Made by a program: the position numbers and the translations under genes. From assembly GCA_047285535.1 (NCBI GenBank), contig JBJBDC010000001.1, positions 2,368,136 through 2,432,135 of the forward strand: DNA of 64,000 nt. The letters run 5' to 3'. The notes under the pieces are model-generated. The model worked only from the letters and a program-made list of their open reading frames with translations. It searched no databases and was not told the origin of the DNA. This DNA is from Synechococcus sp. GTDB taxonomy: Bacteria > Cyanobacteriota > Cyanobacteriia > PCC-6307 > Cyanobiaceae. Shown here in pieces: positions 1-64,000 of this stretch. The number at the start of each line of letters is the position of its first letter. Within the stretch, counting starts at the first letter, position 1.

Positions 1-1299
1 AAGCGGGAAAATCTTCCTGAGTCGCTGGTGATGGAGGAAGTTGCCAGGGGCCGAATGATCATCCCCGCCAACATCAACCACACCAATCTGGAGCCGATGG
101 CGATCGGCATTGCCAGCAAGTGCAAGGTCAACGCCAACATCGGCGCCTCCCCCAATGCATCCGATGCCGCCGAAGAGGTCAAGAAACTCCAGCTCGCGGT
201 GAAGTATGGCGCCGATACCGTGATGGATCTCTCCACTGGTGGGGTGAACCTTGATGAAGTGCGAACGGAGATCATTAAGGCCTCACCAGTCCCGATTGGC
301 ACGGTGCCCGTCTATCAGGCCCTCGAGAGCGTGCATGGCTCGATCGAGAAGCTTTCGGAAGACGACTTCCTGCACATCATTGAGAAGCACTGTCAGCAAG
401 GCGTCGATTACCAAACGATCCATGCCGGTTTGCTGATCGAGCACCTGCCCAAGGTGAAGGGTCGCATCACGGGGATTGTCAGCCGCGGCGGTGGAATCCT
501 GGCCCAGTGGATGCTGTATCACCACAAGCAGAATCCGCTTTTCACGCGCTTCGACGACATCTGCGAGATCTTCAAGCGCTACGACTGCACCTTCTCTTTA
601 GGGGACTCACTACGTCCTGGTTGTCAGCACGACGCCTCCGATGCGGCCCAGTTGGCTGAGTTGAAGACGCTGGGTGACCTCACCCGTCGGGCCTGGACAC
701 ACGACGTGCAAGTGATGGTGGAGGGTCCAGGTCACGTGCCCCTCGATCAGATCGAGTTCAACGTCAAGAAGCAGATGGAGGAGTGCAATGAGGCGCCTTT
801 CTATGTGCTCGGCCCGTTGGTGACTGATATCGCCCCTGGCTATGACCACATCACTTCAGCGATCGGTGCGGCCATGGCCGGTTGGCATGGCACGGCGATG
901 CTCTGCTACGTGACCCCCAAAGAGCACCTTGGTCTGCCAAATGCAGAAGATGTGCGTGAGGGTTTAATCGCCTACAAGATTGCTGCCCACGCCGCCGACA
1001 TCGCTCGCCATCGTCCTGGTGCACGAGATCGTGATGATGAACTCAGCCGTGCCCGTTACAACTTCGACTGGAACAAACAGTTCGAGCTGTCACTCGATCC
1101 TGAGCGGGCCAAGGAGTACCACGACGAAACCCTGCCTGCTGATATCTACAAGCAGGCTGAGTTCTGCTCGATGTGTGGGCCTAAGCACTGCCCGATGCAG
1201 ACCAAGATCACGGATCAAGACCTCGAAGGCCTCGAAGAAGTTCTTAAGGCCAAAGGCGGGGCTGAGCTGAGTACGGCCAAACTCGATCGGGCCGATTGA
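1..1299 (+). CDS. thiC: Phosphomethylpyrimidine synthase ThiC (5' end lies outside the window)
   Basis: Frame open from base 1 ([10 protein letters not shown]...). Motifs [36 protein letters not shown] and C-terminal CSMCGPKHC. Confidence 0.98.
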
Positions 1300-1325
1300 T
1301 TCTTTCCCCCTCAGCGCATAGGCAC

Positions 1326-1357
1326 AAAAAAGCCCCCCCTTAATGGGGGGCTTTTTG
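1326..1357. terminator. Bidirectional intrinsic terminator
   Basis: AAAAAGCCCCCC-cttaat-GGGGGGCTTTTT: perfect stem with A and T tails, between the thiC stop and the tkt remnant stop. Confidence 0.9.
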
Positions 1358-1372
1358 CTGGATGATTGAGAC

Positions 1373-1471
1373 TCAACCCAGCAGAGTCTTTGACTTCTCC
1401 AAAACATTCTCAACGGTGAATCCGAACTTTTCCATTCATTTGCGGCCTGGCGCAGATGCACCACAGCGATT
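1373..1471 (-). pseudogene. Decayed copy of the tkt 3' end (direct repeat of 5549-5647)
   Basis: Ungapped hand alignment gives 86/99 identity. Translates [31 protein letters not shown] versus [32 protein letters not shown]. Confidence 0.95.
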
Positions 1472-1645
1472 TTGAATGGAACAAACTGTTCGAGTTTTTC
1501 TCTATCTTCAGTGAGCAAAACAGTACTAGGTTGATACTCTGTCTGCCGATATTTTCAATAGGGTGGGATTGTGTTCAATGTGTGCTTCAAAGTACTGTAC
1601 TGCCCGATGCAGACCAAGATTACGGATGCTGATCTGGCAAGTCTC
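1471..1645 (+). pseudogene. Decayed copy of the thiC 3' region (matches 1063-1233)
   Basis: About 70% identity by hand alignment. Reads FEWNKLFE...TLSADIF...CSMC...CPMQTKITD, with internal stops, a 1-bp deletion and a TACTG duplication. Confidence 0.9.
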
Positions 1646-1908
1646 ACTATAGTTTTAAATAATCAGCCGATCTCAGAACAATTTACTTCGTTGGTTGAGC
1701 TTTAGGGCATGCTTGTCGTAGAGATACGCATCGTATGACGATTGATGTTTTGATGGAGCATCAATCATTTAACTTGCCTTCATCTCTCCTTTGGTGGAAG
1801 TTTGGTTGCCTGAAAATATTCCCTTTGTCCAAATTTTGGTTTTACCCTTGAAATCTTGAGTGTAATCATTTCTTTTGTGGCACTGATTGAGTTCGTAGAA
1901 TTGCATTG

Positions 1909-1917
1909 TGTTAAAAT
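1909..1917 (+). promoter_or_regulatory. Possible extended -10 promoter for the GT-C gene
   Basis: TGtTAAAAT about 20 bp upstream of ATG 1939. The AT-rich context makes a chance match plausible. Confidence 0.3.
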
Positions 1918-1938
1918 AAATTGTCTAATTGCTGGGAA

Positions 1939-3429
1939 ATGAAAAGTACTCTTGCCTTTGTATTTACTCGTAAGCGTGTTGCTCGATACTTGCCATTTTT
2001 AGTTGTAACGTTGATTGCTGTATTTTGTGTCGAAGGTATTCTTGGGCTTAAAGCCGGCTTGGGTGGTGATGCAACTCAGAATTTTCTAAGTTCATATAAC
2101 TTGTATTCCAACTCTGAGTATGGAAGGCATCTTGGAAGTGCTGGTTTTAGAAGGGAGCCTTTTCCAAACTGGATATTGGCTTTTTTTATGCACATATTTG
2201 TAAGGCCTCCCAGGGGCCTTTCAGAAGATCAGATTCTTTCATTGCCAGAAGTTTTAGATAAATCCGTACAGATCAATATCTTTTGGGCAATTTCACTCTT
2301 TGTTTCATTGTGGATTTTAAGCAGACTGCTCTTTAAAAACTCTCTGGTAGCGGATCTTGTAGCCATTAATTCCATAGTTATCTCGCAAGCGGTGTTTGTC
2401 AAGCAGGAGATGTCTAATTTAAATACTGAACTCCCAGCATCAGTTTTAATTTGCTTATTGTCTATTGCTCTTATTTCTTCTTTGAGGACTAAGCTGTGGT
2501 GGTGGGTTGTTATTAGTGGCCTTTTTTATGGTTTGCTGGTTTTAACGAAAGCATCTGGCGCCTATGTTGCTTTTCTTACCATGCCTTTTGCTGCAATTTG
2601 CATAGCTATTTCTCCTGAAATGGGTTTTAAACAGAACTTTAAGCATGCTCTTAAGTATTTCCTGTGTATTGCTATTGGCTTCTTAGTTGTTGTAACGCCG
2701 TGGATTACACGCAATTATTTTGAATTTGGTCAGCCATCGATTGCAATGGGTGGTGGAAGGGTTTTGTGGATAAGGTCAGAATACAATAAAATTAATAGGG
2801 AGCAGTATATTGGTTCGTTTTATGCTTTTTCTCCTAAGGGGTTGCAAATGCACTTTTGGGAGCCCTTGCTGGGATATAGCAAGAATCAATTAGATTGCGG
2901 GGGATCTCTTCAACTTTTCAGTAGAAATCTTCCATGTGATAATCAATTGCGTGAGCAAGGCAGGTATGATGAAGTTGTTAGTTTGTATGACCGTGGCAAA
3001 AAAGCTTTGCCTCAGAAATACAAAGAGAGAGCTATAGAAAAAGGTATTGATTACAATAATGATGATCTTGGCAAGCAGGTGTTTATAGAAAATATAAAGG
3101 CAAATCCTCGAAGCCATTTAGCGCTGACGCTGCCTCTTGCTTGGCGTGGAATTTGGTCGTTTGTTGTTTTTGATATGTTTGGACTTTTTGTTAACTTTGT
3201 CTTTATGGTTAATTTGATCTTAATGCCTCTTGTGTCATTAATTTTACGCAATAAGACTTTATTCCTGTTATCGCTTCTGCCCGCTTCTTACTATTGGTTT
3301 TATGCTCTATTCAGTCAGTTTTGGACTCGTTTCTCTGAGCCATTTATTCCTATATCCTCAATACTATTTTTGTACCTAATAGCCAACGTTGTTGTTCCTT
3401 ATTTTCAGAAGAGAAGGTTCAATACTTGA
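1939..3429 (+). CDS. Polytopic GT-C fold glycosyltransferase (PMT/ArnT-like; GtrC-type role)
   Basis: Many TM segments; GGDA in the first loop, FRREPFP, LNTELP, GLLVLTK, PWITRNYFEFG, RFSEP; large periplasmic loop. AT-rich. Confidence 0.7.
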   Translation: MKSTLAFVFTRKRVARYLPFLVVTLIAVFCVEGILGLKAGLGGDATQNFLSSYNLYSNSEYGRHLGSAGFRREPFPNWILAFFMHIFVRPPRGLSEDQILSLPEVLDKSVQINIFWAISLFVSLWILSRLLFKNSLVADLVAINSIVISQAVFVKQEMSNLNTELPASVLICLLSIALISSLRTKLWWWVVISGLFYGLLVLTKASGAYVAFLTMPFAAICIAISPEMGFKQNFKHALKYFLCIAIGFLVVVTPWITRNYFEFGQPSIAMGGGRVLWIRSEYNKINREQYIGSFYAFSPKGLQMHFWEPLLGYSKNQLDCGGSLQLFSRNLPCDNQLREQGRYDEVVSLYDRGKKALPQKYKERAIEKGIDYNNDDLGKQVFIENIKANPRSHLALTLPLAWRGIWSFVVFDMFGLFVNFVFMVNLILMPLVSLILRNKTLFLLSLLPASYYWFYALFSQFWTRFSEPFIPISSILFLYLIANVVVPYFQKRRFNT

Positions 3430-4393
3430 TTCCTTCATTGGACTGGGCTTATTCTGAGTTGTTATTGTATACAGTGTCAGGGTTTTATCCAAAAATTAGG
3501 TAGTTTTGCATTAAAACACTCCAAATAAGGCCTTTTGCGTTGTTTGATCTGGAGTAATTGGCGTTAACTTCTAGAGACCCGTGTATGCCATTGGCTTTGA
3601 TGTTTATGGCACTATTTTGATCTCCTATAGGTTCGAATGCTTTGATGCTGAATGATTTCTGCAGCCTGGGTACTGGCGAACAGAAAGTTTCTCAAGCCTT
3701 TTCGAATTTCAGGCTTGGTACTTCATTCCCTTCATTAGTTGGATTCCTTCTTTTTAATTAAACTGTCGACAGTGCAGAATCAGCGAGTTAGGCATGCCAA
3801 ATACATGCAGGAAAATACTTTTCTCGCTGTGATTTTCAAAAATTAAATTACAAACCAAACTTCCATCATTAAGGTCTAGTTTTACGCTTTACGAACCAAA
3901 CTGTATTCCTCTATTGAGGTGCAATGACTAGTTGACAGGCAGAGCAAAGACCCATTGTCCCTCTCTTGCCATCGTCTTCGCTGCTTCTGACTCCTATTGT
4001 TTAAATGATTAGCTTTAACCTCAGACTAAGGAGCTTCTTGATTTCTTTGATGCTTGCTGATGCATTTGAGTATCCACTGTTTTTGGTCCAGCAAAAAGTT
4101 TTGATTTGCATCAAAAGTTGGTATTGACTGTTTGCTTATATTAAATGCAGCGAACCTGTTGCTTTGAGATGGTGGTAAATTAGAAAATTGAATCCTGTTT
4201 AAGTTGACTTAGCCTATATATCTAGCGTTTGATCATTTTAGCGTTGAATCAGCTACTCCAAATGGAAATAATCTCTGATGGCTTATGAATCAATTTCATA
4301 AGTGACAATATCTTCTGAAGTCTGAATTAATCTTGTCATTGAAGTTTGGGCTCATAAGGATTGGCAGGACGTGATTTGTTTTTTATTGATAAT

Positions 4394-5086
4394 TTAAAGG
4401 TTCGCCCATAGGTTATATTTTAAGATGCAGTAAATTGCTCGAACTCCATCTTTCCAGCCAATTTTTTTGCCTTCGTCATACGTCCTTCCATAATATGAGA
4501 TGCCAACTTCGTAAATTCGTAGATTCATTTTTGCAATCTTTGCTGTCACTTCTGGCTCGAAGCCAAATCTATTTTCGTGAATCGTAATTGATTGGATCAC
4601 TTCACGCCGAAAAGCTTTGTAGCAAGTTTCCATGTCAGAGAGATTGAGGTCGGTAAAGAAATTGCTCATGAGGGTGAGCAATCCGTTGCCAACACGGTGC
4701 CAGAAATAGACAACTCGATGTGGACGACCGCTTTGAAATCTGCTTCCGAACACCACATCAGCTTTTCCATCCAGTATGGGTTGGATTACGATAGGAAATT
4801 CTTGGGGGTCATATTCGAGGTCGGCATCTTGGACGATACAAATATCCCCAGTAGCTTCTCTGAAGCCTGTACGCAAAGCACCACCTTTGCCTTGGTTTGA
4901 ATCATGGAAAATGACTTTAACTTCTTTGTCTTTGAGTTTATTTAATATGTTTCGAGTGCCATCATTTGAGCCATCGTCCACGATGATTATCTCTCGATCT
5001 TCAACAGGAGACTGTTTGACTGCGTTAAGAAGCGAAATGATAGTGTCTGACTCATTGTAGCAAGGAATGATGATGCTAAGTTTCAT
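4394..5086 (-). CDS. GT2 polyprenol-phosphate glycosyltransferase (GtrB/DPM1-like)
   Basis: LSIIIPCYNE, VDDGSNDGT, NQGKGGA, QDADLEYDP, DMETCYKAF, RFGFEPE. Start ATG overlaps the upstream TAA (TAATG). Confidence 0.92.
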   Translation of the reverse strand: MKLSIIIPCYNESDTIISLLNAVKQSPVEDREIIIVDDGSNDGTRNILNKLKDKEVKVIFHDSNQGKGGALRTGFREATGDICIVQDADLEYDPQEFPIVIQPILDGKADVVFGSRFQSGRPHRVVYFWHRVGNGLLTLMSNFFTDLNLSDMETCYKAFRREVIQSITIHENRFGFEPEVTAKIAKMNLRIYEVGISYYGRTYDEGKKIGWKDGVRAIYCILKYNLWANL

Positions 5087-5544
5087 TATTTGAAGGCCCA
5101 ATGCTTTTGTGAAAAGTAAGATGTTGCTGCTAAGCAGGGAATCATTGCGATTGCGGCTAGGTTCTTGCTGAGGCCAAGGAGTTCTCCAAGCTCAATGCCA
5201 AATATATTTAGGAGCCATATTGCTGTCATTAGGATTAAATATTTGAAGATTGGTTTTCTGTGTCTAAGGCCTTGTGTTCGGAATACCAGCTTGCCATAAA
5301 TTACATATCCAATACATGTATTAATTACTTGACTGATTAATGTTGCAACGGTAACGCTAACTACGTTACTGAAGAGTAATGCCTGCAGCGCAAGATTTGT
5401 TAAAATGACATTAATAATTCCTGCCATGCCGAATCTTCGCTTGGTTCCAAGACCGTCCTTGCTAAACCCCCATAGCTTTTTTGCGATAGGGGTGTTCTTA
5501 AGATCCTGATTTGCTGATTGTTGTGTCGAAGGTTCGGCCGGCAA
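5086..5544 (-). CDS. GtrA-family lipid-linked sugar flippase
   Basis: Four-TM pattern RRFGMAGIINV...GYVIYGKLVF...SYFSQKHWAFK. Start uncertain; a TTG 4 bp after the tkt stop was chosen. Confidence 0.8.
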   Translation of the reverse strand: MPAEPSTQQSANQDLKNTPIAKKLWGFSKDGLGTKRRFGMAGIINVILTNLALQALLFSNVVSVTVATLISQVINTCIGYVIYGKLVFRTQGLRHRKPIFKYLILMTAIWLLNIFGIELGELLGLSKNLAAIAMIPCLAATSYFSQKHWAFK

Positions 5545-5548
5545 ATTG

Positions 5549-7558
5549 TTAGCCCAGCAGAGCCTTTGACTTTGCCAAAACGTTCTCAACGGTGAAGCCG
5601 AACTTCTCCATACATGTGCCACCTGGCGCAGATGCACCAAAGCGATTCATGGTGACGCTATCGCCATCGAGACCGATAAAACGGTGCCAACCGAAGCTTT
5701 CGGCGGCTTCCACCACAATGCGCTTGCGTACAGAGTTGGGGAGCACCTCTTCTTTGTAAGCATCGCTTTGCTCGTCAAAGAGTTCTACACAAGGCATCGA
5801 AACAACCCGTACTTTTTTGCCTTCAGTAGTGAGCTGCTTAGCGGCTTGAACGCAAAGGTCGAGCTCGGTGCCCGTTCCGATCAGGATCAGGTCAGGAGTG
5901 CCGTCGCAATCTTCCAGGATGTAGCCGCCATGGGCGACCTTCTCGATCGAGGAGTTGGCCTGGTTGGCCATGCCTTGACGGCTTAGACAAAGTGCGCTGG
6001 GACGATGACGGTTCTCGATGGCTAGCTTGTAGGCACCACTGGTTTCGTTGCCGTCACCAGGACGGAACACCAGCATGTTGGGCATCGCCCGCAATGAAGG
6101 GATGGTTTCGATCGGCTGGTGAGTCGGTCCGTCTTCCCCGACGCCGATGGAGTCGTGGGTGAGAACGTAAATCACTCCTAGCTCGCTCAGCGCCGATAGG
6201 CGCATGGAGCCGCGCATGTAATCGGCAAATACCAGGAAGGTGCCGCCATAGGGGATCAATCCACTGTTGTGATAGGCGATGCCGTTGAGCACAGCCGCCA
6301 TCGCATGCTCGCGAACGCCGAAGTGGAGATAACGCTTTTCAGGAGTTTCAGGCTGGTAAGAGCCAGTTTCACCGGCAATATCGGTGTAGTTGGAGTGGGT
6401 GAGGTCGGCCGATCCTCCGATCAATTCGGGCAGGTGGGGCCCCAAGGCACCTAAGCAGATTTGGGAGTGTTTGCGAGTGGCAAGTCCCTTGTCGTCTGCG
6501 GTGTAGGTCGGTAGATCCTGATCCCAGCCCTGGGGCAGTTCTCCCCGCAGCATGCGCTCAAATTCAGCGGCCTCGCTGGGGTATTTGCTGCGATAGGAGG
6601 CGAGAGCTTGATTCCACTCAGCTTCAAGGCTGGAGCCGCGCTCGATGGCCTGGCGATATTGGTCATAGGCCTCTTGAGGAATCTCGAAGGGCCCGTGAGT
6701 CCAACCCAGTTGCTTGCGCGTGAGCTCAGCTTCTTCCTCTCCAATGGCAGCCCCATGAATGCCAGCGGTGTCGCTCTTGTTGGGTGAGCCATACCCAATG
6801 GTGGTGGTCACCTTGATGATCGATGGCTTGTCGGTCACCGCTTTTGCTGTCTCAATCGCCTTTGCAATGGCATTGAGGTCGGTATTGCCGTCAGCGACGT
6901 GTTGCACATGCCATCCGTAGGCTTCGTAGCGCTTGAGGACGTCCTCTGTGAAAGACACATCGGTGCGGCCATCAATGGTGATGTGATTATCGTCATAGAG
7001 GGCAATCAATTTGCCCAATTTGAGGTGCCCGGCTAGCGAGGCGGCCTCTGATGCCACGCCTTCCTGGTTGCAGCCGTCACCCATGATGACGTAGGTGAAG
7101 TGATCGACAATTTTGGCGTCGGCCTTATTGAATTTGGCGCCAAGGTGAGATTCGGCAATCGCTAAACCGACGGCATTGGAGATCCCGGCTCCCAGCGGGC
7201 CTGCAGTCACCTCGATGCCTGGCGTCTCAAACGTTTCGGGATGGCCAGGTGTTTTCGAGCCCCACTGACGGAATTGTTTGATGTCGTCCATGGTCACCGA
7301 GTCGTAGCCGGTGAGGTGGAGCAGGGCGTACACCAACATGCAGCCATGCCCTGCCGAAAGCACAAACCGATCCCGGTTGAACCACTTCGGATTCTTGGGA
7401 TTGTGCTTCAGAAATTGATGCCACAGGGTATAGCCCATCGGTGCGCAACCCATGGGTAATCCAGGGTGACCGCTATTGGATTTATTGACGGCATCAACGG
7501 CCAACATACGAATGCTGTTGACGCAGAGCGTGTCGAGAGAAGCGGTTGCGGCGGCCAT
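5549..7558 (-). CDS. tkt: Transketolase
   Basis: [43 protein letters not shown]. Confidence 0.98.
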
Positions 7559-7605
7559 GGATTGAAGGGTGGGGAAGATGAAAGGGAAATGCGTTTGAGT
7601 CTGGA

Positions 7606-8853
7606 CTAGTTCATGCGACTGAAGGCCAGGCAGACGTTGTGACCGCCGAAGCCGAAGGAGTTGGACAGCACTGTTCTTAGTGTTAGTTCACGAGCAGTAT
7701 TCGGCACAATATCCAGATCGCATTCAGGATCGGGATTGGTGTAGTTGATGGTGGGCGGGACGACACCATGCTGAAGTGCGAGAACACAGGCCACCGCTTC
7801 GATGCCGCCAGAACCTCCGAGAAGATGACCGGTCATCGACTTGGTTGAACTCACAGGAATCTCTGTGGCGCGACTACCTAGCGCGCTCTTGATCGCTGCG
7901 GTTTCGTTGCTGTCGTTTGCAGGAGTGCTGGTGCCGTGAGCGTTGACATAATCAACGCTTCCAGCTGCGATTCCGCCATCGTTAAGAGCGAGGCGGATGG
8001 CAGCAGCGCCACCCACACCGCCGGGGGTGGGAGATGTGATGTGGTGGGCATCGCAAGTGGTCCCGTATCCCACGATCTCAGCCAAAATGGTGGCATCTCG
8101 AGATTCGGCATGGGCCAAGGTTTCGAGAACCAAAATTCCGGAGCCTTCTCCGATGACAAATCCATCTCGGTCTTTGTCAAACGGGCGACTGGCGGTGGCA
8201 GGATCGTCGTTACGGAAGGAGAGGGCTTTGGCACTCGCAAAGCCAGCCACCCCAAGTGGTGTGATGGCTGACTCGGCACCACCGCAAATCATCGCGTCAG
8301 CTTTGCCTAGCTGAAGGAGTTGAAAGGCGTCGCCGATCGCATTGGAGCCTGCGGCACAGGCAGTGGCCACAGCGGAACTGGGGCCTTTCGCGCCTAGGGC
8401 GATAGCGGCTAATCCTGTAGCCATGTTTGGAATCATCATCGGCACCGTGAAGGGGCTGACGCGATTTGGACCTTTGTCCTTGAGAACATGAGCTTGGGTT
8501 TCCATCATCAGAAGTCCGCCCACGCCCGAGCCGATACTGACGCCGATGCGGTGTGCATTGGCGTCAGTAATGGTGAGACCAGCGTCAGCAAGGGCCTGCT
8601 TCGCAGCTACCACTCCGAACTTGCAGAAACGATCCCAGCGTTTGGCTTCTTTGGGCTCAATGAAACCGCTTGGATCAAAATTCTTGACTTCCGCAGCAAA
8701 GCGGCAAGCGTGCTGCTCTGCATCGAACAAAGTGATCGCTTCAACGCCGTTCCTACCGGAGGTCAAGCCCTCCAGGTAATCAGCGACGGTGTTGCCGATC
8801 GGTGTGATGGCACCGAGGCCTGTGACCACGACGCGCTGTAGACCCTCCACCAT
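7606..8853 (-). CDS. fabF: Beta-ketoacyl-ACP synthase II
   Basis: [33 protein letters not shown]; adjacent to acpP. Confidence 0.97.
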
Positions 8854-8861
8854 GCAGATCC

Positions 8862-9104
8862 TCAGGCTTGCTTGTCTTCGATGTATTTGACGGCATCGCC
8901 AACCGTGGCAATTCCTTCGGCTGCTTCATCGGGAATTTCGATGTCGAAGGCTTCTTCAAGAGCCATTACCAACTCGACGGTGTCGAGGGAGTCAGCTCCC
9001 AGATCGTTCTGAAAGTTGGACTCAGGTTTGACTTCGCCGGCCTCGACGCTGAGTTGCTCCGTAACGATCGAACGGACTTTTTCGAGGATCGATTCCTGGG
9101 ACAT
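8862..9104 (-). CDS. acpP: Acyl carrier protein
   Basis: [20 protein letters not shown]; start trimmed to MSQESILEK. Confidence 0.98.
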
Positions 9105-9177
9105 GGCCGTGCAGACGTGACGTCGCATCTTACGGGCTGACCTACTGGTCACCCCTGCGTGGCGTTAACAACAGTGA

Positions 9178-9501
<324 letters not shown>

Positions 9502-9524
9502 ACTGATCTTCTACTCATAAGATC

Positions 9525-9548
9525 AGCCCGGCAACGCCGGGTTTTTTT
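9525..9548 (+). terminator. Intrinsic terminator after psaC
   Basis: GCCCGGC-aac-GCCGGGT running into a T7 tract. Confidence 0.8.
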
Positions 9549-9550
9549 GT

Positions 9551-11437
9551 ATGTGCGGAATTGTTGCGGTCATCGGTTCGCGAGATGCGGCACCGCTCCT
9601 GCTGGAAGGACTGCGTCAGTTGGAGTATCGCGGATATGACTCCGCTGGCATTGCCACGTTGCAAAACCAAGAGTTGCACTGCATCCGTGCCAAGGGAAAG
9701 CTGAACAACCTCACGTCCCGTGTGGAGAATGAGGGTGCTCCAGGGCTTTGTGGCATTGGTCATACCCGATGGGCCACCCATGGCAAGCCGGAGGAGCACA
9801 ACGCTCATCCCCATCGTGATGGAAGCGGCGGGGTTGCTGTTGTTCAAAACGGCATCATTGAAAATCACCGGGCCTTGCGGGAGGAGCTCACGGCTGCAGG
9901 GGTGAATTTTCTGTCCGAGACCGACACCGAGGTGATTCCTCATCTGATTGCGGCTCAACTCGAATTGATGGGGGTTGGAGAGGGCGCTGGTAATGGCAGT
10001 GTTCTGCTTCAAGCAGTCCAGGCTGTCTTGCCCCGTCTTCAAGGTGCTTATGCCCTGGCTGTGTTGTGGGCCGATGCCCCAGGTGCCCTGGTTGTGGCGC
10101 GCAGAGCTGCTCCGCTGTTGATTGGTCTTGGCGAGGGAGAATTTCTTTGCGCCAGTGACACTCCGGCGTTGGCGGGGTTCACGCGCACCATTCTGCCCAT
10201 GGAAGATGGCGAAGTTGCGCTGCTAAGCCCCCTTGGGATCGAGCTATATAACGCCCAGGGAGATCGGCAACAGCGCACACCATCAATTTTAAGTGGCTTT
10301 GATCACATTGCCGACAAGCGGCATTTTCGCCATTTCATGTTGAAGGAGATCCACGAGCAGCCCGAAACAGCAAGGCTCTGGGTTGATCGACATCTGCCAA
10401 CTGGCCTTCCCTCCTCTAATCCTGTAGCGCTTCCTTTTGAAGAGACTTTTTATGAGGGAGTCGAGCAGATTCAAATCTTGGCTTGTGGCACCAGTCGCCA
10501 TGCGGCTTTGGTAGGGGCCTATTTACTGGAACAGTTTGCTGGAATTCCAACAACAGTTTTCTATGCCAGCGAGTTTCGCTACGCACCACCTCCACTGGCG
10601 TCCCATACCCTCACGATCGGAGTCACTCAATCCGGGGAAACGGCCGATACCTTGGCAGCTCTCAGCATGGATGCCAAGCGGCGCCAGACCTATGGCCACG
10701 CCGATTACGCATCAAAGCAGCTTGGCGTGACCAATCGCACGGAGAGTTCCTTGGCCCGGCAGGTGCCTTACATCCTTGATATCGGTGCCGGGATCGAGGT
10801 GGGTGTTGCTGCCACGAAAACGTTTCTTGGTCAGTTGTTGGCTTTCTATGGACTGGCGGTTGCTTTCGCCGCAAGGCGGGGGCATCGCTCTGAGGCTGAG
10901 ATCAGCGCCTTGCTGGAAGAACTGCGGGCTTTGCCTAAGCAACTGGAGAGCTTGCTCGAGCATCACGACAAGGGCTCGGAAGCCTTGGCGCACCACTTTG
11001 CTGAAACCCAAGATGTGATCTTCTTAGGCCGAGGGATTAACTATCCGATTGCCCTGGAGGGAGCCCTCAAGCTCAAGGAAATCAGCTACATCCACGCAGA
11101 GGGCTATCCTGCTGGGGAAATGAAACATGGGCCAATCGCCCTGCTCGATTCACATGTGCCAGTGGTGTCGATTGCCATGCCTGGCTTGGTGTTTGAGAAG
11201 GTATTGAGCAATGCCCAGGAGGCTAAAGCCCGCGATGCGCAAATGATCGGTGTGGCGCCTGAAGGCCCTGATACGGAGTTGTTCGATGCGTTGCTGCCGG
11301 TGCCGGAAGTGAGCGAGTGGGTCAGCCCCCTACTCACTGTGGTGCCGATGCAATTGCTGAGTTATCACATTGCTGCCTACCGGGGCTTGGATGTCGACCA
11401 ACCGCGAAATTTGGCCAAAAGCGTGACGGTTGAGTGA
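9551..11437 (+). CDS. glmS: Glutamine--fructose-6-phosphate aminotransferase
   Basis: MCGIV start, GHTRWATHG, TQSGETADT, C-terminal PRNLAKSVTVE. Confidence 0.98.
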   Translation: MCGIVAVIGSRDAAPLLLEGLRQLEYRGYDSAGIATLQNQELHCIRAKGKLNNLTSRVENEGAPGLCGIGHTRWATHGKPEEHNAHPHRDGSGGVAVVQNGIIENHRALREELTAAGVNFLSETDTEVIPHLIAAQLELMGVGEGAGNGSVLLQAVQAVLPRLQGAYALAVLWADAPGALVVARRAAPLLIGLGEGEFLCASDTPALAGFTRTILPMEDGEVALLSPLGIELYNAQGDRQQRTPSILSGFDHIADKRHFRHFMLKEIHEQPETARLWVDRHLPTGLPSSNPVALPFEETFYEGVEQIQILACGTSRHAALVGAYLLEQFAGIPTTVFYASEFRYAPPPLASHTLTIGVTQSGETADTLAALSMDAKRRQTYGHADYASKQLGVTNRTESSLARQVPYILDIGAGIEVGVAATKTFLGQLLAFYGLAVAFAARRGHRSEAEISALLEELRALPKQLESLLEHHDKGSEALAHHFAETQDVIFLGRGINYPIALEGALKLKEISYIHAEGYPAGEMKHGPIALLDSHVPVVSIAMPGLVFEKVLSNAQEAKARDAQMIGVAPEGPDTELFDALLPVPEVSEWVSPLLTVVPMQLLSYHIAAYRGLDVDQPRNLAKSVTVE

Positions 11438-11456
11438 TTCATTCACGGTGTGATTA

Positions 11457-12911
11457 TTACGACGTGCTGGTCACTTGATCAGTTCGTCCGTAGCAGTCCT
11501 CAAAGCGCACGATGTCGTCTTCTCCGAGATATTCGCCGCTCTGAACCTCGATCATCTCCACTGGGATTCGCCCTGGGTTGGAGAGCCGATGTTTGCAACC
11601 AAGGGGGATATAGGTGCTTTGGTTTTCGCCGATCAGCTGCTTGTCCCCATCGCGTTCCACCAGGGCGGTTCCACGCACGACGACCCAATGTTCGGCTCTG
11701 TGATGGTGCATCTGCAGTGACAGGCTGGCGCCGGGATTCACTGAAATCCGTTTCACTTGCCAACGGCTACCTTCCACGATTCCGGTATAAGAGCCCCAAG
11801 GCCGATAAATCTTGCGGTGTGCTTTCCCTTCGGGACTGTTGGCTGCTTCCAGCTGCTTCACTACGGTTTTGACGTTCTGGGCTTGGCTGCGATCTGAGAT
11901 CAACACGGCGTCATCGGTTTCGACGACGACCAGGTTTTCAACGCCTAGACCTACGACCAGTCTGTGCTCACTGCGGAAGTAGCAGTTGCTGCTGCCTTGG
12001 CTGATCACCCGGCCACGCAACACATTGCCGTTTTCATCACGATCAGCTGTGTCCCAGAGGGCACTCCAGCTGCCCACATCACTCCATCCCGCATCGAGTG
12101 GAAGCATGGTTCCGAGCTCGGTTTGTTCCATGACGGCCACATCAATGGCCACATTGGGACATCTGGCGAAGGCCTCTCTCTCCAGCCGTAGGAAGTCCAA
12201 ATCGACCGCATCTTGTTCCAAGGCTGCTCGGCAGCAGCTCACAACCTCTGGTGCTAGTCGTTCGAGCTCAGCCAGCATGGCGCTGGCTTGAAAGAGGAAC
12301 ATCCCGCTATTCCAGGTGAAGCGACCACTCGCCAGGAAGCGTTCAGCGGTTTCTTGATCTGGCTTCTCGACGAAGCGTTTGATCGGAACTGGGGTCAAGG
12401 CACCGGTCTGGAGAGCGGCAGCGGCCTCGATGTAGCCATAGCCCGTTTCGGGTGCTGTAGGCACGATGCCAAAGGTCACCAAGCGTCCTGTCTCTGCTTC
12501 TTTGCGACCAGCGGCGATCGCAGCCTGAAAGTGGGCCTTATCGCGGATCACGTGGTCGGCAGCAAGGACGAGCAGTAGGGGGTCGTCTCCCCTTGCTGTC
12601 GCTTGAAGCGCAGCGACCGCAACCGCTGGTGCCGTATTTCGACCCATCGGTTCGAGCAAGATCGCTCCAGGCTCTACATCGATCTGGCGCATTTGCTCCG
12701 CCACGATGAAGCGATGATCCTCATTGCAGATCAGCAGAGGGCTCCCTAACGCTTCGATCCCAGCCAAGCGCTTTTGGGTTTGTTGAAGCAGGGTGTCATC
12801 GCCGCTGCCGCCCAGAGGCCAATATTGCTTCGGATAACTGGCGCGTGAGAGGGGCCAGAGGCGTGTTCCTGTTCCGCCACAAAGAATTACCGGAATCAGG
12901 GGGGTGGTCAC
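11457..12911 (-). CDS. manC: Mannose-1-phosphate guanylyltransferase / mannose-6-phosphate isomerase
   Basis: GGTGTRLWPLSRASYPKQ, RNTAPA, WSDVGSW, and cupin HHHRAEHW. Confidence 0.95.
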   Translation of the reverse strand: MTTPLIPVILCGGTGTRLWPLSRASYPKQYWPLGGSGDDTLLQQTQKRLAGIEALGSPLLICNEDHRFIVAEQMRQIDVEPGAILLEPMGRNTAPAVAVAALQATARGDDPLLLVLAADHVIRDKAHFQAAIAAGRKEAETGRLVTFGIVPTAPETGYGYIEAAAALQTGALTPVPIKRFVEKPDQETAERFLASGRFTWNSGMFLFQASAMLAELERLAPEVVSCCRAALEQDAVDLDFLRLEREAFARCPNVAIDVAVMEQTELGTMLPLDAGWSDVGSWSALWDTADRDENGNVLRGRVISQGSSNCYFRSEHRLVVGLGVENLVVVETDDAVLISDRSQAQNVKTVVKQLEAANSPEGKAHRKIYRPWGSYTGIVEGSRWQVKRISVNPGASLSLQMHHHRAEHWVVVRGTALVERDGDKQLIGENQSTYIPLGCKHRLSNPGRIPVEMIEVQSGEYLGEDDIVRFEDCYGRTDQVTSTS

Positions 12912-13319
12912 CGAGGGGCTGCCATCAATGGGAATCAGTGTCGCGCAGCTGAGGTGTTTGATTCAAGAGCTTTTGATGTCTATGCCTGCTTAGGAGGTTT
13001 TGTTGGCTGACAATCGCGAATTTGTTGTCCTCAGAGTTATGAAAAATGAGTGTTCATGGAAGCTTTGCCTTTTAGTTATTGCGTAAATCAGTAAGTTCGA
13101 ACTCTTCGTTCTCACGTCGGTGAAGAGCTCAATGCAGGCCTCACTCGTCAGAGAAATAAGTCGATCGTTGTGACTATCTTGCAGATTCCATCACGCAAGC
13201 TAGGTGGCATGGTCATCGGGCGTTTGAAAAAGCCTTCACCAATCCCTTGTCAATTCGTTCCATCGTCTACACCGATTTCAGACTGATTCCAAGAGCTTTT
13301 GCTTCTCCTTCCGGTCGCT

Positions 13320-14618
13320 ATGACTGACCACACCAATGAGGAGCATGCGCTCAGAGTTCTGTTCCGCTGCCTATGGAGTGGTCAGCTGATCTCCAACCTT
13401 GGGACCCAAACAAGTTTGTACGGAATTGGTCTTTGGTTGTTTTCCCAATCAGGACAGCTCTTGGATTTCGGTCTGGTGGCGGTGGTGGTGCAGGTGGCCC
13501 GGCTGCTGGCCTTACCTTTGCTGGCCTCGCGCCTGAACCTTTGGCCGCCGGCGTGGGTAATGCTGATGTCTCATGCTGTTGGCGCCTTGTGCACCTTGGC
13601 GTTGGCGTGGGTGTTGTTGGTCGCGCCGCAACAAGCCTTAGATCCGCCTTCACTAGCTCCGATTTTGTTGATTCAGGGGGTGGCTGCGATCGCTGAAGCA
13701 ACCCTGGTGTTGCGCTTCTCCAGCCTGATCCCGCTGCTGATTGCCGATGGCCCCACATTGATTCGGGCCAATGGATTGTTTGCAACCACCGATGGGTTGG
13801 TGGTGACGATGGCGCCCTTCCTCGGTACCTGGCTGGTGTCGTCGTTGGGGCTTGGGGGGGTCCTTGGTTTGGATGCCCTCAGTTTTGTGGTGGCGATGTC
13901 TTTAGTTCTTATGGCGCCCTGGAGTCAGGAGCTGCTTGAGCGGCTTCCATGCCCACCACCGTCGGATCCAATTGGATGGCGCACACTCCTTAGGCGGTTG
14001 CGTGGCTTCTGGCACAGGCGCATTCAGGCCAGGCAAGCGTTGCTGATTAGCGCCGGGGTGATGGGGGTGTATGCGGGTTGCGAGATCCTTTTTCCCGCCT
14101 GGGTGGCGGAAGGTTGGGGCCCCAATCGCATGGCGGGTGTGCTGGTGCTGGGCTGTACGGGCTATGTGGGAGGTTTCATCGCATGGCGCCTCTGGCTAGG
14201 TCGCTACTGGCGCTTGAGTGGCAGTTTGCTGTTGTTGCTTCAGGCCTTGATCTTGGTAGGCGCGGGTGTTCCAGCCTTGGCGCAGTCCGATTTGCTTTGG
14301 TTCGCCGGCGTGCTGGGTTTCAGCTTGGGCTTACCTGTGGTGACAGCGGCATTGCATCAGTCGTGGGTCACTCTGGCTCAACAAGAGGATCCCACCCGTG
14401 TGTTCGCCTTGCGCTACGGCTGTGAATGGACCAGTCGCCTGCTGGCCTTTCTTACGGTGTCCTTGTTGGCGGATCGGTTGGTGCGCCCTTATGTCTCTGC
14501 GGGCCTGGGTGAGAGTCCTGGCCATGCGTTGGCCTTAACGATGGCCGGTTTGGGAGTGCTGTTGCTGCTGGTGTTGGTTTCAGAGCAGGCTTTGAAGTCC
14601 AGGACTGCTTTGAAGTGA
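13320..14618 (+). CDS. MFS transporter (macrolide-efflux/DHA3-like)
   Basis: About 12 hydrophobic segments; LWSGQLISNLG, RANGL and APFLG...LDALSF typical of this MFS group. Confidence 0.8.
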   Translation: MTDHTNEEHALRVLFRCLWSGQLISNLGTQTSLYGIGLWLFSQSGQLLDFGLVAVVVQVARLLALPLLASRLNLWPPAWVMLMSHAVGALCTLALAWVLLVAPQQALDPPSLAPILLIQGVAAIAEATLVLRFSSLIPLLIADGPTLIRANGLFATTDGLVVTMAPFLGTWLVSSLGLGGVLGLDALSFVVAMSLVLMAPWSQELLERLPCPPPSDPIGWRTLLRRLRGFWHRRIQARQALLISAGVMGVYAGCEILFPAWVAEGWGPNRMAGVLVLGCTGYVGGFIAWRLWLGRYWRLSGSLLLLLQALILVGAGVPALAQSDLLWFAGVLGFSLGLPVVTAALHQSWVTLAQQEDPTRVFALRYGCEWTSRLLAFLTVSLLADRLVRPYVSAGLGESPGHALALTMAGLGVLLLLVLVSEQALKSRTALK

Positions 14619-14631
14619 GAGTCTTGCTGTT

Positions 14632-15741
14632 ATGCGCATCCTGATTTTTACCTCCAGTGGTGGCACCGCCCATGATGCAGCTGCCTATGCGTTGCAGGCT
14701 TGGCTTCGTCAGTGGGACCCCTTAGGTGAGGTGTGGGTGGATCATGTCCTGGAGAACGCAAGCCCCGTTTCGAGAGGGGGCGTGGCGCTCTACAACTGGA
14801 TCCAGCGCCATGCCCCCTGGCTGCACAAGATCTATTGGCGTCTCGTCGAATTTGAGGATTTGATGAAGCCCGGCACCATCACGTTTGGGCGCACATATGT
14901 CATTCGGCTGTTGCGCCGATTGCAACCTGATCTGCTGATTTCCACCCATCCCCATATCAATCGCGGTCATTTCGATCTGGCTCAGCGTGTGCTGCCAGGC
15001 CTGAGGTGTATGACCTGTTGCACTGAGTTGGATGGCGGATTCGGTTTTAGTCGCAACTGGTTGACCCGTCGGAGTGAAGCCTTTTGGACTCAGACTCCGG
15101 AAGTGGCTGCTGAAGTGCGTCGCCGGGGGTATCGGCGCATGAGGACGCCGGTGCTCGGTCCGCTCTTTGATCCTCGTTTTTTGATGGAACTGCGCAGTTT
15201 CACACCTGAGCCTGGGGATCTCCCCGTAGTGGTTCTGGGAAGTGGTGCAAATGGCGCGAATAATCACATTCGCTTGTTGGAGACGTTGAAGTCTCTGGCG
15301 GGCCGCATCCGGGTGGTGGCTTTGTGTGGCAAGCGCGAAGCGGCTAGAGAGCAGCTGGAGGCCTGGGCTCGAGCCCACCCGGAGCTTAGGGTCGAGGCGC
15401 TTGGCTTCCAGGATCCTGCCGGTATGGCCCGTCTCTATCGCCGCGCTTGGCTGATGGTGGCTCGACCTGGGGCCCGAACCGCAACGGAGGCTCTGGCCAG
15501 TGGTTGTGTGTTGGTTTTTAACGGCTTTGGTGGCTTCATGCCCCAGGAGTGGTTGGCGAGGAGCTACTTCGCTGCGCGTGGTCTGGATCTTGCGATTCGC
15601 AGGCCAAAGCAACTGCGGCCGTTGCTGGAGTCATTGCTGGCGCGGCCGGAGCGCTACCGGGCGCTGAAACAGGGCCTTGAGGCGCATCGGCTGAGTGGAA
15701 AGCCAGAGGCCATTCGTGCTCTTTTACTGGCAGATGGGTGA
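14632..15741 (+). CDS. GT28 UgtP/MGDG-synthase-like glycosyltransferase
   Basis: RILIFTSSGGTAHDAAA, PDLLISTHP, GSGANG, VALCGK, VARPGARTATEAL, PQE. Confidence 0.8.
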   Translation: MRILIFTSSGGTAHDAAAYALQAWLRQWDPLGEVWVDHVLENASPVSRGGVALYNWIQRHAPWLHKIYWRLVEFEDLMKPGTITFGRTYVIRLLRRLQPDLLISTHPHINRGHFDLAQRVLPGLRCMTCCTELDGGFGFSRNWLTRRSEAFWTQTPEVAAEVRRRGYRRMRTPVLGPLFDPRFLMELRSFTPEPGDLPVVVLGSGANGANNHIRLLETLKSLAGRIRVVALCGKREAAREQLEAWARAHPELRVEALGFQDPAGMARLYRRAWLMVARPGARTATEALASGCVLVFNGFGGFMPQEWLARSYFAARGLDLAIRRPKQLRPLLESLLARPERYRALKQGLEAHRLSGKPEAIRALLLADG

Positions 15742-18700
15742 AGACGGACTGATGAATTGGCACCAGAACGCTACCGATGATCTCAACGCAGAGTCGTCCC
15801 TGAATTTAGAGCCGATTGCTGTGCTGGGGATGGGATGCAGGCTTCCTGGTGGCATTGAGAGTCCTGAGCAATTTTGGGAGTTGTTGGCTGATGGACGGGA
15901 GACGATTACTGAGGTGCCAGCAAGCCGTTGGGATCAGAGCTTGCATTACCACCCCGACCCACGCCATCCCCTTACCCAGCATGTGAGTCGGGGCGGCTTC
16001 GTGCAGGGGATTGACCAGTTTGACCCTGCGTTTTTTGGGATCAGCCCGCGCGAAGCAGTGTGCATGGATCCTCAGCAGAGGATGTTGCTAGAGGTGGCCT
16101 GGCGGGCGATTGAAAATGGTGGTCAACCGCTGGAGCGGCTCAAGGGTCGTGCCGTGGGGGTGTTTATGGGCATCTCCAGTACTGATTACGCAGCCTTGCT
16201 TTGGGCTTCGGAAGATCGTTGGCTCACCCCCGATAACGATCCTTTCATTTTGGCGGGTAACACCGGTTCCATTGCTGCCAATCGGATCTCCTATCTCTTT
16301 GATCTTCGAGGGCCGAGCTACACGATCGATACGGCCTGTTCTTCGTCGTTGGTGGCTGTGGATCAGGCCTGCGCCAGTCTCTGGAGAGGCGAATCTGAAC
16401 TGGCGCTGGTCGGGGGCGTCCAAGCTCTGATTCATCCGGCGATGCAGACCATGTTCTGCAAGGCAGGATTGTTATCTCCTGCAGGGCGTTGCAGCAGTTT
16501 TGATGCCGCAGCGGATGGGTATGTGCGTTCAGAGGGTGCAGGAGCGGTCTTGCTCAAACCATTGGCTGCTGCATTGAAGGATGGGGATCCCGTACAAGCT
16601 TTGATCCGCGGGACGGCAGTGAATTCCGATGGACGCAGTCCAGGCATGGCCGCTCCCAGTGTCAAAGCCCAGGCGGCCTGCATGAAACAGGCCTATGCCC
16701 GCGCAGGTCTTGATCCGAGAGATTGCCTTTATGTGGAGGCCCATGGCACAGGAACCCGTCAGGGGGATCCGATTGAATTGCGCGCCTTGGGGAGTGTGTT
16801 GGCTCCTGGCCGGGACTCCGATTCGCCCTGTCGGGTGGGATCGGTGAAATCAAATCTCGGCCACAGTGAAACTGCGGCTGGGATCACAGGCTTGATCAAG
16901 GCGGTGCTCTGCTTGCAACAAAGGCAACTGCCGGCCAGCTTGCATCTCAAGACGCCCAATCCGTCGGTTGATTTCGCTGCTCTTCGCCTGCAGGTGCAAA
17001 CAGTGCTCGAACCCTTCCCGGAGCTTGAGAGCGAGCCGGTGTTGGGCGTTAGTTCCTTCGGCTTTGGCGGCACCAATGCCCACGCGGTTCTCACTCCGGC
17101 ACCCGAGCAATCTCCCCAAGAAACAGAGCATGAGCATGGGCCCTGGGTGCTAGTGCTCAGTGCTCGCAGCGAAGTGGCGCTCAACCACCTCAGGCGTGAG
17201 ACAGCCGATTGGTTGGAAGCCGACCCCAGTCTCAATTTGGCAGATGTTTCTGCCACCAGCCTTCGAGGGCGTAGCCGTTTCCCCCATGCATTGGCTTGTC
17301 GTTACAGCAATCACCAGGATTTGCTGGTCCAATTACGGGGAGAGCAGCCCGTTAGCTGGCAGGGGATGCTCTCCGAAGAAGGTCCTGCAGAGCTTCAGGC
17401 CTTAATCAAGGCCTGCAAGCCGCTGCCGGAGCGACACCGCTGGCTGCCGCTGCCTGGGCACCCTTTCCTGCGGCAACGCTTCTGGTGGCCTCAGGCTGAC
17501 GCTGATGATGCGGTAAAGGGTGCGTCTCTTTGGCTTGATCGGCTTGGTTTAGGTCAAGTGGTTAATGACACTCAGGCGCATGCCTGGCAACGTTTGGACT
17601 TGCCTGGTGAAAGTCAGTACCTGCAGGCAAGGATTCTTGAGCCCAGTCAGGGAGATCTGGACGACCATCGCATCCGTGGCCAGATCGTTTATCCAATAGC
17701 TGGGCATCTGGCGCTCGCTTTCGATTGGTTGCAGCGCAATCGAGAGCCTCTGCAGCTTCAGAAGTTCGTGCTCGACACCCCTTTGCGCCTTGATCACCGG
17801 AGTGATGTCACGCTGCAGGCCGTGCTGAAGGATCAGCAGCTGGAGCTGTTCAGCCGTTCGGATGGGGAGGAAGGCAACTGGTGCCGCCACGGCGCTTTAG
17901 CCATGGTTTCCACTGCTGAATGGGACCTGTCGCCACATCCATTGATCGACGAAGACAGGGAGCAGGAGCGAAAGGACTGTGGGGAGTTTTATGCCGAGCT
18001 GCACAGTCACGGGTTGGAGTACGGCCCGAAGTATCAGCCGATTCTCAGTTTGCGTGCCCAGAACGGGATTGCTGAGGCCGAACTGCAGCGGCCAGCGGAT
18101 GCCCCAGATCGATGCCTTCTCGATGGATGCCTTCAGGTGGTGGCTGCGACCTTGCCTCAGGGTTCGGCGAGAGCTCAGCTGCTGTTGCCGATTGGATTGG
18201 AGCGGATCCAGATGCAGTCTTGGCCACTGCCCGAGCGGTTGCAGTGCTGGGCGCAGAAGCGTCCTGATGATGGTCAGGCTGATCCTTCTCTATTAGTTGC
18301 GGATCTCTGGATCGAGGCGGATGGTCAACGCGTTGGCTGGATCGAGGGTCTGAGGGCGCGCCGCCTCCCGCGGCCAATGCTCGAGCTGCTTTTCCCTCTG
18401 CCCCCACCTCCTGCAGGACCGGACTTGCTGGAAACCCGCTGGGAGCAGCTCGAGGTTTTGCCAGATCCGCCAGCCGTCTCGATACCCGAGGACTCCAATG
18501 AGGTGGCGGAGCAGTTCGTTGAACTCGAGGACATGACGACGGCCTTGTTTCTGGAGAAGGTTCAGGCTTACGCAGCGGATGAACCCCTTCAATTGAGGGT
18601 GATCGTTCGGGATGCCGGTGACGATGCGCTCGCTCTGCGAGCAGCATTGCGCTGCCTGGCCATGGAAAGATCTCGTTGGACCTGTAGCTGGTGGCAGCTA

Positions 18701-21700
18701 CCTCCGTTGGTCGAGCGTCAGCCGGATGAGGTCGATCGGGCCCGTTTGGCCCTGATCAGTTCTGAGATCAGTGAACTGCGCTGGCAGGACGGGAAGGTTT
18801 CAGTCCCGCGTCTTCAGCGGTTGGATCCTGTGCGGATTCAATGGCTCGGTGACGGCAGCGGCCGATTGGATGGACTGCTTCGTCAGCCGTTGCCAGTGCC
18901 GGCCTTAATGCCGGGTGAGTTGGAGGTGAAGGTTGAGGCGACGGGGCTCAATTTCAGAGACGTGCTCAATGCCCTTGGGCTGTTGCAGGCGCATGCTGCG
19001 GGTCTCGGTCTGCAGGCAACCGGTCAGTTGCCCTTCGGTGGGGAGGCGGTTGGGCAAGTGCTGGCTGTGGGGGAAGGAGTGGATCCGGCCCTTGTCGGCC
19101 AACGGGTGCTAGCAGCTCTCTCGGTGGGCAGCCTGGCCACGCATGTTGTATGCCGGGCTGATCTCTGTGTGCCCTGGCCTGAGGCGTTGCCACTGGAGTT
19201 GGGAGCGAGTGTGTCCACCGCATTCCTGACGGCGATTTATGGGCTGGAGACGCTCGCCAAGCTCCAGCCTGGTGAAACCGTGTTGATTCATGCCGCTGCT
19301 GGTGGCGTTGGGCAGGCAGCCCTGCAGATCGCCCATCGCTGTGGTGCTCGGATTCTGGCAACAGCCAGTGCTGGTAAACACGAGAGGGTGCTGGAGCACC
19401 CCGGGGTCGAAGCCGTGTTTGATTCCCGCAGCACAGCATTTTCTGAGCAGGTGTTGGCCCACACCAGCGGCCGCGGCGTGGATGTGGTGCTCAACAGCCT
19501 CAAGGGGGAGTGGGTGGATGGCAGCTTTGCGGCTCTCGCTGATGGCGGTCGTTTTGTGGAGCTTGGCAAGTTGGACGTGTGGACGCGAGAGCAGGCCCAG
19601 GAACGACGCCCCGATGTGCGCTATCTCCCCTTTGATCTGCTTGAAGTGTCGGCAGCTGATCCCTTATCGCTGCGCTGTCAGTTGCAGAAGCTCGTCGTTG
19701 CCTTTCAAGAGGGTGCACTCGCTCCGATTCCCTGCCAATCCTTTCCGGTGGAACAGCTCGCCGATGCCTTTCGCCTGATGGCCCAGGGCCGCCATGTGGG
19801 CAAGCTGGTCATCCTTCAACCGCAACGCCCTGAGCCGGTGCGGATCCTGGCGGATGCCACCTATCTCGTGACTGGCGCCTTGGGAGGGGTGGGCTTGCAG
19901 CTGCTGCCTTGGCTTGCCGATCAGGGCGCGCGTTCCCTGTTGCTGGTGAGCCGGGGCGTGGAAGCGCCCTCTGCAGAGGCCCAGGCCGTGTTGGATCAGT
20001 TGGAGGCCCAGGGCGTGGGCTGCCGCAGGTTTGCTTGTGATTTGTCCGGGGGCGTTTCGGAAGCGGAGCGCTTGCGCCAGGTGCTGATGGCCTTGCCGAT
20101 GGAGCAGCCCTTACGCGGGTTGATCCATGCGGCTGGGGTGTTGCGCGATCGCCCCATGCAAGAGCTCACATCTGAAGACCTCAATGCAGTGATGGCTCCC
20201 AAATTGAATGGTTGGCAGTTACTCGAGCAAGCTCTCGAATCCCTTCCTCCTCTGGACTTTCAGCTGGCGTTTTCATCATTGGCAACCCTGCTGGGCTCCC
20301 CTGGCCAAGTGGCCTATGCCGCCGCCAATGGTGCTCTGGAGACCTGTTGTGCCATGGCTGCAGACCACAATCCTGGAAGCCCGATGAAGCTGGCAATTCA
20401 GTGGGGACCCTGGGCTGGGGCTGGCATGGCCGCTGGCCTGGAGGATCGTTTCGCAAGTGTGGGCCTTCAGATGTTGGCACCGGATGCGGCGCTTGAGGCT
20501 TTGGGGGCTCTGCTTGAGCGTGGGTGTTCCGGGGTGGTGGCAGTGGTGGAGGCCGACTGGGCACGGGTGCGGGGCCAGGCCCTGCCACGCCAGGGGGATT
20601 TTTTGAATGCACTGCAGCCGGATGAGACGGCCGATGCCCGTTTGGCAGTGCAAGAACAGTTGCGGTCTTTGACCGTGGACGATCGCCTGCCTTGGTTGTT
20701 AGGTCGCTTGACAGAGAAGCTGGGTGAGGTGATGGAGACCGATGCCGGCACGATTGATCCGCTCGCCTCCTTGTTCAGCCTGGGCCTTGATTCGCTCATG
20801 GCGGTGGAATTCGCTGCGGAAGTGCAGAGCGAGTTGGGGTTGCGCTTGGAGTTGGAGGCGTTTCAGAACGACCCTCGTTTGCAGGATCTGGCCCAGATGG
20901 GCCTGGAACAGTTGCTCCCCGAAGCCGGTGGTTCGGCTCCTGCGCTTGATCTGACTGTTGAAGCTCAGCTGCCGGAGGACTGGATGATGCCCAAGTCGCC
21001 TGCTCTTGAATCCCCCGGTGAGCGGGTGCTGATGACTGGTGCGAGTGGGTTCTTGGGCGCTTATCTGCTTGCAGGGCAGTTGAGGCGCTGGCCCGATCTC
21101 AACGTGCGCTGTTTGGTGCGCTGCCCTTTGGCGGAACAGGGTCTGGAGCGGCTGGAGGCCAATCTGCGCGGCTACGGCCTTTGGGATCCCGCATGGCGTG
21201 AGCGGCTGGAGGTCGTCCCCAGTGATCTGGCGCAGCCACGCTTCGGGCTGGAGGAGGACGCTTTTCAGTCTCTGATCGATGGAGTGGGAGGCATCCTTCA
21301 TAACGGTGCCCAGCTGGGCTACTTGGCTTCCTATTCACAGCTGGCAGCGGCGAATGTGGGCAGCACCCGCGATCTTTTGCGATTGGCAACGGAGCACGGG
21401 CCGATTCGCCTGGAGCTGATCTCCAGCGTGGCTGCTTTTGAGGCGGATGCCTGCCGGAACCGCGAGATTTTGGAAGATGAACCCCTGCTGCATTGGCAAG
21501 GCATCCATCTGGGCTACTCCCAGACCAAGTGGGTGAGCGATCGGCTGGTGTGGAAGGCGGGTCAGTCCGGGTTGCCGGTCACGATTTATCGGCCTCCCTT
21601 GATCGGCGGCAATACTCAGCCTGATCGAGACGGCCGCCATCATTGGCAGGAGGGCAATCTTCTGCAGCGCCTTCTGCAGGGCTGCTTGCAGCTGGGCAAG

Positions 21701-22141
21701 GTGCCTGATCTGGAGTGGGAGCTTGATGCAGTGCCTGTGGATTATGTGGCTGATGCCATTTCGGCGTTGGCCTGGAGCGATGGAGCCGCAGGGCAGGTTT
21801 ATCATCTCCAGCACCCGCGGCCGTTATTACTGAGTGAGCTATTGGCGCGGCTCTCGGCACGGGGGATGTGTCTGGAGACGGTGTCAACGGAGGAATGGCT
21901 AACTGCAATCGCGGCGACGAGCTCTGAGCATCCATTGCGAGCGCTGTTGCCCTTCTTTCAGCAGCGCTGGGGTCTTGAAGGACTCACATTCCCAGAACGG
22001 AATGTGCGTGGCGTGCGGGCTCGCCCCAGCTGTGATTTCACGATGCGGGCCTTGGGGGCTCTGGGGGTGCAATGCCCGGATCACGACCTCTTGGAACAAG
22101 CCTGGGGAACGGCTCTACTGGGTCAGGCAACCGTGGAGTGA
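15734..22141 (+). CDS. AT-less type I PKS: KS-DH-ER-KR-ACP-thioester reductase
   Basis: KS DTACSS/EAHGTGT/NLGHSE; DH HRIRGQIVYP and DGCLQ; ER GLNFRD and HAAAGGVG; KR TGALGGVG, VLRD, YAAAN; ACP GLDSL; R TGASGFLG and YSQTK. No AT GHSxG motif. Start is 15734 or 15752. Confidence 0.93.
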   Translation: MGEDGLMNWHQNATDDLNAESSLNLEPIAVLGMGCRLPGGIESPEQFWELLADGRETITEVPASRWDQSLHYHPDPRHPLTQHVSRGGFVQGIDQFDPAFFGISPREAVCMDPQQRMLLEVAWRAIENGGQPLERLKGRAVGVFMGISSTDYAALLWASEDRWLTPDNDPFILAGNTGSIAANRISYLFDLRGPSYTIDTACSSSLVAVDQACASLWRGESELALVGGVQALIHPAMQTMFCKAGLLSPAGRCSSFDAAADGYVRSEGAGAVLLKPLAAALKDGDPVQALIRGTAVNSDGRSPGMAAPSVKAQAACMKQAYARAGLDPRDCLYVEAHGTGTRQGDPIELRALGSVLAPGRDSDSPCRVGSVKSNLGHSETAAGITGLIKAVLCLQQRQLPASLHLKTPNPSVDFAALRLQVQTVLEPFPELESEPVLGVSSFGFGGTNAHAVLTPAPEQSPQETEHEHGPWVLVLSARSEVALNHLRRETADWLEADPSLNLADVSATSLRGRSRFPHALACRYSNHQDLLVQLRGEQPVSWQGMLSEEGPAELQALIKACKPLPERHRWLPLPGHPFLRQRFWWPQADADDAVKGASLWLDRLGLGQVVNDTQAHAWQRLDLPGESQYLQARILEPSQGDLDDHRIRGQIVYPIAGHLALAFDWLQRNREPLQLQKFVLDTPLRLDHRSDVTLQAVLKDQQLELFSRSDGEEGNWCRHGALAMVSTAEWDLSPHPLIDEDREQERKDCGEFYAELHSHGLEYGPKYQPILSLRAQNGIAEAELQRPADAPDRCLLDGCLQVVAATLPQGSARAQLLLPIGLERIQMQSWPLPERLQCWAQKRPDDGQADPSLLVADLWIEADGQRVGWIEGLRARRLPRPMLELLFPLPPPPAGPDLLETRWEQLEVLPDPPAVSIPEDSNEVAEQFVELEDMTTALFLEKVQAYAADEPLQLRVIVRDAGDDALALRAALRCLAMERSRWTCSWWQLPPLVERQPDEVDRARLALISSEISELRWQDGKVSVPRLQRLDPVRIQWLGDGSGRLDGLLRQPLPVPALMPGELEVKVEATGLNFRDVLNALGLLQAHAAGLGLQATGQLPFGGEAVGQVLAVGEGVDPALVGQRVLAALSVGSLATHVVCRADLCVPWPEALPLELGASVSTAFLTAIYGLETLAKLQPGETVLIHAAAGGVGQAALQIAHRCGARILATASAGKHERVLEHPGVEAVFDSRSTAFSEQVLAHTSGRGVDVVLNSLKGEWVDGSFAALADGGRFVELGKLDVWTREQAQERRPDVRYLPFDLLEVSAADPLSLRCQLQKLVVAFQEGALAPIPCQSFPVEQLADAFRLMAQGRHVGKLVILQPQRPEPVRILADATYLVTGALGGVGLQLLPWLADQGARSLLLVSRGVEAPSAEAQAVLDQLEAQGVGCRRFACDLSGGVSEAERLRQVLMALPMEQPLRGLIHAAGVLRDRPMQELTSEDLNAVMAPKLNGWQLLEQALESLPPLDFQLAFSSLATLLGSPGQVAYAAANGALETCCAMAADHNPGSPMKLAIQWGPWAGAGMAAGLEDRFASVGLQMLAPDAALEALGALLERGCSGVVAVVEADWARVRGQALPRQGDFLNALQPDETADARLAVQEQLRSLTVDDRLPWLLGRLTEKLGEVMETDAGTIDPLASLFSLGLDSLMAVEFAAEVQSELGLRLELEAFQNDPRLQDLAQMGLEQLLPEAGGSAPALDLTVEAQLPEDWMMPKSPALESPGERVLMTGASGFLGAYLLAGQLRRWPDLNVRCLVRCPLAEQGLERLEANLRGYGLWDPAWRERLEVVPSDLAQPRFGLEEDAFQSLIDGVGGILHNGAQLGYLASYSQLAAANVGSTRDLLRLATEHGPIRLELISSVAAFEADACRNREILEDEPLLHWQGIHLGYSQTKWVSDRLVWKAGQSGLPVTIYRPPLIGGNTQPDRDGRHHWQEGNLLQRLLQGCLQLGKVPDLEWELDAVPVDYVADAISALAWSDGAAGQVYHLQHPRPLLLSELLARLSARGMCLETVSTEEWLTAIAATSSEHPLRALLPFFQQRWGLEGLTFPERNVRGVRARPSCDFTMRALGALGVQCPDHDLLEQAWGTALLGQATVE

Positions 22142-23358
22142 TCACGCTGATTTGTGAGCAGGGGTTGTGGCTGGCCCTAGGGATCCAGGGGTTGGTCCTG
22201 GTGCTGTTCGCTTGGCGCTGGCACGGGCTGCGCGATGAGCAACGTCGCTGGCCGAGGGAGCCCGAGGGTGGTTGGCCAGACCTGGAAGTGCTTCTGTGTT
22301 TGCGCGGCGCTGATGCAGCGCTGCCGGCTCTTCTTGCCAGTCTGGCGGCACAGGCCTACTCAGGCTGTTGGCATTTGAATCTTGTGGTTGACAGCGAGGA
22401 TGATCCCGCTTGGGGCCTGGTGGATCCTTGGCTGAAAACGTCGCAGGCGGGCTGGAGCTCGATCCGGCGTGAGCGTCTGCACCAAAGACCTGTGCAGGGA
22501 TCGCTGAAATGTGCAGCCCTCCGCCAGGCGTGTTCTTGCTTGGTGCCGACAACAAAGCTGGTGGTGTTGCTGGATGCCGATGCCACGCTCTCTCCGGACG
22601 GTCTCCAGCGGTTAGCACGTGCGTGTTGGCGTCCAGGGGTGGGGGCGGTGTCCGGTAATCGTTGGTATGCGCCTGCTGGCTGGGGCCTCCTTGCTTGGTC
22701 GCGGGCGGTGTGGGGTGCTGCTGCCCTGGTCTTGATGACCATGCTAGAGATCCCATGGGGCGGCAACCTCGCTCTGCGGCGGGAGTTGGTTGATGCTGGT
22801 GGTTGGAGTGAGCTGCTCGAGCGCGGGCTCTGTGAAGACACGGGACTGCTAGGACCGTTGCAGCACTTAGGGATGCGTTATGAACCGCGCCCCGAGTTGC
22901 TCGTCCTGGAGCGGAGCGTGCCAGAGACTTGGGGCGAGCTCTATCACTGGATCAGTCGTCAGATTCTCAACACCCGTTTGCACCATCCCGCAGGTGTGTT
23001 GGTGCTGTGTTATGGCCTGGGTTCCATGCTGGTTTTACTCCTGCTTGGGGTGGCAGTCCTCAATGGGATCTGGTGGGTGGCGCTTGGATACGAGCTGGGC
23101 TGTTGGATTCTGCTGCTGTGCCTACAGGCAGTGGTGATTCGACGCTTGTCGCAGTCTCGTCAGGTCATGGGTTGGCTGCTGGGTGTTCTGCCGGGACAGG
23201 TGATCAACAGCGCCACAACTGTTGGAGCTTGGCTGCAGAGAAAGGTGGCGTGGCGTGGCGTGACCTACCAGGTGACCCACCGTCCTGTTGGCGTGTGCTT
23301 GATCGCAGAGAGCAAGCGGCTTAGGCGGGAGCCAGCATCAACTGACGCAGTGTCTTGA
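22138..23358 (+). CDS. Membrane glycosyltransferase, ceramide glucosyltransferase/HpnI-like (GT21/GT2)
   Basis: N-terminal TM, LRGAD, LLDADA, WGGNLALRR, CEDT, WISRQ, C-terminal TMs and VAWRG. GTG overlaps the PKS TGA. Confidence 0.78.
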   Translation: MITLICEQGLWLALGIQGLVLVLFAWRWHGLRDEQRRWPREPEGGWPDLEVLLCLRGADAALPALLASLAAQAYSGCWHLNLVVDSEDDPAWGLVDPWLKTSQAGWSSIRRERLHQRPVQGSLKCAALRQACSCLVPTTKLVVLLDADATLSPDGLQRLARACWRPGVGAVSGNRWYAPAGWGLLAWSRAVWGAAALVLMTMLEIPWGGNLALRRELVDAGGWSELLERGLCEDTGLLGPLQHLGMRYEPRPELLVLERSVPETWGELYHWISRQILNTRLHHPAGVLVLCYGLGSMLVLLLLGVAVLNGIWWVALGYELGCWILLLCLQAVVIRRLSQSRQVMGWLLGVLPGQVINSATTVGAWLQRKVAWRGVTYQVTHRPVGVCLIAESKRLRREPASTDAVS

Positions 23359-23869
23359 AGTTCTTCTGAAGGCTGGCGTCATGGAGGCTGCGGAAGCTGG
23401 GAAGGAGCAACGGTGGCACCTCCGGTTTGAGACGGATGGTGTGAACGATGCGGGTGCCGCCTGCCACAGGAGTGAGTGTCCAGTCGCCTGAGAGGGCGCT
23501 GATGCGATCCCCTTGCACGAGCCAGTACCGGAGGGTGCGGGACTTCACATCTTCTTTCCCCTCAAGAAGGGCAGTGATGCTGAGCCCAAAGGTGTATGGA
23601 GCTTTCAGAACTTGGCGCAGGCGCAGTTGCTGCCCCTTCCTCGACACCAGGCTTACGGCCTTCACATCCGGCATGGCTGAGAAGGTGCGGGTGTAGTCGG
23701 TGAGGACGGCCCAGGCCCGCTCTGCTGGCACTGGAACTTGCATGGAGACTGTGGCCTTCTCTCCATTGCGTATCAGTTGCACTTGTTCACTGGCCCGGAG
23801 TTGCACCAGGGCTGCCGGTTTAGGCGGCGGTGGTTCCTGCAGCTGCGGGTTGAGGAGGAGCCACAGCAT
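23321..23869 (-). CDS. SRPBCC/START-fold (polyketide cyclase/dehydrase) protein
   Basis: PAERAWAVLTDY...MPDV, GDRISALSGDWTL and a C-terminal helix. Confidence 0.75.
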   Translation of the reverse strand: MLWLLLNPQLQEPPPPKPAALVQLRASEQVQLIRNGEKATVSMQVPVPAERAWAVLTDYTRTFSAMPDVKAVSLVSRKGQQLRLRQVLKAPYTFGLSITALLEGKEDVKSRTLRYWLVQGDRISALSGDWTLTPVAGGTRIVHTIRLKPEVPPLLLPSFRSLHDASLQKNFKTLRQLMLAPA

Positions 23870-23871
23870 GG

Positions 23872-25647
23872 TCAGAAACTCACCAAAACCCTGCCACCCC
23901 AACGGATCTGCTCAGCATTGAGTAGCTGACCCACATCGAGGATGGAAGCGGCGGTGCTGCCGTAGGCCTCAAGTGCCAAGCTTTCAGTTGTGCTCCAGCG
24001 CAGACCCAAGGTGCCGTTGCTCTGAGCCAAATTATTGACCACCACATTGCCTTCTGGTACCAGTTGCCAGCGCGGGGCCAGCTGAACGTTGGCACTGAGG
24101 CCAACCCCCCAGAGATTGCCGCCGCCGCTTAAAACCACCTTGGGATTGGCATTAAGAGCTAAGCCAGGGCTTGCTTCCCAGGTGAGCATCGTTTCAGCGA
24201 ACACATAGCCCTGGCCAGTGTTGTTCACGATGTCGCTGTTGCGGCCGAGAGTGATGCGACCACCGCCCCAGACCGGGGCCCCGCGCAGGGGGCTGAAAGC
24301 AACAGCTTTTCCGCCAATGCGCCAGTTCCACGCTCCGTCATTGGCGTAGAGGCGGGCCTGGGGGGTTGTTTGGGGCACGTTGTTGTAGAGGCCGCCACTG
24401 AACAGAAACAGCTGGAAGATGTTGGAGATGGAATAGCCGAGGAATGGATTCAGGTTTCCGCCGCTATCGCCATTCACCCAGAAGTCAAAGCTGTCATCAG
24501 GTGGCACCAGGGCTGTATTCACGGTGAGCCCACCCTTGGCCAGAGAGCGCTGTCTGCTTGTGAGTGGCTGCTGGGGGGTGTCAGGCGCATCGGGGGTGAA
24601 CACAAAGCTGGCTGCATAGCCGAGGCGATTGTCTGAGGGGAGGGCGAGCAAGGATGTTGCAGGCGAGGCACCAAAGCCATTGGTGAGTTGTCCCCGTAGC
24701 CCGATTCGTGGGTTGAGATCCCAGTTAAGACCTGCTGAGACAATGGGTACGCGTGAAAAGTTGAGATCGGCATCGAAGCTGTTACTTCCTGAGCCGATGG
24801 GTTGAGCCACGCTTGCGGTCAGCCCTAAATGCTGATTGGCTTGCCAAAGCAGACCACCAGAGAGGTAAGGGTTGGTGCCGTAAAAACGGCCTCTTCCGCC
24901 CTGCCCTGATCCTTGAGTTGCTGGCAGCCAACTCACGCCAGGCGCAAAACTGAACTGAAGTTGGTCTGTGGCTTGCCAGGTGAAGGGGAGCGAAAGAGAC
25001 CCCACCAGATTGCGGGTGAAGACGCGTCGACCAGAATCATTGAAGATGTTTGGTGAGGCCGCATCGCCTTGAGAGGCGAATGAGTCGTCACCGCCGCTAC
25101 CAACGTTCCAGACTTCTAAAGAGCCGTTGATAGCCATGCTGAAGGTCTTGTGATTCAGCACGCGCCATCGAGCCGCACCGCCGTAGCTTTCCCAAAAATT
25201 GGCCGGTCGCGTCTGGAATCCAGTCAGTGGAGCATTGAGCGGGTCATCGGATTGGGTGTAAAAGGCGGAGATCTGCAGCGATTCCGTGAGTCCTATATCA
25301 AGATTCGCCGCGTAGTTTTGGTTGCCGGTGCCTGTGTCACTGTCAAATGGCGACAGGGTGATCGCGGAGAAGCGCCACCGCTCAGGTTCTAGTAACAAAG
25401 ACGTTGGCACTGCAGCGGAAAGGCGCAGCAATGGCAAGTAGTCCGCGGAGATCAGAGGAGTGTTAATGGATGCCGCTTCAATTTGTTTGACATTCAGTGG
25501 TTGTAAGGCCGGAGTTGGAGGGTTGGCTTTGATGGGTAATGCCGGCTCCTTGAGGACTTCCCAGCGAGGCCCATCGTTGGAGATGAAAGCTGGAGAAATG
25601 ATTGGCGGTGGTGGGGGTGGGGGAACAGGAGCCCAAGAGATTGGCAT
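23872..25647 (-). CDS. Putative outer-membrane beta-barrel protein with two similar halves
   Basis: Alternating amphipathic strands rich in G/N/W; ends in RWGGRVLVSF (beta-signal-like); Pro-rich N-terminus; coupled to the phosphatase stop. Confidence 0.6.
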   Translation of the reverse strand: MPISWAPVPPPPPPPIISPAFISNDGPRWEVLKEPALPIKANPPTPALQPLNVKQIEAASINTPLISADYLPLLRLSAAVPTSLLLEPERWRFSAITLSPFDSDTGTGNQNYAANLDIGLTESLQISAFYTQSDDPLNAPLTGFQTRPANFWESYGGAARWRVLNHKTFSMAINGSLEVWNVGSGGDDSFASQGDAASPNIFNDSGRRVFTRNLVGSLSLPFTWQATDQLQFSFAPGVSWLPATQGSGQGGRGRFYGTNPYLSGGLLWQANQHLGLTASVAQPIGSGSNSFDADLNFSRVPIVSAGLNWDLNPRIGLRGQLTNGFGASPATSLLALPSDNRLGYAASFVFTPDAPDTPQQPLTSRQRSLAKGGLTVNTALVPPDDSFDFWVNGDSGGNLNPFLGYSISNIFQLFLFSGGLYNNVPQTTPQARLYANDGAWNWRIGGKAVAFSPLRGAPVWGGGRITLGRNSDIVNNTGQGYVFAETMLTWEASPGLALNANPKVVLSGGGNLWGVGLSANVQLAPRWQLVPEGNVVVNNLAQSNGTLGLRWSTTESLALEAYGSTAASILDVGQLLNAEQIRWGGRVLVSF

Positions 25648-26126
25648 CAGTTTGCTTCTTTGTGAGCGCCCCTTAGAGCAGGGTTTCTCAACAGTGCGAG
25701 TTGGCCTGGAAGCGGGTTGGTGCCTGGATGCACCTGCATCAGGTAATCCAGAGCTTGCTCAGGGCTCAGGTTGTGGTGCTGCACTAGCCAACCCAGGCAG
25801 ACCAGGGGAGATCTTTCCATTGCTGCAACACAATGAACAAACACTGAGCCATGCTTTTGATGCAGCTTTGCCAGTCGATCCAGTGCTGCGATCAGCTCAT
25901 CAAACGCGGGAAGGCGCCCGCTTCGATGATCAGGCAGCACAAGGCGGCAACAGGCAAATTGGCCATTCATTGAGGGTGGAGGTGGGGCTTCATCTTCTGA
26001 GCAGAGGCTGAGAACGGCCTTAACGCCTGCATCCTTGAGCCTGGAGAGGTGACGCTCTGCACAGGGTGCTGGACCTATCGCTAGTTCATCAACAAGAATC
26101 CAGTCTATTTTAAAAGGTTTTTGCAT
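25647..26126 (-). CDS. Dual-specificity protein phosphatase
   Basis: LPDH general-acid loop, VFVHCVAAMERS (CX5R) and NPLPGQL. Confidence 0.88.
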   Translation of the reverse strand: MQKPFKIDWILVDELAIGPAPCAERHLSRLKDAGVKAVLSLCSEDEAPPPPSMNGQFACCRLVLPDHRSGRLPAFDELIAALDRLAKLHQKHGSVFVHCVAAMERSPLVCLGWLVQHHNLSPEQALDYLMQVHPGTNPLPGQLALLRNPALRGAHKEAN

Positions 26127-26131
26127 AGAGA

Positions 26132-28594
26132 TCAGCTATCAATCCAGCGCATAAAATTTCTGCGTTTTTCTCTAAATTTCTGGCGCCAAGCACTGCTTTT
26201 AGTTTGCGCGTTGGCTTTCTGATTGATTGAGTTTTCGTCGTCTGGGTTGGCGTAATGGGCATAGGTCCATGAGGAGTCGTAGGCCCCATATCCATATCCA
26301 TATCTGTATCCGTATTTTCCATAACCGTATTGTCCGTATCCATAGGAGGAGCGAGACTCTTTTGATGGCTTAATCCCTTTGGTGACTAGACCCAGCAGTG
26401 GGGCCCCACTGCTGAGAATGCGGTTTACAGATTCCTTTGGTAAGCCCCGATCAACACGTTCAAGACTGACGAGCAGCATCAGGCCGTCGCAATGTTCAGC
26501 CACGAGGGCGGCATCTGCCAGCCCGAGAACCGGCGGGGTGTCGAACAGCACGAAATCAAAATCACTGCTATCTACAAGATCTTTAACTAAGGACTGCATG
26601 CGTTTGGAACTCAGCAATCTGGTGGGATCGGGTGGCCTTCGGCCAGCAGTGAGCACTTTCCAGTTCTCGTAACCAGGAACATTTTGTAAGAGGTCTTCCC
26701 AGCGCTTTTGGTCTTCCGCGAGAAGATTGGAAAGGCCTGAGAGGTTGTTGAGCCCCAGACGAACATGCATTTGCGGTTTGCGCAGGTCTGCATCAATCAA
26801 CAGCACGCGCTGCCCCATTTCGGACAGGGTTTTGGCTAGCAGTACATTCACCAGTGATTTACCTTCTGCAGGGAGAGAACTGGTAAGAGCTACGGTCTTT
26901 AAGGGTGTATCACTGTTCAAAAAACGGATTGAGGTGAACAAGTTGCGGAACGCCTCTTGATAGAAAAAACGTTGATAGTTGTTATATTTGGGATCTGCTT
27001 TCTCTTCATTTACTTCAATTTTTGCAGCGCTATCGAGTTCTGAGAGCAGGAATCGTTTATCTTCTCGAACACCTTGAAAAAACTCCACATGGGGTATGTG
27101 ACCGAGCAAGGCAAGTCCAAGATCCTCTTTGACTTCTTCCGGGTTGTGAAAGACATGATCAAAACGGTCACGTAGTAGACCGATTCCAATCCCAGAGATC
27201 AGTCCAACAAAGATGGCCTTCAAAAGCCCTCTCCCCACCATGGGCTCGATGGGGTTGGGATTCATCCTGGGTGGAGACAGCAGACGCCACGGCACGCTGT
27301 TTTGAGCGAGTTCAAGCCGGAAGGATTCCTGGGCAGAGGTGAGAGCTGCCAGATTGCCTTGCACTAACTCAAGCCGGCCTAAAAGCTTCTCGTAGGCTTT
27401 AATCAAGGCTGGTTGGCGCAAAAACTGCTGATTCAGACGATTGAGTTCTAACTCTGTGAAATTGATCTGGTCAGCATTCACCTGCAGAGCTGTGTCGATG
27501 GCTTGAAGCTGGCTGGCTAAAAGCAATGGTTCAAGTTGAGCTTTTTTCTGCTCCAGACTTTGTACTACTGAGGAGTTGGCCTGGTAGGTGCTACGAGCTT
27601 CTGCGAGAGCTTCCTCCACCGAGGTGAGTTGTTCCACCAGACCAGGATCGATGCCGGTAATATTGAGACTTCCACTGAGGGAGGAGCCAGCGGTACTAGC
27701 AGCTACTCCCGAGGCGCTGCTCTGGCCGCTGCTAATACTTCCCTGGAAGCCGGAGGAACTGAGATTACCAGCTGATACTTGTGTCCGTACTTGTTGTAGA
27801 CTTCGTCTTGTATTTTTTAAATTTAATAAATGTTCTTCTTGCTTGGCTAGGTTTTTTTCAGCTGTAGAGGCTTCTGCTACCGCATCAATCAAGCGGTTTT
27901 GCTTACGGAACACTTCAAGTTCGTTAAGCACAATGGCTGTTTTTTCTTCTAAGGCGGGTGCTTGTTGATCAAGGAAAGCCAAACCATCTCTAAGACGCTG
28001 CTGGCGCTGTCTTTGGGCTGTTTTTAAATAAGTATTGGCCAGTTCTGAAAGAAGAACTCTGTCTTCTTCTGGATCCTTTCCATTGAGGCTAACCTTGATA
28101 ATACCGGCACCAACGTTATTAATACCGTTTCTTCTGCCGCCACCTTCGGGTGTAATTGAAATTCGAGAAGCAAGAATGTTTTCGCTAATACCTGTTTTTT
28201 TGGCAACCGGCTCAAGTACAAGATAGCTGCGCATCACTGCGATCAGTGTTTGCAGATCGTTGTTGATGGAATTAAGGGCTAGACTTTCAAAATTCGTATT
28301 GCTTTCGGATCTGTTTTGCGCTGAAGTGTTGTTATTAATAGGATCTTTAATGAGAAGGCTGAATGATCCTTGATAAACCGGATGAAAGATCCTTTGTATT
28401 GATAGCTGCAGCGTCATTGCAGATGTGATGGTGAGCGCTGTGATGGCAATAAGTTTTCTTCGCCTTGAAAGAATTCGAATAATTTCTTTCCATTTCAATC
28501 CTTCCTCAGTTCCAAGATTGAATTTGCCGCTTGTATCTTCGCTTGTAGAAGATTGTAATAGCTCATTTTTTTGCGAACCTGTGCTTAGGGCCAT
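26132..28594 (-). CDS. wzc: Polysaccharide co-polymerase / BY-kinase (Wzc-like)
   Basis: Two TMs flanking a coiled coil; Walker A SSLPAEGKS, A' IDADLRKP, B FDTPP; C-terminal Tyr cluster YGYGQYGYGKYGYRYGYGYGAY. Confidence 0.93.
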   Translation of the reverse strand: MALSTGSQKNELLQSSTSEDTSGKFNLGTEEGLKWKEIIRILSRRRKLIAITALTITSAMTLQLSIQRIFHPVYQGSFSLLIKDPINNNTSAQNRSESNTNFESLALNSINNDLQTLIAVMRSYLVLEPVAKKTGISENILASRISITPEGGGRRNGINNVGAGIIKVSLNGKDPEEDRVLLSELANTYLKTAQRQRQQRLRDGLAFLDQQAPALEEKTAIVLNELEVFRKQNRLIDAVAEASTAEKNLAKQEEHLLNLKNTRRSLQQVRTQVSAGNLSSSGFQGSISSGQSSASGVAASTAGSSLSGSLNITGIDPGLVEQLTSVEEALAEARSTYQANSSVVQSLEQKKAQLEPLLLASQLQAIDTALQVNADQINFTELELNRLNQQFLRQPALIKAYEKLLGRLELVQGNLAALTSAQESFRLELAQNSVPWRLLSPPRMNPNPIEPMVGRGLLKAIFVGLISGIGIGLLRDRFDHVFHNPEEVKEDLGLALLGHIPHVEFFQGVREDKRFLLSELDSAAKIEVNEEKADPKYNNYQRFFYQEAFRNLFTSIRFLNSDTPLKTVALTSSLPAEGKSLVNVLLAKTLSEMGQRVLLIDADLRKPQMHVRLGLNNLSGLSNLLAEDQKRWEDLLQNVPGYENWKVLTAGRRPPDPTRLLSSKRMQSLVKDLVDSSDFDFVLFDTPPVLGLADAALVAEHCDGLMLLVSLERVDRGLPKESVNRILSSGAPLLGLVTKGIKPSKESRSSYGYGQYGYGKYGYRYGYGYGAYDSSWTYAHYANPDDENSINQKANAQTKSSAWRQKFREKRRNFMRWIDS

Positions 28595-28669
28595 ATTGCC
28601 TTACTTCCAGTGCAGGTATTGTCCGATGCATGCTTGCTAATGAGAGTCCCTATGGGACACTTCTTTTGA

Positions 28670-29806
28670 TTGTCTTTGGTGCTAGCGGTGATCTCATTGA
28701 TTCGTCGTCCCCTAGCGCTCTCTTTGATGTATGCCGTTTATTCGGCTCAGGTAGCGGCTGGAGCTCTGGCGGTGACTATCGACTATGAGGTTCCAGTCAA
28801 TGGTGTGTCTCAACAAGAAGTCGATATAACTGCAGATGTTTACATCATTGGTCCTGGCGATGTGCTTGAGCTCAAAGTCTTTGGTGCTGAAGAATTGTCA
28901 GGACCACTCACCGTTTTAAGTGATGGCAGCGTTTCATTTCCTTATCTCGGCTCGGTTCGCTTGGCAGGGCTCACGTTGCAGCAGGCGATGCTTTGGACAC
29001 GGGAGTTGTTAAGTAAGGAGTTGCTACGGACTGATCTCCAATTAACCGTTACTCGCCCTCGGCCAATGCACATTTCCATTATTGGGCAGGTTCAGCGGCC
29101 GGGGCTTTACACCCTTGGCGAAACCTCTGGAAGTTCATCTGGAAGAGGAGATTCTGATGGTGTGGGAGGCGCCACAAGTGGCCTACCAACTTTAGTTTCT
29201 GCAATTCAAACGGCTGGAGGAATCACCCAACAGGCCAGTCTGCGCGATGTGGTGTTGCAACGTCGAATGCCAGGCTTGGAGCCTCGTTACAAGATGCAGC
29301 GCCTCAATCTTTTCTCACTTCTGTTTGATGGTGATCAACGTCAAAATCCCTATTTATTTGACGGCGATGTGATAAAAGTGCCTTTGGCAGAGGAAACTCC
29401 TGAGGAAGCTGTTGAGCTCGCTGCGGTGAATCTGTCGCCAAACACCATCAGTGTCAATGTGATGGGAGAGGTTCAATCACCTGGGGTTATGAATCTCCGG
29501 GCCAATATTCCGCTCACTCAGGCCATTTTGATGGCAGGTGGGACGCGTGAATGGCGAGCAAACCGCGGAGATGTTGAGCTGGTGCGGCTCAATCGCAATG
29601 GAACCGTCACCTTGAAGAGGTTTCGGCTGGATTTAGCAGCGGGAGCTTCGAATGAGAAGAACCCACCACTTCGTAATGGCGACATTGTGCGTGTTAAGCG
29701 CAGTTTGCTTGCGAAAGGCTCGGACGCTATTTCCGGTGTGACTCAGCCTCTTACTGGCTTAGTCAGTGTTTGGGGTTTGGTACGGCTGGTAGGTAATTCA
29801 AACTAA
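28670..29806 (+). CDS. wza: OPX polysaccharide export protein (Wza-like, SLBB repeats)
   Basis: YIIGPGDVL...DGSVSFPYLG, GQVQRPG, GEVQSPG, LRNGD, amphipathic C-terminal helix. Start uncertain. Confidence 0.88.
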   Translation: MSLVLAVISLIRRPLALSLMYAVYSAQVAAGALAVTIDYEVPVNGVSQQEVDITADVYIIGPGDVLELKVFGAEELSGPLTVLSDGSVSFPYLGSVRLAGLTLQQAMLWTRELLSKELLRTDLQLTVTRPRPMHISIIGQVQRPGLYTLGETSGSSSGRGDSDGVGGATSGLPTLVSAIQTAGGITQQASLRDVVLQRRMPGLEPRYKMQRLNLFSLLFDGDQRQNPYLFDGDVIKVPLAEETPEEAVELAAVNLSPNTISVNVMGEVQSPGVMNLRANIPLTQAILMAGGTREWRANRGDVELVRLNRNGTVTLKRFRLDLAAGASNEKNPPLRNGDIVRVKRSLLAKGSDAISGVTQPLTGLVSVWGLVRLVGNSN

Positions 29807-30426
29807 TTGCTTTCATCATTTGGCGGTAGTTGTACATAGCATTCCTTTTGATTTTTCACGCTTATCTGTCTAATACTTAAATTTTGGCTTCTTATGAGTG
29901 AAGTATATTGTCGAATTTCTTTTCAAAGTCTTTAATTTTTTTACTAATTGTATGTTTTTTAATTATTTTTTAAAGCGTTGGTTTTTGATTGGGGCTGGCG
30001 CAAGGGCCTTGGTCAATGCGATAGTAGCTACGAATCTATAGTGAGACGTCTGAGCTCTGCTCACGTCCGCTGCAAAAAATCAAAGACATGCTGGGCGATG
30101 GCTTATTGTTAAAATTAGTTAATTTTAAGCAAGGTTCTTTTGTTGTCGGAATAGCTAAAACTGTTTTTCCCGTTTAGTGGAGCTTTGCAGGATCAAGAAT
30201 CTGATGAACACCCTGTTAAAAGAAGAGAAGCGGATTTATCGTCGAATACATCAATCACATTTGTCATTATCCGTATTGATGGATCAGTATTTTGTGCTTT
30301 ATTACTAAGATTTTATGGATTCCGCCAAGTTGATCAGAATGATCTAAAGAGCTTGGCCTGCCTGTAAGCCGACTCAGAATGGGGCTGGGCTTCCAATTCC
30401 CATTCTTTTTAATGCTGAACACGTAA

Positions 30427-31371
30427 ATGCCTGCTTCTCTCACTCGCAATCTGGTTACTGGTGGCGCAGGTTTCTTGGGTTCTCATCTTTGTGACCGGTT
30501 GATGGAATCTGGAGAAGAGGTTATTTGCCTTGACAATTTTTTCACAGGGCGCAAGGCAAATATCGATCAATGGATCGGCAACCCACACTTTGAGCTGATC
30601 CGTCATGACGTAACAGACCCGATCAAATTGGAGGTGGATCGGATTTGGCATCTGGCCTGTCCTGCTTCACCGGTCCATTACCAATTCAACCCGGTCAAAA
30701 CAGCGAAAACCAGCTTTCTCGGCACATACAACATGCTGGGTTTGGCTCGGCGCGTAAATGCCCGCCTGCTGCTAGCTTCCACCAGTGAGGTCTATGGTGA
30801 TCCTGAAGTGCATCCCCAGCCCGAGAACTACAGGGGTTGCGTGAATACAATTGGCATTCGTAGCTGCTACGACGAAGGCAAGCGCATTGCTGAAACGCTT
30901 TGTTTCGATTACCAGCGCATGCATGACCTCGAAATCCGGGTGATGCGGATTTTCAATACCTATGGTCCGCGTATGCTTCCTGATGATGGCAGGGTGGTGA
31001 GCAACTTCATTGTGCAGGCGCTCAAAGGAGAGCCATTAACTTTGTACGGCGATGGAGGCCAGACGCGCAGCTTCTGTTTTGTAGACGATCTGATCGAAGG
31101 AATGATCCGTTTGATGAATGGGAGGCACACTGGTCCGATCAATATCGGTAATCCCAGTGAATTCACGATTCGACAGCTTGCAGAACTCGTGCGCGCCAAA
31201 ATCAATCCTGAGTTGAAACTAGTTGAGCAACCCTTGCCTCAAGATGATCCACTCCAGCGTCAGCCAGTGATTGATCTCGCCCAAGAAGAGTTGGGCTGGC
31301 ATCCCACGGTGTCTTTGGAGCAGGGACTTGATTCCACCATTGATTATTTTAATAAGTTGCTCAAGCCATGA
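30427..31371 (+). CDS. UDP-glucuronate decarboxylase (UDP-xylose synthase)
   Basis: [46 protein letters not shown]. Confidence 0.93.
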
Positions 31372-32390
31372 CCATCCTCGTCACAGGTGCCGCTGGTTTC
31401 ATTGGATTTCACTTAAGTACCCGTCTGCTCGAAGAGGGATCGTCTGTGGTTGGTTTTGACAACGTCAACCCTTATTACGACCCCAACCTGAAGCGGGCCC
31501 GGATTGCTCAACTGAAAGCTACAGCAGCTCGTACGGGCACTAGTTTTAAATTAATAGAAGCTGATATAGAAGATGAAAAGTCAGTAGAGGAGGCGTTCGC
31601 AGAGTTTATGCCTAGCAAAGTCGTGAACCTAGCGGCTCAGGCGGGTGTACGTTATTCTATTCAAAATCCATCTGCTTATATTCAAGCTAATTTAGTCGGT
31701 TTTGGGCATATTTTGGAAGGATGCAGGCATCATGGGGTTGAACATCTTGTGTATGCGAGTAGTAGCTCAGTCTATGGAGGCAATAAGTGCATGCCTTTCT
31801 CTGAGCAGCACAGCGTGGATCATCCTGTGAGTTTGTACGCCGCCAGCAAAAAAGCCAATGAGTTGATGGCTCACACGTACAGCCATCTATATGATTTGCC
31901 AGCCACGGGACTTCGTTTTTTCACGGTATATGGTCCTTGGGGAAGGCCTGATATGGCTTTGTTTCTCTTTACCAAAGCAATATTAGAAGGCAAACCAATT
32001 CAGGTGTTTAATAACGGTCAAATGGTGAGAGATTTCACTTACGTTGACGATATAGTAGAAAGTTTGACTCGTCTGCTGAATAAGCCTGCATCAGCTGACC
32101 AGGACTTTAACCCTGAGGCACCCAATTCATCCACCAGTTGGGCACCTCACAGGGTATTCAATATTGGCAACTCCAATCCCACTCCGTTGATGGATTACAT
32201 CCAAGCTTTGGAGCATGCTCTGGGGGTGACGGCTAAGAAGCATATGATGCCAATGCAACCAGGGGATGTACCAGCCACTGCAGCAGATACATCTGCACTG
32301 AAGGCCTGGATAAACTTCAAACCAAATACTTCGGTTGAGGAGGGAGTGGCAAGGTTTGTTGGGTGGTATCGAGAGTTTTACGGCGTTTGA
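31368..32390 (+). CDS. UDP-glucuronate 4-epimerase (CapI/WcaG-like)
   Basis: [42 protein letters not shown]. Confidence 0.92.
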
Positions 32391-32395
32391 TCGTG

Positions 32396-33757
32396 ATGAA
32401 TCCATTCCCTGATCTAAATGAATGCACAGTTGCGGTTATCGGCCTCGGATATGTGGGTTTACCGCTGGCCGTAGAGCTCGCTAAGCCTCAGGCTTGCGCT
32501 CGCAGTGGCGAGCTTTTGCGTCGCAGTGTTATTGGCTTTGATATCAATCAGAAACGGCTAAGCGAATTGGCTGAGGGCGAGGACTGCACCAACGAAATCA
32601 GTCTTGAAGAGCTGGAGTCAGCCCAATCGCTTCAGTTGAGCAGCAATCCTGAGGATCTGGCATCAGCTGATGTTTTTGTTGTCACAGTGCCCACTCCGAT
32701 CGATAGCTCTAAACGCCCTGATCTAAGACCTTTGGAGAAAGCTAGTGCTTCGGTAGGTCAAGCACTAAAAGCGCGTGTTCACCAAATGCAGGTAAGAGGG
32801 CAGCCCATAACAACGCCCTTGGTGATCTACGAGAGCACTGTTTATCCAGGTGCTACCGAAGAGATTTGCGTGCCGATTCTGGAGCTAAATTCAGGCCTAA
32901 TTTATAATAAGGGATTTTTCTGTGGGTACAGTCCAGAAAGAATCAATCCTGGAGACAAGGAGCATAGGCTCACCAGCATCGTTAAGGTGACAAGCGGCAG
33001 CTCACCCGAGGCATCCGACTGGATTGATAGTTTTTATGGATCAATTATTTCAGCAGGAACGCATCAAGCAGTGAGCCTTAAGGTGGCAGAAGCTGCCAAA
33101 GTAATTGAAAATACCCAGCGTGATCTTAATATTGCTTTGGTAAATGAGCTTGCAATAATCTTCCAAAAGTTGGGGATTGATACGCTTGATGTGCTCGAAG
33201 CTGCTGGTAGCAAATGGAATTTTTTACCCTTTCGCCCAGGCTTAGTGGGCGGCCATTGTATCGGTGTTGATCCCTATTACCTGACTCATAAGGCGGAACA
33301 GCTTGGATATTATCCCCAAGTTGTGTTGGCAGGCCGACGCATCAATGACGGCATGGGTCAGTGGGTAGTAGAGCAGCTTGTGCTGCAGATGGTCCGTAAA
33401 GGGATGGTTATCTCTGGAGCCAAGGTGCTGTTGCTGGGGCTGAGTTTTAAGGAGAACTGCCCCGATCTACGTAATACGCGGGTGGTTGATTTGATTGCCG
33501 CTTTGCGGAGTTATGGCATGGAGCCGCTGGTAGTTGATCCGTGGGTTGATATTTCTGAAGGAAAGAATGAAGTGGGTCTTGAAGTGTTGAAAGTGATTCC
33601 CTCTGATCAACGCTTTTCAGCAGTAGTGGTGGCTTTGGCACACGATCAGTTCAAAGCAATAAGCGAGAGTCGGTGGGCTGAACTTCTTGGTCTTAACGGG
33701 GTACTTATGGATCTTAAAGGGATTGTGCCTCGTTCTTTGAATCCTGTGCGTTTATAG
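32396..33757 (+). CDS. UDP-N-acetylhexosamine 6-dehydrogenase (WbpO/TviB-like)
   Basis: GLGYVGLP, ESTVYPG, SPERINPGD, GGHCIGVDP, FKENCPD. Confidence 0.9.
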   Translation: MNPFPDLNECTVAVIGLGYVGLPLAVELAKPQACARSGELLRRSVIGFDINQKRLSELAEGEDCTNEISLEELESAQSLQLSSNPEDLASADVFVVTVPTPIDSSKRPDLRPLEKASASVGQALKARVHQMQVRGQPITTPLVIYESTVYPGATEEICVPILELNSGLIYNKGFFCGYSPERINPGDKEHRLTSIVKVTSGSSPEASDWIDSFYGSIISAGTHQAVSLKVAEAAKVIENTQRDLNIALVNELAIIFQKLGIDTLDVLEAAGSKWNFLPFRPGLVGGHCIGVDPYYLTHKAEQLGYYPQVVLAGRRINDGMGQWVVEQLVLQMVRKGMVISGAKVLLLGLSFKENCPDLRNTRVVDLIAALRSYGMEPLVVDPWVDISEGKNEVGLEVLKVIPSDQRFSAVVVALAHDQFKAISESRWAELLGLNGVLMDLKGIVPRSLNPVRL

Positions 33758-33761
33758 GTCT

Positions 33762-35567
33762 ATGACATTAAAATCATCCAAATATGAAATCAATCAAAAT
33801 TACTTTTATTTATTGTGCCAGCTTTGGGGGAGCCTTAGTGGCCGCCGCCGCCGACAGTTGTTTGCGTCTTTGATTTTGATGTTGCTTAATAGTTTTGCGG
33901 AGGTCGTGAGTTTGGCTGCTGTACTCCCATTTCTGGCTGTGCTGGCAAATCCAACAGGTCTATGGAACCAGCCGCTAGTGCAGGAATGGGGACCGCAGGT
34001 TGGTATTTCCAATTCTCAAGAGCTCCTGATTCCAGTCACTCTTTTCTTTGCCGTGACAGCTTTATTGGCTGGTGCGATTCGTATGTTGAATTTATGGATA
34101 ATCAACCGTGTTACAGCAGCTATTGGCTCCGAAATCAGCTGTGAAGCGTTCCGCCGCAGCCTTTTTCAACCTTATATAACTCACGTTTCCTCTAACTCTA
34201 GCAGCTTCATCGCATCTATTGGAGCCGATGTAGGTCGGGTGATTGGTGGAGTAGTCCTTCCACTCCTGATGTTGATAAGTTCATTTACAACAGTGTTCAG
34301 CATTGCGGCTGTATTATTGACAATTGACTGGTCAATTGCTCTCAGTACATCTCTAGTGGTTTTCTTGGTTTATGCTATATCGTTGGCACAAAATCGTAAG
34401 CCCCTTAAGTTAATTGGTCAAAGTCAAAGAGTTCTTTATAAACGTTTGATCCAGACGATGCAAGAGGGGTTGGGTGCAATTCGAGATGTCCTTCTTGATG
34501 GTTCGCAAAACTTTTACTGCGAGATATACCAAAGGACAGACAACCCTATGAGACGAAACGAGGCTGATGCTCGTTTTCTTAGTTCTTATCCAAAGATGGT
34601 ACTAGAGCCTGTTGGCATTGCTGCCATTGCAGTGTTTGGCCTTCTCCTGGTAAATCAGCAGGGCGTAGGAAGGGCACTGCCGCTTCTTGGTGCTTTGGCT
34701 CTAGGGGCTCAAAGACTACTTCCAGTTGTTCAGAAGATTTACGAAAACTGGGCAGTCATGAGCACTGCTAAAGCAAGCCTCATAAAAGTTTTGAATCTGA
34801 TAAATCAGCCAATGCCTTCAGTTGATAACAGATCAGGCTTGGAACCAATGCGATTAAAGCAAAGTCTTCGTTTTGAGGGAGTGCATTTTTCTTATGGAAT
34901 TGCTTTGCCTCAAGTCCTTAAGGGCTTGGATTTCGAAATAAGGCGTGGGGAAAGAATTGGCATAGTGGGTGGTACGGGAAGCGGCAAGAGCACAACATTA
35001 GATTTGCTAATTGGACTCCTACAGCCTACTTCAGGCCGTGTATTGGTTGACACTGAAGATATTTTTAACTCAGCCTATCCGCAACGACTAGAGAGATGGC
35101 GCTCCGCTATTGCCCATGTTCCTCAGACTATTTATCTGGCCGACAGCTCAATAGCTGAGAATATTGCCTTCGGTATTCCCCGCCATTTAATTGATATTAA
35201 CTTGGTGAAGAGTGCAGCGCAACAGGCTCAAATTGCAAGTTTTATTGAGAGTACTGATGATGGCTATGAGACTTTTGCTGGAGAGAGGGGTATTCGTCTA
35301 AGTGGTGGCCAGCGGCAAAGAATAGGTATTGCACGAGCTCTTTATAAACAAGCTCAGATTTTAGTGTTTGATGAGGCTACCAGTGCCTTGGATACATTTA
35401 CTGAGCAATCTGTTATGCAAGCTATTGAAGGTTTAAGTAAAGAGCTCACGATAGTGATGATTGCTCACCGTCTTAGCACAGTTAGAAATTGCGATCGCAT
35501 AATCATGTTAAAAGATGGCTATATTGAAAAGCAGGGCAGTCCAAGCCAGATCTTGATCGAATCCTAG
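33762..35567 (+). CDS. ABC exporter, PglK/HepA/MsbA-like oligosaccharide flippase
   Basis: TM domain fused to NBD: GGTGSGKS, LSGGQRQ, VFDEATSALD, IAHR. Confidence 0.85.
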   Translation: MTLKSSKYEINQNYFYLLCQLWGSLSGRRRRQLFASLILMLLNSFAEVVSLAAVLPFLAVLANPTGLWNQPLVQEWGPQVGISNSQELLIPVTLFFAVTALLAGAIRMLNLWIINRVTAAIGSEISCEAFRRSLFQPYITHVSSNSSSFIASIGADVGRVIGGVVLPLLMLISSFTTVFSIAAVLLTIDWSIALSTSLVVFLVYAISLAQNRKPLKLIGQSQRVLYKRLIQTMQEGLGAIRDVLLDGSQNFYCEIYQRTDNPMRRNEADARFLSSYPKMVLEPVGIAAIAVFGLLLVNQQGVGRALPLLGALALGAQRLLPVVQKIYENWAVMSTAKASLIKVLNLINQPMPSVDNRSGLEPMRLKQSLRFEGVHFSYGIALPQVLKGLDFEIRRGERIGIVGGTGSGKSTTLDLLIGLLQPTSGRVLVDTEDIFNSAYPQRLERWRSAIAHVPQTIYLADSSIAENIAFGIPRHLIDINLVKSAAQQAQIASFIESTDDGYETFAGERGIRLSGGQRQRIGIARALYKQAQILVFDEATSALDTFTEQSVMQAIEGLSKELTIVMIAHRLSTVRNCDRIIMLKDGYIEKQGSPSQILIES

Positions 35568-35882
35568 GATGAAAGAATTGTTTCTTGCATGATAAAAAGC
35601 AACTCTGAATCTCTTTGCCGTAATTCTTTGCCCATCTAGTTGCTTTTTGATTGCAATGAATTCCTGGAATCCAAATTCATGCTATGCATAAATGCTAAAA
35701 TGGTTTTGAAATTTCAGATTTCGAAGACAGCTCTTGAATGGCTCCATTCGCTCGCTAGACTAAGTGATGAATCCATGCTTATTCATGTAAGGCCATATCA
35801 ATTGTTTTGTATTCTTTCTTTTTGGAGAGCTTTCTCGTCTATCCTCGGCATATTTTATTTAAATAAACCGTGACTTGAAACC

Positions 35883-36359
35883 ATGATTCATTCTGAATCG
35901 TTTATTCATGACAAATCAATTGTCGGCAAGCGGGTTTCCGTAGGGGCTCGTACAAGGATATGGGCATTTACAAATTTACTTGACGGAGCTGAAATTGGTG
36001 AGGATTGCAATGTTTGCGATCATGTATTTATAGAAGGCGATGTAAAAGTTGGAGATCGCGTAACAATAAAATGCGGAGTGCAGCTTTGGAATGGATTGAG
36101 AATTGAAGATGATGTCTTTATCGGTCCAAATGTGACATTTACAAATGATTTGTATCCACGTAGCAAGCAGTATCCAGAACATTTTCTAAACACTTATGTC
36201 AAGGCAGGTGCGTCAATTGGGGGAGGCGCAATTATATTGCCAGGCATCACAGTTGGAGCTAAGGCCATTGTAGGCGCAGGCAGTGTCGTTACAAAGTCTG
36301 TTCCTGCTAAGTCGATAGTCGCAGGAAACCCAGCGCGCTTAATTCGTATGATTGAGTGA
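35883..36359 (+). CDS. dTDP-3-amino-sugar N-acetyltransferase (FdtC/WxcM N-domain-like)
   Basis: Hexapeptide repeats; TRIWAF, VFIGPNVTFTNDLYPRS, GNPAR. Confidence 0.85.
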   Translation: MIHSESFIHDKSIVGKRVSVGARTRIWAFTNLLDGAEIGEDCNVCDHVFIEGDVKVGDRVTIKCGVQLWNGLRIEDDVFIGPNVTFTNDLYPRSKQYPEHFLNTYVKAGASIGGGAIILPGITVGAKAIVGAGSVVTKSVPAKSIVAGNPARLIRMIE

Positions 36360-36423
36360 TATGATCAAATTATAAGGTGAATATCATGAACTTAGCTGAT
36401 TTTTTGCTTTTTGAATTAAAAAA

Positions 36424-37209
36424 ATGATGTCGCAACCGTTGAATTATGAAGCCGGTAAAGATTGCTACATATCGCCAATGGCTGAAATTGAAGAAGGTGT
36501 CGTGATTGGTTCTCGAACCGTAATAGATGGAAATTCCATAACAATTAAATCCAATACACGAATAGAGACTGGATGCATCATAAGTGGAAGTGTTACAATA
36601 GGTTTAAATGCTTTGGTGCGTGCTGGATCAGTGGTTCTTCACGATGTGCCTGCCAACGCAATTGTTCAAGGGAATCCAGCTCAAGTCGTTGGATATCGTC
36701 AAGATTCTCGATCAGGTGATACGTCAGAGCCAAGGCTGATTGATGTGAATCATTATGAAAACAATAATGGTAGACCTGCTCTTGTTTCCTTAGGTGTTGG
36801 AAATTGTTCTCTTCATTTGATGAGGCGGCTAAGTGATACCCGAGGTTCTCTTTCTGTGGGAGAAGTCCAAAGAGAACTCCCTTTTCCCCCAGAAAGGTAC
36901 TTTGCAGTTTATGACGTTCCTTCCGTGGAACTTCGAGGTGAACACGCTCATAAACAATGTGAGCAATTCCTTTTATGCTTACATGGTTCTTGTCGAATAC
37001 TATTGGATGATGGCACTAATCGTTGCGAGGTAATCCTAGATAGGCCAGACGTTGGAGTTTATATGCCTTCGATGATATGGGGAACTCAGTATCGATATAC
37101 CCGTGATGCTGTTTTATTTGTTTTTGCTTCACAGGTCTATGATCCAGGTGATTATATAAGAGATTATGATGAATTTAAAATTCAAAAGTCTAGCCACGAG
37201 TTAGATTAA
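36424..37209 (+). CDS. WxcM-like fusion: short hexapeptide domain plus FdtA-type 3,4-ketoisomerase cupin
   Basis: GNPAQVVGY, then DTRGSL, RGEHAHK, YIRDYDEF. Confidence 0.85.
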   Translation: MMSQPLNYEAGKDCYISPMAEIEEGVVIGSRTVIDGNSITIKSNTRIETGCIISGSVTIGLNALVRAGSVVLHDVPANAIVQGNPAQVVGYRQDSRSGDTSEPRLIDVNHYENNNGRPALVSLGVGNCSLHLMRRLSDTRGSLSVGEVQRELPFPPERYFAVYDVPSVELRGEHAHKQCEQFLLCLHGSCRILLDDGTNRCEVILDRPDVGVYMPSMIWGTQYRYTRDAVLFVFASQVYDPGDYIRDYDEFKIQKSSHELD

Positions 37210-37246
37210 TTCTTGTGCTCTAGCTTTATTCTCTCTTGAATTCTGA

Positions 37247-38368
37247 ATGTCTTCTAAGTCTAAGGTCCCATTTCTAGATCTCAAAGAATCATATCTAGAA
37301 ATCAAAGATGAGATTGATGTTGCTGTTGGGCGTGTTCTGGATTCTGGCTGGTATGTCCTCGGTGCAGAGGTAGAGGCATTCGAGTCTGAGTGGGCAGCCT
37401 ATTGCGGAGCCTCCCATGCAGTAGGCGTTGCGAACGGATTAGATGCACTTACTTTAGCTTTACGTTCATTGAATGTCGGACCTGGCGATGAAGTTATCGT
37501 GCCCTCAAATACATATATTGCCACTTGGCTTGCAGTATCGGCGGTTGGCGCGACCCCGGTGCCAGTCGAGCCTGACCCGTCTACCTACAATATTGACTTA
37601 GAGCGTCTTGAAGTCGCAATAACTCCCCGTACGCGAGCGCTGTTGCCAGTTCATCTTTATGGACAACCCGTCGATATAAATCCAATTCTAGATATTGCAC
37701 GACGCCACAAGTTGCGTGTTGTTGAAGATGCTGCTCAGGCCCACGGTGCTTTTTACAAGGGTCGTCGTATCGGCGCACATGGAGACATTGTCTGCTGGAG
37801 TTTCTATCCCGGCAAAAATTTAGGCGCTCTTGGAGATGCAGGTGCGATCACTACAAACGACGCCGAGCTGGCGGCGCGCGTGTCGATGCTACGTAACTAC
37901 GGATCGCGCCAGAAATACATCAATGAGGAAGCGGGCGTCAATTCCCGGCTAGACCCTCTGCAGGCGGCGATTCTCCGTGTCAAGCTGCAATTCTTAGATG
38001 AGTGGACAACGCGTCGTCGTGCCATTGCGAACCTGTATGAACAGGGTCTTTCTGGCAGCGGGCTGACTTTGCCTCAGGTACCCGATTGGGCAGATCCTGT
38101 CTGGCATCTGTATGTTGTGCGCAGTGTGAATCGCGATCGTCTTCAGGCGCATCTCACGGCAGAAGGCATCGGTACGTTGATCCATTACCCGATTCCGCCA
38201 CATATGCAGGTCGCCTACGCTGGCTTGGGATTTGACCCGGACGATTTGCCGCTGGCGCGGGATCTAGCCGCTCAGGTCATCAGTTTGCCGATGGGGCCAC
38301 ATCTCAATACAGAGCAGGTTGCTGGGGTCATAGAGGTGATTGCGTCTTGCGCTGAAGAGCGGGAATGA
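37247..38368 (+). CDS. DegT/FdtB-family sugar aminotransferase
   Basis: [34 protein letters not shown]. Confidence 0.93.
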
Positions 38369-39366
38369 GCGATCAACTTGACATATACGGCGCCCCTGTT
38401 CTGGCCCATGGAAGTCACGCTCTACCGCGAGTCACGTTGGCGCTTTTTACCTATAAACAGCAGACCTATGTTCGCTCTGCCGTGCAAGGTGCACTTGCTC
38501 AAGATTATGAAGGGCCATTGGAAATCATTCTTTCTGATGACGGCTCGCCCGATGAAACATTTGCTGTGATGCAGCAATTAGCTCGCAGCTACAGGGGCCC
38601 GCATCATTTACGTTTGAACCGTAACAATCCGAATCTTGGCTTGTGCTCGCATGTCAATCGCGTGCTGGCCATGGCGCAAGGTGAAATCATCGTAATGGCC
38701 GCCGGAGATGACATCTCATTGCCCAGTCGTGTTACGGAAACTGTCGCGGCTTTCGCCCGCCATCCCAAAGCCATGGCTGTGTCATTCACGGATATTCAAA
38801 TTGATGATGATGGTCACGAGCTTTACATCCCACCTTCTGAAGGGTTGGAGGAGATAATTGATTTGAGCATGTTTCTTGCTGCCGGTGTACGTGCGCAAGG
38901 ACATCTGGGATTGAGTGGTGCCTCACGTGCTTTCCGTCGCGATATCTATGACCAGTTTGGTGACCTTCGATCTGATTGTCCGGCTGAGGATACTCCGTAT
39001 CTGCGTCGTGCCCTTTATCTCGGTAGTTGCGTTCGTTGCGATTGGGCTGGGATTCGCTACCGGATTCATACGTGTCAAATGTCTACGCGGAGCAATATTG
39101 CTTTAATGAATTCACAGATATTCAAGTTGCAATATCTCGATGATCTAAACACCCTTTTAGGTCTCGGCATCACAAACCTGCCACTGAAGCGCATTCGCGC
39201 TCATATTGAAGGTGAAGCTATCGAATTCGAGCTTCGTGGGCTGAGGCAATCGGGTAGGCCGCCTTATCTTTGGTTGACACTTCGCATTATCCCTGCAGCA
39301 GATTTCCGAATTCGCGAGAAACTTGGCCTTTTAAAGCGATTTCTGCTAAGGAAAGAGATCCCATGA
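38365..39366 (+). CDS. GT2 glycosyltransferase
   Basis: [26 protein letters not shown] overlap with the upstream gene. Confidence 0.85.
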
Positions 39367-39977
39367 ATCGATTTATTATTATGTTTATGCGCAAGGCCTG
39401 GTACGCAGGCAAGGATTTTTTTAGTAGTCCCAGACAATTTATTGAGACTATTGTAAATAGTCATTATTCTACTGATTATGAGCGCTGGTCATGTAATGAC
39501 AATCTGCAGGTTGGCTGGGATGAGCGTACGAAAATGATGGCTGCCTTCATTCCTTCGGGTGCTTCGGTCATCGAATTTGGATCTGGCGCCCAGGTGCTAC
39601 GAAATATCCTGCCCGAAGGGTGTAGCTATCAACCATATGACTTGGTTGCTCGCACTCCGAATACACTTGTTTGCGACTTGAATAGCTGGTACCCAGATAT
39701 TGCCGGTGATGCTGATGTAACGGTCTTTTCAGGAGTTCTGGAATATGTCCACGACCTACCGGGCTTATTTGATTGGTTACACGGATCCGTGAAGCAAATT
39801 ATTTTTAGTTATGCCACCTATGAACACACGCCAAGTCTGCTTGAGCGCCGAAAGAATGGTTGGGTTAATGATTTTACTGAAGATCAAATCTTACAACTTA
39901 CAAACCGCACGGGTTTTCATGGTGGTGCTGTTACCCGCTGGCGCGGGCATGTGATATTTGTCGTAAAGAGCTTATGA
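39363..39977 (+). CDS. Class I SAM-dependent methyltransferase
   Basis: VIEFGSG, CDLN, FSGVLEY; ATGA-coupled start. Confidence 0.72.
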   Translation: MNRFIIMFMRKAWYAGKDFFSSPRQFIETIVNSHYSTDYERWSCNDNLQVGWDERTKMMAAFIPSGASVIEFGSGAQVLRNILPEGCSYQPYDLVARTPNTLVCDLNSWYPDIAGDADVTVFSGVLEYVHDLPGLFDWLHGSVKQIIFSYATYEHTPSLLERRKNGWVNDFTEDQILQLTNRTGFHGGAVTRWRGHVIFVVKSL

Positions 39978-41155
39978 AAATCACTATTTTCGGCTCTTAT
40001 AACGGCACTTCAATTGGTGACACTGCAATTCTCTTAGGGCTTCTGCACGGGATTGCACAGGCGGCCCCAGAGGCGCTGGTTACGGTGCTGACGATGGGGC
40101 CAATCGATCTGTCCCGTGATTTGTTCATGACCGGTCTGGTGCATCCTCCGCGTCTTGTGCGTGCCAATAGCCATGCAGCCGCCGAATGGCCTGTCCTTAG
40201 ATCACTTTGGTGGCGATTGAGCCATCTTGGCTTACCGCTGAATACATCGTTCAACCATATGCGTGTCTGTAAAGCGTTAATGAATCAGGATTTGTTGATC
40301 ATCGGAGGGGGGAATCTGTTGATGGATTTGTACGTAGGCAACGTTGATCTGATTGAGAATATTACGGATACCGCGAAGGCGACAGCTACGCCCTTCTGCT
40401 TCGCTGGCGTGGGCGCGGGGCCTCTCACGCAACCTTCCTCGGCGGCACGGCTTTCGGATTGCCTGGATTCAGCACAGCAAGTGATAGTGCGAGATGCGCT
40501 GTCTCATGCATTGACCGGTAGCGTTCTTCAGCACCCAGATACGCACTGCGCGCCTGACTTAGCTTTTGCCTTGCCTGCTCATGAAAGTCATTCTTCACAG
40601 CGCGATACTTTGGCAGTCAATGTCGCTGCTGTCGGAGCTTCCACATGGCCAGTGCACGATGAGTCCGGCTATGAGCGTTATCTCGACGGAATGATCCGCT
40701 TGGTTCTCAGTGCAGCGGAGAAGATTCAGCCTGCGCTTATTGAGATCATTACTACGAACCCTGAGGTCGATCAATGCGCTGCGCAGGATTTAGCCAACCG
40801 GCTGGCTGTCCAGTCTCCGCTTCCGCTGCCTGTGCGAATCCCAGATTTGCATGACGTCACTGATGTTCTCGTCGCTTTTAGACGCGCGAAGTTTGCCATT
40901 GTTACGCGATTACATGCTGGGATCATGGCCTCCTTAGCCGGGGTGCCAGTGCTACCTGTCTCCTATCAACCAAAGGTGAGAGCAGTGCTGGATGAGGTAG
41001 GTATTGCCAAGCAGGCGCTCATGCTGAATGAGCTTCAAGACCCTGATCATGTAGTAGGCGATGTGCTGGATCTTGCCATTCAGCAAGGAGCTGGCCTGCG
41101 CTCTGAGATTCGCATGCAGGTACTGGATGCGATCCGAGAGCTGTTGCCCGTTTAA
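39974..41155 (+). CDS. Polysaccharide pyruvyl transferase (CsaB/WcaK family)
   Basis: GSYNGTSIGD, GGGNL, GVGAGPL, VRD, PDLAF, RLHAGI, YQPKV. Confidence 0.88.
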   Translation: MKITIFGSYNGTSIGDTAILLGLLHGIAQAAPEALVTVLTMGPIDLSRDLFMTGLVHPPRLVRANSHAAAEWPVLRSLWWRLSHLGLPLNTSFNHMRVCKALMNQDLLIIGGGNLLMDLYVGNVDLIENITDTAKATATPFCFAGVGAGPLTQPSSAARLSDCLDSAQQVIVRDALSHALTGSVLQHPDTHCAPDLAFALPAHESHSSQRDTLAVNVAAVGASTWPVHDESGYERYLDGMIRLVLSAAEKIQPALIEIITTNPEVDQCAAQDLANRLAVQSPLPLPVRIPDLHDVTDVLVAFRRAKFAIVTRLHAGIMASLAGVPVLPVSYQPKVRAVLDEVGIAKQALMLNELQDPDHVVGDVLDLAIQQGAGLRSEIRMQVLDAIRELLPV

Positions 41156-41915
41156 CATGAAAGTTTATGTGATTCGATTATAGCAACTAGATATCAATTT
41201 GCTTGGAATAGTTCTATGCCTATTGTGAAATCATGAGCAGCGAAGTTGTCGTGCTCTTCGATTGATTGTTGTCGTATTTTGTAGTGGTCATTATTTATTC
41301 CATCTTGCATGTCGTCTTTGTCATCGCTAATCCCTTCATGAGACCACCAAGCAAGGTCTCATTGAGACTATTTTAAAATTTTGCATGCCGCAAACTTAAA
41401 TTAAATTACGCTTATAATTCAGCTATGAGCATAAATCATGTGATGAGATCCATGACTATTCGTTTGCGGGGTGGATTCACGATTCCCTAGCAATATTTGC
41501 ATGTTTGTAAATATCTTATTTAAAAAGCGATAATGCTTGGGGCTAGGCAAGCAAGTTTCAATCATTGCATTCATGTTTCCCAATGATTTCATCCTTGGTG
41601 ATGCTATTGTCTTTAATATTGCATTCTCTTCTCCTTGTTTCTTTTATGGATATTTCAGAGAATCTTGTATATGCATGCTGGGCTACTGTAATTTCAAATT
41701 TTTGCTAGCGCTTAAAGATCATCTAGCGGTCGGCATTCTTGCCGAAGTATCGTATGTTTACTGTCTTTCGTACCCTTAGATTCTTGTTGGTATATAATTA
41801 GTCCTTGGCAAGGATATATATGGGTTTTGGAACCATACAATATTATCGCAATTGTTCTAAAGGCATGCAAAGCAAGGACGCTTCGCCTGTTACCATATAT
41901 TAATGGGTATGATCA

Positions 41916-43079
41916 ATGGTGAATTCTTCTAAGCCATCGGTGTTGCATATTGCCGGATGGTACCCTAATCCATATGGTGGTCAAACTGAAGGGATCTTTA
42001 TTCGTAACCAGATCGACTTGTTCAGTGAAGTAATTGATGCTGATCTTGTTGTAGTTCAAGTACGAGTTGGTGATAATTTTTTCCCTTGTTATAAGCATCT
42101 CAAATTTGAAAACGGTGCTGATGGTCACTTTCTTTTTACTCGTTTCTCGAATGGCAGTAAGATTTCTAACTTCCTAAACACCCTTCTTTTGCAATATGTG
42201 TTGTTGAGAAAACGTGCTTGGAGATACCGAATATTTCACTTTCATATAGCGATCCCTAATCTTCTTCACGTAGGAGTATGGGGCAAGTTCTGGAGAAAAA
42301 AAATCATAATTTCAGAGCATTGGAGCGCCTACCATTTTAACTTTTCGCTTCAGGAGAATGTTGATAATCTTAAATTGCTTAGGCAGCCCTTTCAATACGG
42401 ATTTCCAACTTTGGTTGTCTCCGAGTCTCTGGGGCGTGATATTAGGCGTTTTTCATCAAGAAATGATTTTGCCATTGACATAATCCCTAATGCTGTACCT
42501 CGAAATGCGTATCGCGAGAGAAAGCAAAACCATGTCCCTTCTTTATTCACTGCGAATAGATGGGTTAAAATAAAAAATCCAATCCCTATGCTCAAAGGTT
42601 TAGCTAATTCAATTAGTAGGGGAAATCTTTTTTATTTACATATTGGTGGTGATGGAGTCTTGCTGCAAGAGATGAAGGATTTCGTTTTGTCAAGTAGCCT
42701 TGCAAATTTTACAATCTTTTATGGATGGATGACTCCTACACAAATATCTGAAAGGTTGAAATATTCAGATGGCCTTATATATAATTCCTACTATGAAACA
42801 TTTTCAATTGCCTGTGCGCAAGCTCTTTGTGCCGGTGTTCCTTTAATTGGTCCAGACATCCCAGCAATATGTGAATATACATCTGAAGCCAACCGCGTGA
42901 GTGTCTTAGGTCATACAAGTCAACATTGGAGTGACGCAATAAAGCAATTTACTTTGCGGTACAATTCTGGTGGATTTGATCCTTTTCAAATATCAAAAAT
43001 TGCTTGCCATCGATTTGATCCAGAGTTGATTAAGCAGAGCTACAAAGCAATCCTGAAAAGAGAGGACATTTTTATGTGA
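41916..43079 (+). CDS. GT4 glycosyltransferase
   Basis: WYPNP...GIFI, SEHWS, IPNAV, ETFSIACAQALCAGVP. Confidence 0.82.
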   Translation: MVNSSKPSVLHIAGWYPNPYGGQTEGIFIRNQIDLFSEVIDADLVVVQVRVGDNFFPCYKHLKFENGADGHFLFTRFSNGSKISNFLNTLLLQYVLLRKRAWRYRIFHFHIAIPNLLHVGVWGKFWRKKIIISEHWSAYHFNFSLQENVDNLKLLRQPFQYGFPTLVVSESLGRDIRRFSSRNDFAIDIIPNAVPRNAYRERKQNHVPSLFTANRWVKIKNPIPMLKGLANSISRGNLFYLHIGGDGVLLQEMKDFVLSSSLANFTIFYGWMTPTQISERLKYSDGLIYNSYYETFSIACAQALCAGVPLIGPDIPAICEYTSEANRVSVLGHTSQHWSDAIKQFTLRYNSGGFDPFQISKIACHRFDPELIKQSYKAILKREDIFM

Positions 43080-43802
43080 GGCCTGCTCACTCATACAGAC
43101 TCTTCAAAAGTTATGACGACAATCAACGATATTTTTTAGCCATTTTGGCAGGATTATTCTAAGAGCGTCTTTGCTGAAATCCAATTAATTAAAGGAATTC
43201 ATTCGTTTTATTGAAAGTTGCCTAGAATTGCTTGAGAGAGAAAGTAATTCTCTTTTTGGGTTTGCGAGCCTTTAATGGCCATGTTCGCGGTTTAAATTGT
43301 AATTTTTTGCCAATGCATGAATTGTGAATTAAATGATCATCTATTTTCTCTCTTCTGGCGAGCACCAGCACTCTTGATATGAAGAGAAGTTTATTCATGC
43401 CTTACGCCTAGTATGCCTGACTTTCGATCTATGCATTGTTAGATGTTGTTTGTGAACATTAAACACGTAGAGATTCTGGGTGGCTTTGTTGATGGAAATT
43501 GCTAATACATTTTCACGTTTGGACACATCTCGTTAGTAATTTGTTTTAATTTTTTATCTCTTGTCGCGGCTGTTGTTGCGTTGCGATGCTGCATTCAATA
43601 AAGATGAATTGGAATCAGGCTTAGTTTTGACAGATGTAGACATCATGTCGTAAAATTTTTTTAACCTAATCTCAAGGATTGTTTGCTTTGATTAAATGCC
43701 AATCTCTTGTTGTGGTCGTTTCTGGCTTTGGGTCTACGATCTCTTCTCGCCTGTCACGAGATTGATGCAACTTCGCTGATCAATTACGATTTAAATTTGA
43801 AC

Positions 43803-44639
43803 ATGAATTACTTGCCTAATGAGTTTAAGTCAAAAGCGTTGAGATTACTGCTGAATGCCGGCATAGTTGTGACTAGAAAGGATACATTTGATCGGCTTGT
43901 GAAGAGTGAAAGATCGCTCCAGCACTATAAGAATTTTATCGCTTTTTCTCAGGCGATTAATATTAGTCACGTTAAACGCGCGCTTGACCTTTTGCCATTT
44001 TCTCGAGGAGAAATTTTTCAAGATATCTTTGTCATGCTCTGTTTAGAACGAAATGATCCAGGCTTTTTTGTTGAATTTGGTGCAACAGATGGATTGGAAG
44101 GTAGCAATACATGGCTCATGGAGAAAAAGTTTGGATGGAATGGTATTGTTGCGGAACCAGGCCGTGTTTGGAAGGAAAGATTGGCTCGTAATCGGAGTTG
44201 CATAATCGAGTCAGATTGTGTTTGGTCAGAAACAGGAAAACAGCTTGAATTCAGACAGGCTAATGATGCTGGGTTTTCTACTCTCTCTACATACGCGGAT
44301 AAAGATAGACACGCCCTCCATCGTTCAAATTGTCAAACATATTTTGTGGAGACTGTTTCGTTGCACGACATGCTTTTGCGATCAAATTCTCCTAAAAAAA
44401 TTGATTATATAAGTATCGATACTGAAGGCAGTGAATTTGATATTCTTTCCAGTTTTCCATTTGAACAGTGGGATATTTCTATTTTAACAGTGGAGCACAA
44501 TTTTCGAGCTGATAGAGAGAATATGCAGAAACTAATGCAATCTCATGGTTTTGTGCGTGTTCTCCCTGACCTTTCCAAATTTGATGATTGGTACGTTTCC
44601 CCAGAGTTAGTATCAAAAGTCAATTCTGTATTCTCTTAA
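43803..44639 (+). CDS. FkbM-family methyltransferase
   Basis: FVEFGATDG..SNT, IDYISIDTEGSEF, TVEHN. Confidence 0.88.
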   Translation: MNYLPNEFKSKALRLLLNAGIVVTRKDTFDRLVKSERSLQHYKNFIAFSQAINISHVKRALDLLPFSRGEIFQDIFVMLCLERNDPGFFVEFGATDGLEGSNTWLMEKKFGWNGIVAEPGRVWKERLARNRSCIIESDCVWSETGKQLEFRQANDAGFSTLSTYADKDRHALHRSNCQTYFVETVSLHDMLLRSNSPKKIDYISIDTEGSEFDILSSFPFEQWDISILTVEHNFRADRENMQKLMQSHGFVRVLPDLSKFDDWYVSPELVSKVNSVFS

Positions 44640-44656
44640 AGTATTAGGTGTTTTTC

Positions 44657-45598
44657 ATGAGCAACAACTTTTGGGCAAGTAACAAGAATGAAATTGTTTA
44701 TGTTTACCGGAGAAAGAGGGCAATTAAGGATTTGTTTGATGATATTATTGACCTGTGGATTTCTAGGCGACTAGCAAGGAATTCGCGCAAATTTGATCTG
44801 GCAAGAAATGCAAAGATTGCTGTATTTGCAAACGACTATATAGGAATACAGATGATACAGCATGGCTTTTTTGAAAAAAATGCCTTGGATATGGTTTTTA
44901 GCTTCTTAGCTCCAATTCTGCAAGATATTAAAAGTGCAACTGCTCTTGATATTGGTGCAAATATTGGAAACCACTCACTTTATTTTTCACGATATTTTTC
45001 TACTGTTCAGGCATTTGAACCCCACCCTAGGGTTTATGACTTGCTTGCGTTTAATGCGCAGGTGGTTCCTAATATTGACGTTTTCAACTTTGGGCTTGGC
45101 GATAGTCCAAGTCTTGTAGAGCTTAATGAGAATTGGGCAAATATGGGCTCTGCTTCGATTAAGTACATCTGGACTGAATCATCGAATAAAGTTACTGCGA
45201 AAGTTGCTCTTGTAGATGATGTCTGCGCAGAAATTGATGAGATCGCTTTGATGAAAATTGATGTTGAAGGGTTTGAGCCTCATGTATTACGTGGTGCTCG
45301 GAAAACTATCAGAAAACATCAACCATTAATATTAATAGAGCAACTACAGTCAGAGTTTGTCAATGGCTCTACGGAGTCCATAGAGGCTCTATCACAAGAG
45401 GGTTATATTTTTTGCTGGCACGAGTCATGGGCTTCTTCCCATAACTGGATACAACGTCGAATCAATACGTTCCGTAACTTGTTACTAGGAGCTACATACG
45501 ATTATAATTTTATCTGTGGAGATTGCCCTCCAGCAGCAACACATGAGATGCTTATTGCGGTGCCTCGTCGATTCCAGAATCAGCTTCTTTCTCGATGA
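44657..45598 (+). CDS. FkbM-family methyltransferase
   Basis: ALDIGANIGNHS, AFEP, MKIDVEGFE. Confidence 0.9.
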   Translation: MSNNFWASNKNEIVYVYRRKRAIKDLFDDIIDLWISRRLARNSRKFDLARNAKIAVFANDYIGIQMIQHGFFEKNALDMVFSFLAPILQDIKSATALDIGANIGNHSLYFSRYFSTVQAFEPHPRVYDLLAFNAQVVPNIDVFNFGLGDSPSLVELNENWANMGSASIKYIWTESSNKVTAKVALVDDVCAEIDEIALMKIDVEGFEPHVLRGARKTIRKHQPLILIEQLQSEFVNGSTESIEALSQEGYIFCWHESWASSHNWIQRRINTFRNLLLGATYDYNFICGDCPPAATHEMLIAVPRRFQNQLLSR

Positions 45599-46413
45599 AA
45601 AAAATTATTTCGCTTACTTCTATTCCTTCCCGGTTTCTTGACATAGACTTTAAAAATACTCTTATATCTTTGGTTCAGCAGGGATCAGATGAAGTTAGGC
45701 TTTATATCCCTTATGCATATCGCCGTTTCCCAGATTGGGATGGCACATTGCCCGAAGTCCCATTTGGAGTGACAATATGTCGTTGTGATGAAGATCTAGG
45801 ACCTGCAACTAAAATACTGCCTGCTTGCCGAGATCTAAGAGCAGAGCAAGCCCAAATTCTTTTTTGTGATGATGATTGTTTATGTGAGAGAGGATGGGCG
45901 AAGCGATTATTTAAAGTTCAGGGCAAACGTGCCAACCAAGCAGTAGCTACTTATGTCCGTTCGGCCGAGGGTTATGTTTCTAACAGGGTTTATTCCAAAC
46001 AAAGACCACTTGCTTGGCAACTTCCCATCTTATTTGATATCCCATATCGTGTATCTCGTTTATTTAATAAGATGTTTGGGACCAAAGTACTCAAGAGAAG
46101 GCCTTTTGTTCTTCCAGGGTATGGTGACATCTTTTTTGGAGCAGGTGGTGTTGTTGTTAGACCCCATTTTTTTGATGACGTAGCTTTTGATATTCCACCA
46201 GAGGCATGGCTAGTAGATGATGTTTGGCTTTCAGCGAACCTAGCTAGAGTCGGCATTAGTATATTTTGTCCATGGATGGGCGCTTTACCTAAACCAACTA
46301 GAATGTGTGACAAGAATGCTCTATTAGATGTTAGGTTTCTAGGGCATGATCGGCAAGGTCTTAATTCACTTGCTGCGAAAACTTGCCAAATTAAATTTGG
46401 AATATGGAGTTGA
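45595..46413 (+). CDS. GT-A fold glycosyltransferase
   Basis: ISLTSIPSR, DLGPATK, FCDDD, VDDVWLS. Confidence 0.7.
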   Translation: MKKIISLTSIPSRFLDIDFKNTLISLVQQGSDEVRLYIPYAYRRFPDWDGTLPEVPFGVTICRCDEDLGPATKILPACRDLRAEQAQILFCDDDCLCERGWAKRLFKVQGKRANQAVATYVRSAEGYVSNRVYSKQRPLAWQLPILFDIPYRVSRLFNKMFGTKVLKRRPFVLPGYGDIFFGAGGVVVRPHFFDDVAFDIPPEAWLVDDVWLSANLARVGISIFCPWMGALPKPTRMCDKNALLDVRFLGHDRQGLNSLAAKTCQIKFGIWS

Positions 46414-46905
46414 CTTACCCTTCGCTAAATGTTTGTCAATCTGCATTGGGCTGGCTTGGATAGTGATATGCGTCATGTGTTCGGTCGTCAATAATTGTTA
46501 GTATTTAGCCTTAATGCGTTATTGTGTTTTGTTTCTCTCAAGACTAATTATTGTAGGTAAAAGTAGTGAATTTCTATTGAGCAAATTCATTTATTTGTGT
46601 CCTGTTAATTTCCCCCTAAGTGCTTATTCAGGGCGTTGCTAGATTCTGTTCTAGTTTTAAAATCTTGAAATCGTGTCGTTTGTTGAGTATGGGTGCTGTT
46701 CTTGTCTTTTATTTGATTAGCATGGAACCATGACTTTGTTTTGGCTGATCCAATCTAAAATGTTTGTGTTTCGCGATTAAGTTTCTTTTTGTTCTTGCTG
46801 GACTCATTTTTAGAGAGGCTGTTTGGTCTAATTACCTTTGAATATCAGGTGTTTGCCTCTTTCTCCTCTTTAAGTACAATTGTATGAGATTTACTCTGTA
46901 GGGCC

Positions 46906-48138
46906 ATGAAGAATCGTACCGTAGTCATTTTTCTCTATAACCGATTATTTGACCCTTTGATTCAAGGGAATTTTTGGCTTTATATTCGTAACCTTCTTGA
47001 TAATCCATTGCAGGGAATCAGTTTCCACCTTGTTACTTATGAGGATTCTCGCTTTCCTCTTACTTCGGAGCAAAAGTATGAGGTGGAACTTTGGAAACAA
47101 CAAGGGCTTACCTGGTCTGCGCTGACATGGCATCCTGGGACCGGGCTTACTCAAAAGCTTAAGGACGTTTTAGCTGGATGGCGTGTTCTGATTCGACTTA
47201 GATTGTTAGGTGCGAAGGGAATTGTCACATTAGGATCTATTGCGGGTTCGTATGGATATCTATATGCACGCAGTCTTGGAATGCGACTGTTCCTTTACCA
47301 GTTTGAGCCACATAGCGAATATGCTGTTGACAATGGAATGTGGCCAGAAGGTAGTGCGCAGCAACGTATCGCATCGGCTTTAGAACGTAAGGCCGCACGT
47401 TTTGCCACTGTGATTGCCTCTGGTACTCGCTATATGCAAGAGCGCTTGAACAAAGAATGGCATGCTAAAGGCGAATTTGTGAAATTGCCAACAGTTGCTA
47501 ACGATCTAAAATTCACCTTTGATCAAACTCTTCGCGTGGAGACGCGTCATCGACTTGGGTTTAGCGATGATACGTCAGTGCTGTTTTATCCCGGTAAATT
47601 TGGTGGTCTTTATTACAAAGAAGAGGTAGCATGGATGTTTCGGTGGTTGCTTGATATGGATTCAAGTCTGCACTTCTTAATTGTCACTCCGCACAGCGAT
47701 GATGAAGTTCACGCCCTTTTTCTTGAAGCGGGAGTTAAAAGGAATTCATACACCGTTTGTCATAGCGATTATCCTGATATTCATAAGTATTATTTTGCTG
47801 CAGATTTTGCTGTGATCTCAGTTCCGCCAGGACCGTCGAAAAAGTTTATCTCTAATATTAAGGTTGGTGAGTATCTATGTGCAGGCTTGCCTTTCCTAAT
47901 CACTCGAGGTGTTTCAGAAGATCATCTTGTTGCAGAAGAAAAGAATGTTGGTGTAGTTGTCGATGATTTTGTGGAGCCCGATATCAAAGCGGCTTGGCCT
48001 AAGATTAAATTATATCTAGATCAATCTCCGGACGAACGGCGTTCTCACTGTCGAGCGGAAGGCCTGAGTTATCGCGGATTCGACACACTCAATCCTCGCT
48101 TTCGATCTGCTATTGAAACTCTTGTCCAGGCCTTTTGA
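46906..48138 (+). CDS. GT4-like glycosyltransferase
   Basis: GT-B layout; YPGKFGG, SNIKVGEYLCAGLP. Confidence 0.78.
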   Translation: MKNRTVVIFLYNRLFDPLIQGNFWLYIRNLLDNPLQGISFHLVTYEDSRFPLTSEQKYEVELWKQQGLTWSALTWHPGTGLTQKLKDVLAGWRVLIRLRLLGAKGIVTLGSIAGSYGYLYARSLGMRLFLYQFEPHSEYAVDNGMWPEGSAQQRIASALERKAARFATVIASGTRYMQERLNKEWHAKGEFVKLPTVANDLKFTFDQTLRVETRHRLGFSDDTSVLFYPGKFGGLYYKEEVAWMFRWLLDMDSSLHFLIVTPHSDDEVHALFLEAGVKRNSYTVCHSDYPDIHKYYFAADFAVISVPPGPSKKFISNIKVGEYLCAGLPFLITRGVSEDHLVAEEKNVGVVVDDFVEPDIKAAWPKIKLYLDQSPDERRSHCRAEGLSYRGFDTLNPRFRSAIETLVQAF

Positions 48139-48143
48139 CCTCT

Positions 48144-49139
48144 ATGTGTATTTTTGAAGATAAGCATGTCTTGATTACGGGAGGTACTGGCTCCTTTGGC
48201 CGGGCCTTTGTTGGCTACTTGTTATCCCTAAAGAAGACTCCGAGCCTCATTACGATTTTTTCTCGAGACGAGCAGAAGCAACATGAGATGGCCCAAGATC
48301 TACCTCCTGGGAAATTCCCTGTTCGTTATTTGTTAGGTGACGTCCGGAACCTTGAACGGCTTATTGAGGTCAGTCAGGGAGTTGATGTACTTGTGCATTC
48401 AGCTGCAATGAAGCACGTACCGGCTGCACAGGCTAATCCGATTGAGTGTGTTCGGACCAATATCCTCGGATCTCATAATGTTGTTTTGGCGTCCCAGCTC
48501 AATAAAGTTTCAAGAGTAGTTGCTCTCTCCACCGATAAGGCTGCTTCACCTGCCAACGTCTACGGAGCTTCTAAGTTGCTACTTGAGCGAATTTTTCTCC
48601 ACGCGGATGAGCAAGGTGATTGTCGATTTTCTGTAGTGCGGTACGCAAATGTGTTTGGAAGTAAGGGATCTGTAGTTCCACTCTTTTTGCGGCGGAGGAA
48701 TACCGGAGTCCTGCCTATCACTAATCCAGAAATGACTCGTTTCAGTATCACGATGTCTGATGCTATTGATTTGGTTTGCTTTGCCATCCGAGATGGCTGG
48801 GGTGGTGAGGTTATTCTTCCGGTTGCGCCTTCCTATCGGTTAGTGGATGTTGCTACTGCTATTTCAGCTGATTTAGAGCAAAAAATTATTGGTGAGCGGC
48901 CTGGAGAGAAAATTCACGAACTGCTTTTTAGCAGTTTTGAGGCTCCACGGACACTTCAGCGCGAGCGTTACTTTATAATAACTCCTGAGTCTGGTCGTTA
49001 CAGTATCAGCGATTATGCCAATTCTACAGGTGCATCACGAATTGATTTAGAGAAAGAGTACACGTCTGCCAATAACGTTCGCTGGCTCTCTGTGAGTGAC
49101 CTTCAAGGTCTTTTGAAGAGTGAATCTATTCAATTCTGA
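48144..49139 (+). CDS. UDP-GlcNAc 4,6-dehydratase (PseB/FlaA1-like)
   Basis: TGGTGSFG, SRDEQKQ, AAMKHVP, LSTDKA...YGASK, RYANVFGSKGSV, MTRF. Confidence 0.87.
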   Translation: MCIFEDKHVLITGGTGSFGRAFVGYLLSLKKTPSLITIFSRDEQKQHEMAQDLPPGKFPVRYLLGDVRNLERLIEVSQGVDVLVHSAAMKHVPAAQANPIECVRTNILGSHNVVLASQLNKVSRVVALSTDKAASPANVYGASKLLLERIFLHADEQGDCRFSVVRYANVFGSKGSVVPLFLRRRNTGVLPITNPEMTRFSITMSDAIDLVCFAIRDGWGGEVILPVAPSYRLVDVATAISADLEQKIIGERPGEKIHELLFSSFEAPRTLQRERYFIITPESGRYSISDYANSTGASRIDLEKEYTSANNVRWLSVSDLQGLLKSESIQF

Positions 49140-49141
49140 TT

Positions 49142-49789
49142 ATGGTCGTTTCGAATCAGCCAGGGCATACAGATTGGTTGCAGTGGATTCAGCAGATTCA
49201 AGCTATTGCCCAAACTGGCCTTGCTTTTAGTCCTGACCCCTACGATCGCCAACGCTATGAGCAGCTGCGTCAGCTGGCTGCCTTGATTGCTAGCCGCCAT
49301 ACCGATGCACCTTTTGATCGGATTGATGGATTATTCGGCAATTTAAAGGGGTATGCCACGCCTCGAATAGAGGTTCGAGGGGCTGTGTTTGATCAGAACC
49401 ACAAGCTATTGATGGTAAGAGAAGCGGCTGATGGTGATCGTTGGACTCTTCCTGGTGGCTGGGTCGATGTGGGTAATACTCCAGCCCAAGCCATCTGCCG
49501 TGAGATTCTTGAGGAGAGTGGGTACGAAACTCGAATTACAAAATTGGCGGCCGTCTGGGACCGTCGTCGTCATCCATATCCTCAAGGTCCTTTCTCGTGC
49601 GTTGTGATGTTTTTTCTTGCTGAATTGATTGGTGGTACAGCCACCCTTAGCATTGAGACCAGCGGCTTGGAATGGTTTTCGGCCGATAGGTTGCCGGTCG
49701 ATCTTTCACTCGGCCGAGTCTTACCAGATCAATTACGGTGCATGGTCTTACACCATCACCACCCTGAGTTGATTACTGAATTTGACTGA
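49142..49789 (+). CDS. Nudix hydrolase with Nudix_N domain
   Basis: IAQTGLAF..DPYDRQRY, GYATP, LPGG...REILEESG. Confidence 0.9.
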   Translation: MVVSNQPGHTDWLQWIQQIQAIAQTGLAFSPDPYDRQRYEQLRQLAALIASRHTDAPFDRIDGLFGNLKGYATPRIEVRGAVFDQNHKLLMVREAADGDRWTLPGGWVDVGNTPAQAICREILEESGYETRITKLAAVWDRRRHPYPQGPFSCVVMFFLAELIGGTATLSIETSGLEWFSADRLPVDLSLGRVLPDQLRCMVLHHHHPELITEFD

Positions 49790-49809
49790 ATTATCTTGAC
49801 AGCATCTCA

Positions 49810-50931
49810 ATGGCTATTTTATTGATCAGCCCAGAGCCTTGGGAGGCCCACACTGTTAGTAAACATCATTACGCGCGAACTTTAGCAAGCGAAGGGCATA
49901 GAGTTCTTTACTTGGATCCGCCCGTGCAAGAACTGAAGGAAATTACGATCTATCCAGTCCTTGATTGTCCAGGTGTTGAAATAGTACAGGCACCTCGTGT
50001 GGCACCCGGCCTTCGAAAGATGCCTGGAGCTCTACGTCGTTTGCTTGAGCGTACCTGGTTGGAAGATTTGGAGCAACGGACCGATTCTCTTATTGAAGTG
50101 ATCTGGCTATTTGAAAATTCCCGCTTTTTCGATCTGCGCTTTGCAGGACCGCGTCTTAAGATCTATCATCAAATGGATCTCAATCAGGGTTTTTATCCAA
50201 ATATTGCTGCTCAAACTGCCGATATTTGTTTTTGCGTTGCCGAACATATTCGCCAAAAAATATTGCCTCACAATGCAAATACCTACTTTATTCAACATGG
50301 CTCTGCAGTTGCAACTACGACTGCACTTGCTGATCATTATCAGGCGAGATTACTAGGCAAAATGCCGAGAGCAGCGTACGTCGGTAATTTAGCCATTCCT
50401 TATCTTGACTGGGATATTTTGATTTCAGTTATGCAGAGCCATCTTGATGTGGAATTTCATTTGATAGGAGGTTTTAATGCGAATAATAAACGTCAACAAG
50501 ATATGGAAAAAATGTTGAATGTGAAGTGTTGGGGGCAAGTTGAAAGTAAGTCGATTCCAGCCATTCTGGAGCAAATGGATGTTTTGTTGCTTTGCTATTC
50601 TCAGCGCTATCAGGAGCAGGTTTCCAATTCTCATAAGCTCATGGAATATCTGGCGAGTGGTCGTACAGTTGTTGCTACTTACACTGAAGAATATGATCAT
50701 CATCGTGACTTAATCGTTATGGGTCAGCCTGGCAGCAATGCTGGTTACTTTGATCTTTTTAGTGAAGTGCTGTCCCGACTCAGCTTTTACAACTCGGCTG
50801 AGCGTATGGCATCAAGACGCGCCTTTGCAGCGGATCACCTTTACCCGCGTCAACTCAAACGTATTCAATCCTTATTGCTGCAGAATGGCTTCAGTCTGCC
50901 TAAGGCTAAGTACTCGGAATCTTCACTTTGA
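49810..50931 (+). CDS. GT-B glycosyltransferase (TuaH-like)
   Basis: SKHHYA, YVGNL, SHKLMEYLASG. Confidence 0.78.
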   Translation: MAILLISPEPWEAHTVSKHHYARTLASEGHRVLYLDPPVQELKEITIYPVLDCPGVEIVQAPRVAPGLRKMPGALRRLLERTWLEDLEQRTDSLIEVIWLFENSRFFDLRFAGPRLKIYHQMDLNQGFYPNIAAQTADICFCVAEHIRQKILPHNANTYFIQHGSAVATTTALADHYQARLLGKMPRAAYVGNLAIPYLDWDILISVMQSHLDVEFHLIGGFNANNKRQQDMEKMLNVKCWGQVESKSIPAILEQMDVLLLCYSQRYQEQVSNSHKLMEYLASGRTVVATYTEEYDHHRDLIVMGQPGSNAGYFDLFSEVLSRLSFYNSAERMASRRAFAADHLYPRQLKRIQSLLLQNGFSLPKAKYSESSL

Positions 50932-52160
50932 CTCTTCGCATCCTTCTTGTTTCGGTTGAATCTCCACCGTCTTTTAATGCCGAAGCATTGCAGGTTGGTA
51001 AGATACTTGAAGCTCTTCGTTCTGAGTCTGGAGTAGTCGTTGATGAAGTCACTGCAGCATCAACATCGGGTGTGTTCTGTGCTGTTTCATCCTTCGCCAC
51101 TCAGCAGCCAAATTTCCATAAGTCTCAGACAGTTACTGTCCCATGTCGTTTTTCCCGCTGGCAGCGGATATTGATCAGGTTGTTGGCTCCCTGGTTACCT
51201 CATCGTCCCGATTGGTCATTTCTTTTTTCCTGGCGTTGGCGACAAGCAGCTTCTCAACTGCAGCACGCACCCGATCTAATTTATTCAAGATCTTTTCCTC
51301 CTTCTTCAACTCTGGCGGCTGCTAAGTTAGCGCGCCATTTCCGAGTTCCCTGGTTCCTACACTTAAGTGATCCTTGGACTGAATCAAGTATAAAGTCATC
51401 AAACTATCGAACTAACTGGCATCTAAGGCAAGAGAGGCACTGTCTGCAATTTGCTGATCGTATCTCTTTCACGTCGCCCACCACCCTGGATCGCTATCAA
51501 CAACTCTATCCATCGCTTCGCGATCGGATGACTCTTGACCCCAATTGTTATGACAATACCTACCTACAAGTCGCCGCTTGGAAACCTCAGAAGCGACTTC
51601 GGCTCGTTCATACCGGCAGCTTCACTTTGGGCCGTTGGCCTGATGCTCTGTTTGAAGCTTTATTCTCCTTGCCTAAAGATCATCCTTTTCTTGTAGATTT
51701 AGAATTAATTCATGTTGGTCCGGTTGATAGCCATACTCGGCGAATTTTTGAGCAGGCTGGCCCCTGGCTTAGTGATTATGGTGCTGTCTCCTCCCCAGTA
51801 GCCTTTCAACTTCAATGCAGCGCAGACCTTCTTTTAGTGGTTGATTACCAACTTGGAACTGCACGTGATGCTCAATATCTTCCTTCGAAACTTTCGGACT
51901 ACTTAGCAATCAGACGTCCAGTACTTGCTATAACTGATGTTGGTAGTGCTAGCTGGCAATTTGTTCTTGAAAACCATCTAGGTACTCCAGCAGCTCATGG
52001 AGATTCTATAGGCTTGCTTCAGATCCTTTTTAAGTATTGGCAGGCGTGGCAGAGGTCAGATCACACTCTTTTTTCTTTGCCCATTCCGAGTAATAGCTTT
52101 TCTTCGCATTGCGTATCTCGCAAAATTGTGGCTGCTGCAAAACAAATAACTGGTTCCTAG
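50928..52160 (+). CDS. GT4-like glycosyltransferase
   Basis: SDPW, HTGSF, PSKLSDYLAIRRP. Confidence 0.75.
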   Translation: MTLRILLVSVESPPSFNAEALQVGKILEALRSESGVVVDEVTAASTSGVFCAVSSFATQQPNFHKSQTVTVPCRFSRWQRILIRLLAPWLPHRPDWSFLFSWRWRQAASQLQHAPDLIYSRSFPPSSTLAAAKLARHFRVPWFLHLSDPWTESSIKSSNYRTNWHLRQERHCLQFADRISFTSPTTLDRYQQLYPSLRDRMTLDPNCYDNTYLQVAAWKPQKRLRLVHTGSFTLGRWPDALFEALFSLPKDHPFLVDLELIHVGPVDSHTRRIFEQAGPWLSDYGAVSSPVAFQLQCSADLLLVVDYQLGTARDAQYLPSKLSDYLAIRRPVLAITDVGSASWQFVLENHLGTPAAHGDSIGLLQILFKYWQAWQRSDHTLFSLPIPSNSFSSHCVSRKIVAAAKQITGS

Positions 52161-52458
52161 GAGAGGCTGGTTGAAATTGGAATCCTCTGGCTTTATGGAA
52201 CACTGATTTCTCACAATCAATAACTTATAATTTAATTTGTTTTTCTTGGCATTCTAATGGATTCATTGTTGCCTCAATTGTTTTCCTTATTGAGCATGAG
52301 AACTCGGTTGAGAAAATGTTGGTTTGGCTGCGCTACCCCTTTGCGTTTAAATATGTATCCTCCGTTCTGTTCGCTTCATCTGACTTCACAAGTCACTCTT
52401 GCTGCTAAAATATGAATTAAGAATAATAGCGTTCAAGCCTTTTGCCTTTTTTGATTTT

Positions 52459-53385
52459 ATGTCTAATTATGCATTCCACTCTCGAGAATACTGTTTGATG
52501 TGTGGATCCCCCTCGGCTGGTAATGCCGTATTGGGTTTGCGTATGAATCGAAGGCAGGGATGGAAGCCAAGGGGGAAAAGTGGAGTTACGACAACGATAA
52601 TGCGTTGTAAGGCTTGTGGTTTCATATATCCGGATCCCTTGCCAATTCCCGCATCAATCGAAGACCATTATGGTATTGATCCACAGTCTTATTGGACTGA
52701 TAGTTCTTATTTTTCGGTTAGTGATGATTATTTTGTTGGTGAAATAAATTCAGCTAGAGACCTGCTGCCCAAGTCTGACGATTTGTCGAATCCGCTTACA
52801 GCTCTTGATGTTGGGGCTGGTATAGGAAAATGTATGACTGCTCTAGGACGAGCAGGCTTTGAAGCTTGGGGGCTTGAGCCTTCTTCAACTTTTCGCCAGA
52901 TGGCGATTGATCGAGTTGGTATTGAGCCAGACCGGCTTCAACTTTCAAGTATTGAGGATGCAGAATGGCCGACTGATTTCTTTGATTATATTACTTTTGG
53001 TGCAGTCCTTGAACATCTTTACGACCCTGCTTTTTCCATTAAAAGAGCACTGTCCTGGCTCAAGCCTGGTGGTGTTATACATGCAGAAGTTCCTTCTTCT
53101 GACTATCTTATCCATAATCTCCTGAATAAATATTATAAGCTAATCGGGACAAGCTTTGTGGCTAATTTGAGTCCAATGCACTCTCCTTATCATCTTTATG
53201 AATTTACACCTCGAAGTTTTGAATCCTTGGGATTGCAGCTTGGCTTTGAATTGGCGAAATTTTCATATCACCCAGCTTCAGGTCGTTTTGTACCGCGTCA
53301 TTTGTATCCCATTCTCTTTCGTTGGATGATGGCAACCAATACCGGAATGCAATTAACAGTTTTGCTCCGAAAGCCGCACATTTGA
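52459..53385 (+). CDS. Class I SAM methyltransferase with N-terminal CxxC pairs
   Basis: CLMC...CKAC, LDVGAGIG, VLEHL, LKPGG. Confidence 0.85.
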   Translation: MSNYAFHSREYCLMCGSPSAGNAVLGLRMNRRQGWKPRGKSGVTTTIMRCKACGFIYPDPLPIPASIEDHYGIDPQSYWTDSSYFSVSDDYFVGEINSARDLLPKSDDLSNPLTALDVGAGIGKCMTALGRAGFEAWGLEPSSTFRQMAIDRVGIEPDRLQLSSIEDAEWPTDFFDYITFGAVLEHLYDPAFSIKRALSWLKPGGVIHAEVPSSDYLIHNLLNKYYKLIGTSFVANLSPMHSPYHLYEFTPRSFESLGLQLGFELAKFSYHPASGRFVPRHLYPILFRWMMATNTGMQLTVLLRKPHI

Positions 53386-53397
53386 GACTTATTAGCT

Positions 53398-54462
53398 TTG
53401 ACGATCCGCGTTCTTGGACTTTCTCTCTATGGCCCTCAAGCTGCTAGCCACCGTGTTCGGCTTTCTCAATTTAAGCCTGGCTTGGCAGCTGCAGGTATTG
53501 ATTTGCATATTCAGTCTTTACTCGATAATAATTACTTGCAACGCAGTTTTTCCGGTCAGCGCCTCTCGCTGAGGGATCTATTCGCTGCATATGTCCGTCG
53601 TATCTACGCGTTGAACAATGCCTATCAATTTGATTTGGCGATTGTGTATGGCGATTTGCTTCCTTTTCTCCCTTGGTGGTTTGAGAAAAGGCTACTTAAG
53701 ATTCCTTTTATTTATGACTTCGACGACGCTTTTTATTTGAAGTACAGAAATGCAAGATTACCTATGTCGTCTCTCGCTGGTAAAATCGATAAAACTATAT
53801 CCCATGCCCTCGCCGTAACAGCTGGCAATATTGGGTTGGCTGTATATGCTCAACAGTTTAATGGTAACGTTTCGATTCTTCCGTCAGTTGTTGATACTGT
53901 CAAATATAAACTTGCAAGCTTCCCTTCGGTTTCTTCACTAAGAGGCCCTTTCACAATTGGTTGGATAGGTAGTCCTTCTACTGCCCCTTTTCTTCAGATT
54001 CTCGTTGAGCCTTTGCAAAGGCTGGCCTGCGAACGTCCTTTGCGTCTTATGTTAGTTGGTGGCTCTGCCCCTGCTATTAAAGGTGTAGAGGTCATTGAGC
54101 ACCCTTGGCATTTGGAGCACGAAGTGACTCTCATTCAAAAGTTCGATGTGGGAGTGATGCCGTTGCCAAACACCCCATGGACCCGCGGGAAGTGTGCCTA
54201 CAAGCTTATTCAGTGTATGGCCTGTGGCATTCCAGTGGTTGCTTCTGCAGTGGGTACCAATGTGGATGCCGTTCCTTCCGAATGTGGTCTGCTTGCTGAT
54301 TCTCCAGAAGATTGGCTCGATGCCCTTCAACGTCTGGCTGCTAATCCTGAGCTTCGTCAGCAGATGGGTTTGTCAGCTCGTCGCTGGGTGGAGGAACATT
54401 ACTCGTTGCGAAGTGCATTGCCCATATTGAAAAATGTGATCCATTCAGCAGATGTACATTGA
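53398..54462 (+). CDS. GT4 glycosyltransferase
   Basis: YDFDDAF, GWIGS, GKCAYKLIQCMACGIPVV. Confidence 0.88.
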   Translation: MTIRVLGLSLYGPQAASHRVRLSQFKPGLAAAGIDLHIQSLLDNNYLQRSFSGQRLSLRDLFAAYVRRIYALNNAYQFDLAIVYGDLLPFLPWWFEKRLLKIPFIYDFDDAFYLKYRNARLPMSSLAGKIDKTISHALAVTAGNIGLAVYAQQFNGNVSILPSVVDTVKYKLASFPSVSSLRGPFTIGWIGSPSTAPFLQILVEPLQRLACERPLRLMLVGGSAPAIKGVEVIEHPWHLEHEVTLIQKFDVGVMPLPNTPWTRGKCAYKLIQCMACGIPVVASAVGTNVDAVPSECGLLADSPEDWLDALQRLAANPELRQQMGLSARRWVEEHYSLRSALPILKNVIHSADVH

Positions 54463-54597
54463 TTTTACTTCTTATCCAATTCCATATTGATTAAACCTCT
54501 CCATGGCCGCTTCTGTTTCCAATTTCTCTGTGTTACTTATTTCTCTATGTGTGACTTTGTCGGTTTGTCTCAGGCATGAGGGAGCTAATAACTCACT

Positions 54598-55650
54598 ATG
54601 ATTCCTTACCTATTGATGTGGGGCGTCTTGGCAGCCGCCGGATTGAGTGGGTCCCGTCGCATTACTTTATCTACTCTTTTAGCATTAGGATTATCACTCA
54701 CTCTGCTGATTGGCCTTCGTTATCAGGTTGGTGGCGACTGGTATAGGTATTTTGTTTACCTTGACAGAGCCTTTGGGCTCCCTTTCTGGGAAGTTATTCG
54801 TGAACCAGAGGCTGGTTATGTTCTTCTCAATTGGTTCGGCGCTAATTGGGGAGGAGGTGTTTTTTTAGTAAATTCTCTCTGTGGTCTTATTTTTTCTATA
54901 GGCCTACTCGCTTTCTGTCGTGCACAGCCGCGGCCCTGGCTATCTCTCATCATTGCCTTCCCCTATCTCATCATGGTAGTTGCTATGGGGTATTCACGGC
55001 AGGGTGTTGCCATTGGTTTAGAGATGTTGGCACTTCTCGCGCTGCAGAGGGAACGTCTGCTTCAGTTTTTGCTTGCGATAGCTCTGGCGGCTACCTTTCA
55101 CCGCACTGTTTTGGTGATGTTGATATTGCCAATTTCCACTTTGAGGGGGTCGTTGCAATTTTCGCAGATTTTACGGATTGGATTATTGGTCGGGGCAGGC
55201 TACGGACTCTATTCCTCCTCAATCGCTCCTAATATTGAATATTACAGACTAGGTTATTTAGAAGCTGAGTATCAATCTCAAGGCGCTCTGATTCGGGTGG
55301 CACTTTGCTTATTACCTGCTCTGACCTTTCTCTTCAACCGTAGTGCTTTCCGTCTTACTTCGAATCTGCGTCGCATCTGGAGTTTGATGAGCTGGATGGC
55401 TGTGGCCGCTGCTATTGGCTTGTTTACGGTGGCATCTTCCACTGCCATCGATAGGCTCGCGCTGTATTTAATCCCATTACAGCTTTTTGTAGGTGCTCGT
55501 TTGCCTGATACCCGTATGTTGGGGTTCAACCCTGTTAAATGGAATCAGTTCTTAATTCTTCTCTCTCTGGTGGTCCTTCTGGTTTGGTTGATATTTGCTG
55601 GGCATGCGTTCGCTTGGTTGCCTTATCGCAATTTGATTTTTTCGTTTTGA
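54598..55650 (+). CDS. EpsG-family (Wzy-like) polymerase
   Basis: About 10 TMs; GLRYQVGGDW..Y, EAGY, SRQGVA, ATFHRT. Confidence 0.83.
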   Translation: MIPYLLMWGVLAAAGLSGSRRITLSTLLALGLSLTLLIGLRYQVGGDWYRYFVYLDRAFGLPFWEVIREPEAGYVLLNWFGANWGGGVFLVNSLCGLIFSIGLLAFCRAQPRPWLSLIIAFPYLIMVVAMGYSRQGVAIGLEMLALLALQRERLLQFLLAIALAATFHRTVLVMLILPISTLRGSLQFSQILRIGLLVGAGYGLYSSSIAPNIEYYRLGYLEAEYQSQGALIRVALCLLPALTFLFNRSAFRLTSNLRRIWSLMSWMAVAAAIGLFTVASSTAIDRLALYLIPLQLFVGARLPDTRMLGFNPVKWNQFLILLSLVVLLVWLIFAGHAFAWLPYRNLIFSF

Positions 55651-55654
55651 GCTG

Positions 55655-56833
55655 ATGTCTTGCTACAAGGTGCTTCTGGTTGCCAATACTAGTTGGTACC
55701 TTTACAACTTTCGCTTACCTCTCATTCGAGATCTGCGCGATCTTGGTTATGACGTGAGTTTGGTCGCTCCTCATGACGATCACACTCCTCTTTTAGAGGC
55801 AGAGGGATTTATTGTTCATCCCTGGCTAGTTGCACGTAGTTCCGTTAATCCTTTAACTGAAGCACATGCACTGGTGGACTTGCTACGCATCTATCGACGC
55901 GAAAATCCAGATCTGGTTCACCACTTCACAATCAAGGCTTGCCTTTACGGCACAATCGCCGCAAAAGGAGCTCGTACATATCGAGTCATTAATGCCGTCA
56001 CTGGTCTGGGCCATGTGTTCCTTGGGAAGAGAAAACGTAGCCGTTTGCTGCGCAAAATGATCAAGCCGGTTTACAAGGCAACATTCAAAGCTCGGCGCGC
56101 CACTGTGGTGTTTCAGAACGCTGATGATCAGGAGAAGTTGATTCAGCTTGGTATCACCGATGGCGAGCGTGCCCATTTAATTCGAGGCTCTGGTGTTGAT
56201 ATTGAACGGTTCAAGCCCCAATATGATTCTGCTGGTCGTTTTCATGATCCCTTGCAGCTTGTGTTCCCTTCTCGCCTGATTCGTGAGAAAGGCACGGTTG
56301 AATTACTTCAGGCTTGCCGAACACTGTGGGAAGATGGCATTGAGCTTGAGTTGTTAGTGGCCGGTGCACTTGATAGTGGCAACCGTTCATCCCTTACTGA
56401 TTCTGAACTAGAGGATCTACAGACCAATCGCCGCATTCGTTGTTTGGGTCATATCAATAATATGCAGGATCTGTATGCCGTTAGTGACATTGTGGTGCTG
56501 CCATCTTGGCGCGAGGGCCTCTCCCGAGCCTTGATTGAAGCCGCGTCCATGGAACGGCCGATCATCACAACTGATGTGCCAGGTTGCCGTGATGTTGTCG
56601 AACATGGCCGCACTGGCCTTTTGGTGCCAGTGCGTGATCGTCGTTCGATTGAGCTAGCGATTCGATTGATGCTTGAAAACCCAGATTTAGCTAGACGCTG
56701 CGGGAAAGCGGCTCGCAAAAAGGTGGTTGCTGAATTTCAAGTATCACTGGTGAATGATTGCACCTTGAGACAATACAAACGTCTGCTTGGAACTCCTCTC
56801 AATCGAAAGCCCTTCCTCAAGGGAGTCTTTTGA
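55655..56833 (+). CDS. GT4 glycosyltransferase (PglA/CapM-like)
   Basis: NFRLPL, TIK, TGLG, FQNADD, GSGVD, REGLSRALIEA, DVPGC. Confidence 0.9.
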   Translation: MSCYKVLLVANTSWYLYNFRLPLIRDLRDLGYDVSLVAPHDDHTPLLEAEGFIVHPWLVARSSVNPLTEAHALVDLLRIYRRENPDLVHHFTIKACLYGTIAAKGARTYRVINAVTGLGHVFLGKRKRSRLLRKMIKPVYKATFKARRATVVFQNADDQEKLIQLGITDGERAHLIRGSGVDIERFKPQYDSAGRFHDPLQLVFPSRLIREKGTVELLQACRTLWEDGIELELLVAGALDSGNRSSLTDSELEDLQTNRRIRCLGHINNMQDLYAVSDIVVLPSWREGLSRALIEAASMERPIITTDVPGCRDVVEHGRTGLLVPVRDRRSIELAIRLMLENPDLARRCGKAARKKVVAEFQVSLVNDCTLRQYKRLLGTPLNRKPFLKGVF

Positions 56834-56837
56834 GCTG

Positions 56838-58796
56838 ATGTGTGGGGTTGTAGGTCTTTGGCGTGATGCGGTTGTCTCGCAGGTTTTTGATCTTCAGCAT
56901 TCCGCCTCTGTGATGGCAGCGGCGGTTAGCCATCGTGGTCCTGATGATGCAGGAGTGTGGACGGATCCCACTGCTGGTGTGGCTCTGGCCCATCATCGTC
57001 TCGCAATTCTGGATCTCACGCCTGCCGGTCATCAGCCGATGCTCAGCTCTGGTGGTCGTTATGTAATTGCTTTCAATGGTGAGATCTACAACCACCTCAG
57101 TCTTCGTAAGGAATTAGAGAATAAATGCCTTGTGCACCAGCACTGGCGTGGCCATTCTGATACCGAAACCCTGCTCGCTGCGATCGGAGCCTGGGGATTG
57201 ACAGCAGCTCTGTCGCGATGTGCTGGCATGTTTGCCTTGGCTCTTTGGGACAGGCATGAGCGGAAGCTTCATCTAGCCCGTGATCGCTTCGGGGAGAAGC
57301 CGTTGTATTGGGGATGGATGCAGCAGGCTGGTCAGCGTGTGCTGGTGTTTGCCTCGGAGCTCTCGGCTCTCAGAGCCTTGCCTGGTGCCTCTGTCCCTGC
57401 CGTCAACCCAGATGCCTTGGCGGCCTTTTTCCGCTGCGGCTGCTTGCCTGCACCGTTCTCGATTTACTCCGGCTTGCAGCAGCTTCCGCCTGGCCATCAC
57501 CTAGTCATTAGCAACCCTCAACAGGAAGCTGTATCTCAGCCATGGTGGAGACTTTCACAGCAATCCAGTCAGGCCTTTGCTAAGCAAACGGATGCTGCTA
57601 AGCAATCCGAGCAAGCATTGATTGATCAGTTGGAGGCCACCTTGCAAGAGGTGATTGCAGAGCAGGCTCTGGCTGATGTGCCTCTTGGGGCTTTCCTTTC
57701 CGGTGGCATAGATTCGTCGTTGATCGCGGCCCTCCTCCAGGCCAACAGCAATCGGCCGGTTCGCAGTTTCACGATTGCCTTCCCCGACGAAGGAGGCGGA
57801 GAAGCCGGCTTCAATGAAGCGCCTTATGCCGCAGCAGTAGCCGCCCATTTGGGTACTCATCACAACGAAGTGGCCCTCACCGCGGCTGATGCACGCGACT
57901 TGATCCCCCTCTTGTCTCAGCTCTATTGCGAACCATTTGCTGATTCCTCCCAACTTCCTACCCATTTGGTCTGCCGAGAAGCGCGACGTAGCGGGCTCAC
58001 GGTGGCCCTTTCTGGCGATGGCGGTGATGAACTGTTTGGTGGTTACAACCGCCATCGTCTGGCGCCAAAACTGCATCAGCAGCTGGGCTGGATGCCATCG
58101 CTGCTGCGTCGGGTGCTGGCCCGCGCCTTGGAGCAGGTACCCGTGCGGGAGCAGGGACTGGCTCGCGACAAACGCCGAAAATTGGCAGCGTCCGTCCGCG
58201 CCAGCGGCTCTTTGGCCGCGTTGCACCATTCGCTTACCAGCATTTGGCCTAATCCAGCTGCGCTGCTCTCTTCATCACTGGCACTCGGAGAAACAAGCAT
58301 CGGTTTAGAGGGTTGGTCGTTGCCGGAGGCCCCATCAGTTGCTGAGCAGTTGATGCTGGCCGATACCAGCGACTATCTACCCAACGATATTTTGGTGAAA
58401 GTCGACCGGGCGGCGATGGCGGCCAGCCTGGAAACTCGGTCGCCCTTCCTCGATCATCGCGTCGCCAACTTGGCGTGGCAGTTGCCGTTGGCCCTAAAGC
58501 TGCGTGATGGGGAAGGGAAGTGGGCCCTGCGTCAGCTGCTTGATCGCTATCTGCCCCGTGCCTTCTTTGATCGTCCTAAAGCAGGCTTTTCGATGCCGAT
58601 TGGGCCTTGGTTGCGTGGTCCTTTGAGGCCTTGGGCGGAAGATTTACTCGATCCTGCATTGATTCGCCGCCAAGGTTGGCTTAAGCCTGAGCCGATACAA
58701 CATCTCTGGAGTGCCCATTTAGGTGGCTCCGATCACACCCCCCAGCTCTGGAGTGTACTGATGTGGCAATCCTGGTTTGCGCAGTGGCATCCCTGA
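56838..58796 (+). CDS. asnB: Asparagine synthase-like glutamine amidotransferase (WbpS/AsnB-like)
   Basis: MCGVV (Ntn Cys), HRGPD, FNGEIYN, LSGGIDSS, SGDGGDELFGGY. Confidence 0.92.
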   Translation: MCGVVGLWRDAVVSQVFDLQHSASVMAAAVSHRGPDDAGVWTDPTAGVALAHHRLAILDLTPAGHQPMLSSGGRYVIAFNGEIYNHLSLRKELENKCLVHQHWRGHSDTETLLAAIGAWGLTAALSRCAGMFALALWDRHERKLHLARDRFGEKPLYWGWMQQAGQRVLVFASELSALRALPGASVPAVNPDALAAFFRCGCLPAPFSIYSGLQQLPPGHHLVISNPQQEAVSQPWWRLSQQSSQAFAKQTDAAKQSEQALIDQLEATLQEVIAEQALADVPLGAFLSGGIDSSLIAALLQANSNRPVRSFTIAFPDEGGGEAGFNEAPYAAAVAAHLGTHHNEVALTAADARDLIPLLSQLYCEPFADSSQLPTHLVCREARRSGLTVALSGDGGDELFGGYNRHRLAPKLHQQLGWMPSLLRRVLARALEQVPVREQGLARDKRRKLAASVRASGSLAALHHSLTSIWPNPAALLSSSLALGETSIGLEGWSLPEAPSVAEQLMLADTSDYLPNDILVKVDRAAMAASLETRSPFLDHRVANLAWQLPLALKLRDGEGKWALRQLLDRYLPRAFFDRPKAGFSMPIGPWLRGPLRPWAEDLLDPALIRRQGWLKPEPIQHLWSAHLGGSDHTPQLWSVLMWQSWFAQWHP

Positions 58797-59563
58797 TGTT
58801 TTTAATCAGCAAGATCGTTCCTTTGTTGTTGTTACCCCTTGGGGTTGCGATATTACTCCTGCTTTGGGGCGGAATTCGCGGCAGACGCTGGCCTGGGATC
58901 AGTGCTTTGGCTGTGCTCTTGATCTTCGCTACGCCGCTGACTTCCGAGGTGCTCTGGCGTTGGTTGGAGCAGCCTTATCTCCGCCGCACTGCTGCAGCTG
59001 TCCTTCAAAATGCCAGACCTGCTGCAGTGGTGGTGCTTGGTACCGGCCGCCATCCCGCTCCTGGACCTGCACAGGCCAGTGAATGGAGCGATGCTGATCG
59101 TTTTTTTGCAGGTTTGGATGCCTTTGCCCAACTTCAGAAGCACGGAGACAAACCACGGCTGATTTTTACCGGTGGCTGGTGGCCCACTCAACCAGATCTT
59201 CCTCCAGAAGGGGATGTGTTGCGTGACCGTGCTATTGCTCTAGGCGTTCCAGCTGATGCCGTGGTCAGTACCGCCAGAGTCCGCAACACCGCTGATGAGG
59301 CGAAGGAAGTCGCAGGAATGCTCCCAACTGCTAGCACAGTGATGCTGGTCACCTCAGCTTTTCATATGCCTCGCGCTTCGCGTTTGTTTGAGCGGACTGG
59401 CCTTACCGTTCTGCCTTTTGCCGTGGATTTCCAGGCCAGCGGCGCTTGGGCAGGGCATCCACTGCGTAATCCCCTCAACTACCTCCCAACGGCTGCAGGG
59501 CTACAGAGCAGCAGCAGTGCCATCAGAGAGGCAATCGGTCGTACAATTTATAATTCATGGTGA
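58796..59563 (+). CDS. YdcF/ElyC (DUF218) family membrane protein
   Basis: N-terminal TMs, VVVLG, FTGG, RNTADEA, LVTSAFHMPRA; TGATG coupling to asnB. Confidence 0.88.
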   Translation: MFLISKIVPLLLLPLGVAILLLLWGGIRGRRWPGISALAVLLIFATPLTSEVLWRWLEQPYLRRTAAAVLQNARPAAVVVLGTGRHPAPGPAQASEWSDADRFFAGLDAFAQLQKHGDKPRLIFTGGWWPTQPDLPPEGDVLRDRAIALGVPADAVVSTARVRNTADEAKEVAGMLPTASTVMLVTSAFHMPRASRLFERTGLTVLPFAVDFQASGAWAGHPLRNPLNYLPTAAGLQSSSSAIREAIGRTIYNSW

Positions 59564-59770
59564 AAAAATATTATCAAAATCTGATTGATATACCCATGCT
59601 CTTTGGTATTAGAGCTTAAATGTCCCCTGTATTTATTTGCTCGCTTGCAGTTTGCGCCTATGTTTAAGATTCACGCGATGCTTTAGAACTATTTAAGCTC
59701 TTTAGTTCTTAGAGATGGCTATTGAAATTTTTTTAGTGTCTTCCAAGATTCAAGCGAGGAGGAAATACAG

Positions 59771-60916
59771 GTGAATAGGAAAAAAATTGTATTGCTTGTT
59801 AATTCTCTTTCAGAAACTGGAGGTGTCACGACAAGGTGTAATGCTATGTATCGCCACATATGCAAGAATTATATTTGTGAAATTATTGAATTAAAGTCAT
59901 TTATTGGTCAACAAAAATTGATTGCTTTAAATCCTGTAAGTTTTTTTCGCCTTGCAAATGCTTTGAAAGTCAGATTGAATAGTGATATTTTTGATATAGT
60001 TGTAATTAGCTTCTCGGACTTGCCCAATCTTGTAAATAGCTTGTTAAGCCGAAATTCGATAATATCAATTACCGGTATTCCGGAAAAAAGAAATGGTGTT
60101 AGTTTTTTGAGATATTTGTTATGGAGGCATTGCTTGAATAGTATTTCAGTACTTCTTTGTAAAAAAATTGTTCCATGCAGTCCAGTCGTAATTTCTAAGT
60201 TCGCAATTAATCTTCCCACTGTTAAAGATAAAATTTATTATATCAATGGATTTCTTGATGAATTTCGGCTAAAGCAAAATGAGGAGCTTGCAGAAGCTAT
60301 AAATACCAAATTTCCAAAAAGATATTTTTTATATATTGGTCGCATTGATAAGAACAAATCTGTAGATAAGATCATAGAATCATATCTTATTTATACTGGC
60401 TTAGTACACAATAAAGCCAATATAATTCCATTAGTGATTATTGGATCAGGCCCGTTAGAAACGTATTGTAGAAAAATAAGCGACTGTCATGGATTGACTC
60501 GCAATTCATTACTTCGTAGAAAAAAAAGTAAACCTTCTATTTATTTTTTGCCAGATACGGAGGATGGATATACTTATATTCTTAATGCAAAAGTTGTACT
60601 GTTGGGATCTAAATCTGAAGGATTTTCTAATGTTGCCCTCGAAAGCATTTACGCTAACACACCAATCTTCTTAGCTGCAAATAAGGGGAATCAGTTTTTG
60701 TGTGATTATATTAATTACAATCGGATTTCATCTTCTGTCAAACTACTGCCATTGCTTAATTCCAAGAAATCTACATCAATATGGGCATCATATATGCAAA
60801 TATATGCAAGTATAAAATATCCATGCTTAGAAACAGGTTTACGTGAGAATGTGATTCAAAATTGCTCAGCTGAGGTTAACATAAAAAAATGGATCAAAAT
60901 CCTAAATGAATGTTGA
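59771..60916 (+). CDS. GT4 glycosyltransferase
   Basis: TGG, YIGRIDKNK, SKSEGFSNVALES; AGGAGG SD upstream; very AT-rich. Confidence 0.8.
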   Translation: MNRKKIVLLVNSLSETGGVTTRCNAMYRHICKNYICEIIELKSFIGQQKLIALNPVSFFRLANALKVRLNSDIFDIVVISFSDLPNLVNSLLSRNSIISITGIPEKRNGVSFLRYLLWRHCLNSISVLLCKKIVPCSPVVISKFAINLPTVKDKIYYINGFLDEFRLKQNEELAEAINTKFPKRYFLYIGRIDKNKSVDKIIESYLIYTGLVHNKANIIPLVIIGSGPLETYCRKISDCHGLTRNSLLRRKKSKPSIYFLPDTEDGYTYILNAKVVLLGSKSEGFSNVALESIYANTPIFLAANKGNQFLCDYINYNRISSSVKLLPLLNSKKSTSIWASYMQIYASIKYPCLETGLRENVIQNCSAEVNIKKWIKILNEC

Positions 60917-61134
60917 GTATATAATAAACATGTTGAATTTGAATGGTCTACAATCAAAGAAAATTAATCATAAATAATAGGCAACAACGTTGTCGACAGG
61001 ATAAAGAGTTTATTTGTCAATATTAACCTGAGGCATTAACTAGCTTGTGAAATGTTATTTAGAATTGCAGACCAGTTTGTTTTGGCTCGACTTAGAATCT
61101 TTCAACAAAAAGACCAATGTGATACAGTACTTAT

Positions 61135-62007
61135 ATGGAAAGAAACGAACACCCAAGCGTAGATATAGTAACACCTATACACAACAGGTCTCAATATCTT
61201 GCTCCCCTTTACTATTCAATTGCCAGTCAGGATATCATTAAAAATTGGATCGTGATAGATGACGGTTCAGATGATTCTCCAGAAATTGTTATCGAATCTC
61301 TTCCGAAATTATCTTCATTGAATATCGTCTATAGGCGTATAGCCAAATCTGGCATTAATTCGGCCATGAATGTTGCCTTTAGCCTTTTAAGTAGTGATTA
61401 TTTTTTAAAAGTTGATTCGGATGATTTGTTGTCTAATGATTTTTCTTGTTGTTTTCGTAAGGCCTATACAATACTGAAAGAGCAAAGTAAATTGTCTTGT
61501 GTCTATGGGTTTTCTTTTCGGACTTCAAGCCCATCTGGGGAATTGATTGGGAAGCTTGATATACCTTATAAGTATAGAATTAGTACTAACCCTCCTATTT
61601 ATATTTGCAAATACTCCTATATTAGAGTCTATGGTGATAAATCATATGGAGATTTGGCAGATTGCTTTGAATCAGAAATGGTTAAACACCATTTTAGATA
61701 CCCTTCCTTTGCTCATGAGACACATGCTCCCGCTAGTTTGTTGCATGTATCATGTGAAATATTGAATTCTAATTCTAGTATTGCTTTTATCGATTGCTCC
61801 GTTAAAATAAAAGAATATTTGCCAGACGGCATTTCCTCATTAAAATTGAATAGTCTCGAAAAAAATCCTCAAGCATATTTGCTTCTTGCTCTTCACCATG
61901 CATCATTTCCCTTACTCTCCTTAAATGCTAGAATTAGTATTTTAAAAAGTATTCTAAGAGCAATTTTTTATATAACTCTTGGTTTCATGATCAGGGTTTT
62001 TCGATGA
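61135..62007 (+). CDS. GT2 glycosyltransferase
   Basis: IVTPIHNR, WIVIDDGS, VDSDD. Confidence 0.85.
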   Translation: MERNEHPSVDIVTPIHNRSQYLAPLYYSIASQDIIKNWIVIDDGSDDSPEIVIESLPKLSSLNIVYRRIAKSGINSAMNVAFSLLSSDYFLKVDSDDLLSNDFSCCFRKAYTILKEQSKLSCVYGFSFRTSSPSGELIGKLDIPYKYRISTNPPIYICKYSYIRVYGDKSYGDLADCFESEMVKHHFRYPSFAHETHAPASLLHVSCEILNSNSSIAFIDCSVKIKEYLPDGISSLKLNSLEKNPQAYLLLALHHASFPLLSLNARISILKSILRAIFYITLGFMIRVFR

Positions 62008-63149
62008 AAACGGTATTAATTATTTCTCATCGATTAGGTATTGGCGGTACTGAGAAAACAATCCACTACCTATCAAAATACCTACTAGATCATGAATGGA
62101 TAGTTCATGTGTTTTGCATAGGACCTAAGCTTGAACATCCAGCAATGTTTTTTGATCCAAGGATCACTATCATTAATAGTAATTATCAAGCAAGATGTTC
62201 ACCCCAGTTGTTTTTGCTTATATCCGACCTGATTCGTAATATTAGAAGTATAAAACCTGATATCTTGCTTTCTTTTTTGTCTATACCTTCCATTCTTACG
62301 ATTATCTCTAATCTTTTTTTTCATATCCCTCATATTGCTTCGGAAAGAAACAACCCGATACTTTTACCTGGACAAAGCAGGTATTGGAAGTTTTTACGTT
62401 ACCTGCTTTACTTTAGATTGAATTCTCTCGTCGTTCAGTCTAATGTATTGGCCATGAAGTTTAGAGAGATTTTGGTAGCCCCTCCGCCTATCAATGTTAT
62501 CAGAAATGCCGTTCAACTTATTGACAAAGATACTACTAATAAGCGTACTTTTCCCGTGCCTCCTTATTCCTTGGTTTCAAAAATTCGTTTTTTATTCTTA
62601 GGACGACTTGAGTACCAGAAGGGAGTTGATCTTCTTGTCCAAGCATTTCCAGATGTATATTTAAACCTACTTCACAAAGGCATCTCCTGTGAACTTTTAA
62701 TTGTAGGTAGTGGTTCTATGAAGAGTCAGTTAAATAGCATCATCATTGAACCTAGATTCTTTGATGCTAAACATAAAATTAAGATGGTACCTGAAACCCT
62801 TGATATAGTGAAATGGTTTTCATATTCAGATATATTAGTCATTCCCTCGCGTTCAGAAGGGTTTCCTAATGTATTGCTTGAAGCATGGTCATTTGGGCTT
62901 CCAGTGATCGCTAGTGTTGCATCTTTAGCCGGTACGGATATAAATCGAGGTAGTGTACTGATTTACCATAACAGTATTAATGGGGACCTTGCCGAAAAGA
63001 TGATTGATTTACCTTTGTCTAATAATTCTCTTCGTAGTCAACTCTTTTGCAATGCCGCCAACGAGCTTAAGAATTATGACTTATCACGGATTTTGCCTCA
63101 ATGGCTTGAGCTGTTGACAAAACATTCATCTAATGGGATTGAATACTAG
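62004..63149 (+). CDS. GT4 glycosyltransferase (PglH/PglJ-like)
   Basis: GGTEK, SERNNP, GRLEYQKG, SRSEGFPNVLLEA. Confidence 0.88.
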   Translation: MKTVLIISHRLGIGGTEKTIHYLSKYLLDHEWIVHVFCIGPKLEHPAMFFDPRITIINSNYQARCSPQLFLLISDLIRNIRSIKPDILLSFLSIPSILTIISNLFFHIPHIASERNNPILLPGQSRYWKFLRYLLYFRLNSLVVQSNVLAMKFREILVAPPPINVIRNAVQLIDKDTTNKRTFPVPPYSLVSKIRFLFLGRLEYQKGVDLLVQAFPDVYLNLLHKGISCELLIVGSGSMKSQLNSIIIEPRFFDAKHKIKMVPETLDIVKWFSYSDILVIPSRSEGFPNVLLEAWSFGLPVIASVASLAGTDINRGSVLIYHNSINGDLAEKMIDLPLSNNSLRSQLFCNAANELKNYDLSRILPQWLELLTKHSSNGIEY

Positions 63150-63917
63150 ATGGATAAATTAAATCTTATATTTGTATGGATCCCTAAAAATGGAGGATCT
63201 ACTGTTTATGCATCATGTAAATCACCTTTGGGTATAATAAAACAGAAATCCCTGCCCAATGAAGAGATATCGACAGGAATTTATACATTTGTACATCAGT
63301 CACTCAAGCAACTTGTAAGTAAAGGTTATGTCTCTAAGAGCTATGTTCAGAATGCTTATAAATTTGCTGTATCTCGATGTCCTTATGAAAGAGCTGTCTC
63401 TCTATATTGTTATTTAAAAAATATATCAAAAGCAAGATTGACCCCATTCTTTTCACGATCACCAACCTTTCTCGAATATCTACAGACTCTAGAAAAGCGT
63501 GGATTTCTTCCATTGGATGTTGGCAAGTATCATTGGCGCCAATTTTCAAATCCTCAATCTATTTGGCTTAATGAGTACCCTTTGGATCAGGTGATTCCAC
63601 TCCAAAATCTTGAAGTTTCCCTGAATGAACTTTGCTACCGCTTCACTTTACGGCACTCTAGTTTCTCTATTGTCAACACCAATCCCCATAATGAATGGAA
63701 GACTTTTTATTGTCGAGATAGTAAACAATTAGTTGAGTTCTTGTACGAACGAGACTTTAATGAATTAGAGCATTTCAATGTATTTGAATTCGATGTTCCT
63801 GATAAACGCACTTTTCTTCTGACAGATGAATATGAATTGCCTTCTCGTATGCGCTCAAGAGCTATTAAATTTTTATCGTTAGCCTCAAGGTTATCTCACA
63901 AATCCGAAAGGGATTGA
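63150..63917 (+). CDS. Sulfotransferase family 2-like protein
   Basis: 5'-PSB-like IFVWIPKNGGST, 3'-PB-like SRCPYERAVSLY, PQS, YERDF. Confidence 0.78.
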   Translation: MDKLNLIFVWIPKNGGSTVYASCKSPLGIIKQKSLPNEEISTGIYTFVHQSLKQLVSKGYVSKSYVQNAYKFAVSRCPYERAVSLYCYLKNISKARLTPFFSRSPTFLEYLQTLEKRGFLPLDVGKYHWRQFSNPQSIWLNEYPLDQVIPLQNLEVSLNELCYRFTLRHSSFSIVNTNPHNEWKTFYCRDSKQLVEFLYERDFNELEHFNVFEFDVPDKRTFLLTDEYELPSRMRSRAIKFLSLASRLSHKSERD

Positions 63918-64000
63918 TTTGACTTACCCTTCCGCTGGTATAAGCTTTCTTATTTGTTTTTAAAAACCTTGCGATTCAATGCTAATTAGTCTGTATTGAT

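Follow-up and report, generated by a model that had tools for sequence, protein, structure and literature searches.

Six neighbouring genes of a marine Synechococcus sp. genome are best read as a route to a glycosylated, PKS-derived alcohol that is exported to the cell envelope; the product itself is unproven. On balance we favour the view that this six-gene module, an accessory of the Cyanobiaceae, serves the synthesis of a glycolipid whose aglycone comes from the PKS, together with its transport to the envelope, and that the stretch of 64,000 nucleotides analysed here (the window) carries a reduced variant of the module. A first-pass annotation had proposed a self-contained alkyl-glycoside pathway made up of four of these genes. 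Its gene families and their co-occurrence were borne out by our analysis, and the logic of release, glycosylation and export fits; the self-containment and the HpnI- and UgtP-specific activities were not supported.

Layout of the locus

Four genes lie on the plus strand between positions 13320 and 23358, and all four open reading frames are present as annotated. They encode an MFS-type transporter and putative inner-membrane exporter of 432 residues (13320 to 14618), a GT28-like (MGDG-synthase-like, GT-B) lipid glycosyltransferase of 369 residues without a transmembrane segment (14632 to 15741), an AT-less, fully reducing type I PKS of 2135 residues with a terminal thioester reductase (15734 to 22141; KS-linker-DH-ER-KR-ACP-R) and a GT21-like, membrane-embedded GT-A glycosyltransferase of the GT2 clan with 406 residues (22138 to 23358). 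The junctions read as had been claimed, with a 13-bp gap between the MFS and the GT28-like gene (14619 to 14631), an overlap of ATGGGTGA between the GT28-like and the PKS gene (15734 to 15741) and a GTGA overlap between the PKS and the GT21-like gene (22138 to 22141). As start codons we regard ATG 13320 for the MFS gene (alternative TTG 13299), ATG 15734 for the PKS (GTG 15695 is also open) and GTG 22138 for the GT21-like gene (ATG 22072 is also open).

The unit extends beyond these four genes, on the minus strand to position 25647, and includes two further co-inherited genes, so that the idea of a self-contained operon already fails on its extent. One encodes an SRPBCC (Polyketide_cyc2/START-like) lipid-binding protein (23321 to 23902) and converges on the GT21-like gene with a 3' overlap of 38 bp. 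The other (23872 to 25647) encodes a protein of 591 residues whose AF2 model predicts two small outer-membrane beta-barrels in tandem. A scan of the 5' intergenic region (12800 to 13450) against Rfam gave nothing at E<=1. The consensus scan of positions 12800 to 28800 was uninformative, with 1 promoter-like site compared to 4.8 expected and 19 terminator-like sites compared to 18.4 expected.

Co-inheritance and selection

To judge whether the genes belong together we counted their occurrence in 101 genomes of relatives (handles with the prefix G in the following), where the carriers are related to each other and the counts are not independent events. The full-length PKS occurs in 10 of the 101 genomes. 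The SRPBCC gene is found in exactly these 10. The GT21-like gene and the barrel gene accompany the PKS in all of them; elsewhere the former has two distant matches at 29 to 32% identity and the latter four distant homologues. The GT28-like gene occurs in 13 genomes, namely the 10 PKS carriers, G018 with an intact copy as well as a 153-aa KS stub, and G002 and G004, in which stop-riddled pseudogenes remain. An MFS gene is present in all nine orthologous loci that were fetched, at varying positions within the cluster. The expectation that the genes co-occur in other genomes is supported by these counts. Between lineages the gene order is shuffled and the gene content kept. As the module genes adjoin each other in nine out of nine fetched relatives, the arrangement did not arise by chance.

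Seven out of 10 carriers examined possess in addition a P450 and a membrane hydrolase with a GHSSG motif, which are absent from the window, G040 and G030. The 364-aa accessory gene of the relatives bears this motif together with a weak Lipase_3 match, and gave no NCBIfam or PDB match. Both additions are consistent with a tailoring of the lipid. The module is under purifying selection, as dN/dS values against G040 are 0.15 for the PKS, 0.19 for the GT21-like protein, 0.23 for the SRPBCC protein and 0.11 for the barrel protein. In a wider sample the GT21 marker was detected in 37 out of 401 genomes of the family, spread over 12 of 46 genera; the module is an accessory trait of the Cyanobiaceae.

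The first-pass annotation knew of no characterised product for this arrangement, and our full-text literature search likewise found no description of the cluster, with the restriction that supplementary tables (e.g. the cluster-family tables of PMC4247773) might list it. Passages of PMC8430335, PMC4247773, PMC11804610, PMC10783134, PMC7522525 and PMC7014017 do not describe it either.

PKS domains and reductive release

All domains that had been assigned to the PKS are present with intact motifs, judged by Pfam and NCBIfam profiles and by an alignment of 10 orthologues. The KS (aa 26-405; PF00109 with E 6e-90, PF02801) and the retained KS-AT linker or flanking subdomain (aa 408-535; PF16197, PF22621, PF22336) occupy positions 15809 to 17338. 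They are followed by the DH (aa 620-881, 17591 to 18376; PF21089, PF14765), the ER (aa 1060-1360, 18911 to 19813; PF08240, PF00107, PF13602), the KR (aa 1375-1561, 19856 to 20416; PF08659 with E 8e-46), the ACP (aa 1658-1721, 20705 to 20896; PF00550) and the terminal thioester reductase R (aa 1765-2115, 21026 to 22078; TIGR01746, PF07993), all on the plus strand. The Cys-His-His triad of the KS (DTACSSS, EAHGTGT, NLGHSE), the catalytic His of the HxxxGxxxxP motif in the DH, the HAAAGGVG motif of the ER, the Ser of GLDSL in the ACP and both the GxxGxxG (TGASGFLG) and YxxxK (YSQTK) motifs of the R domain are kept in 10 out of 10 aligned orthologues. The Rossmann motif and the Tyr of the KR are conserved in the window copy and equally in all 10.

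The solved structure closest to the whole PKS is mycocerosic acid synthase (MAS; E 7e-202). The R domain scores 240.4 bits against TIGR01746 (cut-off 213.35), and among solved chains MxaA (4u7w; E 3.8e-64, 220 bits) comes closest to it. MxaA is an alcohol-forming reductase whose four-electron chemistry yields a primary alcohol. This closeness among the solved relatives is in agreement with the proposed logic of reductive release followed by glycosylation and export. Judging from these sequence relationships, the released PKS product would be an aldehyde that is probably taken onward to the primary alcohol, where the choice between a two-electron and a four-electron outcome is not readable from the sequence of the R domain.

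Loss of the AT and functions supplied in trans

Between KS and DH no AT was found, as PF00698 remained unmatched even at E<=10. Compared to the orthologue of G055, which has a cis-AT (PF00698 with E 1.7e-49), 307 and a further 78 residues of the AT region are gone from the window PKS. Since an orthologue with 66% identity in the KS retains its cis-AT, the window PKS represents a lineage-specific excision from a cis-AT PKS and not a member of the classical trans-AT clade. It resembles trans-AT PKSs in the absence of a cis-AT and in the KS-flanking linker subdomain that is kept; in contrast to them, no dedicated free-standing AT is encoded with it in the window cluster.

The cluster also lacks a PPTase, a loading module and any enzyme that would load a starter (FAAL or acyl-CoA ligase), which is the second reason to give up its description as self-contained. 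These functions must be borrowed in trans. Apart from FabD (a 321-aa open reading frame at C1:1851343) and the AT of an olefin-synthase-type PKS, the genome holds no further AT; two PPTases are encoded at C1:1746990 and C1:1196341. We considered the second PKS of the genome as a partner and rejected it, taking it for a separate pathway because its domain order (FAAL-ACP-KS-AT-KR-ACP-ST-hydrolase) is that of the olefin-synthase type. Its AT, or the PPTase adjoining it, could still act in trans.

The two glycosyltransferases

The family assignments of both glycosyltransferases hold by Pfam. The GT28-like protein matches PF06925 with 28.4 bits (cut-off 25) and PF04101 with 23.8 bits (cut-off 22), and among solved structures it is most similar to a processive diacylglycerol beta-glucosyltransferase (9wde, E 1.2e-12) and to MGD1 (4wyi, E 3.7e-7). 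The GT21-like protein matches PF13506 with 29.9 bits (cut-off 21.7) as well as PF13632, and D146 and D148 of its DxD motif are invariant among the orthologues. Its AF2 model (pLDDT 93.7) shows an N-terminal transmembrane helix, a GT-A domain, an interface helix and three C-terminal transmembrane helices; fold neighbours of this predicted model are hyaluronan synthase, PcManGT, BcsA, ArnC and GtrB. The more specific activities proposed before are not transferable, as the scores are far below the equivalog cut-offs for HpnI (TIGR03472, 49.6 bits compared to 310) and for UgtP, the diglucosyl-diacylglycerol synthase (NF010135, 59 bits compared to 500). Acceptor and sugar are therefore left unassigned.

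Transport and envelope proteins

The MFS protein matches PF07690 with E 9.5e-6 but stays below the gathering threshold (25.2 compared to 33.4 bits); TIGR00900 matches with E 1.1e-11, and a crude hydropathy scan gives approximately 12 hydrophobic segments. The SRPBCC protein reaches 45.6 bits with PF10604 (cut-off 27.4). The barrel protein has no Pfam or NCBIfam match and ends on a Phe residue. In its AF2 model (pLDDT 78.1) the N-terminal barrel (aa 92-352) aligns with NanC (VIA-align Z 17.8, rmsd 2.7, 194 residues aligned) and the C-terminal barrel (aa 362-591) with FapF (Z 18.9) and KdgM (Z 18.7, rmsd 2.0, 167 residues aligned); KdgM and NanC stand for the 12-strand class of outer-membrane barrels. 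The model thus predicts a tandem small-barrel outer-membrane protein that would belong to no described family. A 22-strand topology of the TonB-dependent receptor type was rejected: Foldseek returned E 1e-10 but a TM of only about 0.2, and the two-barrel result of VIA-align was preferred.

Signal-peptide-like N-termini are found on the SRPBCC orthologues of G038, G024, G034, G060 and G055, and Sec signal peptides on the longer barrel orthologues. Both window copies are without a recognisable signal peptide, and the upstream frame encodes none. Leaderless copies of the two proteins sit badly with periplasmic and outer-membrane roles in the window lineage.

Comparison with known systems

The heterocyst glycolipid pathway of the Nostocales (hgl island, HglE/F/G/D/C/A/B, HglT, DevBCA-HgdD export) combines a PKS-type synthase for a long reduced chain, release as an alcohol by a thioester reductase, a glycosyltransferase cap and a dedicated export to an envelope layer, according to passages of PMC11804610 and PMC4247773 and to general knowledge of the pathway. 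The window cluster follows the same sequence of synthase, reductive release, glycosylation and export, and likewise in a cyanobacterium. It differs in having a single MAS-like module of 2135 residues instead of a multi-subunit, PUFA-synthase-like system, and an MFS protein with SRPBCC protein and tandem barrel instead of DevBCA-TolC export. GT28-like and GT21-like enzymes stand in the place of HglT, which is a GT1/GT4-type enzyme, and the host is unicellular and non-diazotrophic. By gene content the cluster with its one PKS gene, GT28, GT21 and MFS genes and no ABC, HlyD or FtsX component does not correspond to an hgl island, in which a multi-subunit HglE-type synthase with CLF would be grouped with HglT and a DevBCA exporter.

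In mycobacteria, MAS-like enzymes take long fatty-acyl primers through repeated rounds of elongation and so supply envelope lipids. The window PKS shares the fully reducing KS-DH-ER-KR-ACP set with MAS and Pks2, and NF041183 (Pks2) is among its top NCBIfam matches; with 790 compared to 2400 bits for the equivalog it is not an orthologue. In contrast to MAS and Pks2 it is without an AT and without a nearby FAAL loader, and its C-terminal R domain replaces the acyl transfer of a partner. With the myxalamid synthetase MxaA only the R domain is comparable, in its Rossmann and YxxxK motifs, whereas the assembly line differs. Fungal biosurfactant clusters (sophorolipid, cellobiose lipid, MEL) combine a P450 and two glycosyltransferases with an esterase- or acyltransferase-like enzyme and an exporter of the MFS or ABC type, and their aglycone is a hydroxy fatty acid from FAS and P450. 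From what is generally known of these clusters, their gene content resembles the fuller relatives of the module, whereas organisms and enzymes are unrelated and the aglycone does not come from a PKS with a reductase.

Genomic surroundings and alternative explanations

With 59.9% GC the cluster ranks in the top three 10-kb regions by GC content, in a genome with 50.6% GC. A recent foreign origin by composition was rejected, since the GC3 of the module (0.61-0.68) is the same as in the core genes that flank it (0.59-0.71).

The cluster borders on the main variable island for surface polysaccharides, which is longer than 35 kb. The module might serve the adjoining Wzc/Wza polysaccharide system: the PKS glycolipid would then prime a capsule or exopolysaccharide or anchor it in the outer membrane, with the barrel as an export accessory (compare Wzi, GfcD). 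The minus-strand genes for Wzc (26132 to 28594), a DSP phosphatase (25647 to 26126), the barrel and the SRPBCC protein are indeed packed with gaps or overlaps of at most 31 bp, and in the window, as in G034, G038, G024, G036, G060 and G055, the barrel gene has a Wza-like gene no more than a few kb away. However, Wza-like genes occur in 66 of the 101 genomes (26 of 45 within the genus), mostly without the PKS module, and for this reason the Wza/Wzc system was rejected as a defining part of it. A different, shorter Wzz-like gene replaces the barrel-adjacent Wzc and DSP genes in G034, G038, G024 and G036, and the GC3 of Wzc (0.45) compared to that of the module suggests a separate history. We consider this explanation unlikely. 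A polysaccharide could also enter through the GT21-like protein, if it were a processive, channel-forming synthase of the hyaluronan or cellulose synthase type that, instead of adding one sugar, extends an oligo- or polysaccharide, possibly attached to the PKS lipid, and translocates it. Its best Foldseek matches are hyaluronan synthase of a Chlorella virus (TMq up to 0.66), HAS1 of Xenopus and BcsA, and the interface helix with three transmembrane helices behind it would fit. The assignment to GT21 by Pfam does not, and neither does the interface helix in its residues: processive synthases are expected to carry a QxxRW motif, which the invariant W271, R274, Q275, R280 and H283 do not form. 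As the non-processive lipid-carrier enzymes PcManGT, ArnC and GtrB match about equally and 406 residues are small for a channel-forming synthase, a processive role appears improbable to us.

Similarly improbable is a cluster that decays in the window lineage and makes no product, having lost AT, P450, GHSSG hydrolase and two signal peptides. These losses, of which that of P450 and hydrolase is shared with G040 and G030, are what such a relic would look like, and clear decay is seen elsewhere in G018, G004 and G002. On the other hand, all open reading frames of the window are whole with every catalytic motif in place, the dN/dS values are low, the AT-less PKS persists in no fewer than 13 genomes from five genera with open reading frames of 2123 to 2207 residues, and databases contain many relatives of the barrel variant without a leader. 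One might further assume that both glycosyltransferases act on ordinary diacylglycerol or glycosyl-diacylglycerol, and that the PKS has an unrelated product, be it a free fatty aldehyde or alcohol or a precursor of waxes or hydrocarbons. Diacylglycerol is the substrate of the nearest solved relatives of the GT28-like protein, and the R domain guarantees reductive release only. Yet GT21-like, GT28-like and PKS genes share their pattern of presence and absence and stay adjacent despite rearrangements, the UgtP score is far too low, and cyanobacteria already possess separate MGlcDG and DGDG synthases. We regard this separation of the two activities as very improbable.

Proposed pathway

For the preferred reading, a glycosylated PKS-derived alcohol, the following course may be proposed. 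A fatty acyl chain of primary metabolism would prime the KS; no loading module is encoded. The ACP would be activated by a PPTase encoded elsewhere and, because the cis-AT is deleted, might receive its malonyl from the stand-alone FabD. The chain could then be elongated once or repeatedly, possibly by iteration as in MAS-like enzymes, with full reduction by KR, DH and ER in each round. The R domain would then release the chain as an aldehyde, which is probably converted to the primary alcohol, and the membrane-embedded GT21-like and the peripheral GT28-like enzyme would add at least one sugar, in one order or the other. Export across the inner membrane may be the task of the co-inherited MFS protein; the SRPBCC protein may carry the product, and the tandem beta-barrel may pass it through or hold it at the outer membrane.

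As a tentative and rather doubtful extension we suggest for marine picocyanobacteria a dedicated trans-envelope route of MFS protein, periplasmic SRPBCC carrier and undescribed double-barrel protein. It would bring a phosphorus-free alkyl glycoside of PKS origin into or onto the outer membrane, as a surface lipid that varies between strains. The synthase of streamlined marine lineages would have excised its own AT and would depend on the FabD of fatty-acid synthesis.

Conclusions

The predicted tandem small-barrel outer-membrane protein without a described family is of general interest. The lineage-specific deletion of the cis-AT from an otherwise intact, conserved PKS represents a natural experiment in the transition from a cis-AT module to loading in trans. 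If the alkyl glycoside is true, one PKS with a reductase and two glycosyltransferases would form a compact enzyme set of interest for biosurfactants, and the lipid could be a new source of biomarkers that resemble heterocyst glycolipids. Synechococcus and its relatives belong to the most abundant marine phototrophs, and the chemistry of their surface influences how they are grazed, how phages attach and how the cells aggregate. For these and other non-heterocystous cyanobacteria, the alkyl glycoside would represent a new class of phosphorus-free envelope lipids.

Gene organization and co-inheritance

In the 3.03 Mb single-contig genome, ORF calling recovered the four co-directional genes (+ strand, 13320-23358) that the first-pass annotation had described, encoding an MFS protein, a GT28-like glycosyltransferase, a polyketide synthase (PKS) and a GT21-like glycosyltransferase. 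The junctions read as stated there: a 13-bp gap between MFS and GT28 (14619-14631), a ATGGGTGA overlap between GT28 and PKS (15734-15741) and a GTGA overlap between PKS and GT21 (22138-22141). Possible earlier starts are TTG 13299 (MFS), GTG 15695 (PKS) and ATG 22072 (GT21). The MFS protein stays below the gathering threshold of PF07690 (25.2 vs 33.4 bits) and matches TIGR00900 weakly; its hydropathy profile contains about 12 hydrophobic segments. The 3' ends of GT21 and of the SRPBCC gene on the − strand (23321-23902) converge with a 38-bp overlap (23321-23358).

A full-length PKS occurs in 10 of 101 genomes (the window's genome G000, G003, G024, G030, G034, G036, G038, G040, G055 and G060). 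SRPBCC is present in exactly these ten; GT21 in these and in two further matches of 29-32% identity; a 591-aa predicted barrel protein (23872-25647, −) in these and as four homologues of 29-48% identity; and GT28 in these, intact in the related genome G018 and reduced to fragments with stop codons in G004 and G002. The recurrence of the genes in other genomes is thereby borne out, with PKS, GT21, SRPBCC, barrel and GT28 together in 10 of 101 genomes, which are kin and hence not independent counts. The MFS gene, counted in fetched loci, is present in 9 of 9. The four barrel homologues lie in G046, G048 and G056 (small genomes, 1.7-1.8 Mb) and in G077, where the 101-genome search found no PKS, GT21 or SRPBCC, so that barrel proteins of this type are not confined to the module.

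Judged by this distribution, the unit is larger than four genes, with SRPBCC and the barrel gene belonging to it. Its order differs by lineage (MFS-GT28-PKS-GT21, GT28-MFS-PKS-GT21 or GT28-PKS-GT21-MFS) while the content is kept, which favors functional linkage of the genes over adjacency by descent alone. Between SRPBCC and the barrel gene, seven of the ten carriers encode two further proteins, a P450 (E 1.7e-60) and a membrane protein with the nucleophile-elbow motif GHSSG; neither gene is present in the window, in G040 or in G030. Across the family, 37 of 401 sampled genomes, in 12 of 46 genera, carry the GT21 marker. Strains named as sources of homologues are Synechococcus BIOS-E4-1, MIT S9504, MIT S9508, MIT S9509 and UW179A and Prochlorococcus MIT 1307 and MIT 1341, joined by freshwater Cyanobium.

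The synthase and its missing acyltransferase

Pfam, NCBIfam and alignment confirmed all domains claimed for the PKS with every catalytic motif intact, in the order KS, a remnant of the KS-AT linker, DH, ER, KR, ACP and thioester reductase (R). The closest solved structure is mycocerosic acid synthase (E 7e-202), and for the R domain alone it is MxaA (E 3.8e-64), which we take to be a four-electron reductase giving the alcohol. A PKS with 92% identity is found in Synechococcus sp. AG-679-C18, which identifies the host as a picocyanobacterium of marine origin.

An acyltransferase (AT) is lacking: at thresholds as permissive as E<=10 the PKS of the window has no PF00698 match, and the G055 orthologue (2685 aa) has one at E 1.7e-49. 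Of the AT region, 307 + 78 residues are absent from 9 of 10 aligned orthologues. Among ORFs adjoining GT21 in further genomes, with G289 and G243 left unassigned, those of G109, G114, G125 and G178 (three further genera) are AT-less (2201-2207 aa), and those of G138, G181, G194 and G418 are AT-bearing (2471-2808 aa). Homologues in a large protein database have an R domain whether near or remote; the nearest (2118-2222 aa) lack the AT and the remoter ones (2443-2591 aa) contain it. The simplest account of the AT-less state would therefore be that the domain was secondarily excised from a cis-AT PKS, and membership of the classical trans-AT clade is disfavored by the same pattern. The cluster had been called self-contained. 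Without an AT in the PKS this description does not hold, since a stand-alone FabD-like AT (321-aa ORF) and two Sfp-type PPTases are encoded elsewhere in the genome.

A second PKS lies outside the window (2888 aa, G000:C1:1197689-1206355; −, 7689-16355 of the fetched locus L033) with the domains FAAL-ACP-KS-AT-KR-ACP-sulfotransferase-hydrolase, presumably the olefin-synthase (Ols/CurM-type) architecture. Adjacent genes encode an Sfp-type PPTase (L033:5897-6634) and a DUF6208 protein, and G032 encodes a homologous 2933-aa ORF.

Putative envelope proteins

The 591-aa protein has no match in Pfam or NCBIfam. Its structural model (37 sequences, pLDDT 78.1) has about 25 strands and, searched against representative structures, splits into two small outer-membrane barrels. 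Residues ~76-355 match NanC (Z 17.8), autotransporter beta-domains (Z about 17) and LpxR; residues ~362-591 match FapF (Z 18.9), KdgM (Z 18.7) and the COG4313 outer-membrane channel (Z 17.4). The C-terminal residue is Phe. Sec signal peptides are clear in the longer barrel orthologues (635-681 aa) and are found in the SRPBCC orthologues of G038, G024, G034, G060 and G055. Signal peptides, fold and terminal Phe together support a putative outer-membrane barrel and a putative periplasmic lipid carrier in most lineages.

Genomic surroundings

Upstream of the module lie the core genes thiC, tkt, fabF, glmS and manC. Downstream follow, beginning on the − strand, a DSP phosphatase (25647-26126) and Wzc (26132-28594), and then a low-GC surface-polysaccharide island of >35 kb (28670-64000, GC 33-49%). 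The island encodes sugar epimerases, dehydratases, UDP-glucose dehydrogenase, FdtA, DegT and AsnB, furthermore Wza, an ABC exporter, several GT2 and GT4 enzymes, two FkbM methyltransferases, a pyruvyl transferase and EpsG; its ORFs at 45595-46413, 46906-48138 and 63150-63917 have no Pfam match. A second low-GC patch (1921-5640, 39-43% GC) between thiC and tkt holds a 502-aa ORF without Pfam match (1921-3429) and a GT2 and GtrA-like pair (4394-5640, −). The cluster itself has 59.9% GC vs 50.6% for the genome. Since its GC3 equals that of the flanking core genes, there is no sign of a recent foreign origin.

A polysaccharide cassette interrupts the G018 module within the KS, which shows that cassettes are exchanged at the module site; an intact GT28 is left, together with a KS stub of 153 aa that borders a GT4 fragment (9837-11955 of L031, G018:C1:2304001-2324000). 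GT28 remnants are seen in G004 (G004:C1:121557-121958, 2 stops) and G002 (G002:C1:237809-238477, 12 stops). The three sister genomes appear to form a decay series of the module.

Proposed pathway and alternatives

We consider a PKS-made, reductively released, glycosylated and exported lipid the best-supported reading of the module, with a slightly better than even chance of being correct. A MAS-like, fully reducing module would lengthen a presumed fatty-acyl primer in one or more rounds, FabD malonylating the PKS ACP in trans. The chain would be freed reductively, probably as an alcohol rather than an aldehyde. The GT21-like and GT28-like enzymes may then attach one or more sugars, of presumed identity and order, and MFS, SRPBCC and the tandem barrel could serve export in presumptive roles. 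The domains and motifs, the loss of the AT, co-inheritance, purifying selection, the modelled folds and the presence of trans functions in the genome are the observed basis of this reading.

The glycosyltransferases permit other readings. For both, the family assignment of the first-pass annotation stood and the named equivalog did not: GT28 passes MGDG_synth and Glyco_tran_28_C and falls short of UgtP (59 vs 500 bits), and GT21 passes PF13506 and falls short of HpnI (49.6 vs 310 bits). The two enzymes could act on diacylglycerol; the nearest solved relatives of GT28 are a processive diacylglycerol beta-glucosyltransferase (E 1.2e-12), plant MGD1 (E 3.7e-7) and MurG. GT21 might alternatively be processive. 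It has no match in a PDB sequence search, and its AlphaFold model (40-sequence alignment, pLDDT 93.7) predicts a membrane-embedded GT-A enzyme whose fold neighbors include the processive hyaluronan synthase (TMq up to 0.66) and BcsA as well as the lipid-carrier glycosyltransferases PcManGT, ArnC and GtrB. The fold therefore fixes neither acceptor nor processivity.

The lipid could also be the anchor of the Wzc/Wza polysaccharide, as Wza-like genes lie close to the module in every carrier examined. However, they occur in 66 of 101 genomes and are common without the module, and in four carriers the Wzc beside the barrel gene is swapped for a different, shorter gene, so that we treat the polysaccharide machinery as a neighbor. 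A further alternative is that the cluster in the window's lineage is a decaying relic. The barrel protein and SRPBCC of the window, like those of G040, have short proline-rich N-termini (MPISWAPVPPPPPPP... and MLWLLLNPQLQEPPPP..., respectively) without a Sec leader, and the frame upstream of their starts encodes no signal peptide. Compared with G040, dN/dS for the barrel gene is nevertheless 0.11, and by such sequence comparison both leaderless genes are under purifying selection.

For the glycosylated lipid, the nearest known system in logic is the heterocyst glycolipid pathway. The module differs from the hgl island in synthase architecture, both glycosyltransferase families and export parts, and identity with it was rejected on these grounds. 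In a distant cyanobacterium (L032, G069:C191:1-18792) a GT21-like gene of 32% identity lies in a different lipid-type cluster with GT4, SDR, ABC, a DevA/DevC/DevB-like exporter, an AraC-type response regulator, FAAL, ACP, an AurF-like protein and a KS-AT-KR PKS. No description of our cluster was found in the full-text literature searched (main texts). To the family, the window adds a reduced variant in which the PKS lacks an AT, the P450 and hydrolase are missing, the putative envelope proteins have no leader and the genes are closely packed with those of Wzc and the DSP phosphatase.
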